From Leptogorgia sarmentosa (taxonomy: Eukaryota), in assembly GCA_964658305.1 (NCBI GenBank), contig OZ210885.1, positions 6,324,001 to 6,388,000 on the forward strand: DNA of 64,000 nucleotides, written 5' to 3'. Below the pieces are notes generated by a model. It saw only the letters and a program-made list of their open reading frames with translations. It had not been told where the DNA came from and did no database searches. Of the stretch, positions 1 to 64,000 are shown one piece after another; position 1 is the stretch's first letter, and each line of letters opens with the position of its first letter. The translations under genes were made by a program, and so were the position numbers.

Positions 1-502
1 CATCTTTCTCAACAACTGAAATCACTGTTCAAAATTTCAATGTTATCACGGAATATCACCTCAAGAAGCTTTTATGCTTAACTTGAATTGAGGGCAGCAT
101 GACGGCTTTCCAACTACGTACAACCTACTCCTTGTGACTACTTGTAGTGTGACTACGTACATATTGAAATGAGTCATTTTACGAAGCAAAACAACCTAAC
201 TCAGGTCACTTCTAGTAAAATCTCAAGCAATCAGGAATTCAACATTTTCTTTGAAGTCATAAAATGACTCCTTTCAATACCTCAAAATCATTTAACGCTT
301 CATTAAATCCCGGATAAGTGGGATCATATAAACAGCCTCTAAGACTATTCAAATTGGACAAAACGCTCAGGGATCATTATTGAGCATTAAAATACGAATA
401 AGTAATGCAGTTGATGAATAAATAATGATTTGCCGTGTATAAAACGCCGCGTCTCCCGTGCTATATGCCATAATTTGTGCTGATCGCCACGACGATATTG
501 GA

Positions 503-2958
503 ATGCTGGATAAAGAAGAATATAAAGAAACCCAAAAAGAAGATAACGAAACCGAACAGATGGCCCAACGACCTGTTCGCCCACCGCAACGACACGAAGA
601 AGATTAACCCAATCCAATACCACGGCAGGAGCCTGTGCTATTTCACAACTTGCCGGGTCCACCTGGTGTCGTTAATCCGAATCCTCCTCAAGAGGACCAG
701 CCGCAGGCACCAAATTTGGAGGTAATTATGTTGTCTATTTCATGCTAGATGAGTTTTCTAGCACAGCCCAGGTGGTTTGTGGAAGTTCTTCATGTGTGGT
801 CTCAGTGTTTTGAGTTTCGTCTGTTTGGTTGGGGTTTTAGTTCGGTGGGGTTTCTCGCCTATCTAGCGCTATAACTTCGTAGGTTTGCCTGAGCAGCTAT
901 ATTAGTTGGGTGGTTTTATCTCCTCATGGGTTGCATGAGCGGTTTTCACTTAGTTTGTATCTTTATTGTATGAATTGGTGTTCGCGGGGGAATTGTGTAT
1001 CGCCCAAGCAATGGCTTCCCCAAGCTTCGCGTTTACCGGGCAGTATTAGTGTTCTGACAAGGGTAGATTGTTTCAGACCGTGCACGAGCACCGAGCGAAC
1101 GTGAGTTTGCTCATATCGTTAAATTGATATTGAGACATGTGCTTCTGGCAATGTTCGATTGCTTCAGACCGTGCACGAGGATCGAGCGACCTTGAAGTCG
1201 CTAATGTCGTTCAATTGGTATATTGAGAGATGTGTTTCTGGCAATGTTAGATTGCTTCAGACCGTGCACAGGGACCGAGTGACCTTGAAGTCGCTAATAT
1301 CGGTAAATTGGTATATTGAGATGTGCTTCTGGCAATGTTAGATTGCTTCAGACCGTGCACGAGGACAGAGTGACCTTGAAGTCGCTAATATCGGTAAATT
1401 GGTATATTGAGAGATGTGCTTCTGGCAATGTTAGATTGCTTCAGACCGTGCACGAGGACCGAGTGACCTTGAAGTCGTCAATATCGTTGAATTGGTATAT
1501 TCAGGGATGTGCTTCTGGCAATGTTCGATTGCTTCAGACCGGGCACATGTACCGACGGAACTTGAATGTGCTAATATCGGTAAATTGATATTGAGATGTG
1601 TTTCTGGCAATGCTAGATTGCTTCAGACCGTGACGAGGCCCATTGAACTTGCATTTGCTAATATAGCTAAATTGATATTGAGAGGTGCTTCTGGCAATGT
1701 TAGATTGCTTCAGGCCGTGACGAGGCCGATTGAACTTGAATTGGCTAATATCGTCAAATTCATATTGAGATGTGCTTCTGGCACTGTTCGATTGCTTCAG
1801 ACCGTGACGAGGCCGATTGAACTTGAATTGGCTAATATCGTAAAATTCATATTGAGATGTGCTTCTGGCAATGCTAGATTGCTTCAGACCGTGACGAGGC
1901 CGATTGAACTTGAATTGGCTAATAGCGTCAAATTGATCTTGAGATGTGGTTCTGGCAATGTTAAATTGCTTCAGACCGTGACGAGGCTGATTGAACTTGA
2001 ATTGGCTAATAGCGTAAAATTGATCTTGAGATGTGCTTCGGCCACTGCTAGTTTGCGTCAGACTGTGCACGAGGACGGAGTGAACTTGAACTTGCTAATA
2101 TCGTTAAATGTGATATTGAGACATGTGCTTCTGGAAATGTTAGCTTGCTTCCGACTGTGCCAGCGTACCGAGTGAACTTGAATTCGCTGATATCGTGAAA
2201 TTGGTCTATTAAAACATGTGCTTCTCGTACTGTTAGAGTGCCTCAGACCATACACACATATCTATGGCCTTGGAAATCCCAACTTCGTTGGTATATGAGC
2301 ATGTGTAACTATAGCATGGGAGATTGCTAATTTAAGTGGGGTACGGTATTGACAGAGGTGTTTCTAGTCATGTTAGAGTTGTGTTGACTAGGCACGCGTG
2401 CCCGCGGAATTTGACTTGCCCACTAACTTAACCTACGGTATGAGATACATGCGTTAACACGCTCGTATGTTGTTATAGAATCGCGTGCGGGAAATGCAAC
2501 AACGCCTTGAACAACTCCAGAATATTGCTCAAGTATCATCAGTTGACCAGGCGGTATTGTTGGTGAGACAGTTGGCATCGCGTCCCATTGCGGTGTTCGA
2601 TCCCTATGCCCTTGTGGGTGCATTAGAGAATCTGGAAGATGTTGCGCGTCGCTCCGCCCACAAAGATGTACGAAAATATGCCGCTGTGCTCGCCAACTGC
2701 AAACGGCTTCCCATGACGCCACAGATGGCTGATTTCGTTATCCAAGTCTTGGGTGACGACGTGAAGAAGGAAGTGGCTAAGACGATGGTGAAAGTCTATA
2801 AAGCGCCAAGGAATGCCCCACATGCTTTGCTTCCGCCCCCACTCCGTCTGAATCCCTATCCCCCGGTCCCTCGTCCTCAGCCTCCTCAGATGAGAGTACG
2901 CTGCTTTCAGTGCCGGCGTCTAGGCCATTTTGCGCGTAACTGTCCACAGAGAAAGTGA
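503..2958 (+). pseudogene. Spliced gag-like gene of the DIRS element: exon 503-721, intron 722-2478, exon 2479-2958
   Basis: GAG|GTAATT donor at 721/722 and TTATAG|AAT acceptor at 2478/2479 join in frame (QAPNLE|NRVREMQQRLEQLQ). C-terminal CFQCRRLGHFARNC zinc knuckle. In-frame TAA at 605-607. Confidence 0.6.
1065..2260. repeat. Tandem minisatellite, about 13 copies of an 87-93 bp unit
   Basis: The core GCTTCTGGCAATGTTAGATTGCTTCAGACCGTG (or a variant) recurs at about 1141, 1234, 1325, 1418, 1511, 1600, 1687, 1774, 1861, 1948, 2035, 2127 and 2220. Confidence 0.95.
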
Positions 2959-3144
2959 TATCTAGGTTACTGCTGTGATACGTTCGTGTTGTGTTAGTTC
3001 ATAATGTTGTTAGTAAAGGATGAATCATAAATCGGATATACAATGAACGTTTGCATTTGGGTTATCTGTGTCTATTTTCTGGTTTGTTACTATTCTTACC
3101 GTTGACTGGCGGGGGATAACTTTCCCAGGGCTATCTAAAGCTCT

Positions 3145-4849
3145 TTGTGTTCGACTCTCGCAGTTGGGCCGGGACTGTTGCCCCCTTCTGGTCATTCGGA
3201 AGATGCCGTTATCATTTATTTTGTCCCCTTCCATTCTTTTCTATCTCAGCCACCCGTTAAACGTTATCGTTTTCAAACGTTCCTCGTGCCCGAGTGGGAA
3301 GCTGCCGCTACAATTGAGTTTTCCCCACTGGCAGCCGTTGAGCATTTTAAGACCCGCGAGATTCGATGGAAACATCTTCCGGCGACCAGTTCTGGGGCAG
3401 CAGTTGCCAGGTACTCATCAGTTCCTCCGTCTGATGAGTCTCTTGGTTCACCCGCGAAGTCCTGTGAGTTACTTGTCCGTGACCCTAACACATTTCGTGC
3501 GGGTGAAATTCATAACCACCCCGAGGTTTGGGGCCGACTGTCTGCAGCGTTACCCAACAACGCCGAAATTATGAGTTGGATAACGAACCGGGTTTCTGTT
3601 CAGAACTACTGGGCTCATTTTCGTGGAGATTTTGGTGGTGTTACATATCAATCTGATACGCCGGTGCTCAGGATATTTCAGAACAATGTCTCGTGCAAAC
3701 CGTTCACAGATTTTATTTCACGCACTATTTGTGAACGCATTGAGGTCGGGCGGTTGGTGTAATTGGTCGAGTGGGGGAATGTCCACCACCTCTTTTAGTC
3801 ATGCCTCTGACGGTTGAGAACCACAGAAACCTCGACTGTGCCAAGATCAGCGTTATCTTAATTCGTGGATGAAAGACATGCCTTTCAGTCTAGATTCTGT
3901 GATTGATCTGACTCGCTACGTTGACCGGGATCATTACCAGTTTTCTATTCTTCGGGAAAGTATTCTATCCCGGAAGTATGTGACGATTGTCTCCCTCCAG
4001 AAACTGATTGGAAAATGCGTGTCGTTCAGTTTGGTTGTTCCTGCCGCAAAATTATTTACTCGGGCAATGAATATTGCCATGACCAAGGCTATGCGATCTC
4101 GCCAGCTTATCAAGATCCAGGGTCCACTGCGTGAGGAAATTTTGTATTGGCGGTTCCTGGACAAGTGGACAGAACATATGACCTGGCGTGAGGAACGGCA
4201 TCTTACTATTTCAGTTGCATCGGATGCCTCAGGTTCTGGCTGGGGTGGCACATTGTTGGGTGACCGTGGTTGTGTCGTTGAGGAAGTTCGCGATTCCTGG
4301 ACTGAACCTATGCTGTCACAACCTATTCATGTTAAGGAGTCCGTTGCGCTTTTACGTACACTTTTAGCCTTGGCTGATGAGGTACGTAATCATCGTGTTG
4401 ATGTCCATGTAGATTCGCGTATACTTCTTGATTGTTGGCAGCGTCAGTATACTCGATCCCCGGATATGTTGAGTGCATTGAAAGAGCTCTTTTGGGTGAC
4501 GGTGCGGCTTAATATCAGTCTTTCTTTGAAGTATATTCTGACTACTCAGAATCCCGCGGATGCGCCGTCTCGTCACATGTCGGATCAAGATTGTTCACTT
4601 TCACCTTGTATGTGGTTCACTGTCCAATGCGTATTTGGAGGGGTGAATGGGCACACGGTCGACCTTATGGCGCTGAATTCGAACACCCAGCGGGATCTTC
4701 GGGGTAATCCACTTCCTCAATTTTCGGCTATCGCGACCCCCAGGGCTCTTGCAGTTAATCTATTCTCTCAGAATATTTCGGTTGATGCAAGTCCCATTTT
4801 TTCGCGGTGTTATGTCTTCCCACCGTTTTCACTTATTCTGCTGCATTAA
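3145..4849 (+). pseudogene. DIRS RT / RNase H / methyltransferase-like polyprotein, frameshifted and missing the RT catalytic core
   Basis: FRAGEIHNH...NNVSCKPF, KPRLCQDQRYLNSWM, SLQKLIGKCVSF, SDASGSGWG, IHVKE, VDSR, NPADAPSR, FPPFSLI. No YxDD between YQ and FSILRE. Confidence 0.85.
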
Positions 4850-6345
4850 CTGTTGAAAAAGCAAGGAGAGACCAAGCAATCGAACGGATATATGCACTGG
4901 CAGTTGAAAGGATGTTTTTGCTGTCTCTTAAGCGGAAATACGCAGGTATACACCTACCCCTATGTATGTACAGTTGCAGCTCTTGTAGGCAGGGGCGTAG
5001 GAAGCACATTTAGGTTGGGGGGGCCATTAACTTCTAGGGCACTTGCCTGGTGAAAAGGGCATTTGACATTGACGCGTATTATTGTATAATGTTAAAATAA
5101 ACTATACCTTACATGTAAATGACACATAGAAACCAGTTTTACCGTTCTATAGTGTAAAATTTTCCAAAAAACCTTAATCAGCGTTCGTTTTTTTTCAACA
5201 AATTCTTTTGCTATTGTCTTGAGGCAAATGAAATCCGTTCTTTCTTTGTGCATATTGAGCATCAAAAGGTTATTGTACCGCTTTATTGATGGGCACTTTT
5301 CTCAACTTACAGCTCATTTAAAAAACGTTTCCACAATGAAAAAGGACACTTTACCTCAAAGAAAAAGGGCATTTTGGTGTGATTTTTAAAGTTGGGGGGG
5401 CCTTGGCCCCCTTGGCCCCGGTTCCTACGCCCCTGCTTGTAGGAAATGTTTGAATAGGAGATAATTGTTGTCGTTTGAAGCAACTTTTCCATCTCTGTAG
5501 AATATAGCAAAATCCGTACACTACACGATCATCATAATTATATACATTTAGAAGACATTCGGGAATTAAGTATTACCTAAGTATTACTTTGGATCGACAC
5601 CCTTCCGCGGTCTTCTGTTTTATATTGATGATGTTAAATTTATGAATGTTGTATTATCGTTTTTTGTGAGATGCCCAAGCGATAGCAGCTAAGTTATCAA
5701 AACAGATAACACAAAGGACCAACGGAATTAAAGTCTCTGTAGAGAAATATAACGCCTCCCTGTCTTCCTGGAAAGAGAAAGTAGATGGAATGCCTGAACC
5801 ACTGAAATTCGATGACGTTAAGGATCCTCAGTGTAGCATATTTGCCAATTTCAGAGGAAACTCGTCCAATCAAGATGGTGTACCATTTTCTGTAAAGCGA
5901 AATGTGATTGATTTATCACTTGATTGAAAGATGCAAGGAAGAGGTGTCCTATTTAAATATGGAAATAGTGAGGCTTGTTAAATACTATGAAAACCGAGTA
6001 TCTGTATTGGAAAGGTTTCTTCATTCACATGTGGACGATACATCTGTTTATATCAAAGGAATGAAGTGTGTTGCTAGAAGGCAAATTCGCGAGGAAAGAA
6101 ATAAACTGTGCGGTCTTGGCTCAATATTCAAGGACAATCTTCCTATGGAATTCCAGTCTTCTTTACCAGAGTGTGAATTTAAGTTCAAAGCAACTCGGAC
6201 GCTCAATGTGTTCAGCGCGGAAATCTACACTAACTCGGAAGAACTTGAAATAGTAAACAGTGATAATGATGATATAAACGACAAAGACCATGATGAAGAA
6301 TTTGCCCTTGTACTGGATCTCTCAGATGACGAAGAATATATTTAG
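4836..6345 (+). pseudogene. 3' fragment of a KDZ (Kyakuja-Dileera-Zisupton)-like transposase gene, two exons (about 4836-4945 and 5670-6345)
   Basis: ERMFLLSLKRKYA|DAQAIAAKLSKQIT...VEKYN...KRNVID/LYHLIERCKEEVSYLNME resembles the C-terminal helical region of CxC-KDZ proteins. Frameshift near 5910. Recognised by eye only. Confidence 0.5.
4990..5435. mobile_element. hAT-type MITE (446 bp)
   Basis: 14-bp TIR CAGGGGCGTAGGAA / TTCCTACGCCCCTG; 8-bp TSD CTTGTAGG at 4982-4989 and 5436-5443. Confidence 0.92.
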
Positions 6346-6576
6346 ATAGTTTAAAAAGAGTTGTAAAAGGGGGCAAAAACATTTCCCTTGTGTTTTCGTG
6401 TTAGTGAATGCAGCATCGAAAAACGATTTCTTTAAATACATGATTTGTAATATTGATAATTTGTGCTGCATATTGTAAAATATCAAAACTGATGTTTTGA
6501 AACTAAATTATTCACTCGTTTTAGTGGGGCCCCCAAATGAGCGACCCCTTGGAATAAGTGCCGCGTGTATCTAAAA

Positions 6577-6681
6577 CAGTACAGTAGCGTAGCCAGCCCG
6601 ACGATTTAGTCCCGCTATGCATGTATCTTGAGTTAAAATACTGTGAAGCGGGACTAAATTGTCGGGCTGGCTACGCCACTG
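6577..6681. mobile_element. Very short hAT-type MITE (about 100 bp)
   Basis: About 35-bp inverted repeats at 6582-6616 and 6647-6681; near-TSD ATCTAAAA / ATCTGAAA. Confidence 0.75.
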
Positions 6682-8455
6682 ATCTGAAACCCTAGAAATT
6701 TACTAGAAAACAGTCATATAATAAATCATTTTTAACTCTTATGTGGTATGCGCTAGTTGGTCACTTTCCCTATCACTACCCAGCAGCCAGTAGGGTTAGG
6801 ACTAAGGCTGTTTTTAGGATCACATTTAGATAGAGATTAGGTTTTTGGATTGCCATTTGATTGTCGTATTCATTTTTTCCTTACCAAACCTATTGTGCTT
6901 AGTAGAAATTTCAGTTGCCCAACCATTTCTCTTCGACCTTAACTCTAGGCATAACAACTGACCGACCGACACCTAATACAAAATACGTACATACATGCAT
7001 CTTCCGACACGCACTTTTTGTTTTTATAAGGTTTTGAAAATTAACATTCCAATTTTCATTCATCTTTTAATCTTCACCATCAAACCGTATAAAGAATTCG
7101 AATTGAAGTTCATTAATGTAGAGAATACTATATGCGCGAACAAAGGCGTATTAAATTGGAGTGGGTGGGGGGTTACGGTAGTTTTTATCCAGGTAAAGTT
7201 GTCGGCGCTGGACTAGTATTGAGAGTCTCATGCACCTTTTTTAATGTTTCCTATAATTAAATTAATGAGGTTAACTAGTATTACTTGTTTGCAATCACGT
7301 GACTTTTCGCCCAAATGACGGGCAATTCAACAATGTGTGCACAATTTTTCTCAGCATCTGAGGGGTTGTAGCGAGATAAACTAAACGGTAACACATCTAT
7401 CAAGACTTAAAACGTCTCAAACTCTTAAATGTTTCTAATGGATTGAATTTTGTCATAGTTGCCCGTCAACTGAAATTCCAAATCCATGTCCTTGCAAACG
7501 ACCAATTAGGTCTCATACATCCACAATGATCTTGATGTTGCATATGTTTGTAATTATTCAAAGTAAAAAATTCCGGCAGCGCACCATTAGCATTAATAAA
7601 CATATCGATATGCACATTACTTAAATGTGCAGCATTGATTACCCCAACTGTACTGCATCATTTGTAAAACCACACCTAACAACTATGATGCTCTTTGCAA
7701 TACAACGACCTGTGTATGACGTCATAGTTTACTAGGTTTCAAATCAACAAGCAAACATTGCGCGCCACAATACGCTCTATACTGATTTTTTTGCTTATCT
7801 GACGCCCAACGACTTTACTTGATCAGTATCGGCAAACTGCAGCTAGTAATGGTTGGGACGCGTGCATATAGATAAACTCGTTCAAGATTGAAAATTAAGA
7901 AATATTATTATTAGAAACACTCGTGAAACTATTGAAAACATATACGGCGCATTTATGAGTTGTAAATAATATAAATAAATTCTTCATTTATACGATCTCT
8001 AAATTGAGAACATTTTGCAGCACCGTTTAACGTAGTGTCAGCACCCTTTGAGGGGTGGTAAGACCATAGGCCATAGGGTAAGACTCGGCCCAAGCTTCTG
8101 ATCTCGAGTGTTGTGCTCGTTTTTCGAATTCAGAGTATTTGAGTATTCCGTCAATTCAGTTCGTTTTATTAAACTTTGAAGAAATAATACTTTCATTGAA
8201 CGGTGAAGTAACACAGAAAGAATATGTAGCTGAAACGAAAATGGCAGAATCTTTAAATTCAACTGAGGGGTCCCATAAGGTATCAGATCTTCGTCGTATA
8301 CGTACACAATGGTAAGAAGCAAAATATGTGAAATATAATATTTGTTTTCTTTTGTGGAAACTATTATGGGTGGGAATGGTTGAAAATACACCTCCTGAAG
8401 TTAGTTCTGTATGGCGAATATCTAGAAATAGAACTACTATTGTTTACATTTTTAG

Positions 8456-9818
8456 GTTGTCAATGTTATTCATTCAAGATATGTCATCTCGTGTAAAATG
8501 CTCGGAGGTATTGGCGGAGTTAACAAGCAAATTTGAAGGAATTTCAAAAAGAGAATGTGGCTTTGTTGTTCGTGAATGTTTTTCAGCTACAAGAAGGATC
8601 CACAGTAACCACATTTATTACTACACAGGAATTCGTCGTATAACAACAAATGAATATTCAAATGAAGTACCAACACATGTGAATATAAATAAGGGTATGT
8701 AATATAATTAGGTCATTTCATAAATTTTCATTTAATACCCACACACCCCTGTGGATGATAGTTCCTACATAAAATTTTCCCCTACACCCCCGACAGGAAA
8801 AATATCAAATTCAAAGGCTGTTAACATTGTCACACCCCCATTCATTCAGAAATTAAGCTCGGGCAAACCTTTAGGAAATTTCATCCTCATTTGGTGGGGT
8901 TTTGCATATCAAAAGGGAATGGCCCTATGTGCTACTTGCTGATACACGATTACTATTAGTGTCCCAGATAGCCTTCAATTATTTCAACCGGTAGACTATC
9001 AATTTGTTTGTTTATAAAATATGCTAATATTGTTAAAACCAAAATGATTATTATATTCTTTCAGCTGAGGTGCAAGATTCATTATCCTCATCAGGCTCAC
9101 TGCTATGTGAAATACCACGTTGCATGCATGTCAACCGATTTGAACTCCTACCTTCTCCAAATGGAAATGGACAAAGTACTTATAACTTTCCTAATGGCAA
9201 TTTTAAACATCTTACGCTGCAGTACTTCAGAGGATATCCAGTTGCTGTTAGACATTACCAAACATGCATTGTGAATGAAGCAAAAGCATTGCTTAGTTTA
9301 CTATCACATCATTGTTTTCCAGAGCTTATTGGTGTGTGTTGTGAGCAAAAGCCATATCTATTAATTACACTATTCTATGGCAATACAAGAAAAGAAGTGT
9401 ACAAGGGTTGTTGGAAAGTGATGTTAATGATCTTCAGCAATGGGCAACAATTCTGTTCAATGTTGCACAAGGATTGCTTTTGATGCATTCTTGTGGATTT
9501 GTGCATGGTGATCTCAAAGCTGAGAACATAATAATGAGGAAGAAGGAAAAGAACAGCAAACTGTCACAACCTGTGTTTTTGAACCTGGACAAGGTCAAGT
9601 CATTGGATAAGACAATTGACAGAAACATGTATAACCTGGACTATCAGATGTTTGGCCTTTTGATGGAAATCGTCATTTTAAAACTTGGTTGTTGTATTGC
9701 AGATAGCAGACAGTTGTCTGCATTTGACAGTGTAGTGCAGGTGGTTAAAAAAATTCCTGATGACAGCACAGACTTTGCAAATGTTGTTTCTCAGTTGCAA
9801 AGAATTTCAAAAGTGTAG
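8456..9818 (+). pseudogene. RFX-type winged-helix plus protein-kinase-like gene (exons 8456-8694 and 9065-9818), frameshift near 9400
   Basis: ECGFVVRECF..TRR....YYYTGIR is RFX-like. Kinase motifs VAVR, EAKAL, ELIGVC, LFNVAQGLLLMH, VHGDLKAENI. Phase-1 GT-AG intron joins the exons in frame. Confidence 0.65.
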
Positions 9819-10174
9819 ATGGAACAATGGTTGAACATCTTTGGGACTGTGATACACAAACGTCTCTACTACTTATTTTTTAATAAATTTTCTTCATATA
9901 ATGATGATAATTCAGACTGATGCTTGTCTACACCAGGCAAGCTGAAATATCAGCTAGACCATCAGATTTGAAACCACTGATAACCCAGGGCTGATTCACA
10001 ACACAACTGCATAAATTTATTACAATACATTTAAAAACCTTGCACCTACACTTGAATCATTTTACTGTACCATAATCATATTAATCACAATAACATGTTT
10101 CATGGAGGGTTTTCTAGTGGTGAGGGTTTGCTGAACCCACCAAAACTTTCTTTTACCCCAATTCCCTCATCAGT

Positions 10175-10374
10175 TGTTACAAACCTGCAGCAGACTTGTC
10201 ACAAACTTGTTGATTATACAGACTTGGCAATTCAACAACTTGTTAATAGGTTGAGAGTGACAAGCTTGTAGCAACTTGTCAAAATAACAACATTGTTACA
10301 ACTTGTTGACAGGCTTGTTACAACCTTGTTGCGAACACATCTTGTTGACAATTTGTGAGATTTTTACGTGTGTA
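10175..10374. repeat. End fragment of a non-autonomous DNA transposon, rich in ACAACTTGT/ACAAGTTGT motifs
   Basis: Repeated CAACTTGT-like motifs ending in ATTTTTACGTGTGTA. Confidence 0.55.
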
Positions 10375-11505
10375 GTCCAGAAAACAGCACTTTATGCCCA
10401 ATGAAATTATCTTCCCCACTCCTGTTTAGAAAAATGCCCTTGGGAAGTTCTTTAGCAATAACTTTCAAGGATTGTACATATGGAAATTATCTCAAAATGG
10501 CAACTACAAAAACATTAAAAAAAACCTAATTTAAGCAAACTATTCGTAAAGCATTTCTTTACATTGCACGTACTGTACGCAAAATCGCATGTCCAGCATC
10601 ATTACTCCTAGAGTGTTTCCAGTTCAGCCTTTCCGTTCATGAAACCATGTTTTTCCAAGCAAGTAAGGATACTTCTATGAAAAATACCAGATATGCTGGT
10701 CAAACTCTTGTCTTTCAGTGGCAACTTGCGTCATATGAATAATGGTACCCGACCAAGTATGTTCTTTTGCGTATCATTTAAACAGATAATGCTTATTCCA
10801 TTCACAGATACTTTTTTCTTTCCAAGAACCAGTTCGTACAGGTTTTCGTTCCTCTTATTTAGCCAGTAGCCCCATATCTTCTGGTCATCACAAAGCTGCT
10901 TAACTTCTGATAACTTGCCAGGGTAATAAAAGAGCCAATATTCTCCAGCAGATAATGTGTACGTAGGAAGAATATAGCCTTCATGGTTATAACAGCTCTC
11001 GTTGTTCGTTTTTAATGAAATCCATGCATCATCACTAAAGTACTTTGCTTTGTTTCGGGACAGCAAGTTAAACTCAATCTCACTAAGATCAAGGTCTTGC
11101 ACTTCCAGCTCGCTTTCCTCTATTAACCTTCTGCCGATACCACCTTCACTAAATTATCTTCAATGATCTTTCGTAAAACTCTCTGTAAGGTTTCATCATG
11201 ATCATTGCTGGTGGACAAACTATCACCATGTGGTTCAACATGAAATTCAATGCTATCTTGGAATCTCATAATGGCATTCACCTGATCTTTGCCATAACTG
11301 CTTGGTTTCTTGAAGGTAATGCCAGCAGGTAACCCAGTAACTGTGAAGCCGCCTTTCAAGTAAGGTACTCTAGAACCTAGAATTCCACAAGCATTGCCTA
11401 TAAAAAACGCATTCATGAAGTTAATCGCAGAACTGGTCTGCAATACTCGAGATCTTTTTCAGTATATTCTACTCTGTATTGCGAAATGGAGTAAATAGGT
11501 CTTTG

Positions 11506-11561
11506 TATATATCGTGCAATAGATATATATATATTATATATATATATTGCACGATATATAT
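11506..11561. repeat. Short foldback around a TA microsatellite
   Basis: ATATATCGTGCAATA ... TATTGCACGATATAT inverted pair. Confidence 0.7.
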
Positions 11562-13374
11562 ATTGATAGTTTCTCTTTGAATGTGATGTAGTGTGTTCTT
11601 TATTTTTTTACAAACCTTTGAATGGCACGCATGATAAATATACTGAAAGTACGTATCCTAGACCTAAAGCGATACGGAGTTATTTGACGTTTTTATTTAA
11701 AAACTCCATTTTTGTGTGTATAAATCACCCCTTACGAAAATTCAGTATACTTGCCAATTGTAGATATATTGTGCAATACCACAAGTTAAGAGGGCAATCG
11801 CCACCCTGTTGGAGTTGGGTTGCCATGACCAAGGCATGACCAAAGCTTTGCTATACACCACTTCATTTCCCAAAGCGAAAAAAAGAGAAATACTATTGGG
11901 TTACGCCCTGGTAGCACTCACTATATTTTTTATTGAACATATCTTGTACATCTTCACGAGTATATGCAGATTCATTGGCTTGTGAATCATCTAGAAAATA
12001 AATATCAGTCCTATGTTATGAATGACCAACAAAGAAAATATCACATTAAGATATTACACACACCAAAATAATCCATGAACTTCAAGGGCACTGCCTCATT
12101 CTGAATCAGGAAATGGACTCCACTTTTCGATCCAAATTGTTTGACTCCCCCAGTTTCTGGCTCTACCATGAGAACAGCTAGTACACACCCCAGGCTTTCA
12201 AGGTAAGATAACTAATTATCAAAAAAAATTCACAATTAATCATTCATATAGAAAACATTTACGAAGTGAATCTGAGAGTGTCCATGTGATGAGGTCTGTC
12301 GATGCAATAATGTCCTTCACATCCATGTTGTATCAGATATACACAACCTATTGGGCCCTTCAGCTTGATGCAACATGGCTGCTCATGTTTTACTATTCTT
12401 AAATGCAGTTACCTTTTGCATGATGTAAAATGCAATTGTATGGCAGCTAGAAGTAGTTTTTCCACAAGTTAGGCCATTTGAAGTGTCTTAGGAGGCTCAA
12501 AAATTGGGAACATATTTTAATATTTAATATATTTATGTTTACATATTGCAAGAAAAATTAACCTCCAAAGAAATGAAGAAATCCCCACACCAACTTATCA
12601 GGCAAACGACAACACAATGAGCCACATTAAACTATTTCACTATTCTACTGATGAGTAAAAATGTTAACATACCTCTTTAATAAGATTCTTTTTCCCCTTG
12701 CTGATAAGTCTTCTTCTTTCACTTGCTGTTAACATTTCTGGGTTATATTCTTCAACTGTTTTAGCTTTATCTTGCCATATTTTTCTTTCTTCTTCACTAA
12801 GAGACTGCCATTTTGTAGCAACAAAGCTCATTTTCTCTGATTTTGATGCAATTTCTTTGCACTCATCTGAAAAGAAATATTTTTCATATTATTATTTTAA
12901 TATCTTTTCCTGGGCAAAAAGTTCATATGAAGAAAATGCTGTGGTCATATTCCCTACAAAATGTCTTGTAAAAGACTCAGGTGCATTTATTTAACAAAGC
13001 AGGTTTTTTAATAAGATGAAGTGAAATATAGCAATTAGTATACTTATTATAAGGTACCGTACAGTATTTAAGTCAGCCAAAAATGTAGTAAAATGTTTCA
13101 GTACAAGTCATGCATTACAAAGTTCTATATTCATAATTTAATACATTGTTTCTGAATCTGAGTACCATGATCTATTTGGAGTCCTTGAGCCTCAATGAAA
13201 TGCATTTAATTAAATCCAGTAACCTACCGTATTAAGCTGCAGAGTTACCCCATTTACAAGTGAAATTATGTGGAAAATTGCCATGGGACAAGTTAAAAAC
13301 AATGCATTTCCTAAATTTAATGTAATCTAGTGATGACCTTCAGCTTGCTCTTATTTTTGTACAAGCTGGCAAAC

Positions 13375-16364
13375 CAGTGTGACCAGATATTTCCCAAGGC
13401 AATTACTAAATTAGCATGCACAAAATTACTAAAACGTGGAAAAAATTACTAAATTTTTTCTGTCAACCGAGTGTCTAAAAATCAGTAAAACAGGGATGGA
13501 TGGCTAAATAATAGCCTCATTCCTGGTAAACCGCTAAAATTAAACAGTGCAACGGAAATCTTCGTAAACATTATTTATTCAGTTATTCATTGAATAAATA
13601 TAATGTGCTCGGTAATTTAAATGTTAACAGCAAATTAAACAAGTTTCCCTTAGTGATAACTATTCTCAAAAATCAGCCCTAGGGCATAAAACTGTACAGT
13701 TCGGTTGATCATAGTGATTATACATCATCATCTTCGGACTCATTTGCAGCGTCTCCATAGATAACCTCGACAGCGGTATACATCTCTTTATTGCACCGAT
13801 CAAGCGTCTCTTTCGTTGGTTCAAAGTTTTCGCAAGACCCTGACATATGCTTAATTCCGTCTTTAACAAAAATGAGCGATGCCACTCCTTCAGTTGAAAA
13901 ACGGTTTCTTTGTTTCGTTTTAATCAAATTCAGCTGAGAAAATACCCGCTCACAATCAGCATTGCTAATGGGTAAACACAACATTGCCTTCACAAATCTT
14001 CCTAAAATACGGTATTTCTCCTTGAGCGCTACATTGGCCCAAAACTCTTCAGTTGGCGATGTGGCACATTTATCAGCTAATTCTGATATTTCTTCATCAA
14101 AACTCAGTTCCCTCCATTCTTGGTCAAGGATCTGAAGCCTTTCTATGCAAATGACATGCGGAAATTTCGAAGCAACGTCAGCGATACTTGGAATCGTTCC
14201 TGATATTGCTAACTGTGAATTCAGGAACCTTAACTGGCGCACTAGGGGGTTGTCTATGGGCAATCGTTTCTTCAACTGGAAGGAAAGCTCTATCAAAAAT
14301 TGCTGACATCTCTGAAAGCACTCGTTAATCATTTCCTTTCTGACATTCTTGTAGGCGTCAGAAACAAGGAGCCTTGCTGCATCTGTTCCCATATAAAGCT
14401 GTGCTAGTGGTAGATGGTTCGCAGGGTTTCGAACGTCAATAACTGCCACGTCACCTTTAAGGAGTATCGGCTTTACAAAACAACTGAGGATTGATTTATA
14501 AGCCGATATGCAATTTGGATAAAACTTGTGAATAGCTGGCGTCTCGGACTGGAATATCACATTGAGCTTGTTCACCAGGGGGATGATGTAATTCAGAAAT
14601 GTGAAATATAGTTTTGTAATGGCATTGGATAACTGCTCAAACAAGAACTGAGAAGCTTGCAAGCGATCGACTAAATACTGTGATGTGAAATACAATTTCA
14701 AGGCATCGCATTGACTAAGAAGACGCTCAATGCACGTTCCAAAAGAAAGCCATCTTATATCGTAGAACCTAAGCATTCTATATTGTTTGGACTCTGTAAA
14801 CTCCTGGAACTCTTTAAACTCATTACACCGTTTGCTTGAAAGGGCAAAATAATTGTAACACTCTTTTACAACCTGCTCTAAGTTTCGTGGAAGGAGGGCA
14901 CAAGCGTGGGAAACTGCTAGTGCACATGAATGACACGCGCATTTGATAGCCAGACAATTGGGATTTTCTTCTTTTATACGACTAGCAATGCTATTGTTTT
15001 CGCCAAAAATTATGTTGGTTGTATCTGCTGCAAATCCAACTAATTGCGTAATTTGAACATCATGCTTTGCAAGATCAGTTTTCGTTAGTTCAAAGAGATC
15101 AGCAGCCGTTTCTCCTTGCACTGGGACCAGGTTTAATAATCTCGTGTCTACCCTCAATGCTTTTTCGTCAAATAGTTTAATGACGATCGCCATGCATTTT
15201 GTTGTTCCCTTATCTGTAGTTTCATCAATAATAACCGAAACTGGACTTACTTCCCCATTCTCCCCCTGAAGACTTTTTCTAAGCTGAGTCTTGAACTCTT
15301 TTGACAAGACATTGTATGTCATGGCAGCAGTCTTTGTGCATCTGCACGAAAATTCACTAGCGATCGCTGAATCTGTAAAGGTCCGAGATATTATGGTGGA
15401 CAAGTGATCCATTACTCGAAAAGACAAATTGTGCTCAGCAAGAAATGCACAAAATGTTAATTCTGCTTTCTTTACTTCATTGGAAAGGCTGTTAGCAGGT
15501 TTAAAATATTTGGAAAGCTAAAAATTCAATATACAATTTATGAAGGTGAAATCAAAATTGTCTTTTGACACAAAAACATCGCACAAAACTCAACAGGCTT
15601 ACGTACTTGGGAAGAACCAGACGATGTATTCATGAGGGACGTATGCTTTGAACTCTGGCCATGTATGCGAATGGTAGCTAATCTTGCTTGAATCTCGCAT
15701 CGACATACTTTGCAATAAGCAGTGTCTGCAGTCTTACCCTTTGTTAGCCACTTTGAAAATTCCGGCAACAACGCCCACTCGTTCTGATAATGCTGCTTGT
15801 ACTTTTTTTCACCTGTATTTTGAGTTTTGGTCGTGATCTTTCTTTTTCTTGTATCCTCTTTGCCTTTCTGGCTTTCAGAAATTTCATCCTCGTCGCTTTC
15901 CATCACTGAAACTATGTTTTTTTCATGTTTTTCATTCTCACCTGTACTTTAATTGATCGTGCAGTGCAAGTGTACAAATATGGCGTCGCTACGTCCCGAA
16001 GGTATTTTCGCGCGTACTTAATTTCGCGATTTTGTCAAACGCCATATTTCGCGGGACTTTATTTTCGCGATTTTGGGCATTAAATTTCGCGAAATTAGAT
16101 ATTTCTGAACATTTATTATAATTTTCTATAAAAATTAAAAATGGATGTACAGATTTTCAGGTATAGATATTTGCAGGCATGGTTCTACAGCTGTTCTGAT
16201 TGAATTTTAGAATAACATATGGAATTTTATCCGATTACCAAAATATTACTAACTTTTGGCAAAATTACCAAAAAAATTACTAAAAATTTTCAATTACCAA
16301 AAAAGTCCGAAAAATTGCCAAATATTACCAAAAGTAATTAAAATTACCAAATCTGGTCACACTG
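13375..16364 (-). mobile_element. Full-length hAT DNA transposon (2990 bp)
   Basis: Perfect 14-bp TIR CAGTGTGACCAGAT; 8-bp TSD TGGCAAAC (13367-13374, 16365-16372); AAATTAC(T/C)AAA subterminal repeats at both ends. Confidence 0.95.
13718..15906 (-). CDS. hAT transposase, 699 aa after splicing (exons 15906-15607 and 15517-13718)
   Basis: BED-like CKVC..H....H, IIDETTD, FAADTTN, CACH, RWLS, SNADCERVFS. An 89-nt phase-0 GT-AG intron; no stops. Confidence 0.9.
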
Positions 16365-16448
16365 TGGCAAACTATGTGCTACGCTGAGAGGACAGAAGGC
16401 GGGGCAAATTATTATTCAGTTAAGGTGGACGTTAATGTTAAAAATATA

Positions 16449-17454
16449 CAGTGGGGGTCATGAGTCTGAGTCCATTCGATATTTGTTCTGCATTTACGAT
16501 AAATAGTATCTTATAAGTTGGGAAATTACATATGATTATCTCGACATGCGCATTATATGCTGCCAATGCCTCCCACATTTTCTCTAGTGATGTTTGTGAT
16601 ATTTAAGTTATCATAGTAATAAATAAAACCATTGCTGAGAGCTCAAAATAAAAGAAAACGATTGTTATGGGCTCGAAAATTCAAAGGCTACACAAAAAAG
16701 GATTGGGAGAATGTTCTTTTTACCGATGAATCCAAATTCGAACTATATGGAAATAAGCGGCGGATTTACGTTAGACGTCGCAAGAATGAAAAATTTCTCA
16801 GTTCTTGCATCAAACCGACGGTGAAACATGGTGGTGGGAACATTCAAGTTTGGGGATGCTTCAGTTACAAAGGTGTTGGCGATCTCTATAAAATTACGAA
16901 CAATATGGAAAAAAAACAATATCATTCAATCTTACAAAGACATGCCATACCATCTGGATTAAAGTTGTGCGGCAAGGGTTTTGTGTTGCTGCAAGATAAT
17001 GATCCAAAACACACGTCTCATCTCTGCAAGAACTACTTGAAGAGAAAAGAGGAAAAAGGAGTTTTGAAAGTTATGGATTTCCCTTCTCAATCTCCAGACC
17101 TAAATCCGATTGAGAATTTATGGGATCACTTAAAGCGAGCGAAATTAAAATATAATTCCACGAGTAAAGACAAGTTGTGGGATGTCCTAAATCAATGTTG
17201 GAATAACATTATGCCAGCAGTTCTAAGGAAACTTGTTCACTCCATGCCAAATAGAGTTAAAGCTGTTTTAAAGGCAAAAGGAGGTCATACAAAATACTAG
17301 GATGATGTTAGTTTGACACAAATCGTATAACGTCTTCTAATGTTCATGTGTTATACCGTTTGTGTGCACTTGTGTTGTGTTGAGGAAAATGTATTGAAAA
17401 ATGCAATTCAAGACAAAATCATACTGACTGGACTCAGACTCTTGACCCCCACTG
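16449..17454 (+). mobile_element. Tc1-like element (DD38E spacing), internally deleted, 1006 bp
   Basis: 26-bp TIR CAGTGGGGGTCA(T/A)GAGTCTGAGTCCA with TA target duplications. Confidence 0.93.
16632..17300 (+). pseudogene. Tc1 transposase catalytic domain lacking the N-terminal DNA-binding region
   Basis: FTDESKF, TVKHGGG, QDNDPKH, SPDLNPIENLW, KGGHTKY. Confidence 0.9.
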
Positions 17455-19449
17455 TATATGCTTAGCTTGCATGTTTTGGAGTTAGTTAAAACTGCATGTG
17501 TTTACGTGATGTGCGAACGGTAAACTCTGTAACTGCGAGGGAACTTATGTAGAAAACTTATGCTAACCGGATAATCAGCTAACCTGTGTGATTCTGTGAA
17601 TACAAACGTGGAAAGCTTCATAGAAGTGAGTTTTGTTAAGCATTTACATTATTGGGAGATATATTTACAATAGTTTAGTAAGGGATATTTTTGTCATTTA
17701 ATTTTAGATCGAATAAAATCATACAATATACGACTCGCTCCACGTTTGTACTTTTGTATAAGGCTTGTCGAGCTCGGATCGCTCCACTATGTTTAGGTGA
17801 TATAAACACCACGATCGGTCATATATAAACAACAAGAAGGTTGACTGAATTTGTTGTTGTCCTGTAGTTGTTGCAGTGAGAATACCTTTACAGGTGTATA
17901 TAGTACCTAATACAGTTCATCTAACATAGTAAACATATGTGAAGACATGCTCACTACAATAAAACACCTGACAGTATTTTCATACAACTTAAAATTAAAT
18001 TAACCTCCCTTTTGATGTTCAACTTTGTCGATTCAGATTCAGTAATAATTAGAAGTATACTACACAAACCAAAAAATGAGAAACAATGATTCACACAACT
18101 GAAGCAGAATTTCAGACATTTACCAAGTAATGCGATATGATCTCGTGAGGAAGCTCTGTAGCTTAACAGACAAATACACTAAATCCTATCTCAAATATGA
18201 GCAAATGAATTGGATCTCAAATACCCCATACAACTTTTTCCCTAAACCTTGTCTTTTATATTAAACACTGTATGTTACATACCACACAGTGTGGAGTAGT
18301 GGAGTACTTGTGCAGTACTATATCTATAGCAAACAGAAATTATTTCATCTGCATATGAAACAAAAGTTTTATTTGTCTAAATGTGTTAAACATACAGTAC
18401 CTAAGTTACACTGACACAATTAGATATATTGGCAGGTACCTGAACTGAGCGTTTTTGAGGAAAATATATTGTAACCTGAAGTTACACGTTTGATAGGAGG
18501 ACGATATTCAACTCTCTTTTCTTGCCGCAAATTTTCTTCCTCCTCTGGACCACTGGTTGTTGTTTTTCGTTTTCTTTTCTCGTTTCCAATCCATTTCTAT
18601 ACATAATATATAATAAAAACATTCAATGTATACAGGAATGGCTGAAAATCGAGGGAGAAATCATATTTTCAATAAGATTGCTGCCATCTTTATGTATAGT
18701 AGGCCTATATATTAATATATGCAAGTACTGTTTATATTTACATTATTCACGACAGGAACAGTACCTTCACTTTTTCAAAGCTTATTCCCGTTTCCTCAGC
18801 TGCCTTTAACATCAATTCATGCTTGTCCTTTGAAGATGAATTCGTCCCTTTATCATAAAAAGTACGCAAAACTTGCTTTTCATCTTCGTTTAATACGTCG
18901 TAACTCCTAACAGAAGCCATTTTGTTATGGAAAGCATGTCTGATGTAAGCGCGTGAGCGCGTTGCGTTTCCTCATTAGAGCCACCTTTAAAAAGGCTGCC
19001 AGATTGGCTAGATGATCATCTCTGTCACATATATGCGACGTTCTACATTTTAGAATTCTCACTATATGTGATTTAGAACATGAGGAACGGGTGTTTGTCT
19101 CGCCCATTGCTATATAAGCTTTTACCTGACTGCAAGTTTGTTTTATATCGACTATGTCGTGTCGAGTGGAAACGTCCAAATCTTCAAAGAAAAAGCTGTT
19201 ACCTATCATTGGCTATGTGCATCAATTATTGTAACACTCAACAGCCATGTGTTAAAAGATTCGCCATCCCTTCCGTTAAATGTAAGCAAATTTAGTTTGC
19301 CAGGATACCAGGTCATAATAGAATTTTTTATATTTTGGTAAAATCAACAAATCGTGACCGTCTGCCATTATAACGCTTTTTCTAATAACTAGAGTACAAT
19401 TTATACCATATATATTTACTATTTAGTACACATTCAATACTTGTTGGCA

Positions 19450-20113
19450 GTGAGCAGTTGAAGAAGCTGTCAGCCAGCAAAAAAGTCTCTGACGTGCAGG
19501 TTCTTGCCATGAAAACTGAATGTAAGGAGGCATTGTTAACAATTATTAAGCACCTGTTGCTCAAGTCACCTTGCAGTATAGGCTGGTGAGAGCACTCAAC
19601 TGTCTGAGTCCTCAGATGATTGTAAACAAGTCAGAGAAATGTGTGAATAAGTTCAAAATTGTACTTAAAGTCGTTGTAGATGCTAAGAAACTAAATGAGG
19701 GTGATGTTGACCAAATAAAACATCAGTTCAGTTGCTTCCTTGATGAAGATGTGTCCCACTACACAGTAAAGCTGGGTTCTTTTGATCATAAGAAAGAAGA
19801 TCAGCATATTGAGCAGTTGTTTTATGAAATGTTGTCCTCCAAGCAGTGCCACAAGACGTTGTGGGCAGTTATCAAGCGTTTGTTGACTATTTCTCATGGT
19901 CAAGCCACAGTCGAGAGAGGTTTCTCAACCAACAAGCAAGTGTCTGTGGACAATTTACAGGAGTGCTCTTTTGTGGCCTTGAGGCAAATCAGTGATTATA
20001 TCAAGACAGTGAATGGTTCCCTGAATGTCAAGATCACCAAGAGTATGATATCATCAGTTGCAACGGCAAGGCAGAAGTACAAGTACATTGAAGGGCCTGT
20101 GAAGGAGCGATAA
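19450..20113 (+). pseudogene. C-terminal fragment of a hAT-like transposase
   Basis: LLTISHGQATVERGFSTNK dimerisation-region motif. Confidence 0.65.
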
Positions 20114-20255
20114 CTTCCAGCGGCGAATCAGTACAACTTCCGGCCAACCCATCAAAGAGAGCATAACGGTGCAAAACAGAACCCGATTTTTACCATGTAT
20201 GTTTACCTGTTGATCTGACCAAATTCATATTGGTATTGTAAAATTACTAACAAAC

Positions 20256-20416
20256 CTTCCCACCAAGGAAGAACTCCAATTTAATTTCTTTCCCATTGAC
20301 ATCTATCTTGCCAGCATTTATTAACTCATTGATCTCTTGAAACAGTTCTCTTCCAGCTGTTTGAAGTACATTATAGTCTTCTTTTCTATTTACAATGCCA
20401 AATGGATGAATACCTT
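20256..20416 (-). pseudogene. Isolated exon of a possible RAG1/Transib-like transposase
   Basis: AG/GT-bounded exon reading EGIHPFGIVNRKEDYNVLQTAGRELFQEINELINAGKIDVNGKEIKLEFFLGGK. Similarity judged by eye. Confidence 0.35.
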
Positions 20417-20897
20417 CTGTTCATATATAATTTAAATAGATTTATGTCATTTTAATTTTAAAAATAATGCATTAAGTTGACATTCAATTTCTAGCGATTT
20501 ATGTTTCAATAGATTTTATCTTCAATATAATTAACATGTAATCGCATGGGGTCCTCGTAAAATTAATTATTTCAGTAAATAAACTTAACTGAAACCAGTA
20601 CTTACCATCTCAAGAATATATACTTGGCATATACCATCTTTCTGCCATATTTCGGTTTTCGTTCTATACATAACTGAAAAAATAATATGAAAATCAATTC
20701 GATAGTTGGAAAAATTACGTTTATAACGACGTACATCCTTTAGGATTACCATGCGCTTGAACAGTTGAACCACTTTGTTCAATCAATGTTTCATGTTTGC
20801 AACGATGTCAATGTCTGTTTCTCTTCTTGCCATCATATTATATAATTCGATACAACTTTAAACAGTTATGAAAATAAAATACAATAAGAGTTATTAA

Positions 20898-21313
20898 AGT
20901 ACTATGAAACGAAAATGTTTGTTGTGAAATATGAGAACTTTTAAAATTGTAGTACAAGTTCTTTTATTTTTTTTTATTACAGTGCCTTGTTGACGAGATA
21001 TTTCAGTTTGAATCTTTTCTTTTGCCCGCTAATTACGTCACACATTGCATAATGAGTTGTTGTTTAATGCTAGTTATCTGTGTCCTCAATGAATAAAATT
21101 CTTGAAGTAATGGCATAATATATAGATTAAGGACAAACAAAACCATATCTTTATAATGAACAACTTTAAAGTCTGATTTTTTATGACTCATGCAATGTGT
21201 GACATAATTAGCGGGCAAAAGAAAAGATTCAAACTGAAATATCTCGTCAACAAGGCACTGTAATAAAAAAGAAAAGAATATTTTGCAACAAAAATTTTCG
21301 TTTCACAGGCACT
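20898..21313. mobile_element. Kolobok-type foldback MITE (416 bp)
   Basis: TTAA on both sides, AG...CT termini, long arms (about 20972-21050 vs 21190-21270 near-perfect). Confidence 0.8.
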
Positions 21314-21537
21314 TTAAAAGCATATTGAGTCATGATCTAACGAGAATTGCCCACCTGTGTATGGATTTATTCGAGATTCAAAATATTCAGAATACTGGCA
21401 TGTCATCCTCGAACACATTTAATATGTGCAGGTAACATTGACAATCTGCAAATATTTCTTGCAGTTCATTTCTCTGTCAATCCTCTAACACATCTAAACT
21501 GATGCACAGGTAACTTTGACAATACTTTACTGATGCT

Positions 21538-22375
21538 TTACCGAAACAACACAAGTTTCGAACACTGTTTACGTATTGCTTTGTCATGCATTTTTCCATT
21601 TGTCTTTGTCAGATGGTGCAAACAAATGGTAACGTAGCATTGACAGCGACATTTAATCGGACTGAAGATATGATTGTTCTCTGCAGTCGAATCAAACATG
21701 TTTTGGTATAATGTACTAAAGACCCCACTCTCGACACATACTTGTAACACCGTGTTGGCAATTGCACTTGAAAGTCCGGCACTGTGTGGTAGGCCACCTT
21801 CATTCACATTGAGCAATTCTCATAACACACTTTTCTGTTTCCTTGCAGATTTTGAGAACTCCATCCGATGGCAGTTCTAGACCCCTGTTCGATTTCCAAG
21901 TCACAAATAAGTCAGGTCAAGGCCATTGTACACTGAGCAATGGATCTTTTTCTCCACCATCCTCACCACATACCCTGCAATATAGGATATTGCTGCCACC
22001 TTGTACTTGGATAGCCCTATTGCATTAGAAACATCACAGTAATCGTGATGAGTTGCAACTGGTTTCCTCAACTCCAAGTCGTATCTTCTAGCGATAGCAA
22101 CATCTGAAATCCCAGTTGGTTGGGAGTCAATCTCACACTGGTCTCTCACGCTGTTTAGTATTTCAGTATCATCTTGAGGAGTGCAGTTGCCACATCCTCC
22201 TTCGATGTTATGCCTCATCAACAGTTGCTTGGAAGCCCCTATGAACTGTTGTGTTGTTGGATTATTGCACCCTCTGGACGCTCGCACCACCCCAAAGAAA
22301 AGCTCCAAGTGATCTTGGCTCATCTTATATGTCAGCAGATACTTAAGGATACGATTCTCGCCGTCACAAATAAGT
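21538..22375 (-). pseudogene. P-element/THAP9-like transposase C-terminal fragment
   Basis: YLLTYKMSQDHLELFFGVVRA..GCNNPT..QF and ISYIAGYVVR motifs; frameshifted. Confidence 0.85.
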
Positions 22376-22735
22376 CAGAATGGAGATGTGGTTAATGGCC
22401 GAGCAGAAAAGAGATGAGGCATTCTTGAAACATCAGGAAAGACAAGCTGAGCTTTCTCGACAGCATGAGCTGCGTATGCTACAATTTATGGCCAGTCTAC
22501 AAAATAGAGGGAATTATCAACCTTCAAATCTGGTTCCAACCATGCACAGCAATCTACCTACCTAGGTATGCACACCCAACATCCAATGCAAGATATACAA
22601 CATCCAAATAATGAGCATCAAGGATGGTCTGTGTTGCATGAGCAAGCTTGTCCAGCAGCTTCCTACCATCCACCAGAAATAAGTACTTCAAATATTGAAC
22701 AAGTTTATACCAATCTTGATAACACATTTAGCTAA
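22376..22735 (+). pseudogene. C-terminal coiled-coil fragment resembling Harbinger Myb/SANT accessory proteins
   Basis: AEQKRDEAFLKHQERQAELSRQHELRMLQFM. Confidence 0.4.
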
Positions 22736-23497
22736 GAAGTTGAATAATACAACTTTTTAACATTCAACTTTTTGGAATAAAAGTATTATTTGTTCACACA
22801 GTTGATATTGCATATTCATGTCATGCTAAAGTACATTGTAGGCTATGGTTAAAATACCAAACTGCTACATTGTGTCAAGGCTTGGTTTTGTTGTTAGAGT
22901 TGGGAGTGATGCTTTTCCTAATTAGGTTTTAAAGTTATTGGGATATGGAATGTTTGTTTGTTCCTATTTCTTATCATTTCTAATAAACATATGTTGGCTC
23001 ATCAGGGGTGGAAAAAGTATCGGAACCTGGGAACCTAGTTCCAAGAAATTTTTTTTGGTTTGAGAGTTTCGCAGAAAATTTTCCAGAAAATATTTCAACA
23101 TTTTGAAATAACTTTTGATATAATTTATTTAGTATGTTCACACTGTACATACTAGCATAGCAACCTTCTAAACATTTCACAGAAATTAATTCTGTTACCC
23201 ACCCGGCCACCCCTGCCATCACATTGACTGACTCATTGGGGTAAATGGTAAAAATATGCTCTGTAAAGTCTCCAATAAAATGCAAATTAAATAGTAATGA
23301 CTGATGAATTATGCTTCAAATCCCAGTGGCCAGTGCTACAGTAACATGCTATTATTATTTAATAGTAATAGTATAGAATAAATAATAATAAATTAAAATA
23401 CAGTAAATTTAAATTTAAGTAGAATGAATTAATTCATTAATTTATAAATACAGAGTTGACACTCAGCTCACTATATTGACAATATATATATATATAT

Positions 23498-23764
23498 TTG
23501 GCCAATGAACTAAGTACTGTTCGACGCTAAACTGATGTAGACGAGTATGTCTATGACGCTTAGTATGATCCTTCCAATTACCAGGACAAATTCGTACTTG
23601 ATCGCGTAGCTCAGCTGGTAGAGCGTCGCGCTAGCATTGCGGAGGTCGAGGGTTCGAATCCTGTCCGCGGCAAGTCAGTTTTACTGCTTGCTCGCTTTGG
23701 TAATTTCTCACTCGAGAACACCTTCTACGTACCTATATACCGAGTGAACAAAAACAACACACCA
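23498..23764 (+). mobile_element. tRNA-containing SINE-like repeat inserted in (TA)n
   Basis: Flanked by TA runs on both sides; internal tRNA-like segment with A and B boxes. Confidence 0.65.
23600..23672 (+). pseudogene. tRNA-Ala(AGC)-like pseudogene / SINE core
   Basis: TAGCTCAGCTGGTAGAGC A box, CTAGCAT anticodon loop, GGTTCGAATCC B box. Acceptor and T stems are mispaired. Confidence 0.7.
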
Positions 23765-23855
23765 TATATATATATATATATATATATATTTAGTAGAATC
23801 ATACTCGTATACTATTGCAAATGCTGCAATTTGATTGGCTACTCTACTCGATATC

Positions 23856-25512
23856 TTTAGAGTTAGCTAGGAATATCAAAGAGGGGATGGACAAATTCAA
23901 CATAAAATCATCCCAGATTGAAGGAGGGTCGTTCGATGGTCAGTATTTTCATCTTGGTGTCCAGAAAGCCTTAGAATCACCAACGGTCTATGATCTACCG
24001 CCAAATTCTGTTTTCTGGGCTTGGGACGCCCTGCACAAAAGTGGTCTTGTAGATACCCACCTGTGTAAGGAAGAGAGATTCCAATGGCTTGTCAATGATA
24101 CGGAAGTGTGCTCCCAGCTTTTTAGAATGTTTAATTGGGGACAGAATCATGAAAAGCTAGTAGAAGCATCGGTGCTTTGGAAGCTCCACTTGAAAGAGTT
24201 AGTAAAGTTTTCAGAAACAAAGTTTGCCAACAGTCGTCGCCAGGTGTATATTAATATCCACCATGACTTACCTGCTATTATAACATGTCTAGAAGAGAAA
24301 ATTCTACTTTCTCATCAAAATCCAACAGAAGGGAAATTGAGAGAAAAGGCAGGTGAAGCAAAGGAGTTGAAAGGAAAATTGCTGAATGTACGATTCCTGT
24401 TAACACTGGCCGGTTGTGCTGATATTTATGATCAATATGGGAAGATAGTGAATGTAACACAAATTGTTAATCTTCTACCGCATGAACGCCTTGAGCTTTT
24501 CACGAAAGAGGTCAACGTGTTACAAGCTATGGTAAAGTGTCTTACCGACCACGAGAATTGTGGGAAATTTGTCGATGAAAAGGCCAAAGTAAAGTGCCTT
24601 TTCCCGATTTTTCATGATGACAAAGAGTCCCTGAGCACCAAAGGTGAGATTCGAAATGTTCCTGTTCTAGACCAAAATGCTGTTGTTGCTGCAGACTTAC
24701 TAAGCCGGACACGTAACATGAGGAGGCAAGCAACAATTTTGCAAAGTGTTAACGCAGAGAAACAAGTTGAGGAGAGATTGTCAATGCTCGTTTCAACATT
24801 GTATTCAGGTCTGAAAGACGAAGTGTTTGATGAACAAGCAGTCGCTACAATTGACCACACCAAAACTGTACTGAATTTACCAGACATTGCCTGTAGATTG
24901 AAAGCGCCAGACGGAGGACACATCAAGATCGCGGTTACCCAGGGTCCTGCTTTTGTCAATGCTGTCCGAGCAGTTCCTGTTCGATCTCTCAACGTTGTGT
25001 CCGATGACGAATTAAAGAGGCAGTACAGAGAATTCTTGAAACGATTGGAGGAATCAACGCGGCAATACTCTATTCAACAGCTACGTAAAATAGATCCAAA
25101 GGATATCCTAAAGCTGTTTTTCGATTCAGAGAGTGGTCTCTTTGTTGATATTGAAATGGTCATGCAAGCAATTAGCGTGTGCTGTGTCAAAATATCTTGC
25201 GAATCAGTATTGGAATCCCTTGTGTCGGTTTTCGAGAACCATTTTGATCCCAGGAGGAATATGAAGGAGGAAAGCACAACAGAGGAATTCACGATCGCTG
25301 TCAATGGACCTAGTCTTAGTCATGGTGATGCAGTTATCAGAGAAGCAATGACTTCATACTGGAAGTCCAAAGCCGAAAAAAGTGGTGGAAGCACTTCATG
25401 GCATTTCTTTAGAACAACAGTTTTGGAGCAGTTAAGGGGACACAGTGGTGGCTCTAAAGTTCTGGACAGGATGCTGAAGGGAAACAGCAAACTTCCTTTC
25501 ATGGATACGTAA
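23856..25512 (+). pseudogene. Divergent hAT-like transposase, N-terminally truncated
   Basis: GSFDGQYF, WDALH, FSETKFAN, SCESVLESLVS; lies between hAT-type TIRs. Confidence 0.7.
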
Positions 25513-26580
25513 ATAATTAAAGCAATTATTAAAGCTAACAAGAAAATGCATTACAGCATTAGTTAAGGCTGTTAAGCGTAAATCATTGCTAGTTGGTCAT
25601 AACTGGTAACTCATAATTGTGGTATATAACAGACAACCATTGCGATATACGAACGTACGTAAACCAGCCTAAAGTGAAGCCTATTATTCAAAGAATAAAC
25701 AACACAAATTATTATGCATTTGTTTTGTTATTTTTGAAATTTTGTAATTGTAACATTGCAAATTTCACAGAAAATTTCAAGCCTTTGACCCAGGTTCCCA
25801 GAAAGAAAAAAAAATTTTCCAGCCCTGTGGCTCATTGAAAACATTGTTGTGCTTGTGTATTTTAGAGTATTTTCCATATGTGCTGTAGGATATGTGTGCC
25901 TCATATTAAATACATGCAAAAGTCATCAGGGGCCTGATACTGTATATGTCAGAGTATACATGGAAAATGCTTTACTTGCCTTTGACAATGACTGCAACGA
26001 ATCACATACAAATATTTCATAACTCCATATCGCTACATGTCACAAAGCACTTATATCGGCTGTCTAGTAGTGGGACTATTGAGTAATCAGTGAAACTCAC
26101 ACAGCTACTATGTTTGCAACACACAGTATTTTACTACCTGTATGCCTAATTAAACTTAGAAATAAATTAAATGATAAAATGTTTTACATCTCCTCCCACA
26201 CTATGCAGGTTTGAAGACTCTCGTATTACTTTGGAAACAAAAGTTCATGAAGAATTTTTAAACATGAGACAAAATACAAGGATTACCATGAAAGTTCTTG
26301 CCCGGTAAAGGGATATAAAGCAGCTGAATCGTGAGAACTGGGATTGGATTGAAAAGAAGTATGAAATTTTTTCGAGAAATTTTATTGACTTGTTTCTCAA
26401 TGGAGGCAAAGAACGTCTTTATTGTGGGTTTGATAGTATGTCAAAATCGAACTGTTCCTGGGAAAACATAAAAGAAAGAGTTGATATGTATCTTGATGAA
26501 GTCAATAAGAAATATTGATAAAACCAACTGACTGAACAAAACAAAGTGACTGGCTGTGTGTGACAAGAATAAATGGTGCG

Positions 26581-26780
26581 TTACAATGGGCAATTATGCT
26601 CACAAGGAAGGAACTCCAATGTATTTATTGAAATTTGAAAGCATTCGATTTTCAACGACCAAGAATACAAATATGAGAATCGGACATCCCTTGCACTGAT
26701 ACGGAAACTATGGCCCTTACAGCGAGATTGATCAAGGCCACATAGGTTAATTGCCTCAGACAGCTGACCAGCAAACACCA
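26581..26780 (-). pseudogene. Tyrosine recombinase fragment (DIRS/Ngaro-type)
   Basis: GLDQSRCKGHSFRI followed by a degenerate GR*KSNAF. Confidence 0.65.
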
Positions 26781-27481
26781 ATGTTCAGTGCTTGAATTAT
26801 GCTATTCACTAATAAAATATGTTCTGTAAACCAATCAAAAACTGTGCTCATCTCCCTGACATCTTTGGTTGCTAGTTCAATATTAGGGGCTGGTTCCCAC
26901 ATCTGAGTTATCCACTACTGCTTCTTATTGTTGTCCATGTCAGGTATGTCTAAAAGCTCAATCAACTTTTTCATTACTCCTAACAGAACCTACTACCCAT
27001 CCCAAGCAACTCCTTCCAACTGACTGTCTTGCACACCTGCCCCATTTAAAACCTCCTTCGCCATCGTAGCCAAACTGGTAGCATCATGACGTGTTGCAGG
27101 GGGTACATTGAGCATGACTGCAGCCAACATTACTTCCGACAGAGGAATATATAATATATTCTCGTGTAAAGTATGCTTTGGGATAATAATTGATGGTGAT
27201 TGGGTCGCTAAATATGGAAATTACACTGTAGTTGCATAAGGTGCCAAAGATCATATAAACAATCACAGCACGTGCACACACGCTGCGAATATTTAATATG
27301 ATTGGCTAGCTGATAGAATCAGATAGATATTAATATATATGACCGTGACACATGGTCATATCAGTTCCTGTTGGCACAGAGTAAGAAGGCGTGCGTATCG
27401 GTGAAAATGAAGTGCAAACCTTTCGATAGTTGTGAAAACCTCTTGACTCGTCAGAGGGCTCTATTTATGAGCAAAAGACGA

Positions 27482-27650
27482 GGAGATAGCCAACGTGTTA
27501 TCGCCACTCGCTTCACTTGCCAGCGAGCCTTATGTTATCGAGGAAAACGGCAAGGAGATAGCTAGCGTGTTATCGCCACTCGCTTCACTTGCCAGTGAGC
27601 TTTATGTAATTGAGGAAAACGGCAAGGAAATAGCCCATGTGTTATCGACA
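27482..27650. repeat. 72-bp tandem repeat, about 2.3 copies
   Basis: GGAGATAGC units start at 27482, 27554 and 27626. Confidence 0.9.
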
Positions 27651-28289
27651 CAGACTTTATGCACGGGTCTAGCACAACGGTGCAAAATCGTGTTCCATTG
27701 AAAGAGAAACTTCTAAAATCTTATCAGAAATTATCAGATCTAACGAGACACTATGTTAACTTATGTGAAACTATGAAAATTGTATGTGTGAAACAATTAC
27801 GCTTATGTGAGACTCTTATTTGTATTTGCGAAACTGCAGATGGGAATACACTGTCACTTGTATTTTAAATGCGCATCACAATTATAGAGAAGAAACAATT
27901 GATGCTAGTTCACAGCTAAATAACAATGATTGCAATCCGAATGTAACAAGTGAACCTACGTTTACAATACAAAGCAATCAGTTAACTTCCAATCAGTCGT
28001 ATGCTTTCGATCGAAGTAGATCACAATGTATAAAACATTCAAAGCCCCGTTTACACGACATCGCTTTCGGCACGGCACGACGAAATTTAGCCAAGGGTGC
28101 CGCTCGTTTTAGGCACGGCACCGTATGTTTACATTGCTGTATTTGCCGTGCCTTTCTGAAATTATGATGCCGTGCCGAGCACTGCTGTCGCACTGCAAAA
28201 TGTTCATTCGCACATGCCCAGTTTGTAGTACAATATGGCAGCTGTTGATGATGCAAAGAGGATCTTATATCTCTATTATAAAAGCCGAT

Positions 28290-29155
28290 TAGATGGTACA
28301 GTTAATAGTACTAGTCACTTGCAAACCTGCAACAAGCGATATTGAAGAAATTTGTAAGAAATTTGTACTTGTATGCAAGTGCGTAAAAGATGTGTGTGAA
28401 GCAGTGGTAAGACGGTTGCAATCTAGGTTTGTGTTTTTTCCAAGACAACACGAATTAGAAAACATAATAAATACATACAAAAGAATGGGGATTTCCTGCT
28501 TGTGTTGGAGCAGTTGATGGTACCCATATACCAATCATCGCTCCAACACAGAACTATGCTGATTATGTAAACAGAAAAGGATATCATTCTGTTGTTATGC
28601 AGGCTGTTGTTGACTGCAACTACCTCTTCAGAGATATTGTTGTTGGGTGGCCGGGAAGTGTTCATGACACAAGAGTGTTGTCGAACTCTGAAATTTTTAG
28701 CTTGGGAGAGGGGAATAAGCTTTTGTGTGAATGTTGGGGGCAAGGATGTTGCACCCTCTACCGCCATGGCCGTTACGACCATATTCAGAAAATAAAAACA
28801 GTAAGAAAGCAGAGGAGATTCAACTATCGTTTGAGTAGAGCAAGAGTAACAGTTGAAAATGGATTTGGCCAGTGGAAGGATAGATTTCGCAGATTTTTAA
28901 AAAGAGTTGGATTTGAAAAACTTGGTAATAATCATTGCTGCCTCTTGCATTCTGCATAACATCTGTGAGATGAATAGCGAGGAAGTTCTTTTGCAATGGT
29001 TGGAAGAATCAGACATAGCAAATGCAGATTTTCCTCAGCCAGATCGGAATGCCATGTATGATGTCAATGAGAGACAGGATTCAGTTTCTATAAGAAACTA
29101 TTTAACAGATTATTTCATGTCAAATGAAGGAGTTGACATTGGAATTAGTTCATGA
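28290..29155 (+). pseudogene. Harbinger (HARBI1-like) DDE nuclease, frameshifted
   Basis: GAVDGTHIPI, NRKGYHS..MQAVVD, GWPGSVHD, FNYRLSRARVTVENGFG, CILHNICE. Confidence 0.9.
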
Positions 29156-29522
29156 CTGATTCATCCAAACGGTATACTGTAGTTGCTTTTAGGACTTTTC
29201 AAGAATTTTTTGGGATGTTTAACTACTCAATATAGAATTGATATTTGAAATCATATTCCTATATTTTTCTGTGAGGTGGGGAATAAAAAAGTTGTGTTTG
29301 TAAAAAGGGTCCAGAATAAAGTACAAAACTCAAAATCTTTGTATATTTGTTTACATAACTCAGTCTTTTACAAATGCTTCCAGCAAAAAATATGGAAGAA
29401 ACCTTTTTTTTAAAAAATTTAAGTGATCAAAATAAACAAAACTAAGAAAATATGAACACTAAAAGAACATAATACTAATAATAATAACAAGATTTGCTGA
29501 CAATCAGCCTTTGGCACAAATA

Positions 29523-31447
29523 TCATTCACTTGAATGTACACTCTCAGCAGTTTCTAAAGATGAACTTGTATCCGATGCAGACTCAGATGACACAGAAAC
29601 ATTCATTGCATGCTGGTGAGGGCTTGTGCTATTTGGCAAATATTGTAAAAAGTTATCAAAATGATCTGGAACATAGTGTCCAAAATGAGCAAATGGCTGT
29701 GATGTGTTTCTAGCCTGCATGTTGTTACCCATCAACAAACTGAATAGCCGTATTTCTTCATTTTGTTTACTTTATTAGGTGTATTAACAGGCAAAATCCA
29801 AACCAGGAACGTTCTTGTACACGGGTCTTCAAATTTGCAAAAATAATGAATATTCGCATATAATATATAATAAGGTGATAAACGCGAAGGCTGATGCATC
29901 CGCTATGGAGAATGATCTTGCCAATTTCCAAACCTCTTCTGCCAATGCTAATCTTCTCCTCAACACAGATAAATGTAAGACACTTCGAATTACTAGAAAA
30001 CGCAACAAAATCGACCATACTTACAAGTTGCAAGATTCCTCTCTCAAAACCACAGATTGCGAACGTGACCTTGGCGTCTGGACCTGCTCCACCCTCAAAT
30101 GGTACAAACAAGTCCTCCACCGGTGCGCCCAAGCCAACAAATCCCTCTGGTATATTTGACTGTCCACGATCAAAATCAAGACCATCTCTGTTCGTCGGAC
30201 TCTGTATCTCACCCTCGTTCGTTCCCACCTCGCATACGCGTCCCAAGTTTGGGCTCCTCAAATTGTTGACCTCATTAAGCGTACAGAGAGCGTTCAACGA
30301 CGTGCGTCGAAGTACATATTGAACCTACCGTTCTTCTGTGACATCAACTATAACCATCGTCTCTCAACATTAAATCTACTACCTCTGTGTTACTGGCACG
30401 AGTACCTAGACATATTGTTCCTCTTTAAATCACACCATGGCATTATTAACCTAAGCAGCGACATACTACCACACCCTCAAAATTCAAGCCAACATACCCG
30501 ATCTACAAACCCAAACTGCCTACAATTTCAGACTTCAGCATGCAAAACATCTACCTATCAAAAATCATATCTAATAAGGACTACTAGAGTCTGGAACACA
30601 CTGCCAATGGATTTAACTATTAACAGTAGCCAAACTTTAAAGGAGTTTAAAAATAAGTTACTAAGCTATTATAAAACGGCACTAGATAAATGTTATGACG
30701 CTGATGATCCACGAACATGGAAATCGGTTTGCTTAAAATGCAACCAAGCTCGCAACTTGATAAGGCCGATAACGTGTTGCTTTTAGATTTAGTTTTCAGA
30801 AGTACCTTTTCACATTGGTATCTATGCGGCCTATTCAAGGTTTTGCCGAAGGTTTAGGATCGTGAAGGTTTGAACGTCTTCTAATCCAGACTGCTTCCTA
30901 AATGGAAGTGGTTCTGCGGGTCGCAATGTGAAAAGCTGCATCTGATAGTTCGTTAGTAATTAATTCTTTCTATGTACGTATATAGTGTATTTGTCTAACA
31001 TTTAGGGATCGCAGTAATTGGCGCAAGCTGTTGCGAATGCCCTGCCAGTTCTTGAGTTAACGTTGTTCAAATCTGGCAAAGTTAATAAATAAAATAAATA
31101 AATAAATATTAGATGTAAGAAGACAATACGAATTACAAAGTGAAAGTAATATATAAGTAATGAAAGATTAAATCAAAAGTCAGCTAACTAACCATAAACT
31201 ATGAACAAAACTGAAAACTTTGTATGATTACATGTATAAATGTCTTTGTATAAATACTATAGTAGTATACCTTAACCCTCCGATAGATTTCACGGGTTTC
31301 TTTTGAACATTTCGCATTTTCTAACGAAAGTTGAATGGTTTCTTCACCCCAAAGCTCGATCAATGTGCTCGTTGCTTCGTCTGGCCACAGTATTCCTCTA
31401 TTTTTCTTCAGAGAACTCATAGACTTCAAACTTTTCTTGCACGCCAT
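29523..31447 (-). pseudogene. Harbinger Myb/SANT-like accessory gene remnants (exon 31447-31271; last exon about 29765-29523)
   Basis: WPDEATSTLIELWGEE...EIY Myb-like start; convergent with the nuclease gene. Confidence 0.6.
29890..31107 (+). mobile_element. 5'-truncated CR1/L2-group LINE (RT C-terminus, 3' UTR, AATAA-repeat tail)
   Basis: NTDKCKTLRI, ERDLGVW, LYLTLVRSHLAYASQVWAP, VQRRASKYIL; tail at 31084-31107. Confidence 0.9.
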
Positions 31448-34400
31448 GTTTTTCCGTGGATGAATAGGTGGCGTGGATCTACTGCAGTTGAGCATGAGCA
31501 GTCTGATATATCTAACGGCACGGCACGCTGGCGTGTTTACACAAGCATCAAAACAGGTATGGCACTGCCTTTCAGGGTGCAGAGAATGACCTCTCAAGTG
31601 GTGCTTGGCACGGGTAAATTTTTGAGGGGCGTGTAAACGGGGCTCAAAACATGCTAAAAAGCGTGATCGTGAACCGTCTAGAATTCCTATGAAAAAGTTA
31701 GTTCATTTAATGAGCGAAAATAAAACAAGGAGGCCTAGAATAAAGAGGTTAATAAAGCAGTTCATTCCTAAATCGTCATGTTGGCACAATTTGCTCTCTA
31801 CAGGATATCGTAAACATGTAATTCAAAAACCTACAAATACAAACATGTGGCAATTAGGGAAACCTACAAAGTCTGCAAAGAACGATTGTGTTAAAAGGAA
31901 TTTGAAAATTGTTAGCAAGCATACTCAAGAACAAGAAAACACAAATTGTTTAAATTGAACAAGGCCAAGGTTGTCAACACAAGTAAACGCAACGCGCAAA
32001 GAACAAAAGCATGTGACACACTCCCTTCACCCGCACGTGCCGATACCGAATTGGATCCGGGTCCCGTAAATACTTCAGACACGTCAGTGTTGACGAGAAG
32101 ATTAGCTCGCATAGGATGAAAGCCAGTAAACATTGTAGGTGACGGTAATTGCTTCTTTCGTAGTGTAAGTCACCAACTTTACGGAACTGAAGATCGTCAT
32201 CCACAAATACGAGCTCTTGTCCAGAACATTTCGTGGAATATAATACTGATCAATCATCAATTAGATCTAGTAAAGTTTTGGAAGCAGCTCAATATGTAGT
32301 TCTTACCAGTGAAATATTTAGAAACGAAGGAATACAAGTAATGGAAAGTTACGTACCAAATCAAGTTGATAATAATGAAGAGGAGTGGTCAGAATTTATT
32401 TCCAAGGATGGACAGAACACCTCAGAAAACTTATCAGAAAATGTGAACACTCAAAGTGAAAAAGAAGTTGACACAAATACAAGTAATGACTTGATTGACA
32501 ATGATACAGATGACGAGTGGTGTGAAACAACTGAACGTTCATCAGGTGTTATGGATACATTATTGCAAGAACCAGACATTACTCAAGATGGTGATAGATT
32601 AATAAGCTTTGCACCAGGAGACGGTAATAGACCACTAGGCATATTTACAGACAAAGATTCTGAATTTCTTTCATTTCCCACTATTTATTGTGGAAAACGT
32701 CAAGCTGACAACAGCGAAACACTTGTGCGTGTTCACTATAGTACAATGTGTAAATGGGAATTACGAAGCAAAGATAGAAGAGTTGTGCAGTCTGTGCCAA
32801 ACATTTTTTACAAACTAAAGAAATTACAGATCAGTCAAATTCAAGGAAGTGCAAGTTAATCATTACTTAAGCGTAAAACTAAAGGTAAAACATACACTGC
32901 TGGAGATTTAAAGTCAGAAAGTTGTGTCAACAAGTTAATAAATTTGGATGAAGGATTTAGAGTTTTACGAAATAAGTGGATCACCTCCATATTTTGAAAG
33001 GTGTAAAAAAGATCTATTTCCCATGATTCGCCAGCTTGGTAAACCTACGTGGTTCTGTTCATTTTCAGCAGCTGAAACATGGTGGATTCATTTGATTAAA
33101 ATTCTTGCCCGCCTTATAGACAATAAAGATTATAGTGATGACGAAATTAAACAAATGACATGGCAAAAAAAATCTGAACTGATACAGAAAGATCCAGTAA
33201 CATGTGCACAAAATTTTGACCATATGGTACAGTTATTCATTCACGACATTATTAAAAGCCCAAGTCATCCAATTGGAGAAGTTGTTGACTTTTTCTATCG
33301 CATTGAATTCCAGCAAAGAGGTTCTCCGCATATCCACGGCTTATTCAGGATAAAAAATGCTCCTGAGTATGGTAAAGATACCAATGAAGATATTGCTGAG
33401 TTTGTCGATAGTTATGTTTCATGCAAAGGTGACGTGGATGATTCAACTGATCTGGTAAATTTACAAATGCATAAACACTCTAAAACGTGTAAGAAGAGAG
33501 GTCACGCCGTTTGCACATTTAATTTTCTGTTACCACCAATGCCAAGAACTATGATTTTAGAGCTTTTATATTGATGAAAATGTTGCGGCTATATTGAAGA
33601 AAGCTTTAGAACGAATATGTGAGTTATTAAACTCCATCAAAGCAGATGAAACCATGACATTTGTTGAGTTTCTTCAAAAGCTAGGTTTATCAGAACAGCA
33701 GTATATAAAAGCCATAAGGCTTTCTCTCAAACACAGTATGCTGTTATTGAAACGATCACCATCTGAGATTAGAGTAAACTGCTACAATCCAAACTTACTC
33801 AAAGCTTGGCAAGCTAACATGGATATTCAGTTTGTTATAGATCCTTATCCTTGTGCTGTTTATATCCTTACATATATTACTAAAGGTCAGAGAGGAATGA
33901 GTAAGGTACTTCGTAAAGCATTTGAAGAAGCAAAAGAAGGCAATAAGAATATTGTTAACAAGGTGAGACATATTGGTAACAAGTTTCTAAATGCTGTTGA
34001 GATAAGTGCACAAGAAGCGGTTTACTTAGTTCTCCAGATGCCTTTGAGAAGATCCTCTTGAGAATTCCAATTTATCAATACATCCGATCCAGATGAAAGA
34101 ACATTCTTATTAAAAAGCATGGATAAGATTAAAGAACTTCCTGACAATTCGTGTGATATTGAGTCAGACAACATAATTAAAAGATATCAGCAATGACCAA
34201 AGCAATTGGAAAATGTATGCCTAGCAGATTTTGTTGCATGGTATAACTGCAAAAGTGAGGGTAATGAGCAGATGAAAGCTAAACGAGACACACCTTCAAC
34301 AGATGTATATCTTGCAGAAAATAATGTGGATGATAATTTAGATGATGATCTTTCGGATTTGGAGCAAAGAACTGATAAGGATGAATATCAAATGAAAGGT

Positions 34401-34833
34401 GGAATAACACTTATAAAGAGACAAAAACCCAGGATAATACGATCAGTTAGATTCAATAAAAACAAAGATCCAGAAAATTTCTGCAGAGAACAAATAATGC
34501 TTTACACTGCTTGGAGAAATGAAACGACAGATCTTCTAAAAGACTCCCAGACTTACCAAGATTGGTTTGAAATGCTCAAAGATGTGATAGAGCAAAACAG
34601 ACAACAATATGAGTATCACACCAAAGCTCTTGATCAGGCAGTACAAGATATAGAAAGTGAGGAATCTAGTGCTGTAGTAGCTCCCAATGCACAATATCGA
34701 GATGAACAAGATAAAGAAATTGGCTTAAAAGCAAGTGAATTATTTGGATTTAAAGATTGAAAGATACTGATTTTAGAAAACTTGTGCAATCACTCAATAT
34801 CGAACAAAAAGAGTTTTTCAACCATGTAAACAT

Positions 34834-35310
34834 GGCGAACTCTCGCCAATATATTTGTACTGGTGAATTCTCGCCCATATATTGTCAACTGGCGGACTCT
34901 CGCCCATATATTTGTACTGGCGAATTCTCGCCCATATATTGTCAACTGGCGAACTCTCGCCCATATATTGTCACCCGGCGAACTCTTGCCCATATATTTG
35001 TACTGGCGAATTCTCGCCCATATATTGTCAACTGGCGAACTCTCACCCATATATTGTCAACTGACGAACTCTCGCCCATATATTTGTACTGGCGAACTCT
35101 CGCCCATATATTTGTACTGGCGAATTCTCGCCCATATATTGTCAACTGACGAACTCTCGCCCATATATTTGTACTGGCGAATTCTCGCCCATATATTTGT
35201 ACTGGCGAATTCTCGCCCATATATTTGTACTGGCGAATTCTCGCCCATATATTGTCAACTGACAAACTCTCGCCCATATATTTGTACCGGCGAACTCTCG
35301 CCCATATATT
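34834..35310. repeat. Tandem array of 17 units of 28 or 29 bp with a palindromic core
   Basis: GGCGAA(C/T)TCTCGCCCATATAT followed by TTGTACT or TGTCAACT. Confidence 0.95.
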
Positions 35311-38300
35311 AAAAGGAATGCAGCCTACGGCGTTGGAATACATATCCGAATCCACTGGCAAAACTCGCTGAAATCGGGTCGTACACGACAGCACAATGTG
35401 CAGATGTTCCTGGACAGTAAATAAGAGAAGAATCAATATATATATACCTCCATCGCGTCGTTTTGAGTGTCTTGCGAAGCCACAGAAGGCGGTGCGGCCG
35501 GTTTTTCAACAGGCGGAGGTTCTTGATCGACCACGGGGCCGTGATGAAGTTGGGCATCCGGAATCACTTCATCATGAACAGCAGGAAACTGGATGTCTGG
35601 CTCGGCCATGATTTTCGTGGTCGTAAAAAATTGTATAAAGAGACGTTCGTCCACTGAGCTATATTATTAATCTGGAGATCAGGCACTCCACTGAAAGGTG
35701 TCGCCAAAAACATGGCGGATTTTACGTCACACGTCCCCTATTCTCATGATGGTAATTACTGACCACAGTTGAAGTGTGTGCAGGCGCCGTTTCCACCCCC
35801 CCCCTGGATTTTACTGTTTGTTACTATATAAATATATATGCTGTAGTGTTGTTTTGATATTTTTTCAAAGAATTGAGATAAAGTATTAAAATTCTCTTAC
35901 ATCTCAAAAATATATTGTTGTATTTGTTGATGTACGCGTCTATAAATACAGAACGCGATTGATTAAGGAAGACAGGAATGGAGCTTACTGCTTGCCTGAC
36001 GGCCACCACTGAGCTATAAGAAGACGTTGTTTCATTTTATGCAATTCATATGTCATTTTTATTTGCATTGAAGAATAATATTTTATCAAAAAATTTCCAA
36101 GATAATGATATAATATTTCAGGATATACAATAATATATTCACATTCAAATCACAACAAAATTATTTTTTATTTTAAAACACATACAACACAAGTATGAGT
36201 AAACAAGTTGCTCAACCAATTCTATGGATGTCAATCCCCATTTGCTCAGCACCTAATTTTGCTGGCATATTGACTTTGATTTGCCAGCACAACTAAGAAA
36301 TAAATACTTATGGAATTGTGTTCACTTTCTAGTTTAATTTGATGCTTTCAACTTCAAAATCAATGTGAAATGGTCCAGTTATGTGGCAAATGTGATTGCA
36401 CTCATTAATTTGCATTCAAGAGAATTAGATATGCATAGAATTGATTGAGACAAAATAAATATATTAATACATTAGTAATCAGATTAAATTTTAACTTACT
36501 TATTTATTATTTCCTTATTTATTATTTCAGCTACTGGACATTGAAGAACAAATTATTAAAAACTATGTACAACAACTATTAACAAATGAATTAATTATAT
36601 TAATTAGTTATTTAAAACAATATTATTATTGAAGAAATCATTATTAAAACTTAGTTATTATTAAAAACAATGTCATGGCACCCATGCCAGTGGTGCACTG
36701 AACCTTGCTTCCTCCCATCTTTTTGGGGGCATGTGAATCTTGTATGGCCTTGCTTGCCACATGACCAGCATAGCATTCCTGTTTAATATTAATCAACAAT
36801 AAATGTACTGTACATGTTTCACGAACAGTGTAATTGTAAAAATCTGGTGAAAATAACCTCAAGTTTCACCCATGCAAGATTCCTACTGTGATGGCAGAAA
36901 CTTTGATATTGTAAACTGGCCTTCAGAGACTGTTGTAAATAAATTTAAGCATACATACGACCTTTAACAAAACCTGTCTTAGCAGAAAAACGTCTCGAAC
37001 GATGTATAAGCATAAAATAAAATTTCCCTACCAGTGTGACGACAGTTGTTTGTTGTCAAAGGAGTTGTGACAGCCGTAAACATAGCAAAAATGTGGCATG
37101 TTGATAATCAACAATAAGAATTTAAAAAGAATATATCTGTTTGGTAGAATCACACTATATATAGTATACTATTTCGGATGCTGCTCGTAATATAATCATA
37201 TAATATAAAGTGCAGAATTTAGAATATGCATTTAGATTTTACTTTTTAATATTCCAGGCGTATTTTGATCTAAAAACGGCTGAAAATATATATACCGTAT
37301 ACAAAATTCCTTTTTTTACAGAGATTGGGGGAACAGAAAAAAGTCAATGAGCAAGTGCTGAAATCTTTGTCTGACATCTCCAAATCACTGGAAAGTTTAG
37401 AACGTCGTATACAGCAGTGTGATACCCAAGGACCGATTAAAAGAAACAACCGGAAATGCAGACTTTCTCCAGAAATCAAGGTGATATATACCGTTTTTCA
37501 ATTAAATACCACAAAAAAATGAATAGGCTTGCATTAAATAAGGTTATCGTTCCTGCATTTAAGCATGCAGCTTTCTTGTACCGAAATGCGAAAAATTTTC
37601 GTTTGACAAAAATTGACAAGGCATATGGGATATATTGCCGACAATTGAAGCAATGGGTAGAAACTCGGTAAAACACTGTCACATTTTCATTGTCATTGAA
37701 ACTCGGTAAAACACTGTCAGTATCATCGCTGTTCAGTAGGTCGACCAACAACATTCTTCTAGGATGTTTAAGGGCAAAACGGTCTATTACTTTGTCTAAA
37801 TCGAGTTTAATTTCACGATGGACATTTAATAACGCCAACGATCTCAATCGTTTCTCACCCATTGTGCTTCTCATGAACGTTTTTAATCGTCGGAGTGTAG
37901 AAATAGATCTTTCGCAGCTGCATGTCGTGACGGGGATGGTGCCAAAAATATGCATGGCTGTGAGAATGTTTGGGAAGGAAAGTGCATCAGTTGTGGAAAT
38001 AAGTTGTTCAAACGATGATGGAAGAGGAGGTTGTTGATGGGAAAACTTTAGTTTCCACATACGTAACTCACATTCGAGAAAGTCGATATCTGGTAGATCA
38101 TCTTTGTATTTCTTTAAGAAACGCAGGAAATTCTCCTTCCAGTTTGGATCAGAAACAACTAAGTTCGGCATTCCGTACATCATGTCCAAAATATCCAAAT
38201 TTCCTTCAGAGAAGTGTGACTGTACTTGACCAAGCAGTAGATCCAAAAAAGGGATAGTCACTGCACCTTTATAATACTCCGATGTGGTATCTGCAGGAAC

Positions 38301-39733
38301 ATTCTCGCGATGAATTTGCTGACCAGCCGTTCTCTTCTTATTCGGATCAATATTCACTTCTTTGGCCAAATCTAGTGCCATTTGGTAGAAGGTATCGTGT
38401 GTTTGGTCAATGTTGGTGCGAAGATCATCTATGGTTAGGTATAAAAGTGACACTTTTTCCCTAGCCTTTCCAGCATCAAGTGATTTGGATTGGAGTTGAA
38501 GGGTTAATGGCTTCGTGCACTTCAGACAACGTTCGGCCAGAACAAGACAGACGATAAACTCGAATTTCTTCACTGCTTTTCTCATACCACCAGCTCTTTA
38601 GCGAACATCTGCCTCGTAAGATCTGTCGTTGTTAATCGCTTCTAATGCTGCAAGAATAGCCACATAGCAGTTTTTAAAAATCTTTAAGCCATCAATTCTT
38701 GCTATCCAGCTGGTCCGGCAAACATTAAGCAGTTTTTTTCGTCTAGCTGTTGGTACAATTTCATTGATTTTTTCCTTCAAAACCAGGTTGCGCTTTGGCG
38801 AGTCGTTGAAAAAATTTGACACACTGCGGATGTTATCCATCATGTCCCGGACTATCGGTATTCGGCAAGATGAGAGTTACAGTGTACATAAACTGCTTTC
38901 TCGTAAATTCTTTGGATTCGAGTTGCAACTCCGGAATATTTTCCAGCCATGTTTCCCGCCCCATCGTACCCTTGACCACGACAATCTTCCATACGTAGTC
39001 CAACGCTTTCAACGAAATTAGAAATTTCCTCTGCCAAAGCTTCCCCAGTTAGACCCTTCTGACAAGGAACAAAACCAAGGAATTCCTCCCGTATGTCGAA
39101 TGATCTGTCCACGAATCGCAGAGCCACTGCCATCTGTTCAACATTAGAGCAATCAGTTGCTTCGTCAGCTAAAACAGAATAGAACTTTGCTTGCTTAATT
39201 TCTCCAACAAGTACTTCGGTTATCATTTCACCACAGATTTCCAGGATTTCATTTTGTATAGTCTTCGATCGGTAGGTTTGGTTGGAAGGACAATCTTTAA
39301 AAAGTAGGTCCATTAAATCTCCACACCTGGCACCATACTTTAGGATCTCAATGAAGTTTCCAGGGTTTGTCACATCTTCATCAACATAGAACTGGGAATC
39401 GTCTCGGTGACCTCGGAGCGCGATATTTTGTCTACCACAGGTTATAACTGCATCAACAATCGTGCGAAGTCGAACTCTGTTTCTTTCGATTATCTCTCGA
39501 CGTGCATTATTGACTTGGACATCAATTGCTTTGGTTTTGTTTTCCATTAACTGCTTAAATTGCAATGCCCGGATGGTTGCTGTCTCATGAACTTTCGATT
39601 TATCGGCATGCTGTGTTAATTTGTTGATGGAAGATGTTGATGGAACAAAAGGTAAGGTCATCAGTCGTTGCAGTTTGGAAGCGTTATGCGTGCCCTCCCC
39701 ACCAAATAAAACACAGTTGACACAGAAGCCACC

Positions 39734-40038
39734 TGTTACCACCGTTGGCAGCGTATGTAAACACAGTAAATTCACACGATAAACAACGTAAAATTCAATT
39801 AATTTACTCCAAATTAGCTTCAAATTTTGTCACTTTAGTAACACTTCACAATTGTATCATCTCATATTAATCATTCTAGTACGTTAAAATCGGTTTGTCC
39901 ACCACAGTTCAAACAAAAATATAATTTCTAACTAAATATCCAATTCGCTACAAGATGGCGGTGTATTTATTCTTTCTAAAGTCACGTGAGTAGGTCGGAA
40001 ATGAATATTAAATAACAGGAAGTAAAACGGTAGTTACA
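39734..40038 (-). repeat. 3' LTR of the BEL element
   Basis: Identical to 45257-45561 except for one C/T. Confidence 0.96.
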
Positions 40039-40119
40039 CCGACCCCTAAATTAGATTGCAGTCAGCAAACTATTTACTAACAAATATAAACTACCGTCCT
40101 AAATACTCATAAACACCAA

Positions 40120-43100
40120 TCAATCCAATTCCAAAAGACATAACTTGTTAACAGGACGTGTCAGAATGGTAGAGGTATCTTTATATTCACCCTTTCTTTG
40201 TCGCTTCGCTTTAGTAGCTACTGTTGAGCTTGTTTTCACTCTTACAGTACGAACAAACCCATCTCGACTCGGCAGAACCTCCGTGACCAATCCAAGAGGC
40301 CACTGTCCTCTGGGGAAGGTTTCGTCAGCCAAAAGGACCAAGTTTCCTACTTCCATGTTTCTTTTTGGTGAAGCCCATTTCTTCCTTTCTAACATCGTTG
40401 GTAAATATTCCTTCATCCATCTACGCCAAAGAGGTCTGCCAAGTACTGAGCTTGTCTCCACGAACGTTTGGAATTAAGGTCTTTTTTGCTAAATAATCCA
40501 GGAGGTAGCGCTGTGGTTGGTCGTAGGTGCAATAAATGATTAGGAGTTAGCGGTTCATCATCAAACGAACTGTCACTATTTCGTGTTAGCGGTCTGGAAT
40601 TCAAAATATTCGCCACTTCCGCCATAACTGTGAGGAGAATTTCATCTGAAACAATCTGTTCCTTCAAAATAGCGCCTAGCACTTGTCGCACAGATCTAAT
40701 CATCCGTTCCCAAACGCCACCCATGTGGCTCGCCGAGAGAGGATTAAAGATCCATTCAATCTTCCTTTGGATGCAGAATTGGCCAATCTTACTCTGATTC
40801 CATTGTTCCATAATTTGATTCAGCTCTTTATTTCCACGTACAAAGTTTGTAGCACGGTCACTCCTAAGGAGCTCCGGGCATCCGCGAATGCAAATAAATC
40901 TTCGCAGAGCATTTATCATCGAATCTGTGTCTAACGAGTGCGCTATTTCTATGTGAATAGCTCGTGTTGTCAAACAAGTAAATATACAGCCATATCGCTT
41001 GACGCGTGATCTTCTCTGTTTCACTTGCAGAGGCCCAAAATAATCGACGCCAACATAGGTGAATGCTGGTTTATCTGGGGTAAGCCGTTCTTGCGGTACC
41101 TCGCCATGAGCTGCTCTGATAATCTTGCCTTTCTTCATTGACAGCTTATGCATCTCTTAATCACTCTTCTGACCGCTGATCTTCCCTTGATTATCCAAAA
41201 TTCTTGTCACAAAGACGAAAGAACGGACTCTTGGCCCATATGACCCATGAATCTATGATGGTGCCGAGTAATCATATCGGTAATATGGTGTTTATAAGGC
41301 AGGATGATAGGATGTTTCAACTTATCGTCAACCTGGGCGTTGACTAATCTTCCTCCGACTCGTAATAAACCGTCCTTAATCAACGGATTTAGTTGATGGA
41401 TGGATGATCCTGACTTTCTAAGAGTTCTCTTTGTCGCACCCCTGGACACATAAAGGCCAGTATGTGATAGGATTTCCAACACATCGGGAAAGGCGATAGA
41501 CTGAACGCGTTTAAGAATATCACGTTCCGCTGCATTCAGGTCACTCAGGGTCAAGTCTCCAAACCTTTCCTTTGTGATTTCGTTTGATGTAAACTTGTTC
41601 TCTTTCTTTACAGCTACCTTAAGTCGAAGGTAGTTCTTATACCGCAACCACCAGGCGACTGCACGTTTCAATCTCCACCAATCCGAATAGAACGAAATCA
41701 ATTCATCCAAACCGTTACAACTCACAGTAGCTGAATAAATTTGGACTTCCTTTCTGACTTCAGGATCGTTGTCCTTTAAGATCGGAATCTCTTTCATTCG
41801 AGGCCATAAATTCTGGTCTCCCTTAAGAAATTCAGGACCCTTTAACCAACGATCATTCTTGAGCATGTCGTTTAATTTTAATCCTTTCGAACCGTCATCA
41901 GCAGGATTGTTGTCTCGATCGACGTAGTTCCATTCCGAGGGATTGGATCCATTATGAATTATAGTCAAGCGGTTCGATTCAAATGTGTAAAACCTTTTCG
42001 TTTGATTGTAAATACACTTTAATACCGACATTGAATCAGTCCAATAACAGGCTCTTCGTATCTCAACATCCAACTCTTCGCAAATGATTGTAGATAGTCT
42101 TACAGAGAGAACCGCAGCGGTTAACTCTAACCGTGGAATGGTTATTTCGCGTAGCGGAGCCAATCTTGCTTTGCCCATCACAAAGGCGATGTGAACATTG
42201 CCAATCGAATCTTTCAAACGAAGGTATGCCACTGCTGCGTATCCGACTCGCGAGGCGTCCGAGAATAAATGCAACTGGATCTCCACAATTTCCTGAAAAT
42301 CCAGTGGTTTGAAACAGCGATCGACCTTAATCGATTCTAGCTTTGGAATATCTTCGAACCAGCGTTTCCATTGTGCGTTCTCGCTTTCATCTTCTACTTC
42401 ATCCATAGAAATAACCACAATATCAATCAATTGACTTCTTACCACTGTTGATCCAGTCATACCCGATAACGTAAAGTCAAGATTCTCACCAGTCGCACCA
42501 AGTTTCTTCATTAACTGTTCATGGCAAAGAGTCACTTCAGAACCACTGTCTAATAGAGCATAAGTCTTGACTGGTGGCTGAGTTGTCCCCTTGACTCGAA
42601 TCTTGACTGGAATGACACTGAGACACACCTTCTCACCGACCCCAGTTGCCGCACTTGACTGAAGCTTTTCCCTTTCGCTCACTCCTTCCTTCGGATCAGG
42701 CTCTGTGTTCGTACTCTTTGACACTTGACATTTACTGTTCCTATTGTTATAGAAATGAACAGGGGGATGCATCAATGTGTTATGTTCTTGGTTGCATCCT
42801 TCCTTCTGGCATTTAAATTGTGTCTTTGGACATACTCTTGCATAATGACCACTGCTCAGGCACTTGAAACAAAGGTTGTTATCTTGGACAAATTTCCTTT
42901 TATCCCGATATGATAATTCTTTAAATTTGTCACATCTCCAAACTCTGTGTTGACTCGAACACATAGGACACTTGGGTTGACCAGCTGCATAACCATCCTT
43001 ATCCCCACTTCCGGTGGCTAGCGTGGAATAGCGTGCATAACGTCTTCGGGAATCCTTGTTTTTTACAGTATCATTCTTGTCCTTGAATACTGTGGCAAGA

Positions 43101-45009
43101 TCTTCCCCGAATTCATTATTCACAAGTGTCGCCCTTCGTTTGACAAACTGAAGAAAATCTTTAAACTTCGGTCTTGATCCCAACTCAATCATTTCTCCAG
43201 CTTTCTCCGTCCATTTTATTCTCATAAACATTGGTAACTTCCGATTCAATGATTTCAATGTGTTGACATGATTTAATTCTTCAACGTACTCGGGACCCAT
43301 GCCTGCTAACGTTCTATCCGCAACTTCAAGTTGTCTGGCAAACTCTAACAAATTTTTTCCATCAGCTTGTTTCAAAGGGTTTAAATTCTCCAATTTCTTA
43401 AGATGTGCCTGTGCAATAATATGCGGTCTCCCAAAGCTCTCACGCAATGTCTCTTTAGCGATTCGGTAACCTTCACCTACAGGTAGATTGACACAGCTTT
43501 CTACTGCTTCTCGTGCTTGACCAGTACAATCCTGGATCAAAAGCTGTAGTCGTCTGGAACTATCAGGATTATCCTTCTCTAAGCATGTCTCAAAGTTATG
43601 AATGAATGAAACATAGTTTATTGGATCCCCATCAAAATGCATATACTTAATTTTGGGAGTCGAGACAACTTGACGCAACGCTTGCGCCACTTCTTCACCT
43701 GTGCTCAACTCTCGTGATACCGCTTGGTGTTGATGACCCACATGTAACGGAGGAGCTTGTGAAATTCCAGACCAAGGCATATTATTTCCTTCTGGCGGCC
43801 AATAACTCGCATCGTCAACACGCAGCGGTGATAGTCTATCCTGCTGATTAATTGTGCTGAAAGCTTCTGATTGTAAACGTCCACCTTCCCGAGATAATTC
43901 TGGACGTTCTGAGGATCTCTTTGTCATTATATCTCCATACGGGTCCTGAGTAAAGCCAGTGTTTAATCCTGTACTAGTCTTCAGGTCCTGTGAATTTCGC
44001 CAAGGTCTAGGAAACATATTTACGCGAGTTGCACCTGCTCTTAACTGTGGTACATAAGCCCCAGTACTCAAGCAATGATCTTTATAAGGTTTGTTCATAT
44101 AGCCGCTTATGTTTGCCCTTGATTGTGCTGGTCCTGTTGATTCACCTATCTGGCCACTGTTCACGTCTGTAGGTAAGATCAGGTCAGCAGCCTCATCAAG
44201 TTGATTTTCCGTCAGCTGCCATTCTGGTTCAAATTGCTGAAATCGCACCTTACTTCCCTCGCACTGATCAATGTTCTGCAGATCTTGGTCTTCACAACCT
44301 TGTTCATACATCAGACTTACTGCTGCACGCTCCTCCTCCATTTGTGCTTCCAACAAATCCTTCTCATATTTTAACTCTGCCATCTTTCGGTCTAACTCGT
44401 GTTGCTTTTTCAATTGCCTTTGCTTTAGCTGAGCCTGAACTACCCTCTCAGCCTTTACTGATACAGACGATACAGTTCCACTTGAACGAAGTGTTCCAGA
44501 ATTGTTACTACGTTTAGTTTTATGTGATACACGACTTCTTTCTTCAATTTCCGTTTATCCACTCTGTGAACTATACACCATTGGTCAAATTCCCCATCAA
44601 AACACAATTTCCGCACCTTTTGTCTTTCGTAACTAAGAAGCGCCTTTTCCTTCTCTTCTTTCGAGAGAATATTTTCAAAATATTGTTCATGAGCATTGAT
44701 AAATTTTTTCCAAGCTTTATCATACTTATCTTTTCTTGACAAAACATCATCATATGGGCCATCCGCACACATAACAGCTTCAATACCTCCTTGAATTCTT
44801 GTCAAGTTACTTATATGTCCTGCTCGAGATTTAAACAATGAATGCGTTTTCTCAGCCATGTCTTCTTCATATTCCCTCCTTGTCTTCGGAATTCTCTGCC
44901 TCAGCCTTCTTCTCGGATCGGCCATAACACCAGTCTCAGACACTGTCTCTCTTCGAGTCTCATTGTTCAAATCTTCTTTATTGGATATTAAACAAGAATG
45001 TGCAGACAT
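40120..45009 (-). pseudogene. BEL gag-protease-(RT deleted)-RNase H-integrase polyprotein
   Basis: Three Cys/His knuckles, ALLDSGS protease, LHLFSDAS RNase H, VGVDYFGP / SDRATNF / GGVWERMI integrase. Stop at 41207 and several frameshifts. Confidence 0.93.
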
Positions 45010-45256
45010 TTTGTTTTCTTTTATAATTCAATATGCAATATGCATCAACATTTCAATTGTTAATTAATACTTCAGCATTCAAATCACTTTGTCACAAAGT
45101 TCAAATTAAATAATAATGACGGATTCCAAATAAATGTTGATAACTTACACAAACCATAACACTTGGCTGCTCACAATCAACCAATCCAATTCGTCCTTTA
45201 CAAGAACGTAAATAGTCCACTTTAACCAACAAAGTCGAACGGAAACCGATTTTAAC

Positions 45257-45561
45257 TGTTACCACCGTTGGCAGCGTATGTAAACACAGTAAATTCACAC
45301 GATAAACAACGTAAAATTCAATTAATTTACTCCAAATTAGCTTCAAATTTTGTCACTTTAGTAACACTTCACAATTGTATCATCTCATATTAATCATTCT
45401 AGTACGTTAAAATCGGTTTGTCCACCACAGTTCAAACAAAAATATAATTTCTAACTAAATATCCAATTCGCTACAAGATGGCGGTGTATTTATTCTTTCT
45501 AAAGTCATGTGAGTAGGTCGGAAATGAATATTAAATAACAGGAAGTAAAACGGTAGTTACA
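45257..45561 (-). repeat. 5' LTR of the BEL element
   Basis: Identical to 39734-40038 except for one C/T; TATA-like TATATTT near 45446-45440 on the minus strand. Confidence 0.96.
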
Positions 45562-45849
45562 CCACCATTGGCTGCAGCAGAATAAGCCAACCATGGATAA
45601 CGCTTTAGCCATCCATACTGAAAACGTCTACCAGAGGAGTTGTCCGGGGGAAAATTGTAAGTGGATTCAGGTTTCCAAATGTTTGTTAAACGAGGAATTT
45701 GCGTGAAAAAAGAGGAATTTGCGTGAAAATATATTAATTGCGAATATTTCGACACAAACTATTAATATTTATATACCAGCCATATTTGGAAAAATATGAC
45801 CATATCTTCAGATACGCTCGATACCCCCTGGATCCGCCCCTGAGTACTG

Positions 45850-47055
45850 CTGTTGATGAACTTGATGATTTGCCTGATGATTTTACGATGGGTGCTAACA
45901 GTGATGAGCATGTATCACATTATGCAAATGATGAGTCTCTAAAAGATCTACTGTCAAACTGGGCAAGCACTCATCTTCAGCAAGGGGAGCAAATACGAAT
46001 GAAAGTTTGTCAGAAATTTGTTTGGCAAGATGTTCTTTTGAAACTTGACAGACTTGAAGAAGGCAGTCATAACAAATCCATTAAAGTACAATTTGTTGGG
46101 GAACGATCTGTAGACCAATGAGGGGGGGGGGGGGAATGAGAACTTTTTACTCTTGTTAATCAACATGTTGAAATGACCCTTGTGGCAAATGAAGTCTTTC
46201 GACATAATGTTCCAGCATTAGAAAAGAAAGAATTCTTACGATTCAGGCAGCTCACAGCATTGGGACTATTACAAGGTTCCCCTGGAGCTAAATTTTTTTG
46301 TCCTAGTGTGATAAATTATATCCTTTATGGAACATTAGAGAAATGCACACCAACCATTGATGAAATACCATGTGGGGAAATTAAAAGTTCTATGGAAAAC
46401 CTTGCAAGACTCACTGATGAAGAAGCTTTTAAAGAGCAGGCCTCATTCCAGTGCAGTTTTAGATTTGATGCTGGGTATTCAAAGCCATTTGTAACTATCA
46501 CAGAAAGATGAGTTTTTCAGATGTATTGCATTGCACCATGTAGTTCTAGTGAGTCTTACTGAGCTAGAGCAGTTTATAAGTGGTCTTAAAAATTGTAATG
46601 TCTTAGAGATTATTCGTACCAATCCAGATGCATTTAGAATACTGTTTGAGCCTTCACATCAGCTTATAGCTGAAATAGTAGATGACGTTTGACCCGGTAT
46701 TCAGTCCTGTTGTTAGTACAGCATTTGTAAAGGAGCAGGCTGTTATGTTTAATTTTAACCAGTTACTTGAAGGCATAGAGCATGGTAAAGTTAGTGTTGA
46801 TGTTGATGACCAGAATTTCACTTTCAGCCTTGGTGATATTTTGCAGTTTGTTACAGGTTCTAGAGATGTTCCTGCAATAGGTTTTATACCACAACCCAGT
46901 ATTATATTTCTCCATGGAGATAATGCTAATGCAAAGTTGTCAGCAAACACTTGTGCAAACATTTTGAGATTCCCTGTTAGTGAAAAATTGCTTATATATC
47001 CTGATTTTAAAGAAGACATTTGTATTGTAAACTCTCCTGGTTTGGTAATCCATAA
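45850..47055 (+). pseudogene. G2E3-like HECT E3 ligase domain, frameshifted
   Basis: VQFVGE..VDQ*GG, LLQGSPG, DILQFVTGS..VPAIGF, ANTCANILRFP (catalytic Cys motif). Confidence 0.8.
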
Positions 47056-47329
47056 CTACGGGATAAGATCATTATTGTTATATACGTTTTGTTTTACATA
47101 GTTGTTAGTGTTATTTCATATGGGATGATAAAAAAATAATGCCATATCCCTTTAATCTCACAATGTAGCAATACATTTACATGCAAGACATTGTATATAC
47201 TTATATTGTTTCTTGTTAATGTTGATTTATATTAGATATTACATTTATATTGTTTTGGGAACTTTTTGTCATACTTATTGTCATTGTATTCATTGGCATT
47301 GGTTGTTAATAATATTTAAGGTTGCCCTT

Positions 47330-48439
47330 CCGCAGCTCTCGTTAATACCCGGTATAAATTGAGACAGTCTCTCCAAGTAGTAGAACGAGCAATGTGATTT
47401 GGTAGAGTACTGCTTATTTCGTTGAAATATTGAAAATATATATTCCGATTTTCGTCAAAACAAGTTGCTGCTTCATATGAAATAGGTCTTCAGCTGTAAC
47501 TTCATCTTTATAATCAGCAATGTTAAAACTTTCAGGAAGAAAAACATTTCATCAGGAATGCCAGCTTGTGTGTGATGGCATGATCTAATGTAGTGCATGT
47601 TCCATCTGTCTCGTACATTGTCGAGTTCACTTTGAATTAATTTTTGAAAGGTGAAATATATGCACTGCTTTTGTATTGATTAGTGATTGACAACCCATAG
47701 CGGCGAGCCTTTTCTCTGGATTCCATGAACACTGAATTCCTGTCAAGATTGTCTGTTCGGCACAATTTTGGACATTCATCGATCGTTTTAACTACTTATA
47801 GATAATATTGCGCTATAAAATTTGGATTATTATTTGTTGTACCAACTTTCAACCATATCACTCGTCTACTGTAACCGTCAATACAACCATGTATGGGAAA
47901 TCCGTAATGTTTAAGCTTGTCATAGCCATCGCGTGCCATGAAAAATTCGGACCTTCACTGAAAAAATGCTCAACGTCTCAAATAGCGTTGCCTCCTCTCC
48001 TCTGACCCTTCGGGATCAATTTTGCGAACTAGTCTCTGCACTAGAGATCTTGGGTGCGATATTTAGTACGAATAGTTTGCCAAATCAGTGTGTATCCTAC
48101 GGAATTACCTGCGCCATCCATCTCGGTTTCAATTTGTCTTCTCACCTCCAATTCATCAATATTCCTGTTCTTCTTTCGAGCCTGTATTCATTAAGCCGAT
48201 TTAGCAGTGTCAGATAAGAAATGTCAATATCGTGAAATTTAGATAAAAAAAATCATTATTGAATTGTACCGGAAACCTCTTTCAAAGTAGAATCGAATTG
48301 CTTCTTCTTCATTCAAATTGTTTCTAATAGATGGTGCAATGCCTGGAATGCTATTGACAGTAATTCTCTCACTACAACAGGTACAAAAGTTAAAATGTTC
48401 CTCAAAATGTTCTCCACAATTATCGCAAATCATAATCAT
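47330..48439 (-). pseudogene. Integrase-core (IS3EU/IS481-like) transposase, heavily degraded
   Basis: AIRFYFERGFRY, GPNFSWH, DGYDKLKHYGFPIHGCIDGYSRRVIWLKV..NN.P. Confidence 0.75.
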
Positions 48440-49718
48440 GTGCTAAATCTTTTAATTGTGCAGTACTGCCGGTATCAAATTCACGCAATACATAAAATAT
48501 AGACCACATGCCCAATGTGTATGATCCCGGGCACTTAGCCTACCTTGTGTTTTGAGAATTTGTTAGTGTTTTCAATCTTTGGGGTTGTGTTTTGAGAATT
48601 TGTTAGTGTTTTGCACTTGTGGGCTACCGTAATATATAGAAAAAATTCCTATTACATTTTCTCAGGACAAGTAAGTGAGAACTTGATGAACTTTCATGAA
48701 TTTGATCAACCGAGCAGAAAATTATATTTACACATATGACAACACCCAGTGTAAACAAGGTCAGAAGACTGGCACTAGAAACTGACAGGAATGTTCAGTG
48801 GCAACAAAAACAGGATTTTGTAAAGTTCTTTCTAGGACTACGCTTCACATCAAATAAAAAACTATATATTTACTCTTCGGTTACATGAATTTTTATTACC
48901 ATGATTATTTACCAAAAGTCAATGTAATACTTGTCATATTTTTTAGTCAGTTTTGACTAAAGAAAGTGCATCTAATGTATTGTCGATATTTCTTCATGCC
49001 CGTTAATGTTTGTCCCCATAAAACGTTATAGATATTCTTATATTTGGTAGATTACATAAGCCAGTACATTCCGCAACAAAAAAACGTTAAAAAATGTTAA
49101 TTTCGTTCCTGAAATTTCAGCTGTTGATGTGCAAAGAAAGCAAAAATGTTTGGAGACGCCCCTATATCCTCCCTGTAATGCACTTGTCAATTGTAACCCC
49201 CACCCCCCCAACCTCGGGATATGGTGGGGGAATGTGGGGGATTTTTCCCGTTTTGAAACATTTTTAAGCCCGTATTGGTGGTGGTTTTTCTCGTTATGGT
49301 TCCCCGACCTCAAAAACGGCCGAGTAACCCAAAAAAGCGCCTGGGCACGAGCTCGCAATTTATGGAATTATGCATAAATTATGCATTGAGTTATGCATAA
49401 ATTATGCATTGAATATGATGCTCTTTTAGTCTTTTTATACTGTTCTCATTTCGGACTATACAGTTCCCAAATTTTGTCGTAACAAAATCAACGTTTTTAT
49501 AGACCATCCTTTTTTTAAAGTATTTTTTTCCACATTATACCATTATAAAAGGTAAGAACACAATGTGTCTGTGGAATTTTTTGCACTTTAACATTGAAAT
49601 ACTGTCAAATTTGTTTGGGTCATGACCTCTTAATTTTAATATTTGCATTCATGTAATCTTTTATAAATACTCGCAACAGTGCGTCATCATCACGAGGGAA
49701 ACTATAATTGAAATATTC

Positions 49719-51823
49719 ATGAAACCTATGAAGGTATGGTCTTCGGACCGGACGCAGAAAAAATTCCTGGCTGCAAATACACTCTCTGATGTGCTTTCCA
49801 AAGGTAAGACCTACAATCTTGGACAAAACTAGTTGAGACCTGGTATAATAATCATGCCTGATTTTCGGGTAACCCCTCTCCCCCGGTTTGAGAGCTTATT
49901 GTTGCCACTCACTTTCAGCGGCCCTGCCCCTGAAACCATAAATACATTTTTGTATGTTCTGTAGGTTCACAGAAACTTGGTATAGACAATCCAGAAAGAG
50001 TGGTACTGGAGGAAGATGGGACAGAGGTGGATGAAGATGTTTTTGAGTTCCTAGAGAATGGAACAACGTTAATGATTTTGTGTACAGGGGAGGAATGGGC
50101 AAAACATGTTGAAGGTATATCTTTTAATATATGTACAGTACCATATGTATATATATATTGCAACATTAATATAAAAATACCACGAATTAAAGCAAAATAT
50201 AATATATATAGCCTAAATGATTATTTAAATTTTCGGTTGCATGCCACAACCTTCGTATATATTTGTTTACATTATGCTTTTGTAATGTGTCTAAAATTAA
50301 TTGTTTTTTACTGTCATTATGCAATGGTGGTGTTCCTAAAGTGTTACATCAATTTATTATATAAGTTGATCAATTCATTTGCTCAAAAATTGCTCAACTT
50401 CCTGTTATTAGCGTACTTGTTCCCAATTGGTCAATCAGTCACTGAAATGAAATGCCATTGGTAACCAAAGGCATTTCATTTCAGTGACTGATTGACCAAT
50501 GTTCACACACAGAAGAAGTTGATCAATTTTCAATGAATGAATTGATAAATTTTAGATATTTAGGAACACTTCCATTGCAACAACAGTGAAGATATTTATA
50601 AATCAGCTTTGCAATGATGTTTTGTTTATTATTTTTGGTTTTTTAGAGATATGCATAACACCCTTGTTCATTTGTAAAATGAAATAATTCACATAAAAAG
50701 TGTTTTGAAACAGTTATTTTAATGTGTACTTGTTATTTCCTTGCATTTTGAAGGAACTGTACCTCCTGCACCTACATCTACAGGAAAGGAGCTCCATCCC
50801 GTGGAAATAATTCCATCCGCTAAAGCTAAACTAAAGTGTACCCAGCGTACATTAACAAGTGATTTATCAAAGCTTGGACCAGCTATTCAGGTACATATAC
50901 AGTACGATATGTTCAGGCATTTGCAAGTATATAATTCAAGTACCAAAGATTTGTACTCAATTCAATAAAAGGATTAACCATTTTGGCAGTGATGGATTCC
51001 CCAGTATTCATTTAGCTGGTAATCTCTGCAAATGAGGTATTTTTTATTTGTTTTCAACGTAATTAAGAGCTGCATTCTCATTATTCTGCATTTCATTGAC
51101 ATACAGATTGATGAGACAGAAATTAATGCTAACCAAATGGAAGTGACAGTTCCTACAATTGAACTCCTGGAACAAAGCAAGATATATCATTCTGAAACGC
51201 TAAATCCTTATCAAAGTGCCATCAATAAAGCAGCTTATGAAATTTGTTCTGAAAATCCAATGTTAATGAAGCAAAAAGGCATTCTACTTGAGGCAGCACG
51301 TAAAAAAGTAAATGCAGATGGCTACCAGTATGCAAAAAAATCATCCCGATCAAAAGTTTTTGGAACATCTGCGCAGGCAGGTTCAAATGCTCCTACAGCA
51401 AAGAAGTGTCGTTTGTCAACAGAGATAAGGAGTAACAGAATCCAAGAATGTCAAGAAGATCTTAAAAACATTGAACTTCAATTAAAATTTGCAGAGCGAG
51501 CCCAAGAAAAATTTGCCAACATACACCAATATCAGTCAGCCATTGGTGCTCTTAAAGAAATCAAAGAAATGAAAGAAAAGAGGCGAGATATACTTACTGA
51601 ATTAGGTAGTCTCCAAAAGAAAGAAGCTAAATCTTTATGTTACAAAAACAAGAGATCTCATAAACAACAGTCATTTACACAAGATACAACTGCCTCGAAT
51701 GGAACAATTGATTCATATTTTCGGGATACAAGTACACCTTCCAATGGCTCGGATACCAGTAACGCAGATGAGTCAAGTGTGGAAAATAGTGAAGCTGATA
51801 ACCCGCCTTTTTTAGAAATATGA
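49719..51823 (+). CDS. ORF1: CIDE-N domain plus basic/coiled-coil protein, 362 aa (exons 49719-49803, 49965-50114, 50754-50890, 51107-51823)
   Basis: MKVWSSDRTQKKFLAANTLSDVLSKG|SQKLGI...VVLEEDGTEVDEDVFEFLENGTTLMILCTGEEW matches the CIDE-N pattern. All GT-AG junctions are in frame. Confidence 0.8.
50305..50595. repeat. Foldback palindrome in intron 2 of ORF1
   Basis: 50426-50500 is a 75-bp palindrome with one mismatch; imperfect arms extend outward. Confidence 0.9.
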
Positions 51824-54800
51824 ACTCAGTGGTCGTTGAGCAATTTACTGAGAATACCGTTGAAACAGACATTACTAAAACTAAACATGTCTCAGAGAAT
51901 ACATTTTATCAGGAGAAACTGAAAACGTATACACTTTTTAAAGCGAGTGGTGTTGGAAAAGATTACAAAATAACAGATGGAATTTATGTTTCACCTCTGA
52001 ACAATTTTACTTTGGATGATTTTGTTATAGTTAGACAATTGTTTTGTTCTGGCAGGCATACCAACGGGTGCTTGGAATGTTCACGTTTGTTAGAATTTGC
52101 CAGGTTGGTAAAAGATGGCGGAATTATAGAATTTGCTGCAACATATCGAACAATTTATCCTCATTTAGTGTACAAGAGCGATTTGGCAGTGAGAAAAATG
52201 ATGCAAGCACCTTTATGCGTGTTCAAAATGGCCACAATGGGTCACGGAAGCGAGAAATTGTATGTTACTGAGAAGATTGCTAGTGTAGATTACAGCTCTT
52301 TCATAACACTTACAAAAAAAGTGTGGCAAACACAGAAACCCAGTACTACTTTAGACAAAACCGCTCTAAAAGAACTTTGTAATTTGGCAAGCTCAGAGAA
52401 AGACAAGCTTCTTATTAAATATGTTTGTTGTAAATCTCAGAATTTGTCAATGAACAAAGCACGGCAACTGTACGGATTCTGGAACTTCAATCAACAAAAA
52501 GAGAAGATTAACAATGCTTTGCTTGAAATGAGAGAGATCCACGATGTTATTGAAGAACTTGCGGCAATAAAAGATACAGCGGTCTTGCAAGGGTTTGGAA
52601 TATGTGTGGAAGATGAACATTCAAGCAGTGAATCAGAATGTTCGTTGTCAGATGCAGAAAACTCAGAGATTGAATGGATATCTGAAGAAGAGAAAGACCA
52701 AACAACTCCTTCACGACTGCCGTCAGATGATCAGCTATTGTCTATGTTGAGAAACACTAACTTTAACTGGTTTGCTTTTATAACCGAAGTAAAAATGCTT
52801 TTACCAAACAATAGCGAGAATACATTGTTGGAATCCCTGGAAGAATTTTCGGGTCGACTTTCTGTTTTAAATGTGTCTGCCGAAGATCAGTTAAAAATTG
52901 AAACATCAAGACAAGCTTACTTCGCACTTGAAAAAGACAAAGCTATTCATGAATCATTGTCAGATGAGGACGAGACTAGTTCTAGAGATATTTCGGAAGC
53001 AGTTAGAAAACGAAGAATAATGTACAGAAGAAAACACGTGCGACAAAAAGCGAAAAGGATGGCTGAAGCACGTCTACTAAAAAGAAAACTGCCGAAGCGT
53101 GTATCCCGTATTTTGAAGAAATTTCCGAACATTGGAAAGGACGTTGAAGAGTTTGTAAGTGGAAAAAGAGTAGGGGCTGATGCGTGGCGTAGGACTGGGG
53201 TGCTCACCTTTGATGGAAATATAAAGCAGGGACCAAAAGTGACATACAAGGGTATCCAAAATCATCTACAAACAAAATATGGAATAAAGATCTCATATGG
53301 GACTGTCGTGCAGCTTTCAGTCATAAGAAATAAAAGGCGTCTATCGGCAAAGAGGTATCGTGGTGTCGCACGTATCACCTGTAGAAGAGCAAGAAAAGGA
53401 TTTTCCATAAAAATGAATCCTGATGCTCATTGGAATACCGCTATGTACAGGAGTTTGGATTACCTTCAATTAAAAAATGGCACAGAGCAACTGGTTTTAA
53501 ATCGAGATGATGCTGCAGGGTTTAGATTAGATACAACTTTTACGCATAAGCAACACAAGGGCGTTCAGCTGTTGGACAGCCACGATCTAACCTCTAGAAC
53601 TGACTACATGAACAAGTATACTTCCGTTTTGCAAACGACATCGTATCTTTTTCCGTCAACGTCGTCAACTCCTCCAACGTGTATTGGTGTAATTAAGCCA
53701 CATGTAATTTTTGAGAAGAATCCAAGTCAACATATGGCAGATCTTAACATGCTGGCAAAACAAGAACAGAACACAGCAGTGTTTAACCGATTGTCTGACG
53801 GGCAACGAAAAGATATATGGTACGTTCGCGTTGATGGAAGCAGTGATGAAGGCCCTGTACACAAAGAAGTGCAATTCCTGTGGACGGAAAAACATGTCAT
53901 GGACAATCACTCATGCACTGTGGTGACAACAAGGCACTCGGGTGGATCCTATCTCAACTCTGTGGAACTAATGAACGGTTGCCTCTCCGTGGCACACAAC
54001 AATTGCTTTATACCGTCAACACTTGGTGGACCAGTTGAAGATGAAAATGGGATAAACACCGAACAACTTAAACGTAATCTAGATTTGGCAGCAGATGTGT
54101 ATATTTCCAGGGTTAATGGTGCTCCATGTTGTGGCACCACAGTTCAGTTATGTAAAGGAAACCGAAGTGATTGCGCACAGAAATTATTGGGAAGAAGACA
54201 AAAACTTTTGACATTCTTGCACGGAAAGGCGATCGAAAAACAAAAGCTTTTGAAAGATGAGCCTGATATATTCCACTATTTTAGAAAGGTTTGGGATGTT
54301 TTCAATAATCACATGGTACCATCAATCCCAAAGCAATATGCACTTATGTTATTGCCTTGTTTTAAAGAAGGGTGCATCCATCCGCTGTGCAAAACAGGAA
54401 AACCAGCCATTGAACCACATTGCACGTGGTTTCCAAATGGCCCCCCTCTGTCGTATTTCCCACTACCCATTCCTGATGTCGATCGACCTTGGGGTGGCGA
54501 TTGTACCAGCTGTTCGGGTTTTTGTGCAGGACATTATAAAAAACCAGAAGATGCGCGGAAGAGTTATCAGGAAAAAGACAAGACAATCTGCCAAATTAAG
54601 CCTCCATCAGTGACGTTACTAGAACGTTTTGACGAGAGTGTGAAGAAAGGATTTGATTTGCTCGGGGATGAAAATAGGATCAACGAACTTGCAAAACAGG
54701 TGTTATTGACTCCAAATGAGGTGAAAATGTGGCTAAAACATCTAAAAGCAATTAAGTTAAGGAGGAAAGAGGGAGCGAAAAAAGCGGCTGCGACGAGAGC

Positions 54801-55484
54801 TGCTAAAAAAGGTATAAACTTTTTTCTAATTTGTATTGTTTACACAATCAACTAATATTAGGTATTATTTATCTTATAGCCTTACATGCACAAAATAACT
54901 CGGCAACACCTGCAAATGATAGAGAATCTTCGGCAGCAAATTGTCCATGCGGTCTGCCTGACAATGAAGACAATATGATTGCTTGTGAAAATCCAAAGTG
55001 TGATGTTGAGTGGTATCACATTTCTTGCGTTGGGCTCGATGAACTGGGGGATACAGATTTAGAGAATTTGGAGTGGTATTGTCCAGCATGTGAAGGTATG
55101 TGTGAGTCATGTAATGATTCTATCGTAGTACCTTTATTTAGGGTGTCATATACCTTGCATTGTTTTTTTATTTGGTATACTGTACAGTACTAGTCTTTGA
55201 AACAATTACATATTTACAGTAAATATGTATATAATTAGCTCTCTTTATGTATGTAATTAGCTCTCTGCATTTCAATGCTAACAGATAATGAATCCTCAAA
55301 CGACTCAGACAATGAAGACAGCTGTCACTGCGGGAGACCAAACAGTGCGGAGGAGATGATTGGGTGCGATGGTGATGATTGTGAGATAAAATGGTACCAT
55401 TTCAGTTGTGCTGGATTAACTGCAGAAACAGTTCCAGATGGAGAATGGTTGTGTCCAATGTGTTCAAACATGCTAACCAGCTAA
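51820..55484 (+). CDS. ORF2: Zator-like DD43E transposase plus two ING-type PHD fingers, 1135 aa (exons 51820-54811, 54880-55095, 55285-55484)
   Basis: [33 protein letters not shown](43 aa)-SYLNSVE. PHDs CPC...[17 protein letters not shown]...WYCPAC and CHC...[15 protein letters not shown]...WLCPMC. Both introns are phase 1 and keep frame. Confidence 0.8.
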
Positions 55485-56619
55485 CATTGTTAATATTGAA
55501 TTTTTATAATTAACTAATTTGGTTATTTGTATGCCTAGTATATAGCATGGATACTTAAATAAATGGGTAAGAAACTAATGTCATGTGTGATATTTTCAGG
55601 GTAGTGGTTGGTTTAGGTGGTGTTACTGACGTAACAACCTTGTTGAAACCTTGTTGACAATCATGCCGTCACAAAATGTCTAAATATCTCACGTTTTTAC
55701 AGCAATACAGTTAAAATTGATAGTCAAACAACTATGAACATTACAGTACCATTGTACAGTACAATATCTTGATATTATTACTCCTTTTGGACGCCATTTT
55801 CTTCACAAAACAATGTATGCACTTCGATTCTCAATACAGCTACTTAAACTCGAAAAAATGGAAGATCGGCAAAAACTTCAGAGTCTAAACCTGAACAGAA
55901 ATCAAAGACTTGTGACGTCACGAGACGCAACCTAGGTTCAAACTGCTGATGTCATCAGTTTCCTATCCATTTTTTTATGGTTATAGCATAAGCTGTTTAT
56001 GTATTTCGAGTTAAAAGACTTTTCAATCCAATTTTGGAATTTATATGTTGTTAATGTTATTAAAAAGGTGAATGATTGTCTAATTATTTCCCCAATGGGG
56101 TGGGAGAATAGTCAATTCACTCATCCCTATAGGGTGGGGGTATTTAAAGTTATGGTAGCATGAAAAATCTATGTCCCCACCATATCCCGAGGTTGGGGGG
56201 GTGGGGGATACAATTGACAAGTGCATAAGTCATCTGTCCAATCATATGTATTAAAAGTTACTTGATGACATATAGTGTCATTGAGAGTTTACTTTGATCA
56301 GAACCATATATGAACTTGAAGGGATTCTAACACTACATGCATTACCAAGTGGCATTACCCCAGGTTGGAACACAATCAATCTTTTGAATGATGAAAATGT
56401 AAATATTGTATATAATTTCCATATTTTATAAGTTAGCACATGAGGCAGAACAACCAAAAAAGTCACCATGTTGCCGTACATGTAAAAACCCAATGAAGGG
56501 ACATCTGCAAGGTCATTGTGCATGGAGAAATTCCATAGCATTGTTGCAAATAATATTATCATTCATATAACAAAATATATTTTACATGTATTAGAAAACC
56601 AAAAAATTCATTAATCTAC

Positions 56620-57569
56620 TTGTTCTCCCTTGGTATTGCCACTTGGATTTTTTTTTCCTTATGTGATGGTATATACAGGCAGGTAAAGGTTCTTCTATCT
56701 TCATCCCACCCCAGATAGCCACATGCATCTGCTTGCAGGTAGGTAAATGAGAATCAAGATATGATTAACCCATTGAGATTGGCAGTATGGCCTTATTTAT
56801 TTCCCTGAACTATTACTAAAAGTACAAGCAGTGGCCTAAGTTTTCAGTTTATATGAGTGCCCATCACTTCCTCTCAACAATGGTCCAACCATGGACAATA
56901 CAGCCGAATTTAGCATGGGTTCATAGTCCTTGTGTTGTGTTATGCATAGGATGTATTGTATGGACTCATCAAACGTTGCCTTTCCAATGGCACAAAGAAC
57001 TTCTCGACAACAACAATATTCCAGGGCACCAACTAACAAATCATCCCGGCAGAAGCTACACTTACACCTATAAAATACACGATTTTGGTTACTTCTGTGT
57101 GTAGCAGGTCCTGTATATTAGATTACTCACTTGTCTATTTACACTAACTTATTTTGTACATTTCATCACAATATCATGCAATAAGATTGATTGTCCTGGT
57201 TAATCACAGGAATGGCGCTTCATAAAATCATTGAAATAATAGCCTGAAAGTATAAAGGCAAACTACAATATATGTAAATAAATTATGTGAGAGAGAAAAA
57301 TCAAAAGGACACTTACCACTGGCCTACTGGAATGGTTTCCTTAGTGTTTCTATGGGAATACCATCCTTGTCTCCTTCAATGTCCAAAGCGTATTCTTGTC
57401 CAGCGACGGCAAGATGTGTGTCTTGATATGGCACATTGCCATCAGAACACATATCAACAACTTTGAAGTCTTCGTCATTTGAACTCTCTTGTGTCCCTTC
57501 CGTAGATGTTCGACTCTGATGTCGAACAGTGGTTGACATGCAAGATCTCATCCATTGTTCAAATTGCAT
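56620..57569 (-). pseudogene. P2RX7 C-terminal-like Cys-rich gene remnant (a type often found as transposon cargo)
   Basis: EYCCCRE...CITQHKDY...L, then a WGYLG-like segment; stops present. Confidence 0.5.
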
Positions 57570-58383
57570 TCAACATACAAGCGACGCATATATTAGGCCT
57601 TAATACACCGTTAAAATTGTGTGCTATAATGCACATCTCATTAATTATGCTTGGAAGTAATTTAATTCATGCTGCTTAAGTTTTGGAAATTTAAACAGTC
57701 TATTGGAAAACAAAGAGATAAATTAGGGGAAAAAATGAAAAGCACAAAAGATAATATAAATGCACCCTTTCACTAGTTCTACAATTAATAGATAGATGTT
57801 GTAACCCTCAGCTCAATGTGGAGTGTTGAATGTTTTACATGCAACAAAATGGTCAATTACTCGGTCAACACACGCAGCAAAAAAACTGGAAAGATGACAT
57901 CACCTGAGTTTTTGCTCCTATTCTGAAACACTACAAGGATAGAATTGAATGAAACGTCAAGAATACGGCCACAGCCTGCAGAAACTGTGTTTTGAACGTA
58001 TCCCGTCCAGTGGGACGCGGGATATCTATCAGCAGCCATCATATAAATATCAGCACAGTTTAAAGGGAGCGTCCAGAAACTAGTAAACATGCCAATTATT
58101 GCGGTAAAATACGAGGAAATCCTGTGAATTTTGCATTTCAACCACTTCAGGCTCAAATGTGGTTGTCTGATAGGCTATATTTTCTGAATTTTTGCAACAT
58201 TTTGCAAAAACAACTTTACAGCACAATGGGGATGGGCAGAACAATAACTACTGCATTAACTTTAACAGCATCATAAGCATACGAAAGCTTCATAGGCTTA
58301 ACATGGTTCATAATACACAAACTGGGAACCATAATTTGCCATTTCATTATACGTGCCCGATGTTGTACAGTGTCTATCCTCAC

Positions 58384-58470
58384 CTTATTCTTCGCGTCCA
58401 GTTGGGCCCCTTTCTCTATCAGGCATTTCACAAGGTCAACATGTCCTCTTGACGTCTGTCCGACGTCAAA
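58384..58470 (-). other. Isolated ankyrin-repeat exon
   Basis: AG/GT-bounded, phase 0, RGHVDLVKCLIEKGAQLDAKNK. Confidence 0.55.
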
Positions 58471-58653
58471 CTAAAAACGAACATATGACTAATCAATGAT
58501 CACTTTAAAGGTAAAGTTTGTAGTTTACACCACATAATTTTATTAAAGCTTTTGATCTGTAAGCCCGGATCGTCACCAGTGCCAATAATATCTTGTAAGA
58601 TATTATAATATTATAGAATATTATATTATATCCCCAATAATATCTTATAAGAT

Positions 58654-58706
58654 ATTATTGGCACTGATGAAGATCCAAGCTTACAGATCGAAAGCTTTGC
58701 AATAAT
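58654..58706 (+). ncRNA. Minimal type-I hammerhead ribozyme motif (Penelope-like pseudo-LTR)
   Basis: CTGATGA (58664-58670), GATC/GATC helix II, GAAA, palindromic AAAGCTTT helix III, ATTATTGGCA/TGCAATAAT helix I. Confidence 0.65.
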
Positions 58707-59236
58707 AAAAAACTTTATAAATAAACGTAGGAGTTCCGCACATTACAGGAAATTTGGAGCAAAAAGTTTTTCAAAATAGGGTGGCAGCGTGGCAATATTT
58801 ACGGCAACTGAATGGAAATGGACGGGAATCCCATCCCACAGGACGAAAATTCTGTTCTGAAATTCCGTACAATTCTGCACAATCAATATAAACACATAGT
58901 GGCCGACCCTGTGGCCAACCAGCCTAACTCTCTTCTCAATGTCTTATACTGCAAATCTAATTCAAGATCCCACTCTTGAAAATAAAAAATTAATGAAAAA
59001 GTCTCACTCTAAATTAATTTCACTGAAGTTCAGATCCCAGTCTCGAAAATCAAAATTAACTTAATTGAAGATCCCAGTCTTGTAAATCAAAGTGAACTTA
59101 AGTCGACCTCAATTGACCCTTTAACCCTAGTAAGAATCGATTTATCTCAACCGGTTATCTGAATTGTTTCACAGACAGCCAAATTTAGCCTATGGCTATA
59201 GCAGTGGGTCTGATCAAGGAAGCATTACAATGGGTC

Positions 59237-59570
59237 TTACAAATTCATTGTAACACAAGAGACATCTGTTCTGTTTGAAATGTCCCTAGAATAGAATTTG
59301 TTGGCTTTTAAATCAGCAATTATTTTATCAGTTATAATGTCACCGCAACATTTAATGAGTTTGTTTTGTGAAGTCCTCTTCGAGCTCTGGTTCGTTCCAA
59401 CAATATTCCCAACACCACCTTTGGAGTAACTACCAACTTCTGGGTGAAACTGAGAGTCGTTACGATGACCGCAAAAAGCTAAACTGAGGTGACCACACAT
59501 TAGAACAGTATCACAAATAGAACTTAATTTGGCTCGATTACTTTCTACCCCTTTCTTAACTGCATCATCA
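59237..59570 (-). pseudogene. hAT transposase fragment (PRKRIR/ZMYM1-like)
   Basis: LMCGHLSLAFCGHRND, SQNKLIKCCGDII...KFYS. Confidence 0.75.
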
Positions 59571-59739
59571 ATGATGACCTGAATAAGTCATCATTGATGA
59601 TATATACATATTGGAGATAAATGCTGTAAAAACAGGAAAGGTACAGCCATGCAACCCCATGTCAGTCCCAGTCCCATGGCTAGCATAATGTTTCAAGACA
59701 AAAGTAGCACCAGCGCTGGTGGAAGCGTTCAAATTTATT

Positions 59740-59968
59740 TTGGCTTGTGGACGTAACCTGAACAATCATGACAGATCAGGGCACAGAATTTTTTAACAGA
59801 CATTTTCGAGCACTCATATAAGAAGAAGACATCCAGCTTTACAATGCATATAACGAAACCAAAGCTTCTATTCTGGAACGGTTGATTCGTACATGGAAAA
59901 CAAAAATGTAGCGTTACTTTACAGCCAATAAAGCAATGGGATATGTTCACATGTTACCTAAGTTAGTA
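59740..59968 (+). pseudogene. Polinton/Maverick-type rve integrase fragment
   Basis: TDQGTEF/FNRHFRAL, NETKASILERLIRTWKTKM*RYFTA. Confidence 0.65.
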
Positions 59969-59969
59969 T

Positions 59970-60605
59970 ACGGTGGAACACCGCCTTAGGCACCCCCCCC
60001 CCCCCCCCATTAATGCGGTCAACTCGCTGTTAATACGGTCACCTCAATAATGCGGTCATTTTTTTTTCCGGACAAAATACTCATATATTTTATAATAAAG
60101 TTACCCTGTTAATATGGCCACCCCGTTAATACGGCCAACGGCCATGTTGGAGAGTTTCCAACTTAAGAAATCACCCCGTTAATATGGTCACGCAGAAAAT
60201 AAATGTGTTTACAGACAGAAATCCTGCTCGAGACAACGAATTTTTCATTGTTCTACTGCAGTGTCAAATTAATATTAATCTAGTTTTAACGGACAGAAAT
60301 GCAGTATATTTTAGAACACCTTGTGCAGTGAAACACACAAATCAAGCTGCATCATATTACAAATTTTTCAGTTATCTTTCTTATCAGGCACGCAAAGGAA
60401 AAGAAAGAATCAACAAGGTTCTTTAGCGACATTTAACTCTTGACACTGTTCCTTCAAAATTAGTGAAAACTTTGAGAACTTTATGTTTAGCGATTAATAG
60501 ATATTTAGGGTGGGGTATGGGTTTTATTGTGATTTTAGAATAAACATATGGCGTCATAATTGACATTTGATCTCACCCCGCCAATACGGCCACCCCTTGG
60601 TGGCC
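59970..60605. mobile_element. pogo/Tigger-like non-autonomous element fragment
   Basis: TA-CGGTGGAAC start and repeated TAATACGGCCA/TAATGCGGTCA motifs. Confidence 0.5.
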
Positions 60606-62950
60606 AGCTATTTGTAAAACCAGGAACACGGAACACCAAAATACACGGAACATATAATTGAAATGCATATAATGAAATTAAATAATATACCGGGGGGTTG
60701 TAACTAAATATTTACATGGCTGAATCACATTGCCGATGTGCGCAGTCAAAGTTCAATTTTAAATTCTTTTATTTACGGCGCACAGTGAACAGTCTTAATT
60801 CTTACATACTCACATTCGCCGGAAAAAATTGCGCTGTCACACAATGTTTGTAGTGTGATATTGTATATTTCTTTAGCATAATGGTTGTAAAAAAGTAGCA
60901 TGCGATTCATAAAATATAATGAAGATGAAAGCCAATATCCACGACAATATTATCAACTCAAAACTAAATGTAGACCTTCATTTTGAAAAGCAGAAGTGCA
61001 TAATGATTGATGTATACACAATTATCATCTAATTATATGAACCCCGAACCTCCAATCCAAAATAAAATTTCATCGATTGTTCATGATATGTTAGCTTTTC
61101 AAAGTTTACATGCAGTTTTAAATTTCAACACTAATTACACACATATATAGATTATAGAGCATTATATCAGAGCATTATTCCACAGTCAACGGAACGAAGA
61201 ACTTGTATCAATGCATTAGTCATTCTGTTCGAAGTATAATGTACTTAGTTAGCTTCCAGGCTATGTGAGCGATTGCCTACTGAACAATACAATACTCAAT
61301 ATCGTAATGAAATCTTCAATGTTAATTGCTATATATAAAATGTTGCGAATAAGAAATGCAGTAATGTACATGCCAAAGCTTGCTTGCAACACTTGTCGTA
61401 AATCATCTGTGATTTGCGTGTCACAGACAAGTGGAAGTACATTTTGTGGTTGGAACGTTTGATTGCATAAACGGATGCACTGGGTGCTGAGATGGTAATG
61501 TCTATTTTGCTCCCGCCCAAGTTGCCAAGACTTTGAGCCATCATCATTTATGTGAAGATAGTAATCATGCTCTTTCCTGCAAATAACGACTGTGTTGTCT
61601 GGAGGGTGAACACCAGAAGTTTTAAAAGCATTCCCACAACCATTACACTTGGAAATTCTACCAATGGGCATTTGTCAATGGTATTGCAGGTCTTGGTTGT
61701 TCTTGCAGTCGGCCAACTTGACTCTCGGTAGGATTTTGTGTTATAGCGCTTGTTGCCGGTGTAGTCAACTTGATTCTCACTTCTCTAACGGTTATTGGCT
61801 GACTTGCTCTCCTACCTTTTCGTCTAGCTGTGCCTGGCTTTTTCCCAGGATTTTCTGGCATATTTGCAGTCAAGGCGTTTGTTAATCTTGCTGCAGTTTT
61901 TGCTTTGTGTGTACAATACCAGTCAAGAAATTGTTTCGTTTCCATATTATGTGCTGCAGCGGCTAGAGTGTGTGAACAGAAACTAATACCACACCAGTGT
62001 GGACAAGACTTTTCACAAGAAAACTCTCCCTAATTCTTCCCTGTAGTCACTAAATGTGGTCTCTTAACATTGCTGTAACTGGCAACCATTCTGGATCCTT
62101 TTGGGCATCCTGGTGCTGTGACAATATTATCCAGCACGCTCATCAATGGGCGCCCTTTATTCCAAATTCCTGAGGCTGTCTCCTTGTCAATGTAACGTTC
62201 TAATTTGCAGGCATTATCGTTGAAATCAACACCAAGGATATCAGCTTCGGACACGATCGTTTTCGGGCGAGCGTCATTTGTTGGACTGTTAGCTGAAGAA
62301 CCAATAGTTACGGTTTCCCGGTCCAAATTCCGAACCGATATATTGAAAATTGTCTTTATGCGCTCTACTCTTCTTCACTAGTTATCGATTCTGCTATTTC
62401 CTACTCATGCAAAGATGGGTGAAGGCGATATGGACCTTTTCCAATAACAGCCCATTTTTTTTTCGTCATTCTACGAGACCTCATGCGGTTTTGGCAAATT
62501 GGGGCAGATTGTGAGGTCGACCGTTAGCTTCGTCGCTCAGGAGGTGGTTGATACACTCAACTCTATTTGTGGTGAATTGGGGTGCTGGATTTCCCAATCC
62601 TGCTCGGATACGAACTGGACGTAACATTGAATCGACCATTTCGTCAGCTTTGTGTTTAGCTATCCACAAATGGATGTTTTCTCCTCTAATGCCCATTTGC
62701 TTTTTCCATTTTTTGCCAACTTCAGCCATTCGTAACCAGAATTCCTCAGCGTTGTCACTGTCAATGAGACCTTCTTGAAACATCGACCCAGCCTGCTGTC
62801 CAAAGATGTCGGCAATATAATGATTTGGTTAAATTCCAATATACCCACCACGTTTAAGTGTCTGTCAATGTTTTGTCGTTCATGAAGAAAGCAGCAGAAA
62901 CACGTTGCACAGTTTCACCTCACCGTCTGTACCAATTGGAGATTTGCCTT
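60606..62950 (-). mobile_element. MULE/MuDR-like transposon remnant with SWIM and C-terminal zinc finger
   Basis: GTDGE, GLIDS, RAGLG...FTTNRVECIN, CEKSCPHW....CSH, ISKCNGC...HYHL..QC; GGAACAC repeats near 60620. Confidence 0.72.
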
Positions 62951-63080
62951 TCTGGAAAGTTTTATAAAAAATTAATGAACAAAAATGATGAAACAATAAC
63001 TTTCCTCCTCACCCTTAATTAACTAATGAACTAACCAGCTTTGTCTGTGGTTCGGACTTTCTGTTGATAAGAAAATGACC

Positions 63081-63223
63081 GTTTTTATACTAGAGACGAT
63101 ATTATCGTCTCAGACGACATCGTCTTCAGACGACATTAACATCTAATATAAATACGGCGACGACAATTTCGTCCGATGATAATAAATATCGTCTCAGACG
63201 ATAAAATCGTCCAGTATAAAAAC
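63081..63223. mobile_element. Small MITE with GACGAT/ATCGTC motifs
   Basis: GTTTTTATACT ... AGTATAAAAAC inverted ends. Confidence 0.65.
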
Positions 63224-63399
63224 AAGTCGGCATAATTCACCAGAATTGCAGATGATTTTGAGCTGACTCAGGCAAATGAAATCGAGGTTGACGCTTGACA
63301 CTGTAAACAATATGGCTATTGTGAAATGCGGGGTTCGATCGTTAAACAGAAGGAATGGACTACAAATATGAACCTTTTAATCATAGAACCATCATAAAC

Positions 63400-64000
63400 A
63401 TAAACACACATGCTAAAGTCAAAGCGCGGGCAAACGCCCGCTATTCTAGTTCAAACTAGTACTGTACTTTATGTAACATCCATGACATCCTCCGGGGGGG
63501 CGTTAATTATGTTTGTCCATTTCGCTATTTTTCCCAAGGCGTTCTTTGCGGCTGTTCTGCTACTTCTTCGTTGCTGAACTTCTTTGTCCTTTTCTTCTGT
63601 TTCGGTCTTTGGGGCGATATCCGCCCGGATTTCAAGAGGGTATAGCCGGGCAATGGGTCTGTTGGTTTGACCGTTTGCTGTACGCACGCTTGCTGCTCGA
63701 ACATGGCCGTCGTTCCCCTTGACCAGATCTGTTATCACCGCGAGCTTCCATTTAATCCTTGGAGTATCATCGTGGATCAGCACTACTTCTCCAACTCGGA
63801 TAGTTTGTTCGTTTTTACCGGTCGTTCTGTGGTATTCTCGAAGAGATGTTAGGTATTCAGCCTTCCATCGTAACCAAAAATGCTTGAGGATAAGTGCCAG
63901 GGTTTGGGCTCTTTTCGTTACTTCTGAGATGTTTCCAAAGTTGGGGTCGTTGATTTCATCGTCCTCGACATGTAGATGAGGAAGAGAGGTAATACGCTGT
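63400..64000 (-). mobile_element. 3' end of a second BEL/Pao element (integrase C-terminus; 3' LTR starts TGT at about 63487)
   Basis: FWLRWKAEYLTSLRE, PRIKWKLAVI..L..GNDG.VR, RPIARLYPLE, APPEDV. Far end of the LTR not determined. Confidence 0.85.

Follow-up and report, generated by a model that had tools for sequence, protein, structure and literature searches.

The 64-kb stretch of DNA analysed here (the window) carries a DNA transposon with two ORFs, and the question raised by this locus is whether they are independent genes or two parts of one product, divided by a shift of reading frame. Probably, ribosomes that read a single spliced mRNA make the full transposase through a programmed -1 frameshift. 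Shifts of this kind are well documented for viruses and LTR elements as well as for insertion sequences of bacteria; literature searches found no animal cut-and-paste transposon with this mode of expression.

The element and its two reading frames

By its sequence, 49179..56225 is an intact-looking cut-and-paste DNA transposon of about 7 kb, with the following ends and internal repeat.

49176..49178, unstranded: left target-site duplication TAA (sequence)
49179..49229, + strand: left TIR of 51 bp with the 5' end TGCAC (TGC(A/G)C end motif common to relatives)
56175..56225, - strand: right TIR (sequence)
56226..56228, unstranded: right target-site duplication TAA (sequence)
50426..50500, unstranded: palindrome of 75 bp in intron 2, with 37-bp arms at 97% (sequence; loose ends nearby)

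The near-perfect TIRs and the TAA duplication described in an earlier note on this DNA are as claimed, with 1 mismatch over 51 bp and TAA on each side, and so are the TGCA-type termini, the ends across the transposon family (window copy and relatives) being TGC(A/G)C. TWA adjoins 14 of the 15 end motifs examined in the family, and the same TWA is present at the left and right ends in four of five complete relatives. Ends beginning with CAC (CACTA/Chapaev-like) were dropped because they yield no duplication in the sequence. In sequencing run X4 the right TIR is joined to a different flank, starting with TTA, and two relative loci (L021 and L034) have an element in common at 96-98% identity, the match beginning at the TIR. 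No second copy was found within the 64-kb window, and no clear empty insertion site was seen among the sequencing runs examined. Read depth in run X1 is higher over the core and ends than over the flank, depth being no measure of copy number. The palindrome is probably a small separate repeat, around which loose ends occur at 50363-50530 in three sequencing runs. We infer that the window transposon may be active at present.

ORF1 is modelled as a protein of 362 aa from four exons, with the stop TGA at 51821-51823; ORF2, read from its ATG (51820-54811, 54880-55095, 55285-55484), gives 1135 aa.

49719..49803, + strand: ORF1 exon 1, start of CIDE-N, predicted splicing (CIDE-N halves match in L005 and L027)
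49965..50114, + strand: ORF1 exon 2, remainder of CIDE-N (PF02017, E=4.7e-13)
50754..50890, + strand: ORF1 exon 3, predicted linker (no Pfam match)
51107..51823, + strand: ORF1 exon 4, NCD2-like domain, helical hairpin and low-complexity tail (PF04905, profile, model)
51802..54811, + strand: ORF2 exon 1, open in the -1 frame, first ATG at 51820 (sequence, model)
54880..55095, + strand: ORF2 exon 2, PHD finger 1 (PF00628, E=4.6e-7)
55285..55484, + strand: ORF2 exon 3, ING-like PHD finger 2 and stop (PF00628, E=2.9e-8; ING4, E=2.7e-14)
53506..53967, + strand: catalytic triad D563 (53506), D672 (53833) and E716 (53965) (conservation, fold)
54598..54774, + strand: homeodomain-like three-helix domain, ORF2 residues 927-985 (Meis2 structural match)

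In this predicted splicing all five introns are GT-AG and both ORFs are free of internal stops, in agreement with the earlier description; no RNA run with the window copy is listed, and spliced joints were seen in none of eight sequencing runs examined. CIDE-N, familiar from apoptosis and lipid-droplet proteins, is confirmed at the start of ORF1 by its Pfam match. ORF1 also contains, at about 51152-51349, a NAB NCD2-like domain that had not been noticed before. PF04905 matches ORF1 at E=1.4e-4, under the Pfam cut-off, and the ORF1 family profile matches 2yuf, a structure of NAB1, at E=7.9e-11; a Foldseek search of the PDB with the ORF1 domain gave no match at E<=0.001, only helical-bundle noise. 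This homologue of the NCD2 of NAB corepressors is constant in ORF1 across the family, while CIDE-N is optional and is replaced once by SAM (L014).

ORF2 exon 1 contains a CxxxHxxxCxxC motif at about 52045-52080, then a helical region. The DDE triad with 43-residue spacing proposed earlier is well borne out, since D563, D672 and E716 are unchanged in 91 of 91 aligned relatives and the D-to-E spacing is 43 in 89 of them, as it is between D672 and E716 in the window. In a DDE fold, one D lies on beta1, another on beta4 and the E on a later helix (PMC5718144), and this arrangement is found in the predicted ORF2 core with its invariant triad, where the model (pLDDT 83.5) predicts an RNase H fold with the three residues on beta1, beta4 and alpha4. 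Foldseek against the PDB returned nothing for ORF2 at E<=0.001, only weak RNase H-fold rows, and an HMM search with family representatives gave family members only among the best 150 matches. The suspected homeodomain-like helix is supported by a match of the Meis2 homeodomain to model residues 927-985 (Z 8.3, rmsd 1.4, 54 aligned), and the two suspected ING-like PHD fingers by PF00628 and by the best PDB matches of the second finger, which are ING PHDs (E=2.7e-14). ING PHDs that read H3K4me3 have an aromatic cage of Tyr, Met and Trp. The window fingers have the cage Met and Trp, with Asn or Ser in place of the Tyr; of 17 family PHDs, 13 have an aromatic residue at this first cage position, and neither of these two does. 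Because the N-terminal aromatic cage residue is missing from both, the H3K4me3-directed targeting suggested earlier becomes a weaker guess for the window copy. The fingers may still bias insertion towards chromatin.

The junction between ORF1 and ORF2

Two features mark the place where the ORFs meet; the -1 overlap and its slippery heptamer were absent from the earlier note.

51808..51814, + strand: slippery heptamer T TTT TTA, read in the frame of ORF1, where a -1 frameshift is predicted (sequence)
51825..51852, + strand: 8-bp stem (CTCAGT...ACTGAG), candidate stimulator, weak here (folding energy, z)

Frames were compared at 25 loci with both parts, namely the window and 24 of 80 relative loci. 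ORF2 is in the -1 frame relative to ORF1 at 23 of these 25, and the ORFs overlap by 10-55 nt at 19, the other six being without overlap. Heptamers and hairpins were counted at 16 non-redundant overlapping loci, leaving out the six; in seven pairs of these, stretches of the junction region are 66-80% identical at the DNA level. With a relaxed form of the X_XXY_YYZ pattern, set after seeing the data, an in-frame U-rich heptamer occurs within the last 10 ORF1 codons at all 16 loci, compared with 24 of 192 control windows. It is T TTT TTA at five loci, G GAT TTT at five, A AAT TTT at three and imperfect at three. According to the excerpted text of PMC5009743, U_UUU_UUA is the HIV shift site and G_GAU_UUU a plant-virus shift site with a stop nearby. 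A strong hairpin (z<-2) lies 3' of the heptamer at 10 of the 16 loci and in none of 112 ORF2 control windows. The junction hairpins begin 3-11 nt past the heptamer and differ in sequence between loci; the 3' stimulatory structure of a -1 cassette is expected about 5-9 nt downstream. The window stem lies 10 nt from the heptamer and is no better than shuffles (z 0.0-0.17), and the base carried at 51832 by four other runs lengthens it (from -8.3 to -10.5 kcal/mol). Among five non-overlapping loci viewed by eye, heptamer and hairpin were seen in three; L037 gave no signal, and the sequence viewed for L049 stopped short of the junction. The two ORFs, taken earlier as independent genes, are probably halves of a frameshift fusion.

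ORF1 and ORF2 are co-transcribed in two relatives, L011 and L014, which are without the GT-AG introns found in the near-identical L010 and L016, and in which the junction remains unspliced. As L011 is spliced in part only, splicing at the junction could still follow later. In the proposed mechanism, one spliced mRNA would encode ORF1 and then ORF2 in the -1 frame. Most ribosomes would terminate at the ORF1 stop and give the 362-aa protein (CIDE-N, NCD2-like domain, helical hairpin), and a minority would slip at U_UUU_UUA to give a fused protein of about 1,500 aa, gaining the zinc motif, DD43E core, homeodomain-like fold and two PHDs. On the analogy of IS3 and IS630, the frameshift would keep the transposase scarce. 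The plentiful ORF1 protein may then regulate the transposase, or join it in a complex by way of CIDE-N, a domain that associates with itself and whose place is taken by SAM in one relative. Cleavage at the TIRs and insertion at TWA would be the work of the fusion, whose PHDs may steer it towards chromatin.

It is unlikely that ORF2 is translated separately, either from its own ATG by termination-reinitiation at ATGA or from a separate transcript, with ORF1 as an accessory; this was the view of the earlier note and may be compared with two-gene superfamilies. In the window copy ORF2 could be made alone, since its start codon and the stop of ORF1 share bases (ATGA), as they do in L014. The weakness of the window hairpin speaks for the same reading, as does the occurrence of the ORF1 domain and ORF2 together in only 1 of 269 proteins collected, although frameshift fusions would go unreported by gene callers. 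However, the first ORF2 Met is 21-115 codons downstream at 14 of the 16 loci, and at three of them (L018, L021, L026) it comes only past the conserved CxxxHxxxCxxC motif. Moreover, separate translation leaves the fixed -1 frame, the heptamer and the hairpin unexplained.

The probability is lower still that the U run and the following AG form a 3' splice acceptor, so that an alternative intron would delete the ORF1 stop and join an upstream donor to ORF2. The window does have a T-rich tract followed by AG (CCTTTTTTAG), and an AG is present within 7 nt of the heptamer at 13 of 16 loci, but it is 11-19 nt off at three, and the first AG is in phase 1 at eight loci, phase 2 at seven and phase 0 at one. 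A conserved intron keeps one phase, and the differing phases therefore count against an acceptor. The donors in window ORF1 are of phase 1, 1 and 0, whereas the window AG requires phase 2; the junction is retained in the spliced contigs L011 and L014, and an acceptor does not need the 3' hairpin. Very improbable is a single long ORF split by a one-base homopolymer deletion (dead copy) or a sequencing error, or restored in frame by transcriptional slippage: the break falls on a T run and a natural in-frame ORF1-ORF2 fusion exists (P0046, 1431 aa), but the identical -1 break stands at the same place in elements with ORF2 about 37-49% identical to that of the window, spliced L011 is gap-free against L010 across the shift site, the U run is merely 4-6 long, and an error is contradicted by other runs, four of which list no indel at the window T run while contigs of two more are gap-free through the heptamer. 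Decay is disfavoured.

Range and significance of the family

The window element belongs to a large family found in corals, an anemone and a sea urchin. Complete relatives exist without CIDE-N, without PHDs or without both, so the CIDE-N/PHD architecture is not a fixed trait of the family. Several family loci are annotated publicly as YNG2 chromatin proteins. Literature searches found no description of this transposon architecture among the papers listed, as judged by title, opening of the abstract or text passages. It is an evenly balanced proposal that the family constitutes an undescribed, widespread animal lineage, maybe a superfamily beside Zator, in which a -1 frameshift would join a swappable CIDE-N/SAM head and a NAB-type NCD2 to a DD43E transposase that may or may not carry histone readers, and in which the form with SAM and NCD2 may share an origin with NAB.

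If programmed frameshifting, the preferred reading, is true, translation sets the dose of transposase in this family, and hundreds of its loci are mis-split by gene callers. The family would also be a source of many natural shift cassettes open to testing. CIDE-N and NAB NCD2 on a mobile element bear on the origin of those host domains, and an intact transposase that targets TWA and carries PHD fingers offers a testable case of chromatin-guided insertion.

Comparison with known systems

Kinship with Zator is likely on the grounds of motifs, TWA and language-model neighbours, the proteins compared being those of TP36/ISAzo13. A 3-bp target duplication is given for Zator/ISAzo13 in the excerpted text of PMC10045372, and among 18 ISAzo13 loci at which an inverted repeat could be detected, six have TWA. 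The motifs of the family and ISAzo13 are alike at the first D (NRDD vs SVDT), at the second (VDG vs ADxGG) and at the catalytic E, where both have GxSxxNx[VI]E; the spacing to E is 43 in the family vs 42 in ISAzo13 by alignment. The nearest named ESM Atlas clusters, which are leads only, are PF07592 (0.86 and 0.84), and Pfam scans of individual family proteins gave no PF07592 match. Comparisons by hhalign with TP36/ISAzo13 were not significant (E 0.3 and 0.25-0.37, with one TP36 segment at 0.06 in the wrong register), the profiles being shallow (Neff 3-4). Ends also differ, being TGC(A/G)C in the family and GG in ISAzo13 loci, and Zator termini are 5'-GG. Of the divergent Zator lineage proposed earlier, a divergent, mariner-like DDE transposase that is probably Zator/ISAzo13-related is supported, whereas membership of Zator itself is less certain, given the insignificant TP36 profiles and the ends other than GG. 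The family further departs from Zator/ISAzo13 in being about 7 kb long and in having introns, additional domains and two ORFs with a -1 overlap. A relative search started from the distant P0167 gave three proteins; a viral-contig scan for relatives found nothing, and tblastn against phages and plasmids nothing significant. A motif scan for Zator-type relatives gave one match, rejected as due to chance, and an NCBIfam scan was uninformative.

The best folds for the core are those of Tc1/mariner, with Mos1 at Z 9.9 (rmsd 3.2, 170 aligned), Metnase at 9.8 and Sleeping Beauty at 8.1. Retroviral integrases come within about 1 Z unit of these matches. Unlike Tc1/mariner, the family has DD43E, a homeodomain-like fold past the core and 6-12% identity, and membership is ruled out by its duplication, which is 3-bp TWA and not 2-bp TA. 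The layout of NAB proteins is a SAM-type NCD1 and NCD2, which L014 resembles with its SAM_4 and NCD2. In contrast to NAB1/NAB2, the NCD2-like domain of the family lies within TIRs, mostly after CIDE-N or an unknown region, and ahead of a helical hairpin.

Frameshifting in Euplotes is +1 and host-wide. In the excerpted text of PMC5009743, the TBE element of Oxytricha is a eukaryotic DNA transposon reported to require frameshifting, and frameshifting in Tec of Euplotes appears in a cited reference title. Unlike the animal family, these have ciliate hosts, and the same excerpt gives no -1 heptamer-plus-hairpin cassette for them. In IS1, IS3, IS5 and IS630 the catalytic ORF lies in the -1 frame relative to an upstream ORF that overlaps it; transposase is the fused product, and the short upstream protein can act as a regulator, as far as the excerpt of PMC5009743 covers them; an upstream ORF overlapping a -1 catalytic ORF is likewise present in the family. 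Its shift sites, from which frameshifting is read at the level of sequence, are of the U-rich eukaryote type, unlike those of bacterial insertion sequences, and in contrast to these elements the family is eukaryotic and spliced, with CIDE-N/SAM, NCD2-like and PHD domains.

Anatomy of the element and its surroundings

The element is real and looks intact, and its principal features are the following:

49179-56225: transposon with 51-bp TIRs (one mismatch) and TAA flanking both ends
51808-51814: heptamer T TTT TTA, in the ORF1 frame

Splicing of the window copy is a gene-model prediction with five GT-AG introns, which yields a 362-aa ORF1 and an ORF2, the DDE transposase gene, of 1135 aa, both free of internal stops. 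The TIRs, the TAA duplication and the two stop-free spliced ORFs described in the earlier note are thus borne out, and Pfam confirmed its CIDE-N domain (E=4.7e-13) and two PHDs; a sub-threshold NCD2 match was found in exon 4 of ORF1. A 75-bp palindrome at 50426-50500, in intron 2, shows loose ends in other runs and is probably a small separate repeat. In sequencing run X1 the ends (49206-49861 and 55609-56046) have about twice the coverage of the core, which is depth and not copy number, and hints at non-autonomous derivatives.

The window is transposon-rich. Outside the element it carries:

13718-15517 and 37476-39829, - strand: hAT transposase pieces (Dimer_Tnp_hAT, DUF4371)
40413-45027, - strand: BEL/Pao retrotransposon ORFs (DUF1759, Peptidase_A17, rve)
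16623-17300, 28471-28959 and 32942-33574, + strand: DDE_3, DDE_Tnp_4 and Helitron-like fragments
23797-25512, + strand: 571-aa ORF with no Pfam match
46682-47101, + strand: weak HECT fragment
1435-2175, + strand: DUF7708 match

Transposase core and possible relation to Zator

With ORF2 residues 400-997 as query, 425 related proteins were found among 7991 candidates, the named ones coming from Paramuricea, Montipora, Exaiptasia and Lytechinus. Across 91 aligned sequences (the window copy and 90 of the 120 matches listed), D563, D672 and E716 never vary, and the second spacing is 43 in 89 of 91, as in the window copy, where the 43 residues noted earlier lie between D672 and E716. In an AlphaFold model (pLDDT 83.5) with an RNase H fold, the triad lies on beta1, beta4 and alpha4, a placement given as a criterion in PMC5718144. 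Among 48,161 chains compared, the closest folds were Mos1 (Z 9.9, rmsd 3.2, 170 aligned) and Metnase (9.8), with integrases about one Z unit or less below. The homeodomain-like helix was upheld by the predicted model, in which residues 927-985 resemble homeodomains (Meis2, Z 8.3). The distant relatives P0135, P0165, P0167, P0196 and P0270 retain NRDD, DG and NxxE motifs, some altered; their hosts are possibly outside animals.

Paired TIRs occur in 5 of 80 metagenome loci, four of them with the same TWA at both ends (L022 has TAA and TTA), and TWA adjoins 14 of 15 end-motif matches. Near-identical copies are present in runs labelled as six organisms; in run X4 the right TIR is joined to a different flank, and the X12 copy differs from that of the window at 23 positions in 1261 nt. 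Such copies across runs X1-X20 could reflect close species or horizontal transfer.

Zator has GG ends and prefers TWA. ISAzo13 loci were collected for comparison (PF07592 confirmed in all three tested, 57 aligned); they share a similar GxSxxNx[VI]E motif, whereas their D-E spacing is 42 instead of 43 and their GG ends differ from those of the window family, and TWA was seen in 6 of 18 with a detectable repeat (65 examined). In the ESM Atlas the nearest neighbours were eukaryotic clusters without a name; PF07592 came next at 0.86 and counts as no more than a lead. Profile comparisons gave no significant match to TP36/ISAzo13. The proposed Zator relationship keeps the TWA, motif and ESM Atlas likeness to ISAzo13/PF07592 and lacks profile significance and matching ends; the family functions in the manner of Zator/ISAzo13, of which it is a putative member. 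Three-bp target duplications are made by both Zator and ISAzo13, according to PMC10045372.

Optional modules

What stays constant in ORF1 is the NCD2-like exon, whose profile (22 sequences) matches the NAB1 structure 2yuf (E=7.9e-11). Of 18 loci scanned, 7 carry CIDE-N, the scan covering 150 of 179 ORF pieces (L070 in part, L071 and L034 left out). In locus L014 (ORF1, 294-543 and 419-1168) SAM_4 stands in CIDE-N's place, followed by NCD2, an order which resembles the domain layout of NAB corepressors and so raises a shared origin. PHD2 matches, many truncated, were obtained by tblastn in 16 of 80 loci. Both modules are optional because complete relatives carry one or neither: L021 lacks both, L022 has PHD only, L027 and L033 CIDE-N only. 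The CIDE-N and PHD architecture, real in the window copy, is accordingly not a fixed family trait. The literature searched, mostly open papers and outside Repbase and Dfam, contained no description of the layout; the earlier note likewise knew of none.

In ING PHDs, Tyr, Met and Trp have aromatic-cage roles. The window PHDs are closest to these and keep Met and Trp; the first aromatic residue, present in 13 of 17 family PHDs, is absent.

The ORF1-ORF2 junction and its likely translation

The most surprising feature, and a directly testable one, is a conserved -1 frameshift signature. The open frame of ORF2 starts at 51802, at -1 to ORF1, whose end it overlaps; ORF2 lies at -1 in 23 of 25 loci with both parts (overlap 10-55 nt in 19). 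In a set of 16 loci, from which near-duplicates (L003, L035, L011) and six non-overlapping loci were left out, an in-frame U-rich heptamer occurs within the last ten ORF1 codons in 16/16 against 24/192 control windows, the pattern having been defined after inspection of the data, and a downstream hairpin with z<-2 in 10/16 against 0/112 controls; seven locus pairs are 66-80% identical at the DNA level in parts of the junction region. By eye, both elements were seen in three of five non-overlapping loci inspected and not in L037, while the L049 stretch viewed fell short of the junction. The heptamers correspond to eukaryotic shift sites described in PMC5009743. One of 269 proteins, P0046, is a natural in-frame fusion of 1431 aa (NCD2-like domain, ORF2 and PHD); its linker QDFS resembles the Asp-Phe that G GAT TTT shift sites encode.

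It is quite likely that a single spliced mRNA carrying ORF1 and ORF2 would yield mostly ORF1 protein and, by a rare -1 shift at the heptamer, a fusion of about 1,500 aa that would be the transposase. CIDE-N and SAM domains self-associate; such association may operate here, ORF1 protein may act as a regulator, and PHDs may guide targeting. Against the -1 fusion stand the weak stem of the window copy (z 0.0-0.17; in four other runs a base at 51832 makes it longer) and its ORF2 ATG, which overlaps the ORF1 stop. Independent initiation of ORF2 is unlikely; three loci have their first Met only after the conserved CxxxHxxxCxxC motif. A splice acceptor at the junction is improbable, as first-AG phases split 8, 7 and 1 among 16 loci; L011 and L014 look RNA-derived because GT-AG introns of 493 and 100 nt that the near-identical L010 and L016 contain are missing from them, and the junction is unspliced in both L011 and L014, L011 being spliced only in part. 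Decay or slippage is very improbable, and no indel at the heptamer site was listed in the four other runs.

In the literature searched, mostly open papers, no -1 frameshifting was described for an animal DNA transposon. Frameshifting as such has a precedent among eukaryotic DNA transposons in the ciliate TBE and Tec elements, and the logic of ORF1 product plus -1 fusion is the same as that described for IS1, IS3, IS5 and IS630, whose upstream product can be regulatory and whose level of shifting sets transposition (PMC5009743).

Follow-up and report, generated by a model that had tools for sequence, protein, structure and literature searches.

A 7,047-bp DNA transposon in Leptogorgia sarmentosa very probably makes its transposase by a -1 ribosomal frameshift at a U_UUU_UUA site, which we infer from sequence comparison. 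A preliminary description had proposed such a programmed shift, and the proposal gains support from the finding that the -1 frame, the slippery site and, often, a predicted 3' stem are kept across distant elements. The copy lies in what we call the window, a 64,000-nt stretch of assembly GCA_964658305.1 (OZ210885.1:6,324,001-6,388,000, forward strand), and all coordinates given here are positions in it.

The element occupies 49179-56225 and is a cut-and-paste DDE transposon, having terminal inverted repeats, a target-site duplication and an RNase H-like DDE core. The left repeat (49179-49229, + strand) begins TGCAC and the right one (56175-56225, - strand) finishes GTGCA; inverted-repeat comparison gives 52 nt at 98%. 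Comparison of the flanks identified the duplicated target TAA at 49176-49178 and 56226-56228. Six complete elements have termini TGC(A/G)C..G(T/C)GCA and TWA at both ends, with the two sides the same in five. The upstream gene, ORF1, is predicted to have four exons, all on the + strand. The first (49728-49803, ATG at 49728) holds the start of a CIDE-N domain (in-frame E 5.9e-05; GT-AG sites and phase), the second (49965-50114) the remainder of that domain (PF02017, E 4.2e-12; splice motifs), and the third (50754-50890) rests on its open frame, splice motifs and phase. The last (51107-51823) encodes a helical domain with a weak, below cut-off match to NCD2, a long coiled-coil hairpin and a variable linker, and ends with the slippery site and a TGA, for a predicted spliced product of 359 aa. 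ORF2 is open in the -1 frame over 51802-54811 (+ strand) and encodes a C-H-C-C motif, a helical region, the DDE core with invariant residues D563/D564, D672 and E716 (numbered from the ATG at 51820), and C-terminal homeodomain-like helices. Two further exons are predicted on the + strand, one with a first PHD finger (54880-55095; PF00628, E 2.5e-06; phase-1 GT-AG sites) and a last one with a second finger and the TAA stop (55285-55484; PF00628, E 3.1e-08; splice motifs). A Pfam scan gave no match for ORF2, and neither ORF2 nor the last ORF1 exon, with its helical domain, had a Foldseek match at E<=0.001.

The junction of the two ORFs is as previously described. ORF1 ends CCT TTT TTA GAA ATA TGA (stop at 51821-51823), which places T_TTT_TTA (51808-51814, + strand) in the X-XXY-YYZ phase, and the -1 frame, closed by a TAA at 51799-51801, is open from 51802 for 1017 codons, giving an overlap of 22 nt. 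The heptamer is overlapped by G_CCT_TTT (51805-51811), which supplies the U_UUU found throughout the family. The proposed hairpin (51825-51852, + strand) does form an 8-bp stem starting 10 nt past the heptamer, but by itself it does not exceed chance: over four 3' windows its energy ranges from -6.7 to -11.5 kcal/mol (z 0.00 to -1.81), and in the 60-nt 3' window it is indistinguishable from shuffles (z -0.36). A C at position 51832, seen under three other organism labels, adds by inspection an inner 5-bp stem. An Rfam search of 51500-52200 returned four chance-level matches, far under the gathering scores. The significance of the window junction comes from its homologues and not from the window alone. 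The same copy also holds two features that would offer it escape routes: the ATG at 51820-51822 overlaps the ORF1 stop as ATGA, and TTTTTTAG ends at 51815.

The run of six T is real and no assembly error, which the preliminary description had listed among the outcomes that would overturn the frameshift. A 1,648-nt contig from run X1 (depth 206) matches 50471-52118 without a single difference or gap, a 317-nt contig from run X4 spans the junction gap-free, and junction-spanning contigs from runs X6, X17 and X18, under three other organism labels, have no indel in the run. The same T6 is thus found in contigs from five runs; a further one, X20, covers only 50768-50983, so the junction falls outside it.

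Homologues carry most of the argument. Both ORFs were found in 30 loci, and in 18 of these ORF1 reaches the open frame of ORF2; removal of 3 duplicates left 15 homologues which, with the window, make 16 distinct junctions (median amino-acid identity 26%). The relation of ORF1 to ORF2 is -1 in 18/18 loci, with overlaps of 10-61 nt. It stays constant even though the ORF1 linker leading to the slippery site is poorly conserved and highly variable in length (stop-free for 40-184 codons in 15/15 homologues), and the ORF2 N-termini are only 13-58% identical among elements. A tree of the 16 N-termini was poorly resolved (3/13 branches starred) and was not used for the history of the heptamers. In the other 12 of the 30 loci ORF1 terminates ahead of the ORF2 opening; we take them to be decayed copies, and among 11 that were examined, 6 retain a T-run together with a stem at least as stable as -14 kcal/mol.

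Every one of the 16 junctions has an in-frame U_UUU (NNT-TTT) inside the overlap, against 0.56 expected from 85/14,802 background dicodons; this pattern was defined after the junctions had been viewed, and codon bias alone would give it with a probability of 1.2e-7. The heptamer T_TTT_TTA, which had been named a priori, was found again in 6/15 homologues. Overall, U_UUU_UUA occurs seven times, G_GAU_UUU five times and A_AAU_UUU twice, so that 14/16 junctions have a heptamer in the X_XXY_YYZ phase; the remaining two, A_CAT_TTT and G_TCT_TTT, have U_UUU only and poor P-site re-pairing. The ORF1 stop directly follows the heptamer in 8/16 junctions and lies at most two codons away in 14/16.

Structure 5-10 nt downstream of the site is likewise predicted for the family, although that of the window copy is weak and does not reach significance. 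The 60-nt 3' windows have a mean MFE of -16.0 kcal/mol versus -8.3 in controls, and z<-2 in 7/16 junctions versus 0/159 control windows. The 5' arms also pair better with their own 3' region than with those of other elements (-15.5 versus -8.3; 0/100,000 permutations over 16 sites), while four control offsets gave p values of 0.91, 0.41, 0.91 and 0.047. We rely for co-variation on this unselected 16-site test, since a 26-site test and the MFE profile include 10 sites chosen after the folds had been seen. With 60-nt windows, weak stems are seen in L011 and in 6/7 T_TTT_TTA elements, among which L001 needs 70-100 nt to fold well. The comparison with homologues called for by the preliminary description thus came out in favour of its proposal for the overlap (18/18 loci) and the slippery site (16/16 junctions), with a clear stem-loop in about half.

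Alternative readings of the junction were weighed against the same data. The T-run and the AG that follows it could be a 3' splice site, in which case an intron would drop the ORF1 tail and link an upstream donor to ORF2, and the -1 relation would be a matter of intron phase. The element does have predicted GT-AG introns elsewhere, and an AG lies directly after TTTT in the window and 4/15 homologues, and within 5 nt in 12/16 junctions. However, the distance to the first AG varies from 0 to 33 nt and all three exon phases (0, 1 and 2) result, the five direct cases alone being split over two phases. The only phase-compatible GTR donors in the last ORF1 exon of the window (51328 and 51406) are not GTRAG and would remove the conserved coiled coil, and the supposed intron is stop-free over 40-184 codons in all 15 homologues. 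Splicing would also leave unexplained the single ORF1 phase of T-TTT and the co-varying stem, and we consider it quite unlikely. A slightly lower probability goes to the translation of ORF2 on its own, by termination-reinitiation at the ATGA or from a separate transcript. This would suit named coral, anemone and sea-urchin records of ORF2 homologues, which lack ORF1 and begin inside ORF2, and the ATGA overlap is present in the window and L001. Yet these are only 2/16 junctions, the first ATG lies 6-107 codons beyond the start of ORF2 homology in 13/15 homologues (in L015, L016, L028 and L033 only after the near-invariant C-H-C-C motif has begun), and separate translation predicts neither a fixed frame nor a slippery site. 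Both possibilities had been raised earlier for the window copy, where the candidate acceptor and the ATGA indeed exist; neither is conserved among homologues. They fit poorly because the position and phase of the AG vary and because the first ORF2 ATG mostly falls past the homology start.

Slippage of RNA polymerase on the T-run, adding a U to some transcripts, would yield the same fusion with no ribosomal shift. The T-run is conserved, and some IS elements use slippage, including a Roseiflexus IS630 (PMC5009743). The runs are only T4-T7, though, their phase relative to ORF1 codons is constant, and the stem follows the run at the spacing of a ribosome footprint, while the IS630 stimulator described in that source is 5' of the slip motif; we hold this to be less probable again. 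A natural protein of 1,431 aa, P0047, has ORF1 and ORF2 in a single frame, and judging from the protein alone it would arise from one added T. At its join it reads D-F-S-V-S-P, which agrees with what the -1 frame encodes past the site in L003 and L006 and counts in favour of the proposed frameshift. Its existence also fits the idea of a sequencing error or single-copy lesion in an otherwise continuous gene, as do the homopolymer at the site and P0127, a close relative fused through a 173-nt deletion (joint 51710-51884 in X6). Still, the identical T6 in five runs, the absence of a continuous ORF1-ORF2 frame from all 30 loci with both ORFs and the fact that P0047 is a singleton cluster already largely refute that idea, leaving it hardly any probability. 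ORF1 homology was present in 2/269 fetched ORF2-homologue proteins, both unnamed records, and single-sequence and alignment searches for longer, ORF1-bearing fusions found none, a negative of little weight as the known P0047 was missed.

Several known systems resemble the element. In IS3, IS1, IS5 and IS630, orfA is joined to a catalytic orfB that it partly overlaps, often in the -1 frame; this fusion acts as the transposase, and how much frameshifting occurs determines the level of transposition (PMC5009743). The window element also has an upstream ORF and an overlapping catalytic ORF in the -1 frame, but it is eukaryotic, has predicted spliceosomal introns, CIDE-N and PHD domains and a predicted fusion of ~1,490 aa, and the shift sites of its family are of the U-rich type of eukaryotes and viruses (U_UUU_UUA, G_GAU_UUU, A_AAU_UUU) and not A_AAA_AAG. 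By analogy it would work like IS3, yet it is not an IS3 member: taking that family as prokaryotic elements with an rve-type DD35E integrase core, membership was rejected on the predicted introns, the PHD exons, a D672-E716 spacing of 43 and the lack of a Pfam match in ORF2. U_UUU_UUA is the HIV site, and G_GAU_UUU is a viral shift site accompanied by a nearby stop in an umbravirus (PMC5009743). The heptamer types, short spacer and 3' stem-loop resemble HIV-1 gag-pol and other viral -1 cassettes, but a nuclear cut-and-paste transposon with TIRs and a TWA duplication is neither virus nor retroelement, and a search of viral contigs for homologues gave 30 pattern matches, 0 of them confirmed.

A further comparison concerns the Zator superfamily and the TP36 (ISAzo13) branch of IS630-Tc1-mariner. 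Zator elements have a single ORF and termini 5'-GG..CC-3'. The window element differs in its TG..CA termini and in having two ORFs, with CIDE-N and PHD domains. It shares with them a 3-bp TWA target-site duplication, amphioxus Zator-1 having TAA/TTA (PMC12905397), and Zator is derived from TP36 (PMC7386202); the likeness is otherwise a matter of leads. The best structural matches of the DDE core are Mos1 and Metnase (Z 9.0, rmsd 3.1, 170 aligned), with Mos1 tied with retroviral integrases (Z 8.3-8.8), and Atlas leads for the transposase include ISAzo13 clusters (0.86, 0.84). Among eukaryotic DNA transposons with a proposed programmed frameshift, Doak et al. 2003 reportedly, by its title, describes one in the tyrosine recombinase gene of Tec2 from Euplotes. 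The Tec2 shift is +1, as is typical of Euplotes, and is not known to involve a heptamer and stem-loop. A programmed frameshift has also been proposed for TBE of Oxytricha (PMC5009743). In the window element the shift would be -1 and would yield the DDE transposase itself.

Among eukaryotic systems, -1 frameshifting stimulated by RNA structure has been described chiefly in viruses and retroelements, and in a handful of derived genes (reviewed in PMC5009743). We found no report of it in an animal DNA transposon, or of this family, in the literature searched, where Repbase Reports and most subscription journals were outside the scope, so that earlier annotation is possible. We lean towards the broader view that animals harbour a widespread and undescribed lineage of DNA transposons with introns (TGCAC termini, TWA target, D-x43-E core) that depend on virus-type -1 frameshifting for their transposase. 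Such a lineage would re-create bacterial OrfA/OrfAB control in a spliced nuclear mRNA and would offer a large natural collection of -1 cassettes, in which imperfect heptamers are paired with strong stems, and U_UUU_UUA often with weak ones. If true, recoding would extend to animal Class II elements and to a whole DNA-transposon lineage, and gene models of such elements would be truncated, as the coral, anemone and urchin records mentioned above suggest. So many diverged cassettes make the trade-off among heptamer strength, stem stability and adjacent stop directly testable. A side question is how such an mRNA, in which two predicted introns would follow the main stop, deals with nonsense-mediated decay.

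In the mechanism that we propose, one spliced mRNA would carry both ORFs, and a minority of ribosomes, aided by the predicted downstream stem-loop, would slip back one base at U_UUU_UUA to produce the fusion transposase, which would gain the DDE core and two PHD fingers. Most ribosomes would stop three codons past the site and release the short product (CIDE-N, helical domain and coiled coil), possibly an oligomerising or regulatory partner similar to IS3 OrfA. The shift would thereby ration the transposase, giving these transposons a built-in translational throttle, as in bacterial IS elements.

The junction between the upstream CIDE-N frame (ORF1) and the transposase frame (ORF2) lies in a DNA transposon of 7,047 bp (49179-56225), bounded by inverted repeats that are 98% complementary and adjoined by TAA at both ends. 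Complete elements were also found at 5 homologous loci, with TGC(A/G)C termini and TWA flanks, and in 5 of the 6 complete elements, window included, the flanks on the two sides are identical. The ORF1 gene model has four predicted exons with consistent GT-AG phases and a predicted product of 359 aa, comprising CIDE-N, a helical domain (NCD2 match below threshold), a long helical hairpin, and a variable linker. ORF2 carries a near-invariant C-H-C-C motif (residues 76-87) and, within an RNase H-like core, the invariant acidic residues D563/D564, D672, and E716; two predicted PHD exons follow the core. The best structural matches of this core are Mos1 (Z 9.0, rmsd 3.1, 170 aligned) and Metnase (Z 8.9), a tie with retroviral integrases, which come within one Z unit. 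The Atlas match to ISAzo13/TP36 clusters (0.86) is a lead only. The family is large: 403 proteins matched ORF2 at E<=0.001, with 2,378 cluster representatives, and the named records come from one octocoral, one stony coral, one anemone, and two sea urchins, relatives that point to an animal as host of the element.

As the preliminary description had it, ORF1 ends in CCT TTT TTA GAA ATA TGA (stop at 51821-51823), which places T_TTT_TTA (51808-51814) in the canonical X_XXY_YYZ register, and ORF2 lies in the -1 frame, closed by TAA at 51799-51801 and then open from 51802 for 1017 codons. The run of six T could have been an assembly error, and it proved real in contigs of separate sequencing runs. 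A 1,648-nt contig of X1 (depth 206) covers 50471-52118 with zero differences and zero gaps, a 317-nt contig of X4 spans the junction gap-free, and contigs of X6, X17, and X18, three runs with other organism labels, cross it with no indel in the T-run; the coding-region indels listed for them, of 6 nt and 3 nt, keep the frame.

The scans gave at least 74 metagenome loci and 3 from genome collections, and none of the homologues found was viral. The N-terminal part of ORF2 is present in 38 of the 77 loci listed, 30 of which have upstream ORF1 homology, the remaining 8 having at most 412 bases upstream. Among the matches listed, ORF1 reaches the open ORF2 frame in 18 of the 30 and stops earlier in the other 12; the relation is -1, with an overlap of 10-61 nt, in all 18, which bears out this part of the original claim, and a single continuous ORF1-ORF2 frame occurs in 0 of the 30. 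After removal of duplicates (L004, L024, and L054, equal to L003, L022, and L017), 15 distinct homologues and the window make 16 junctions, and identity between their ORF2 N-termini ranges over 13-58%, with a median of 26%.

All 16 have, inside the overlap, an in-frame codon ending in T followed by TTT, where 0.56 are expected from the background rate (85 in 14,802 dicodons), a pattern set only after the junctions had been viewed. The heptamer T_TTT_TTA, named beforehand, recurs in 6 of the 15 homologues; the others have G_GAT_TTT (5), A_AAT_TTT (2), A_CAT_TTT (1), and G_TCT_TTT (1). Were selection for a terminal Phe and codon bias the sole causes, the observed codon choice would have a probability of 1.2e-7. 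The ORF1 stop directly follows the heptamer in 8 of the 16 junctions and lies at most 2 codons beyond it in 14.

The hairpin proposed at 51825-51852 does fold, but no better than shuffled sequences (z between 0.00 and -1.81 over four 3' windows). A C at 51832, common to X6, X17, and X18, adds by inspection an inner 5-bp stem, so the stimulator may be weakened in the window copy. At the family level the hairpin is borne out by enrichment and co-variation, although it is weak in the window, L008-L011, and L016. The 60 nt 3' of the site fold at -16.0 kcal/mol on average, against -8.3 kcal/mol in 159 control windows in ORF2, and z is below -2 in 7/16 junctions versus 0/159 controls. Stem sequences vary among elements, and the 5' arm pairs with its own partner at -15.5 versus -8.3 kcal/mol, a preference reached in 0 of 100,000 permutations, the own partner ranking first in 8/16 (four control offsets: p 0.91, 0.41, 0.91, and 0.047). 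Strong short stems mostly accompany imperfect heptamers, whereas 6 of the 7 elements with T_TTT_TTA have weak ones at 60 nt, and the stem of locus L001 folds well in longer windows only. Among the 11 early-stop loci examined, of 12, there are 6 that still have a T-run and, behind it, a stem folding at -14 kcal/mol or lower; in L075 the phase of this site does not fit the frame downstream of it.

The T-run and a following AG could instead be a 3' splice site, the ORF1 tail being removed as an intron. Yet the first AG lies 0-33 nt past the run with all three phases represented, the 5 direct TTTT-AG cases are divided over two phases, and the supposed intron is free of stops for 40-184 codons in 15/15 homologues; the window has only two phase-compatible GTR donors, and with either of them the conserved coiled coil would be lost. 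Re-initiation at an ATGA overlap would suit the window and L001, but these are the only 2 of 16 junctions with ATGA. In 13 of 15 homologues ORF2 homology begins before the first ATG, and in four that ATG comes only after the C-H-C-C motif has started. Transcriptional slippage on the T-run is disfavored by the shortness of the runs and by a stem that is 3', whereas the IS630 stimulator described in PMC5009743 is 5'. A lesion of one copy is excluded, the same T-run occurring in contigs of several runs and the -1 junction being kept across homologues.

The -1 junction is a genuine, conserved feature, and we show its geometry, its conservation, and the co-variation of its stem. Judging from these sequences, a -1 ribosomal frameshift very probably makes an ORF1-ORF2 fusion transposase. 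A presumed single spliced mRNA would be translated mainly into the 359-aa ORF1 protein, and a -1 slip at U_UUU_UUA would yield a predicted fusion of ~1,494 aa (357 + 1,137, summed over predicted exons), at a putative rate and with a putative regulatory role of ORF1. Two predicted introns (54812-54879 and 55096-55284) follow the ORF1 stop (exon 51107-51823) at a long distance, so the unshifted mRNA would resemble a target of nonsense-mediated decay, a possible second layer of control. Natural fusions are 2 among 269 fetched proteins: P0047, a singleton cluster whose join resembles the trans-frame product predicted for the L003/L006 type, and P0127, which is on two long contigs and matches a 173-nt deletion seen in X6 with non-GT-AG ends. 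These show that fused forms arise, though not necessarily active ones. A close relative without 51711-51883 (173 nt) has ORF1 and ORF2 in frame and the slippery site gone; the deletion forms are the X6 joint and P0127 and P0270, 363 aa.

Frameshifting has reportedly been proposed in one study for Tec2, a ciliate DNA transposon. PMC5009743 mentions such a proposal for another, TBE, and describes orfA/orfB of IS1/IS3/IS5/IS630, where frameshifting produces a fusion of a regulator encoded upstream with the catalytic domain and determines the level of transposition. The window element is alike in working but belongs to none of those families. Its termini and gene layout differ from those of Zator, so we do not file it there. 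It shares with Zator the TWA target (PMC12905397) and an ITm-like core (PMC7386202 and PMC8533490). Discussion of frameshifting was not found in the main-text passages searched in PMC5751038, PMC7325037, and bioRxiv 2021.09.26.461848, and CIDE-N is merely listed as expanded in Hydra (PMC7642931). The literature searched, with Repbase Reports and most subscription papers outside its scope, contained no account of -1 frameshifting in a DNA transposon of animals.

A nested palindrome (50299-50580) lies in predicted ORF1 intron 2, with 97% complementary arms of 37 nt at 50426-50500 and an outer pair at 50320-50340/50559-50579; in other runs its depth is high and loose ends are numerous, so it is probably a small inserted MITE. 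X12 covers practically only the element ends and CIDE-N region (49179-50550, 55370-56225), where the depth of X1 and X6 is also higher, which suggests that non-autonomous derivatives or sister elements share these parts. Distant ORF2 homologues (P0165, P0229, and P0141; 31-33% identity) differ in composition. The element also occurs on contigs titled archaeal or bacterial MAGs (L075, L076, and L077), most likely animal-host DNA binned into MAGs. Left of the element, within 45738-48442, the + strand has HECT-like ORF pieces, with a weak PF00632 match at 46682-47098, and the - strand a piece of an integrase core (weak rva_4 at 47473-47676); together they are probably a decayed second transposon, possibly IS3EU. 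An AT-rich inverted repeat with 62-nt arms (58545-58698) and a minus-strand fragment of an ankyrin-repeat exon (58219-58470) were also found.
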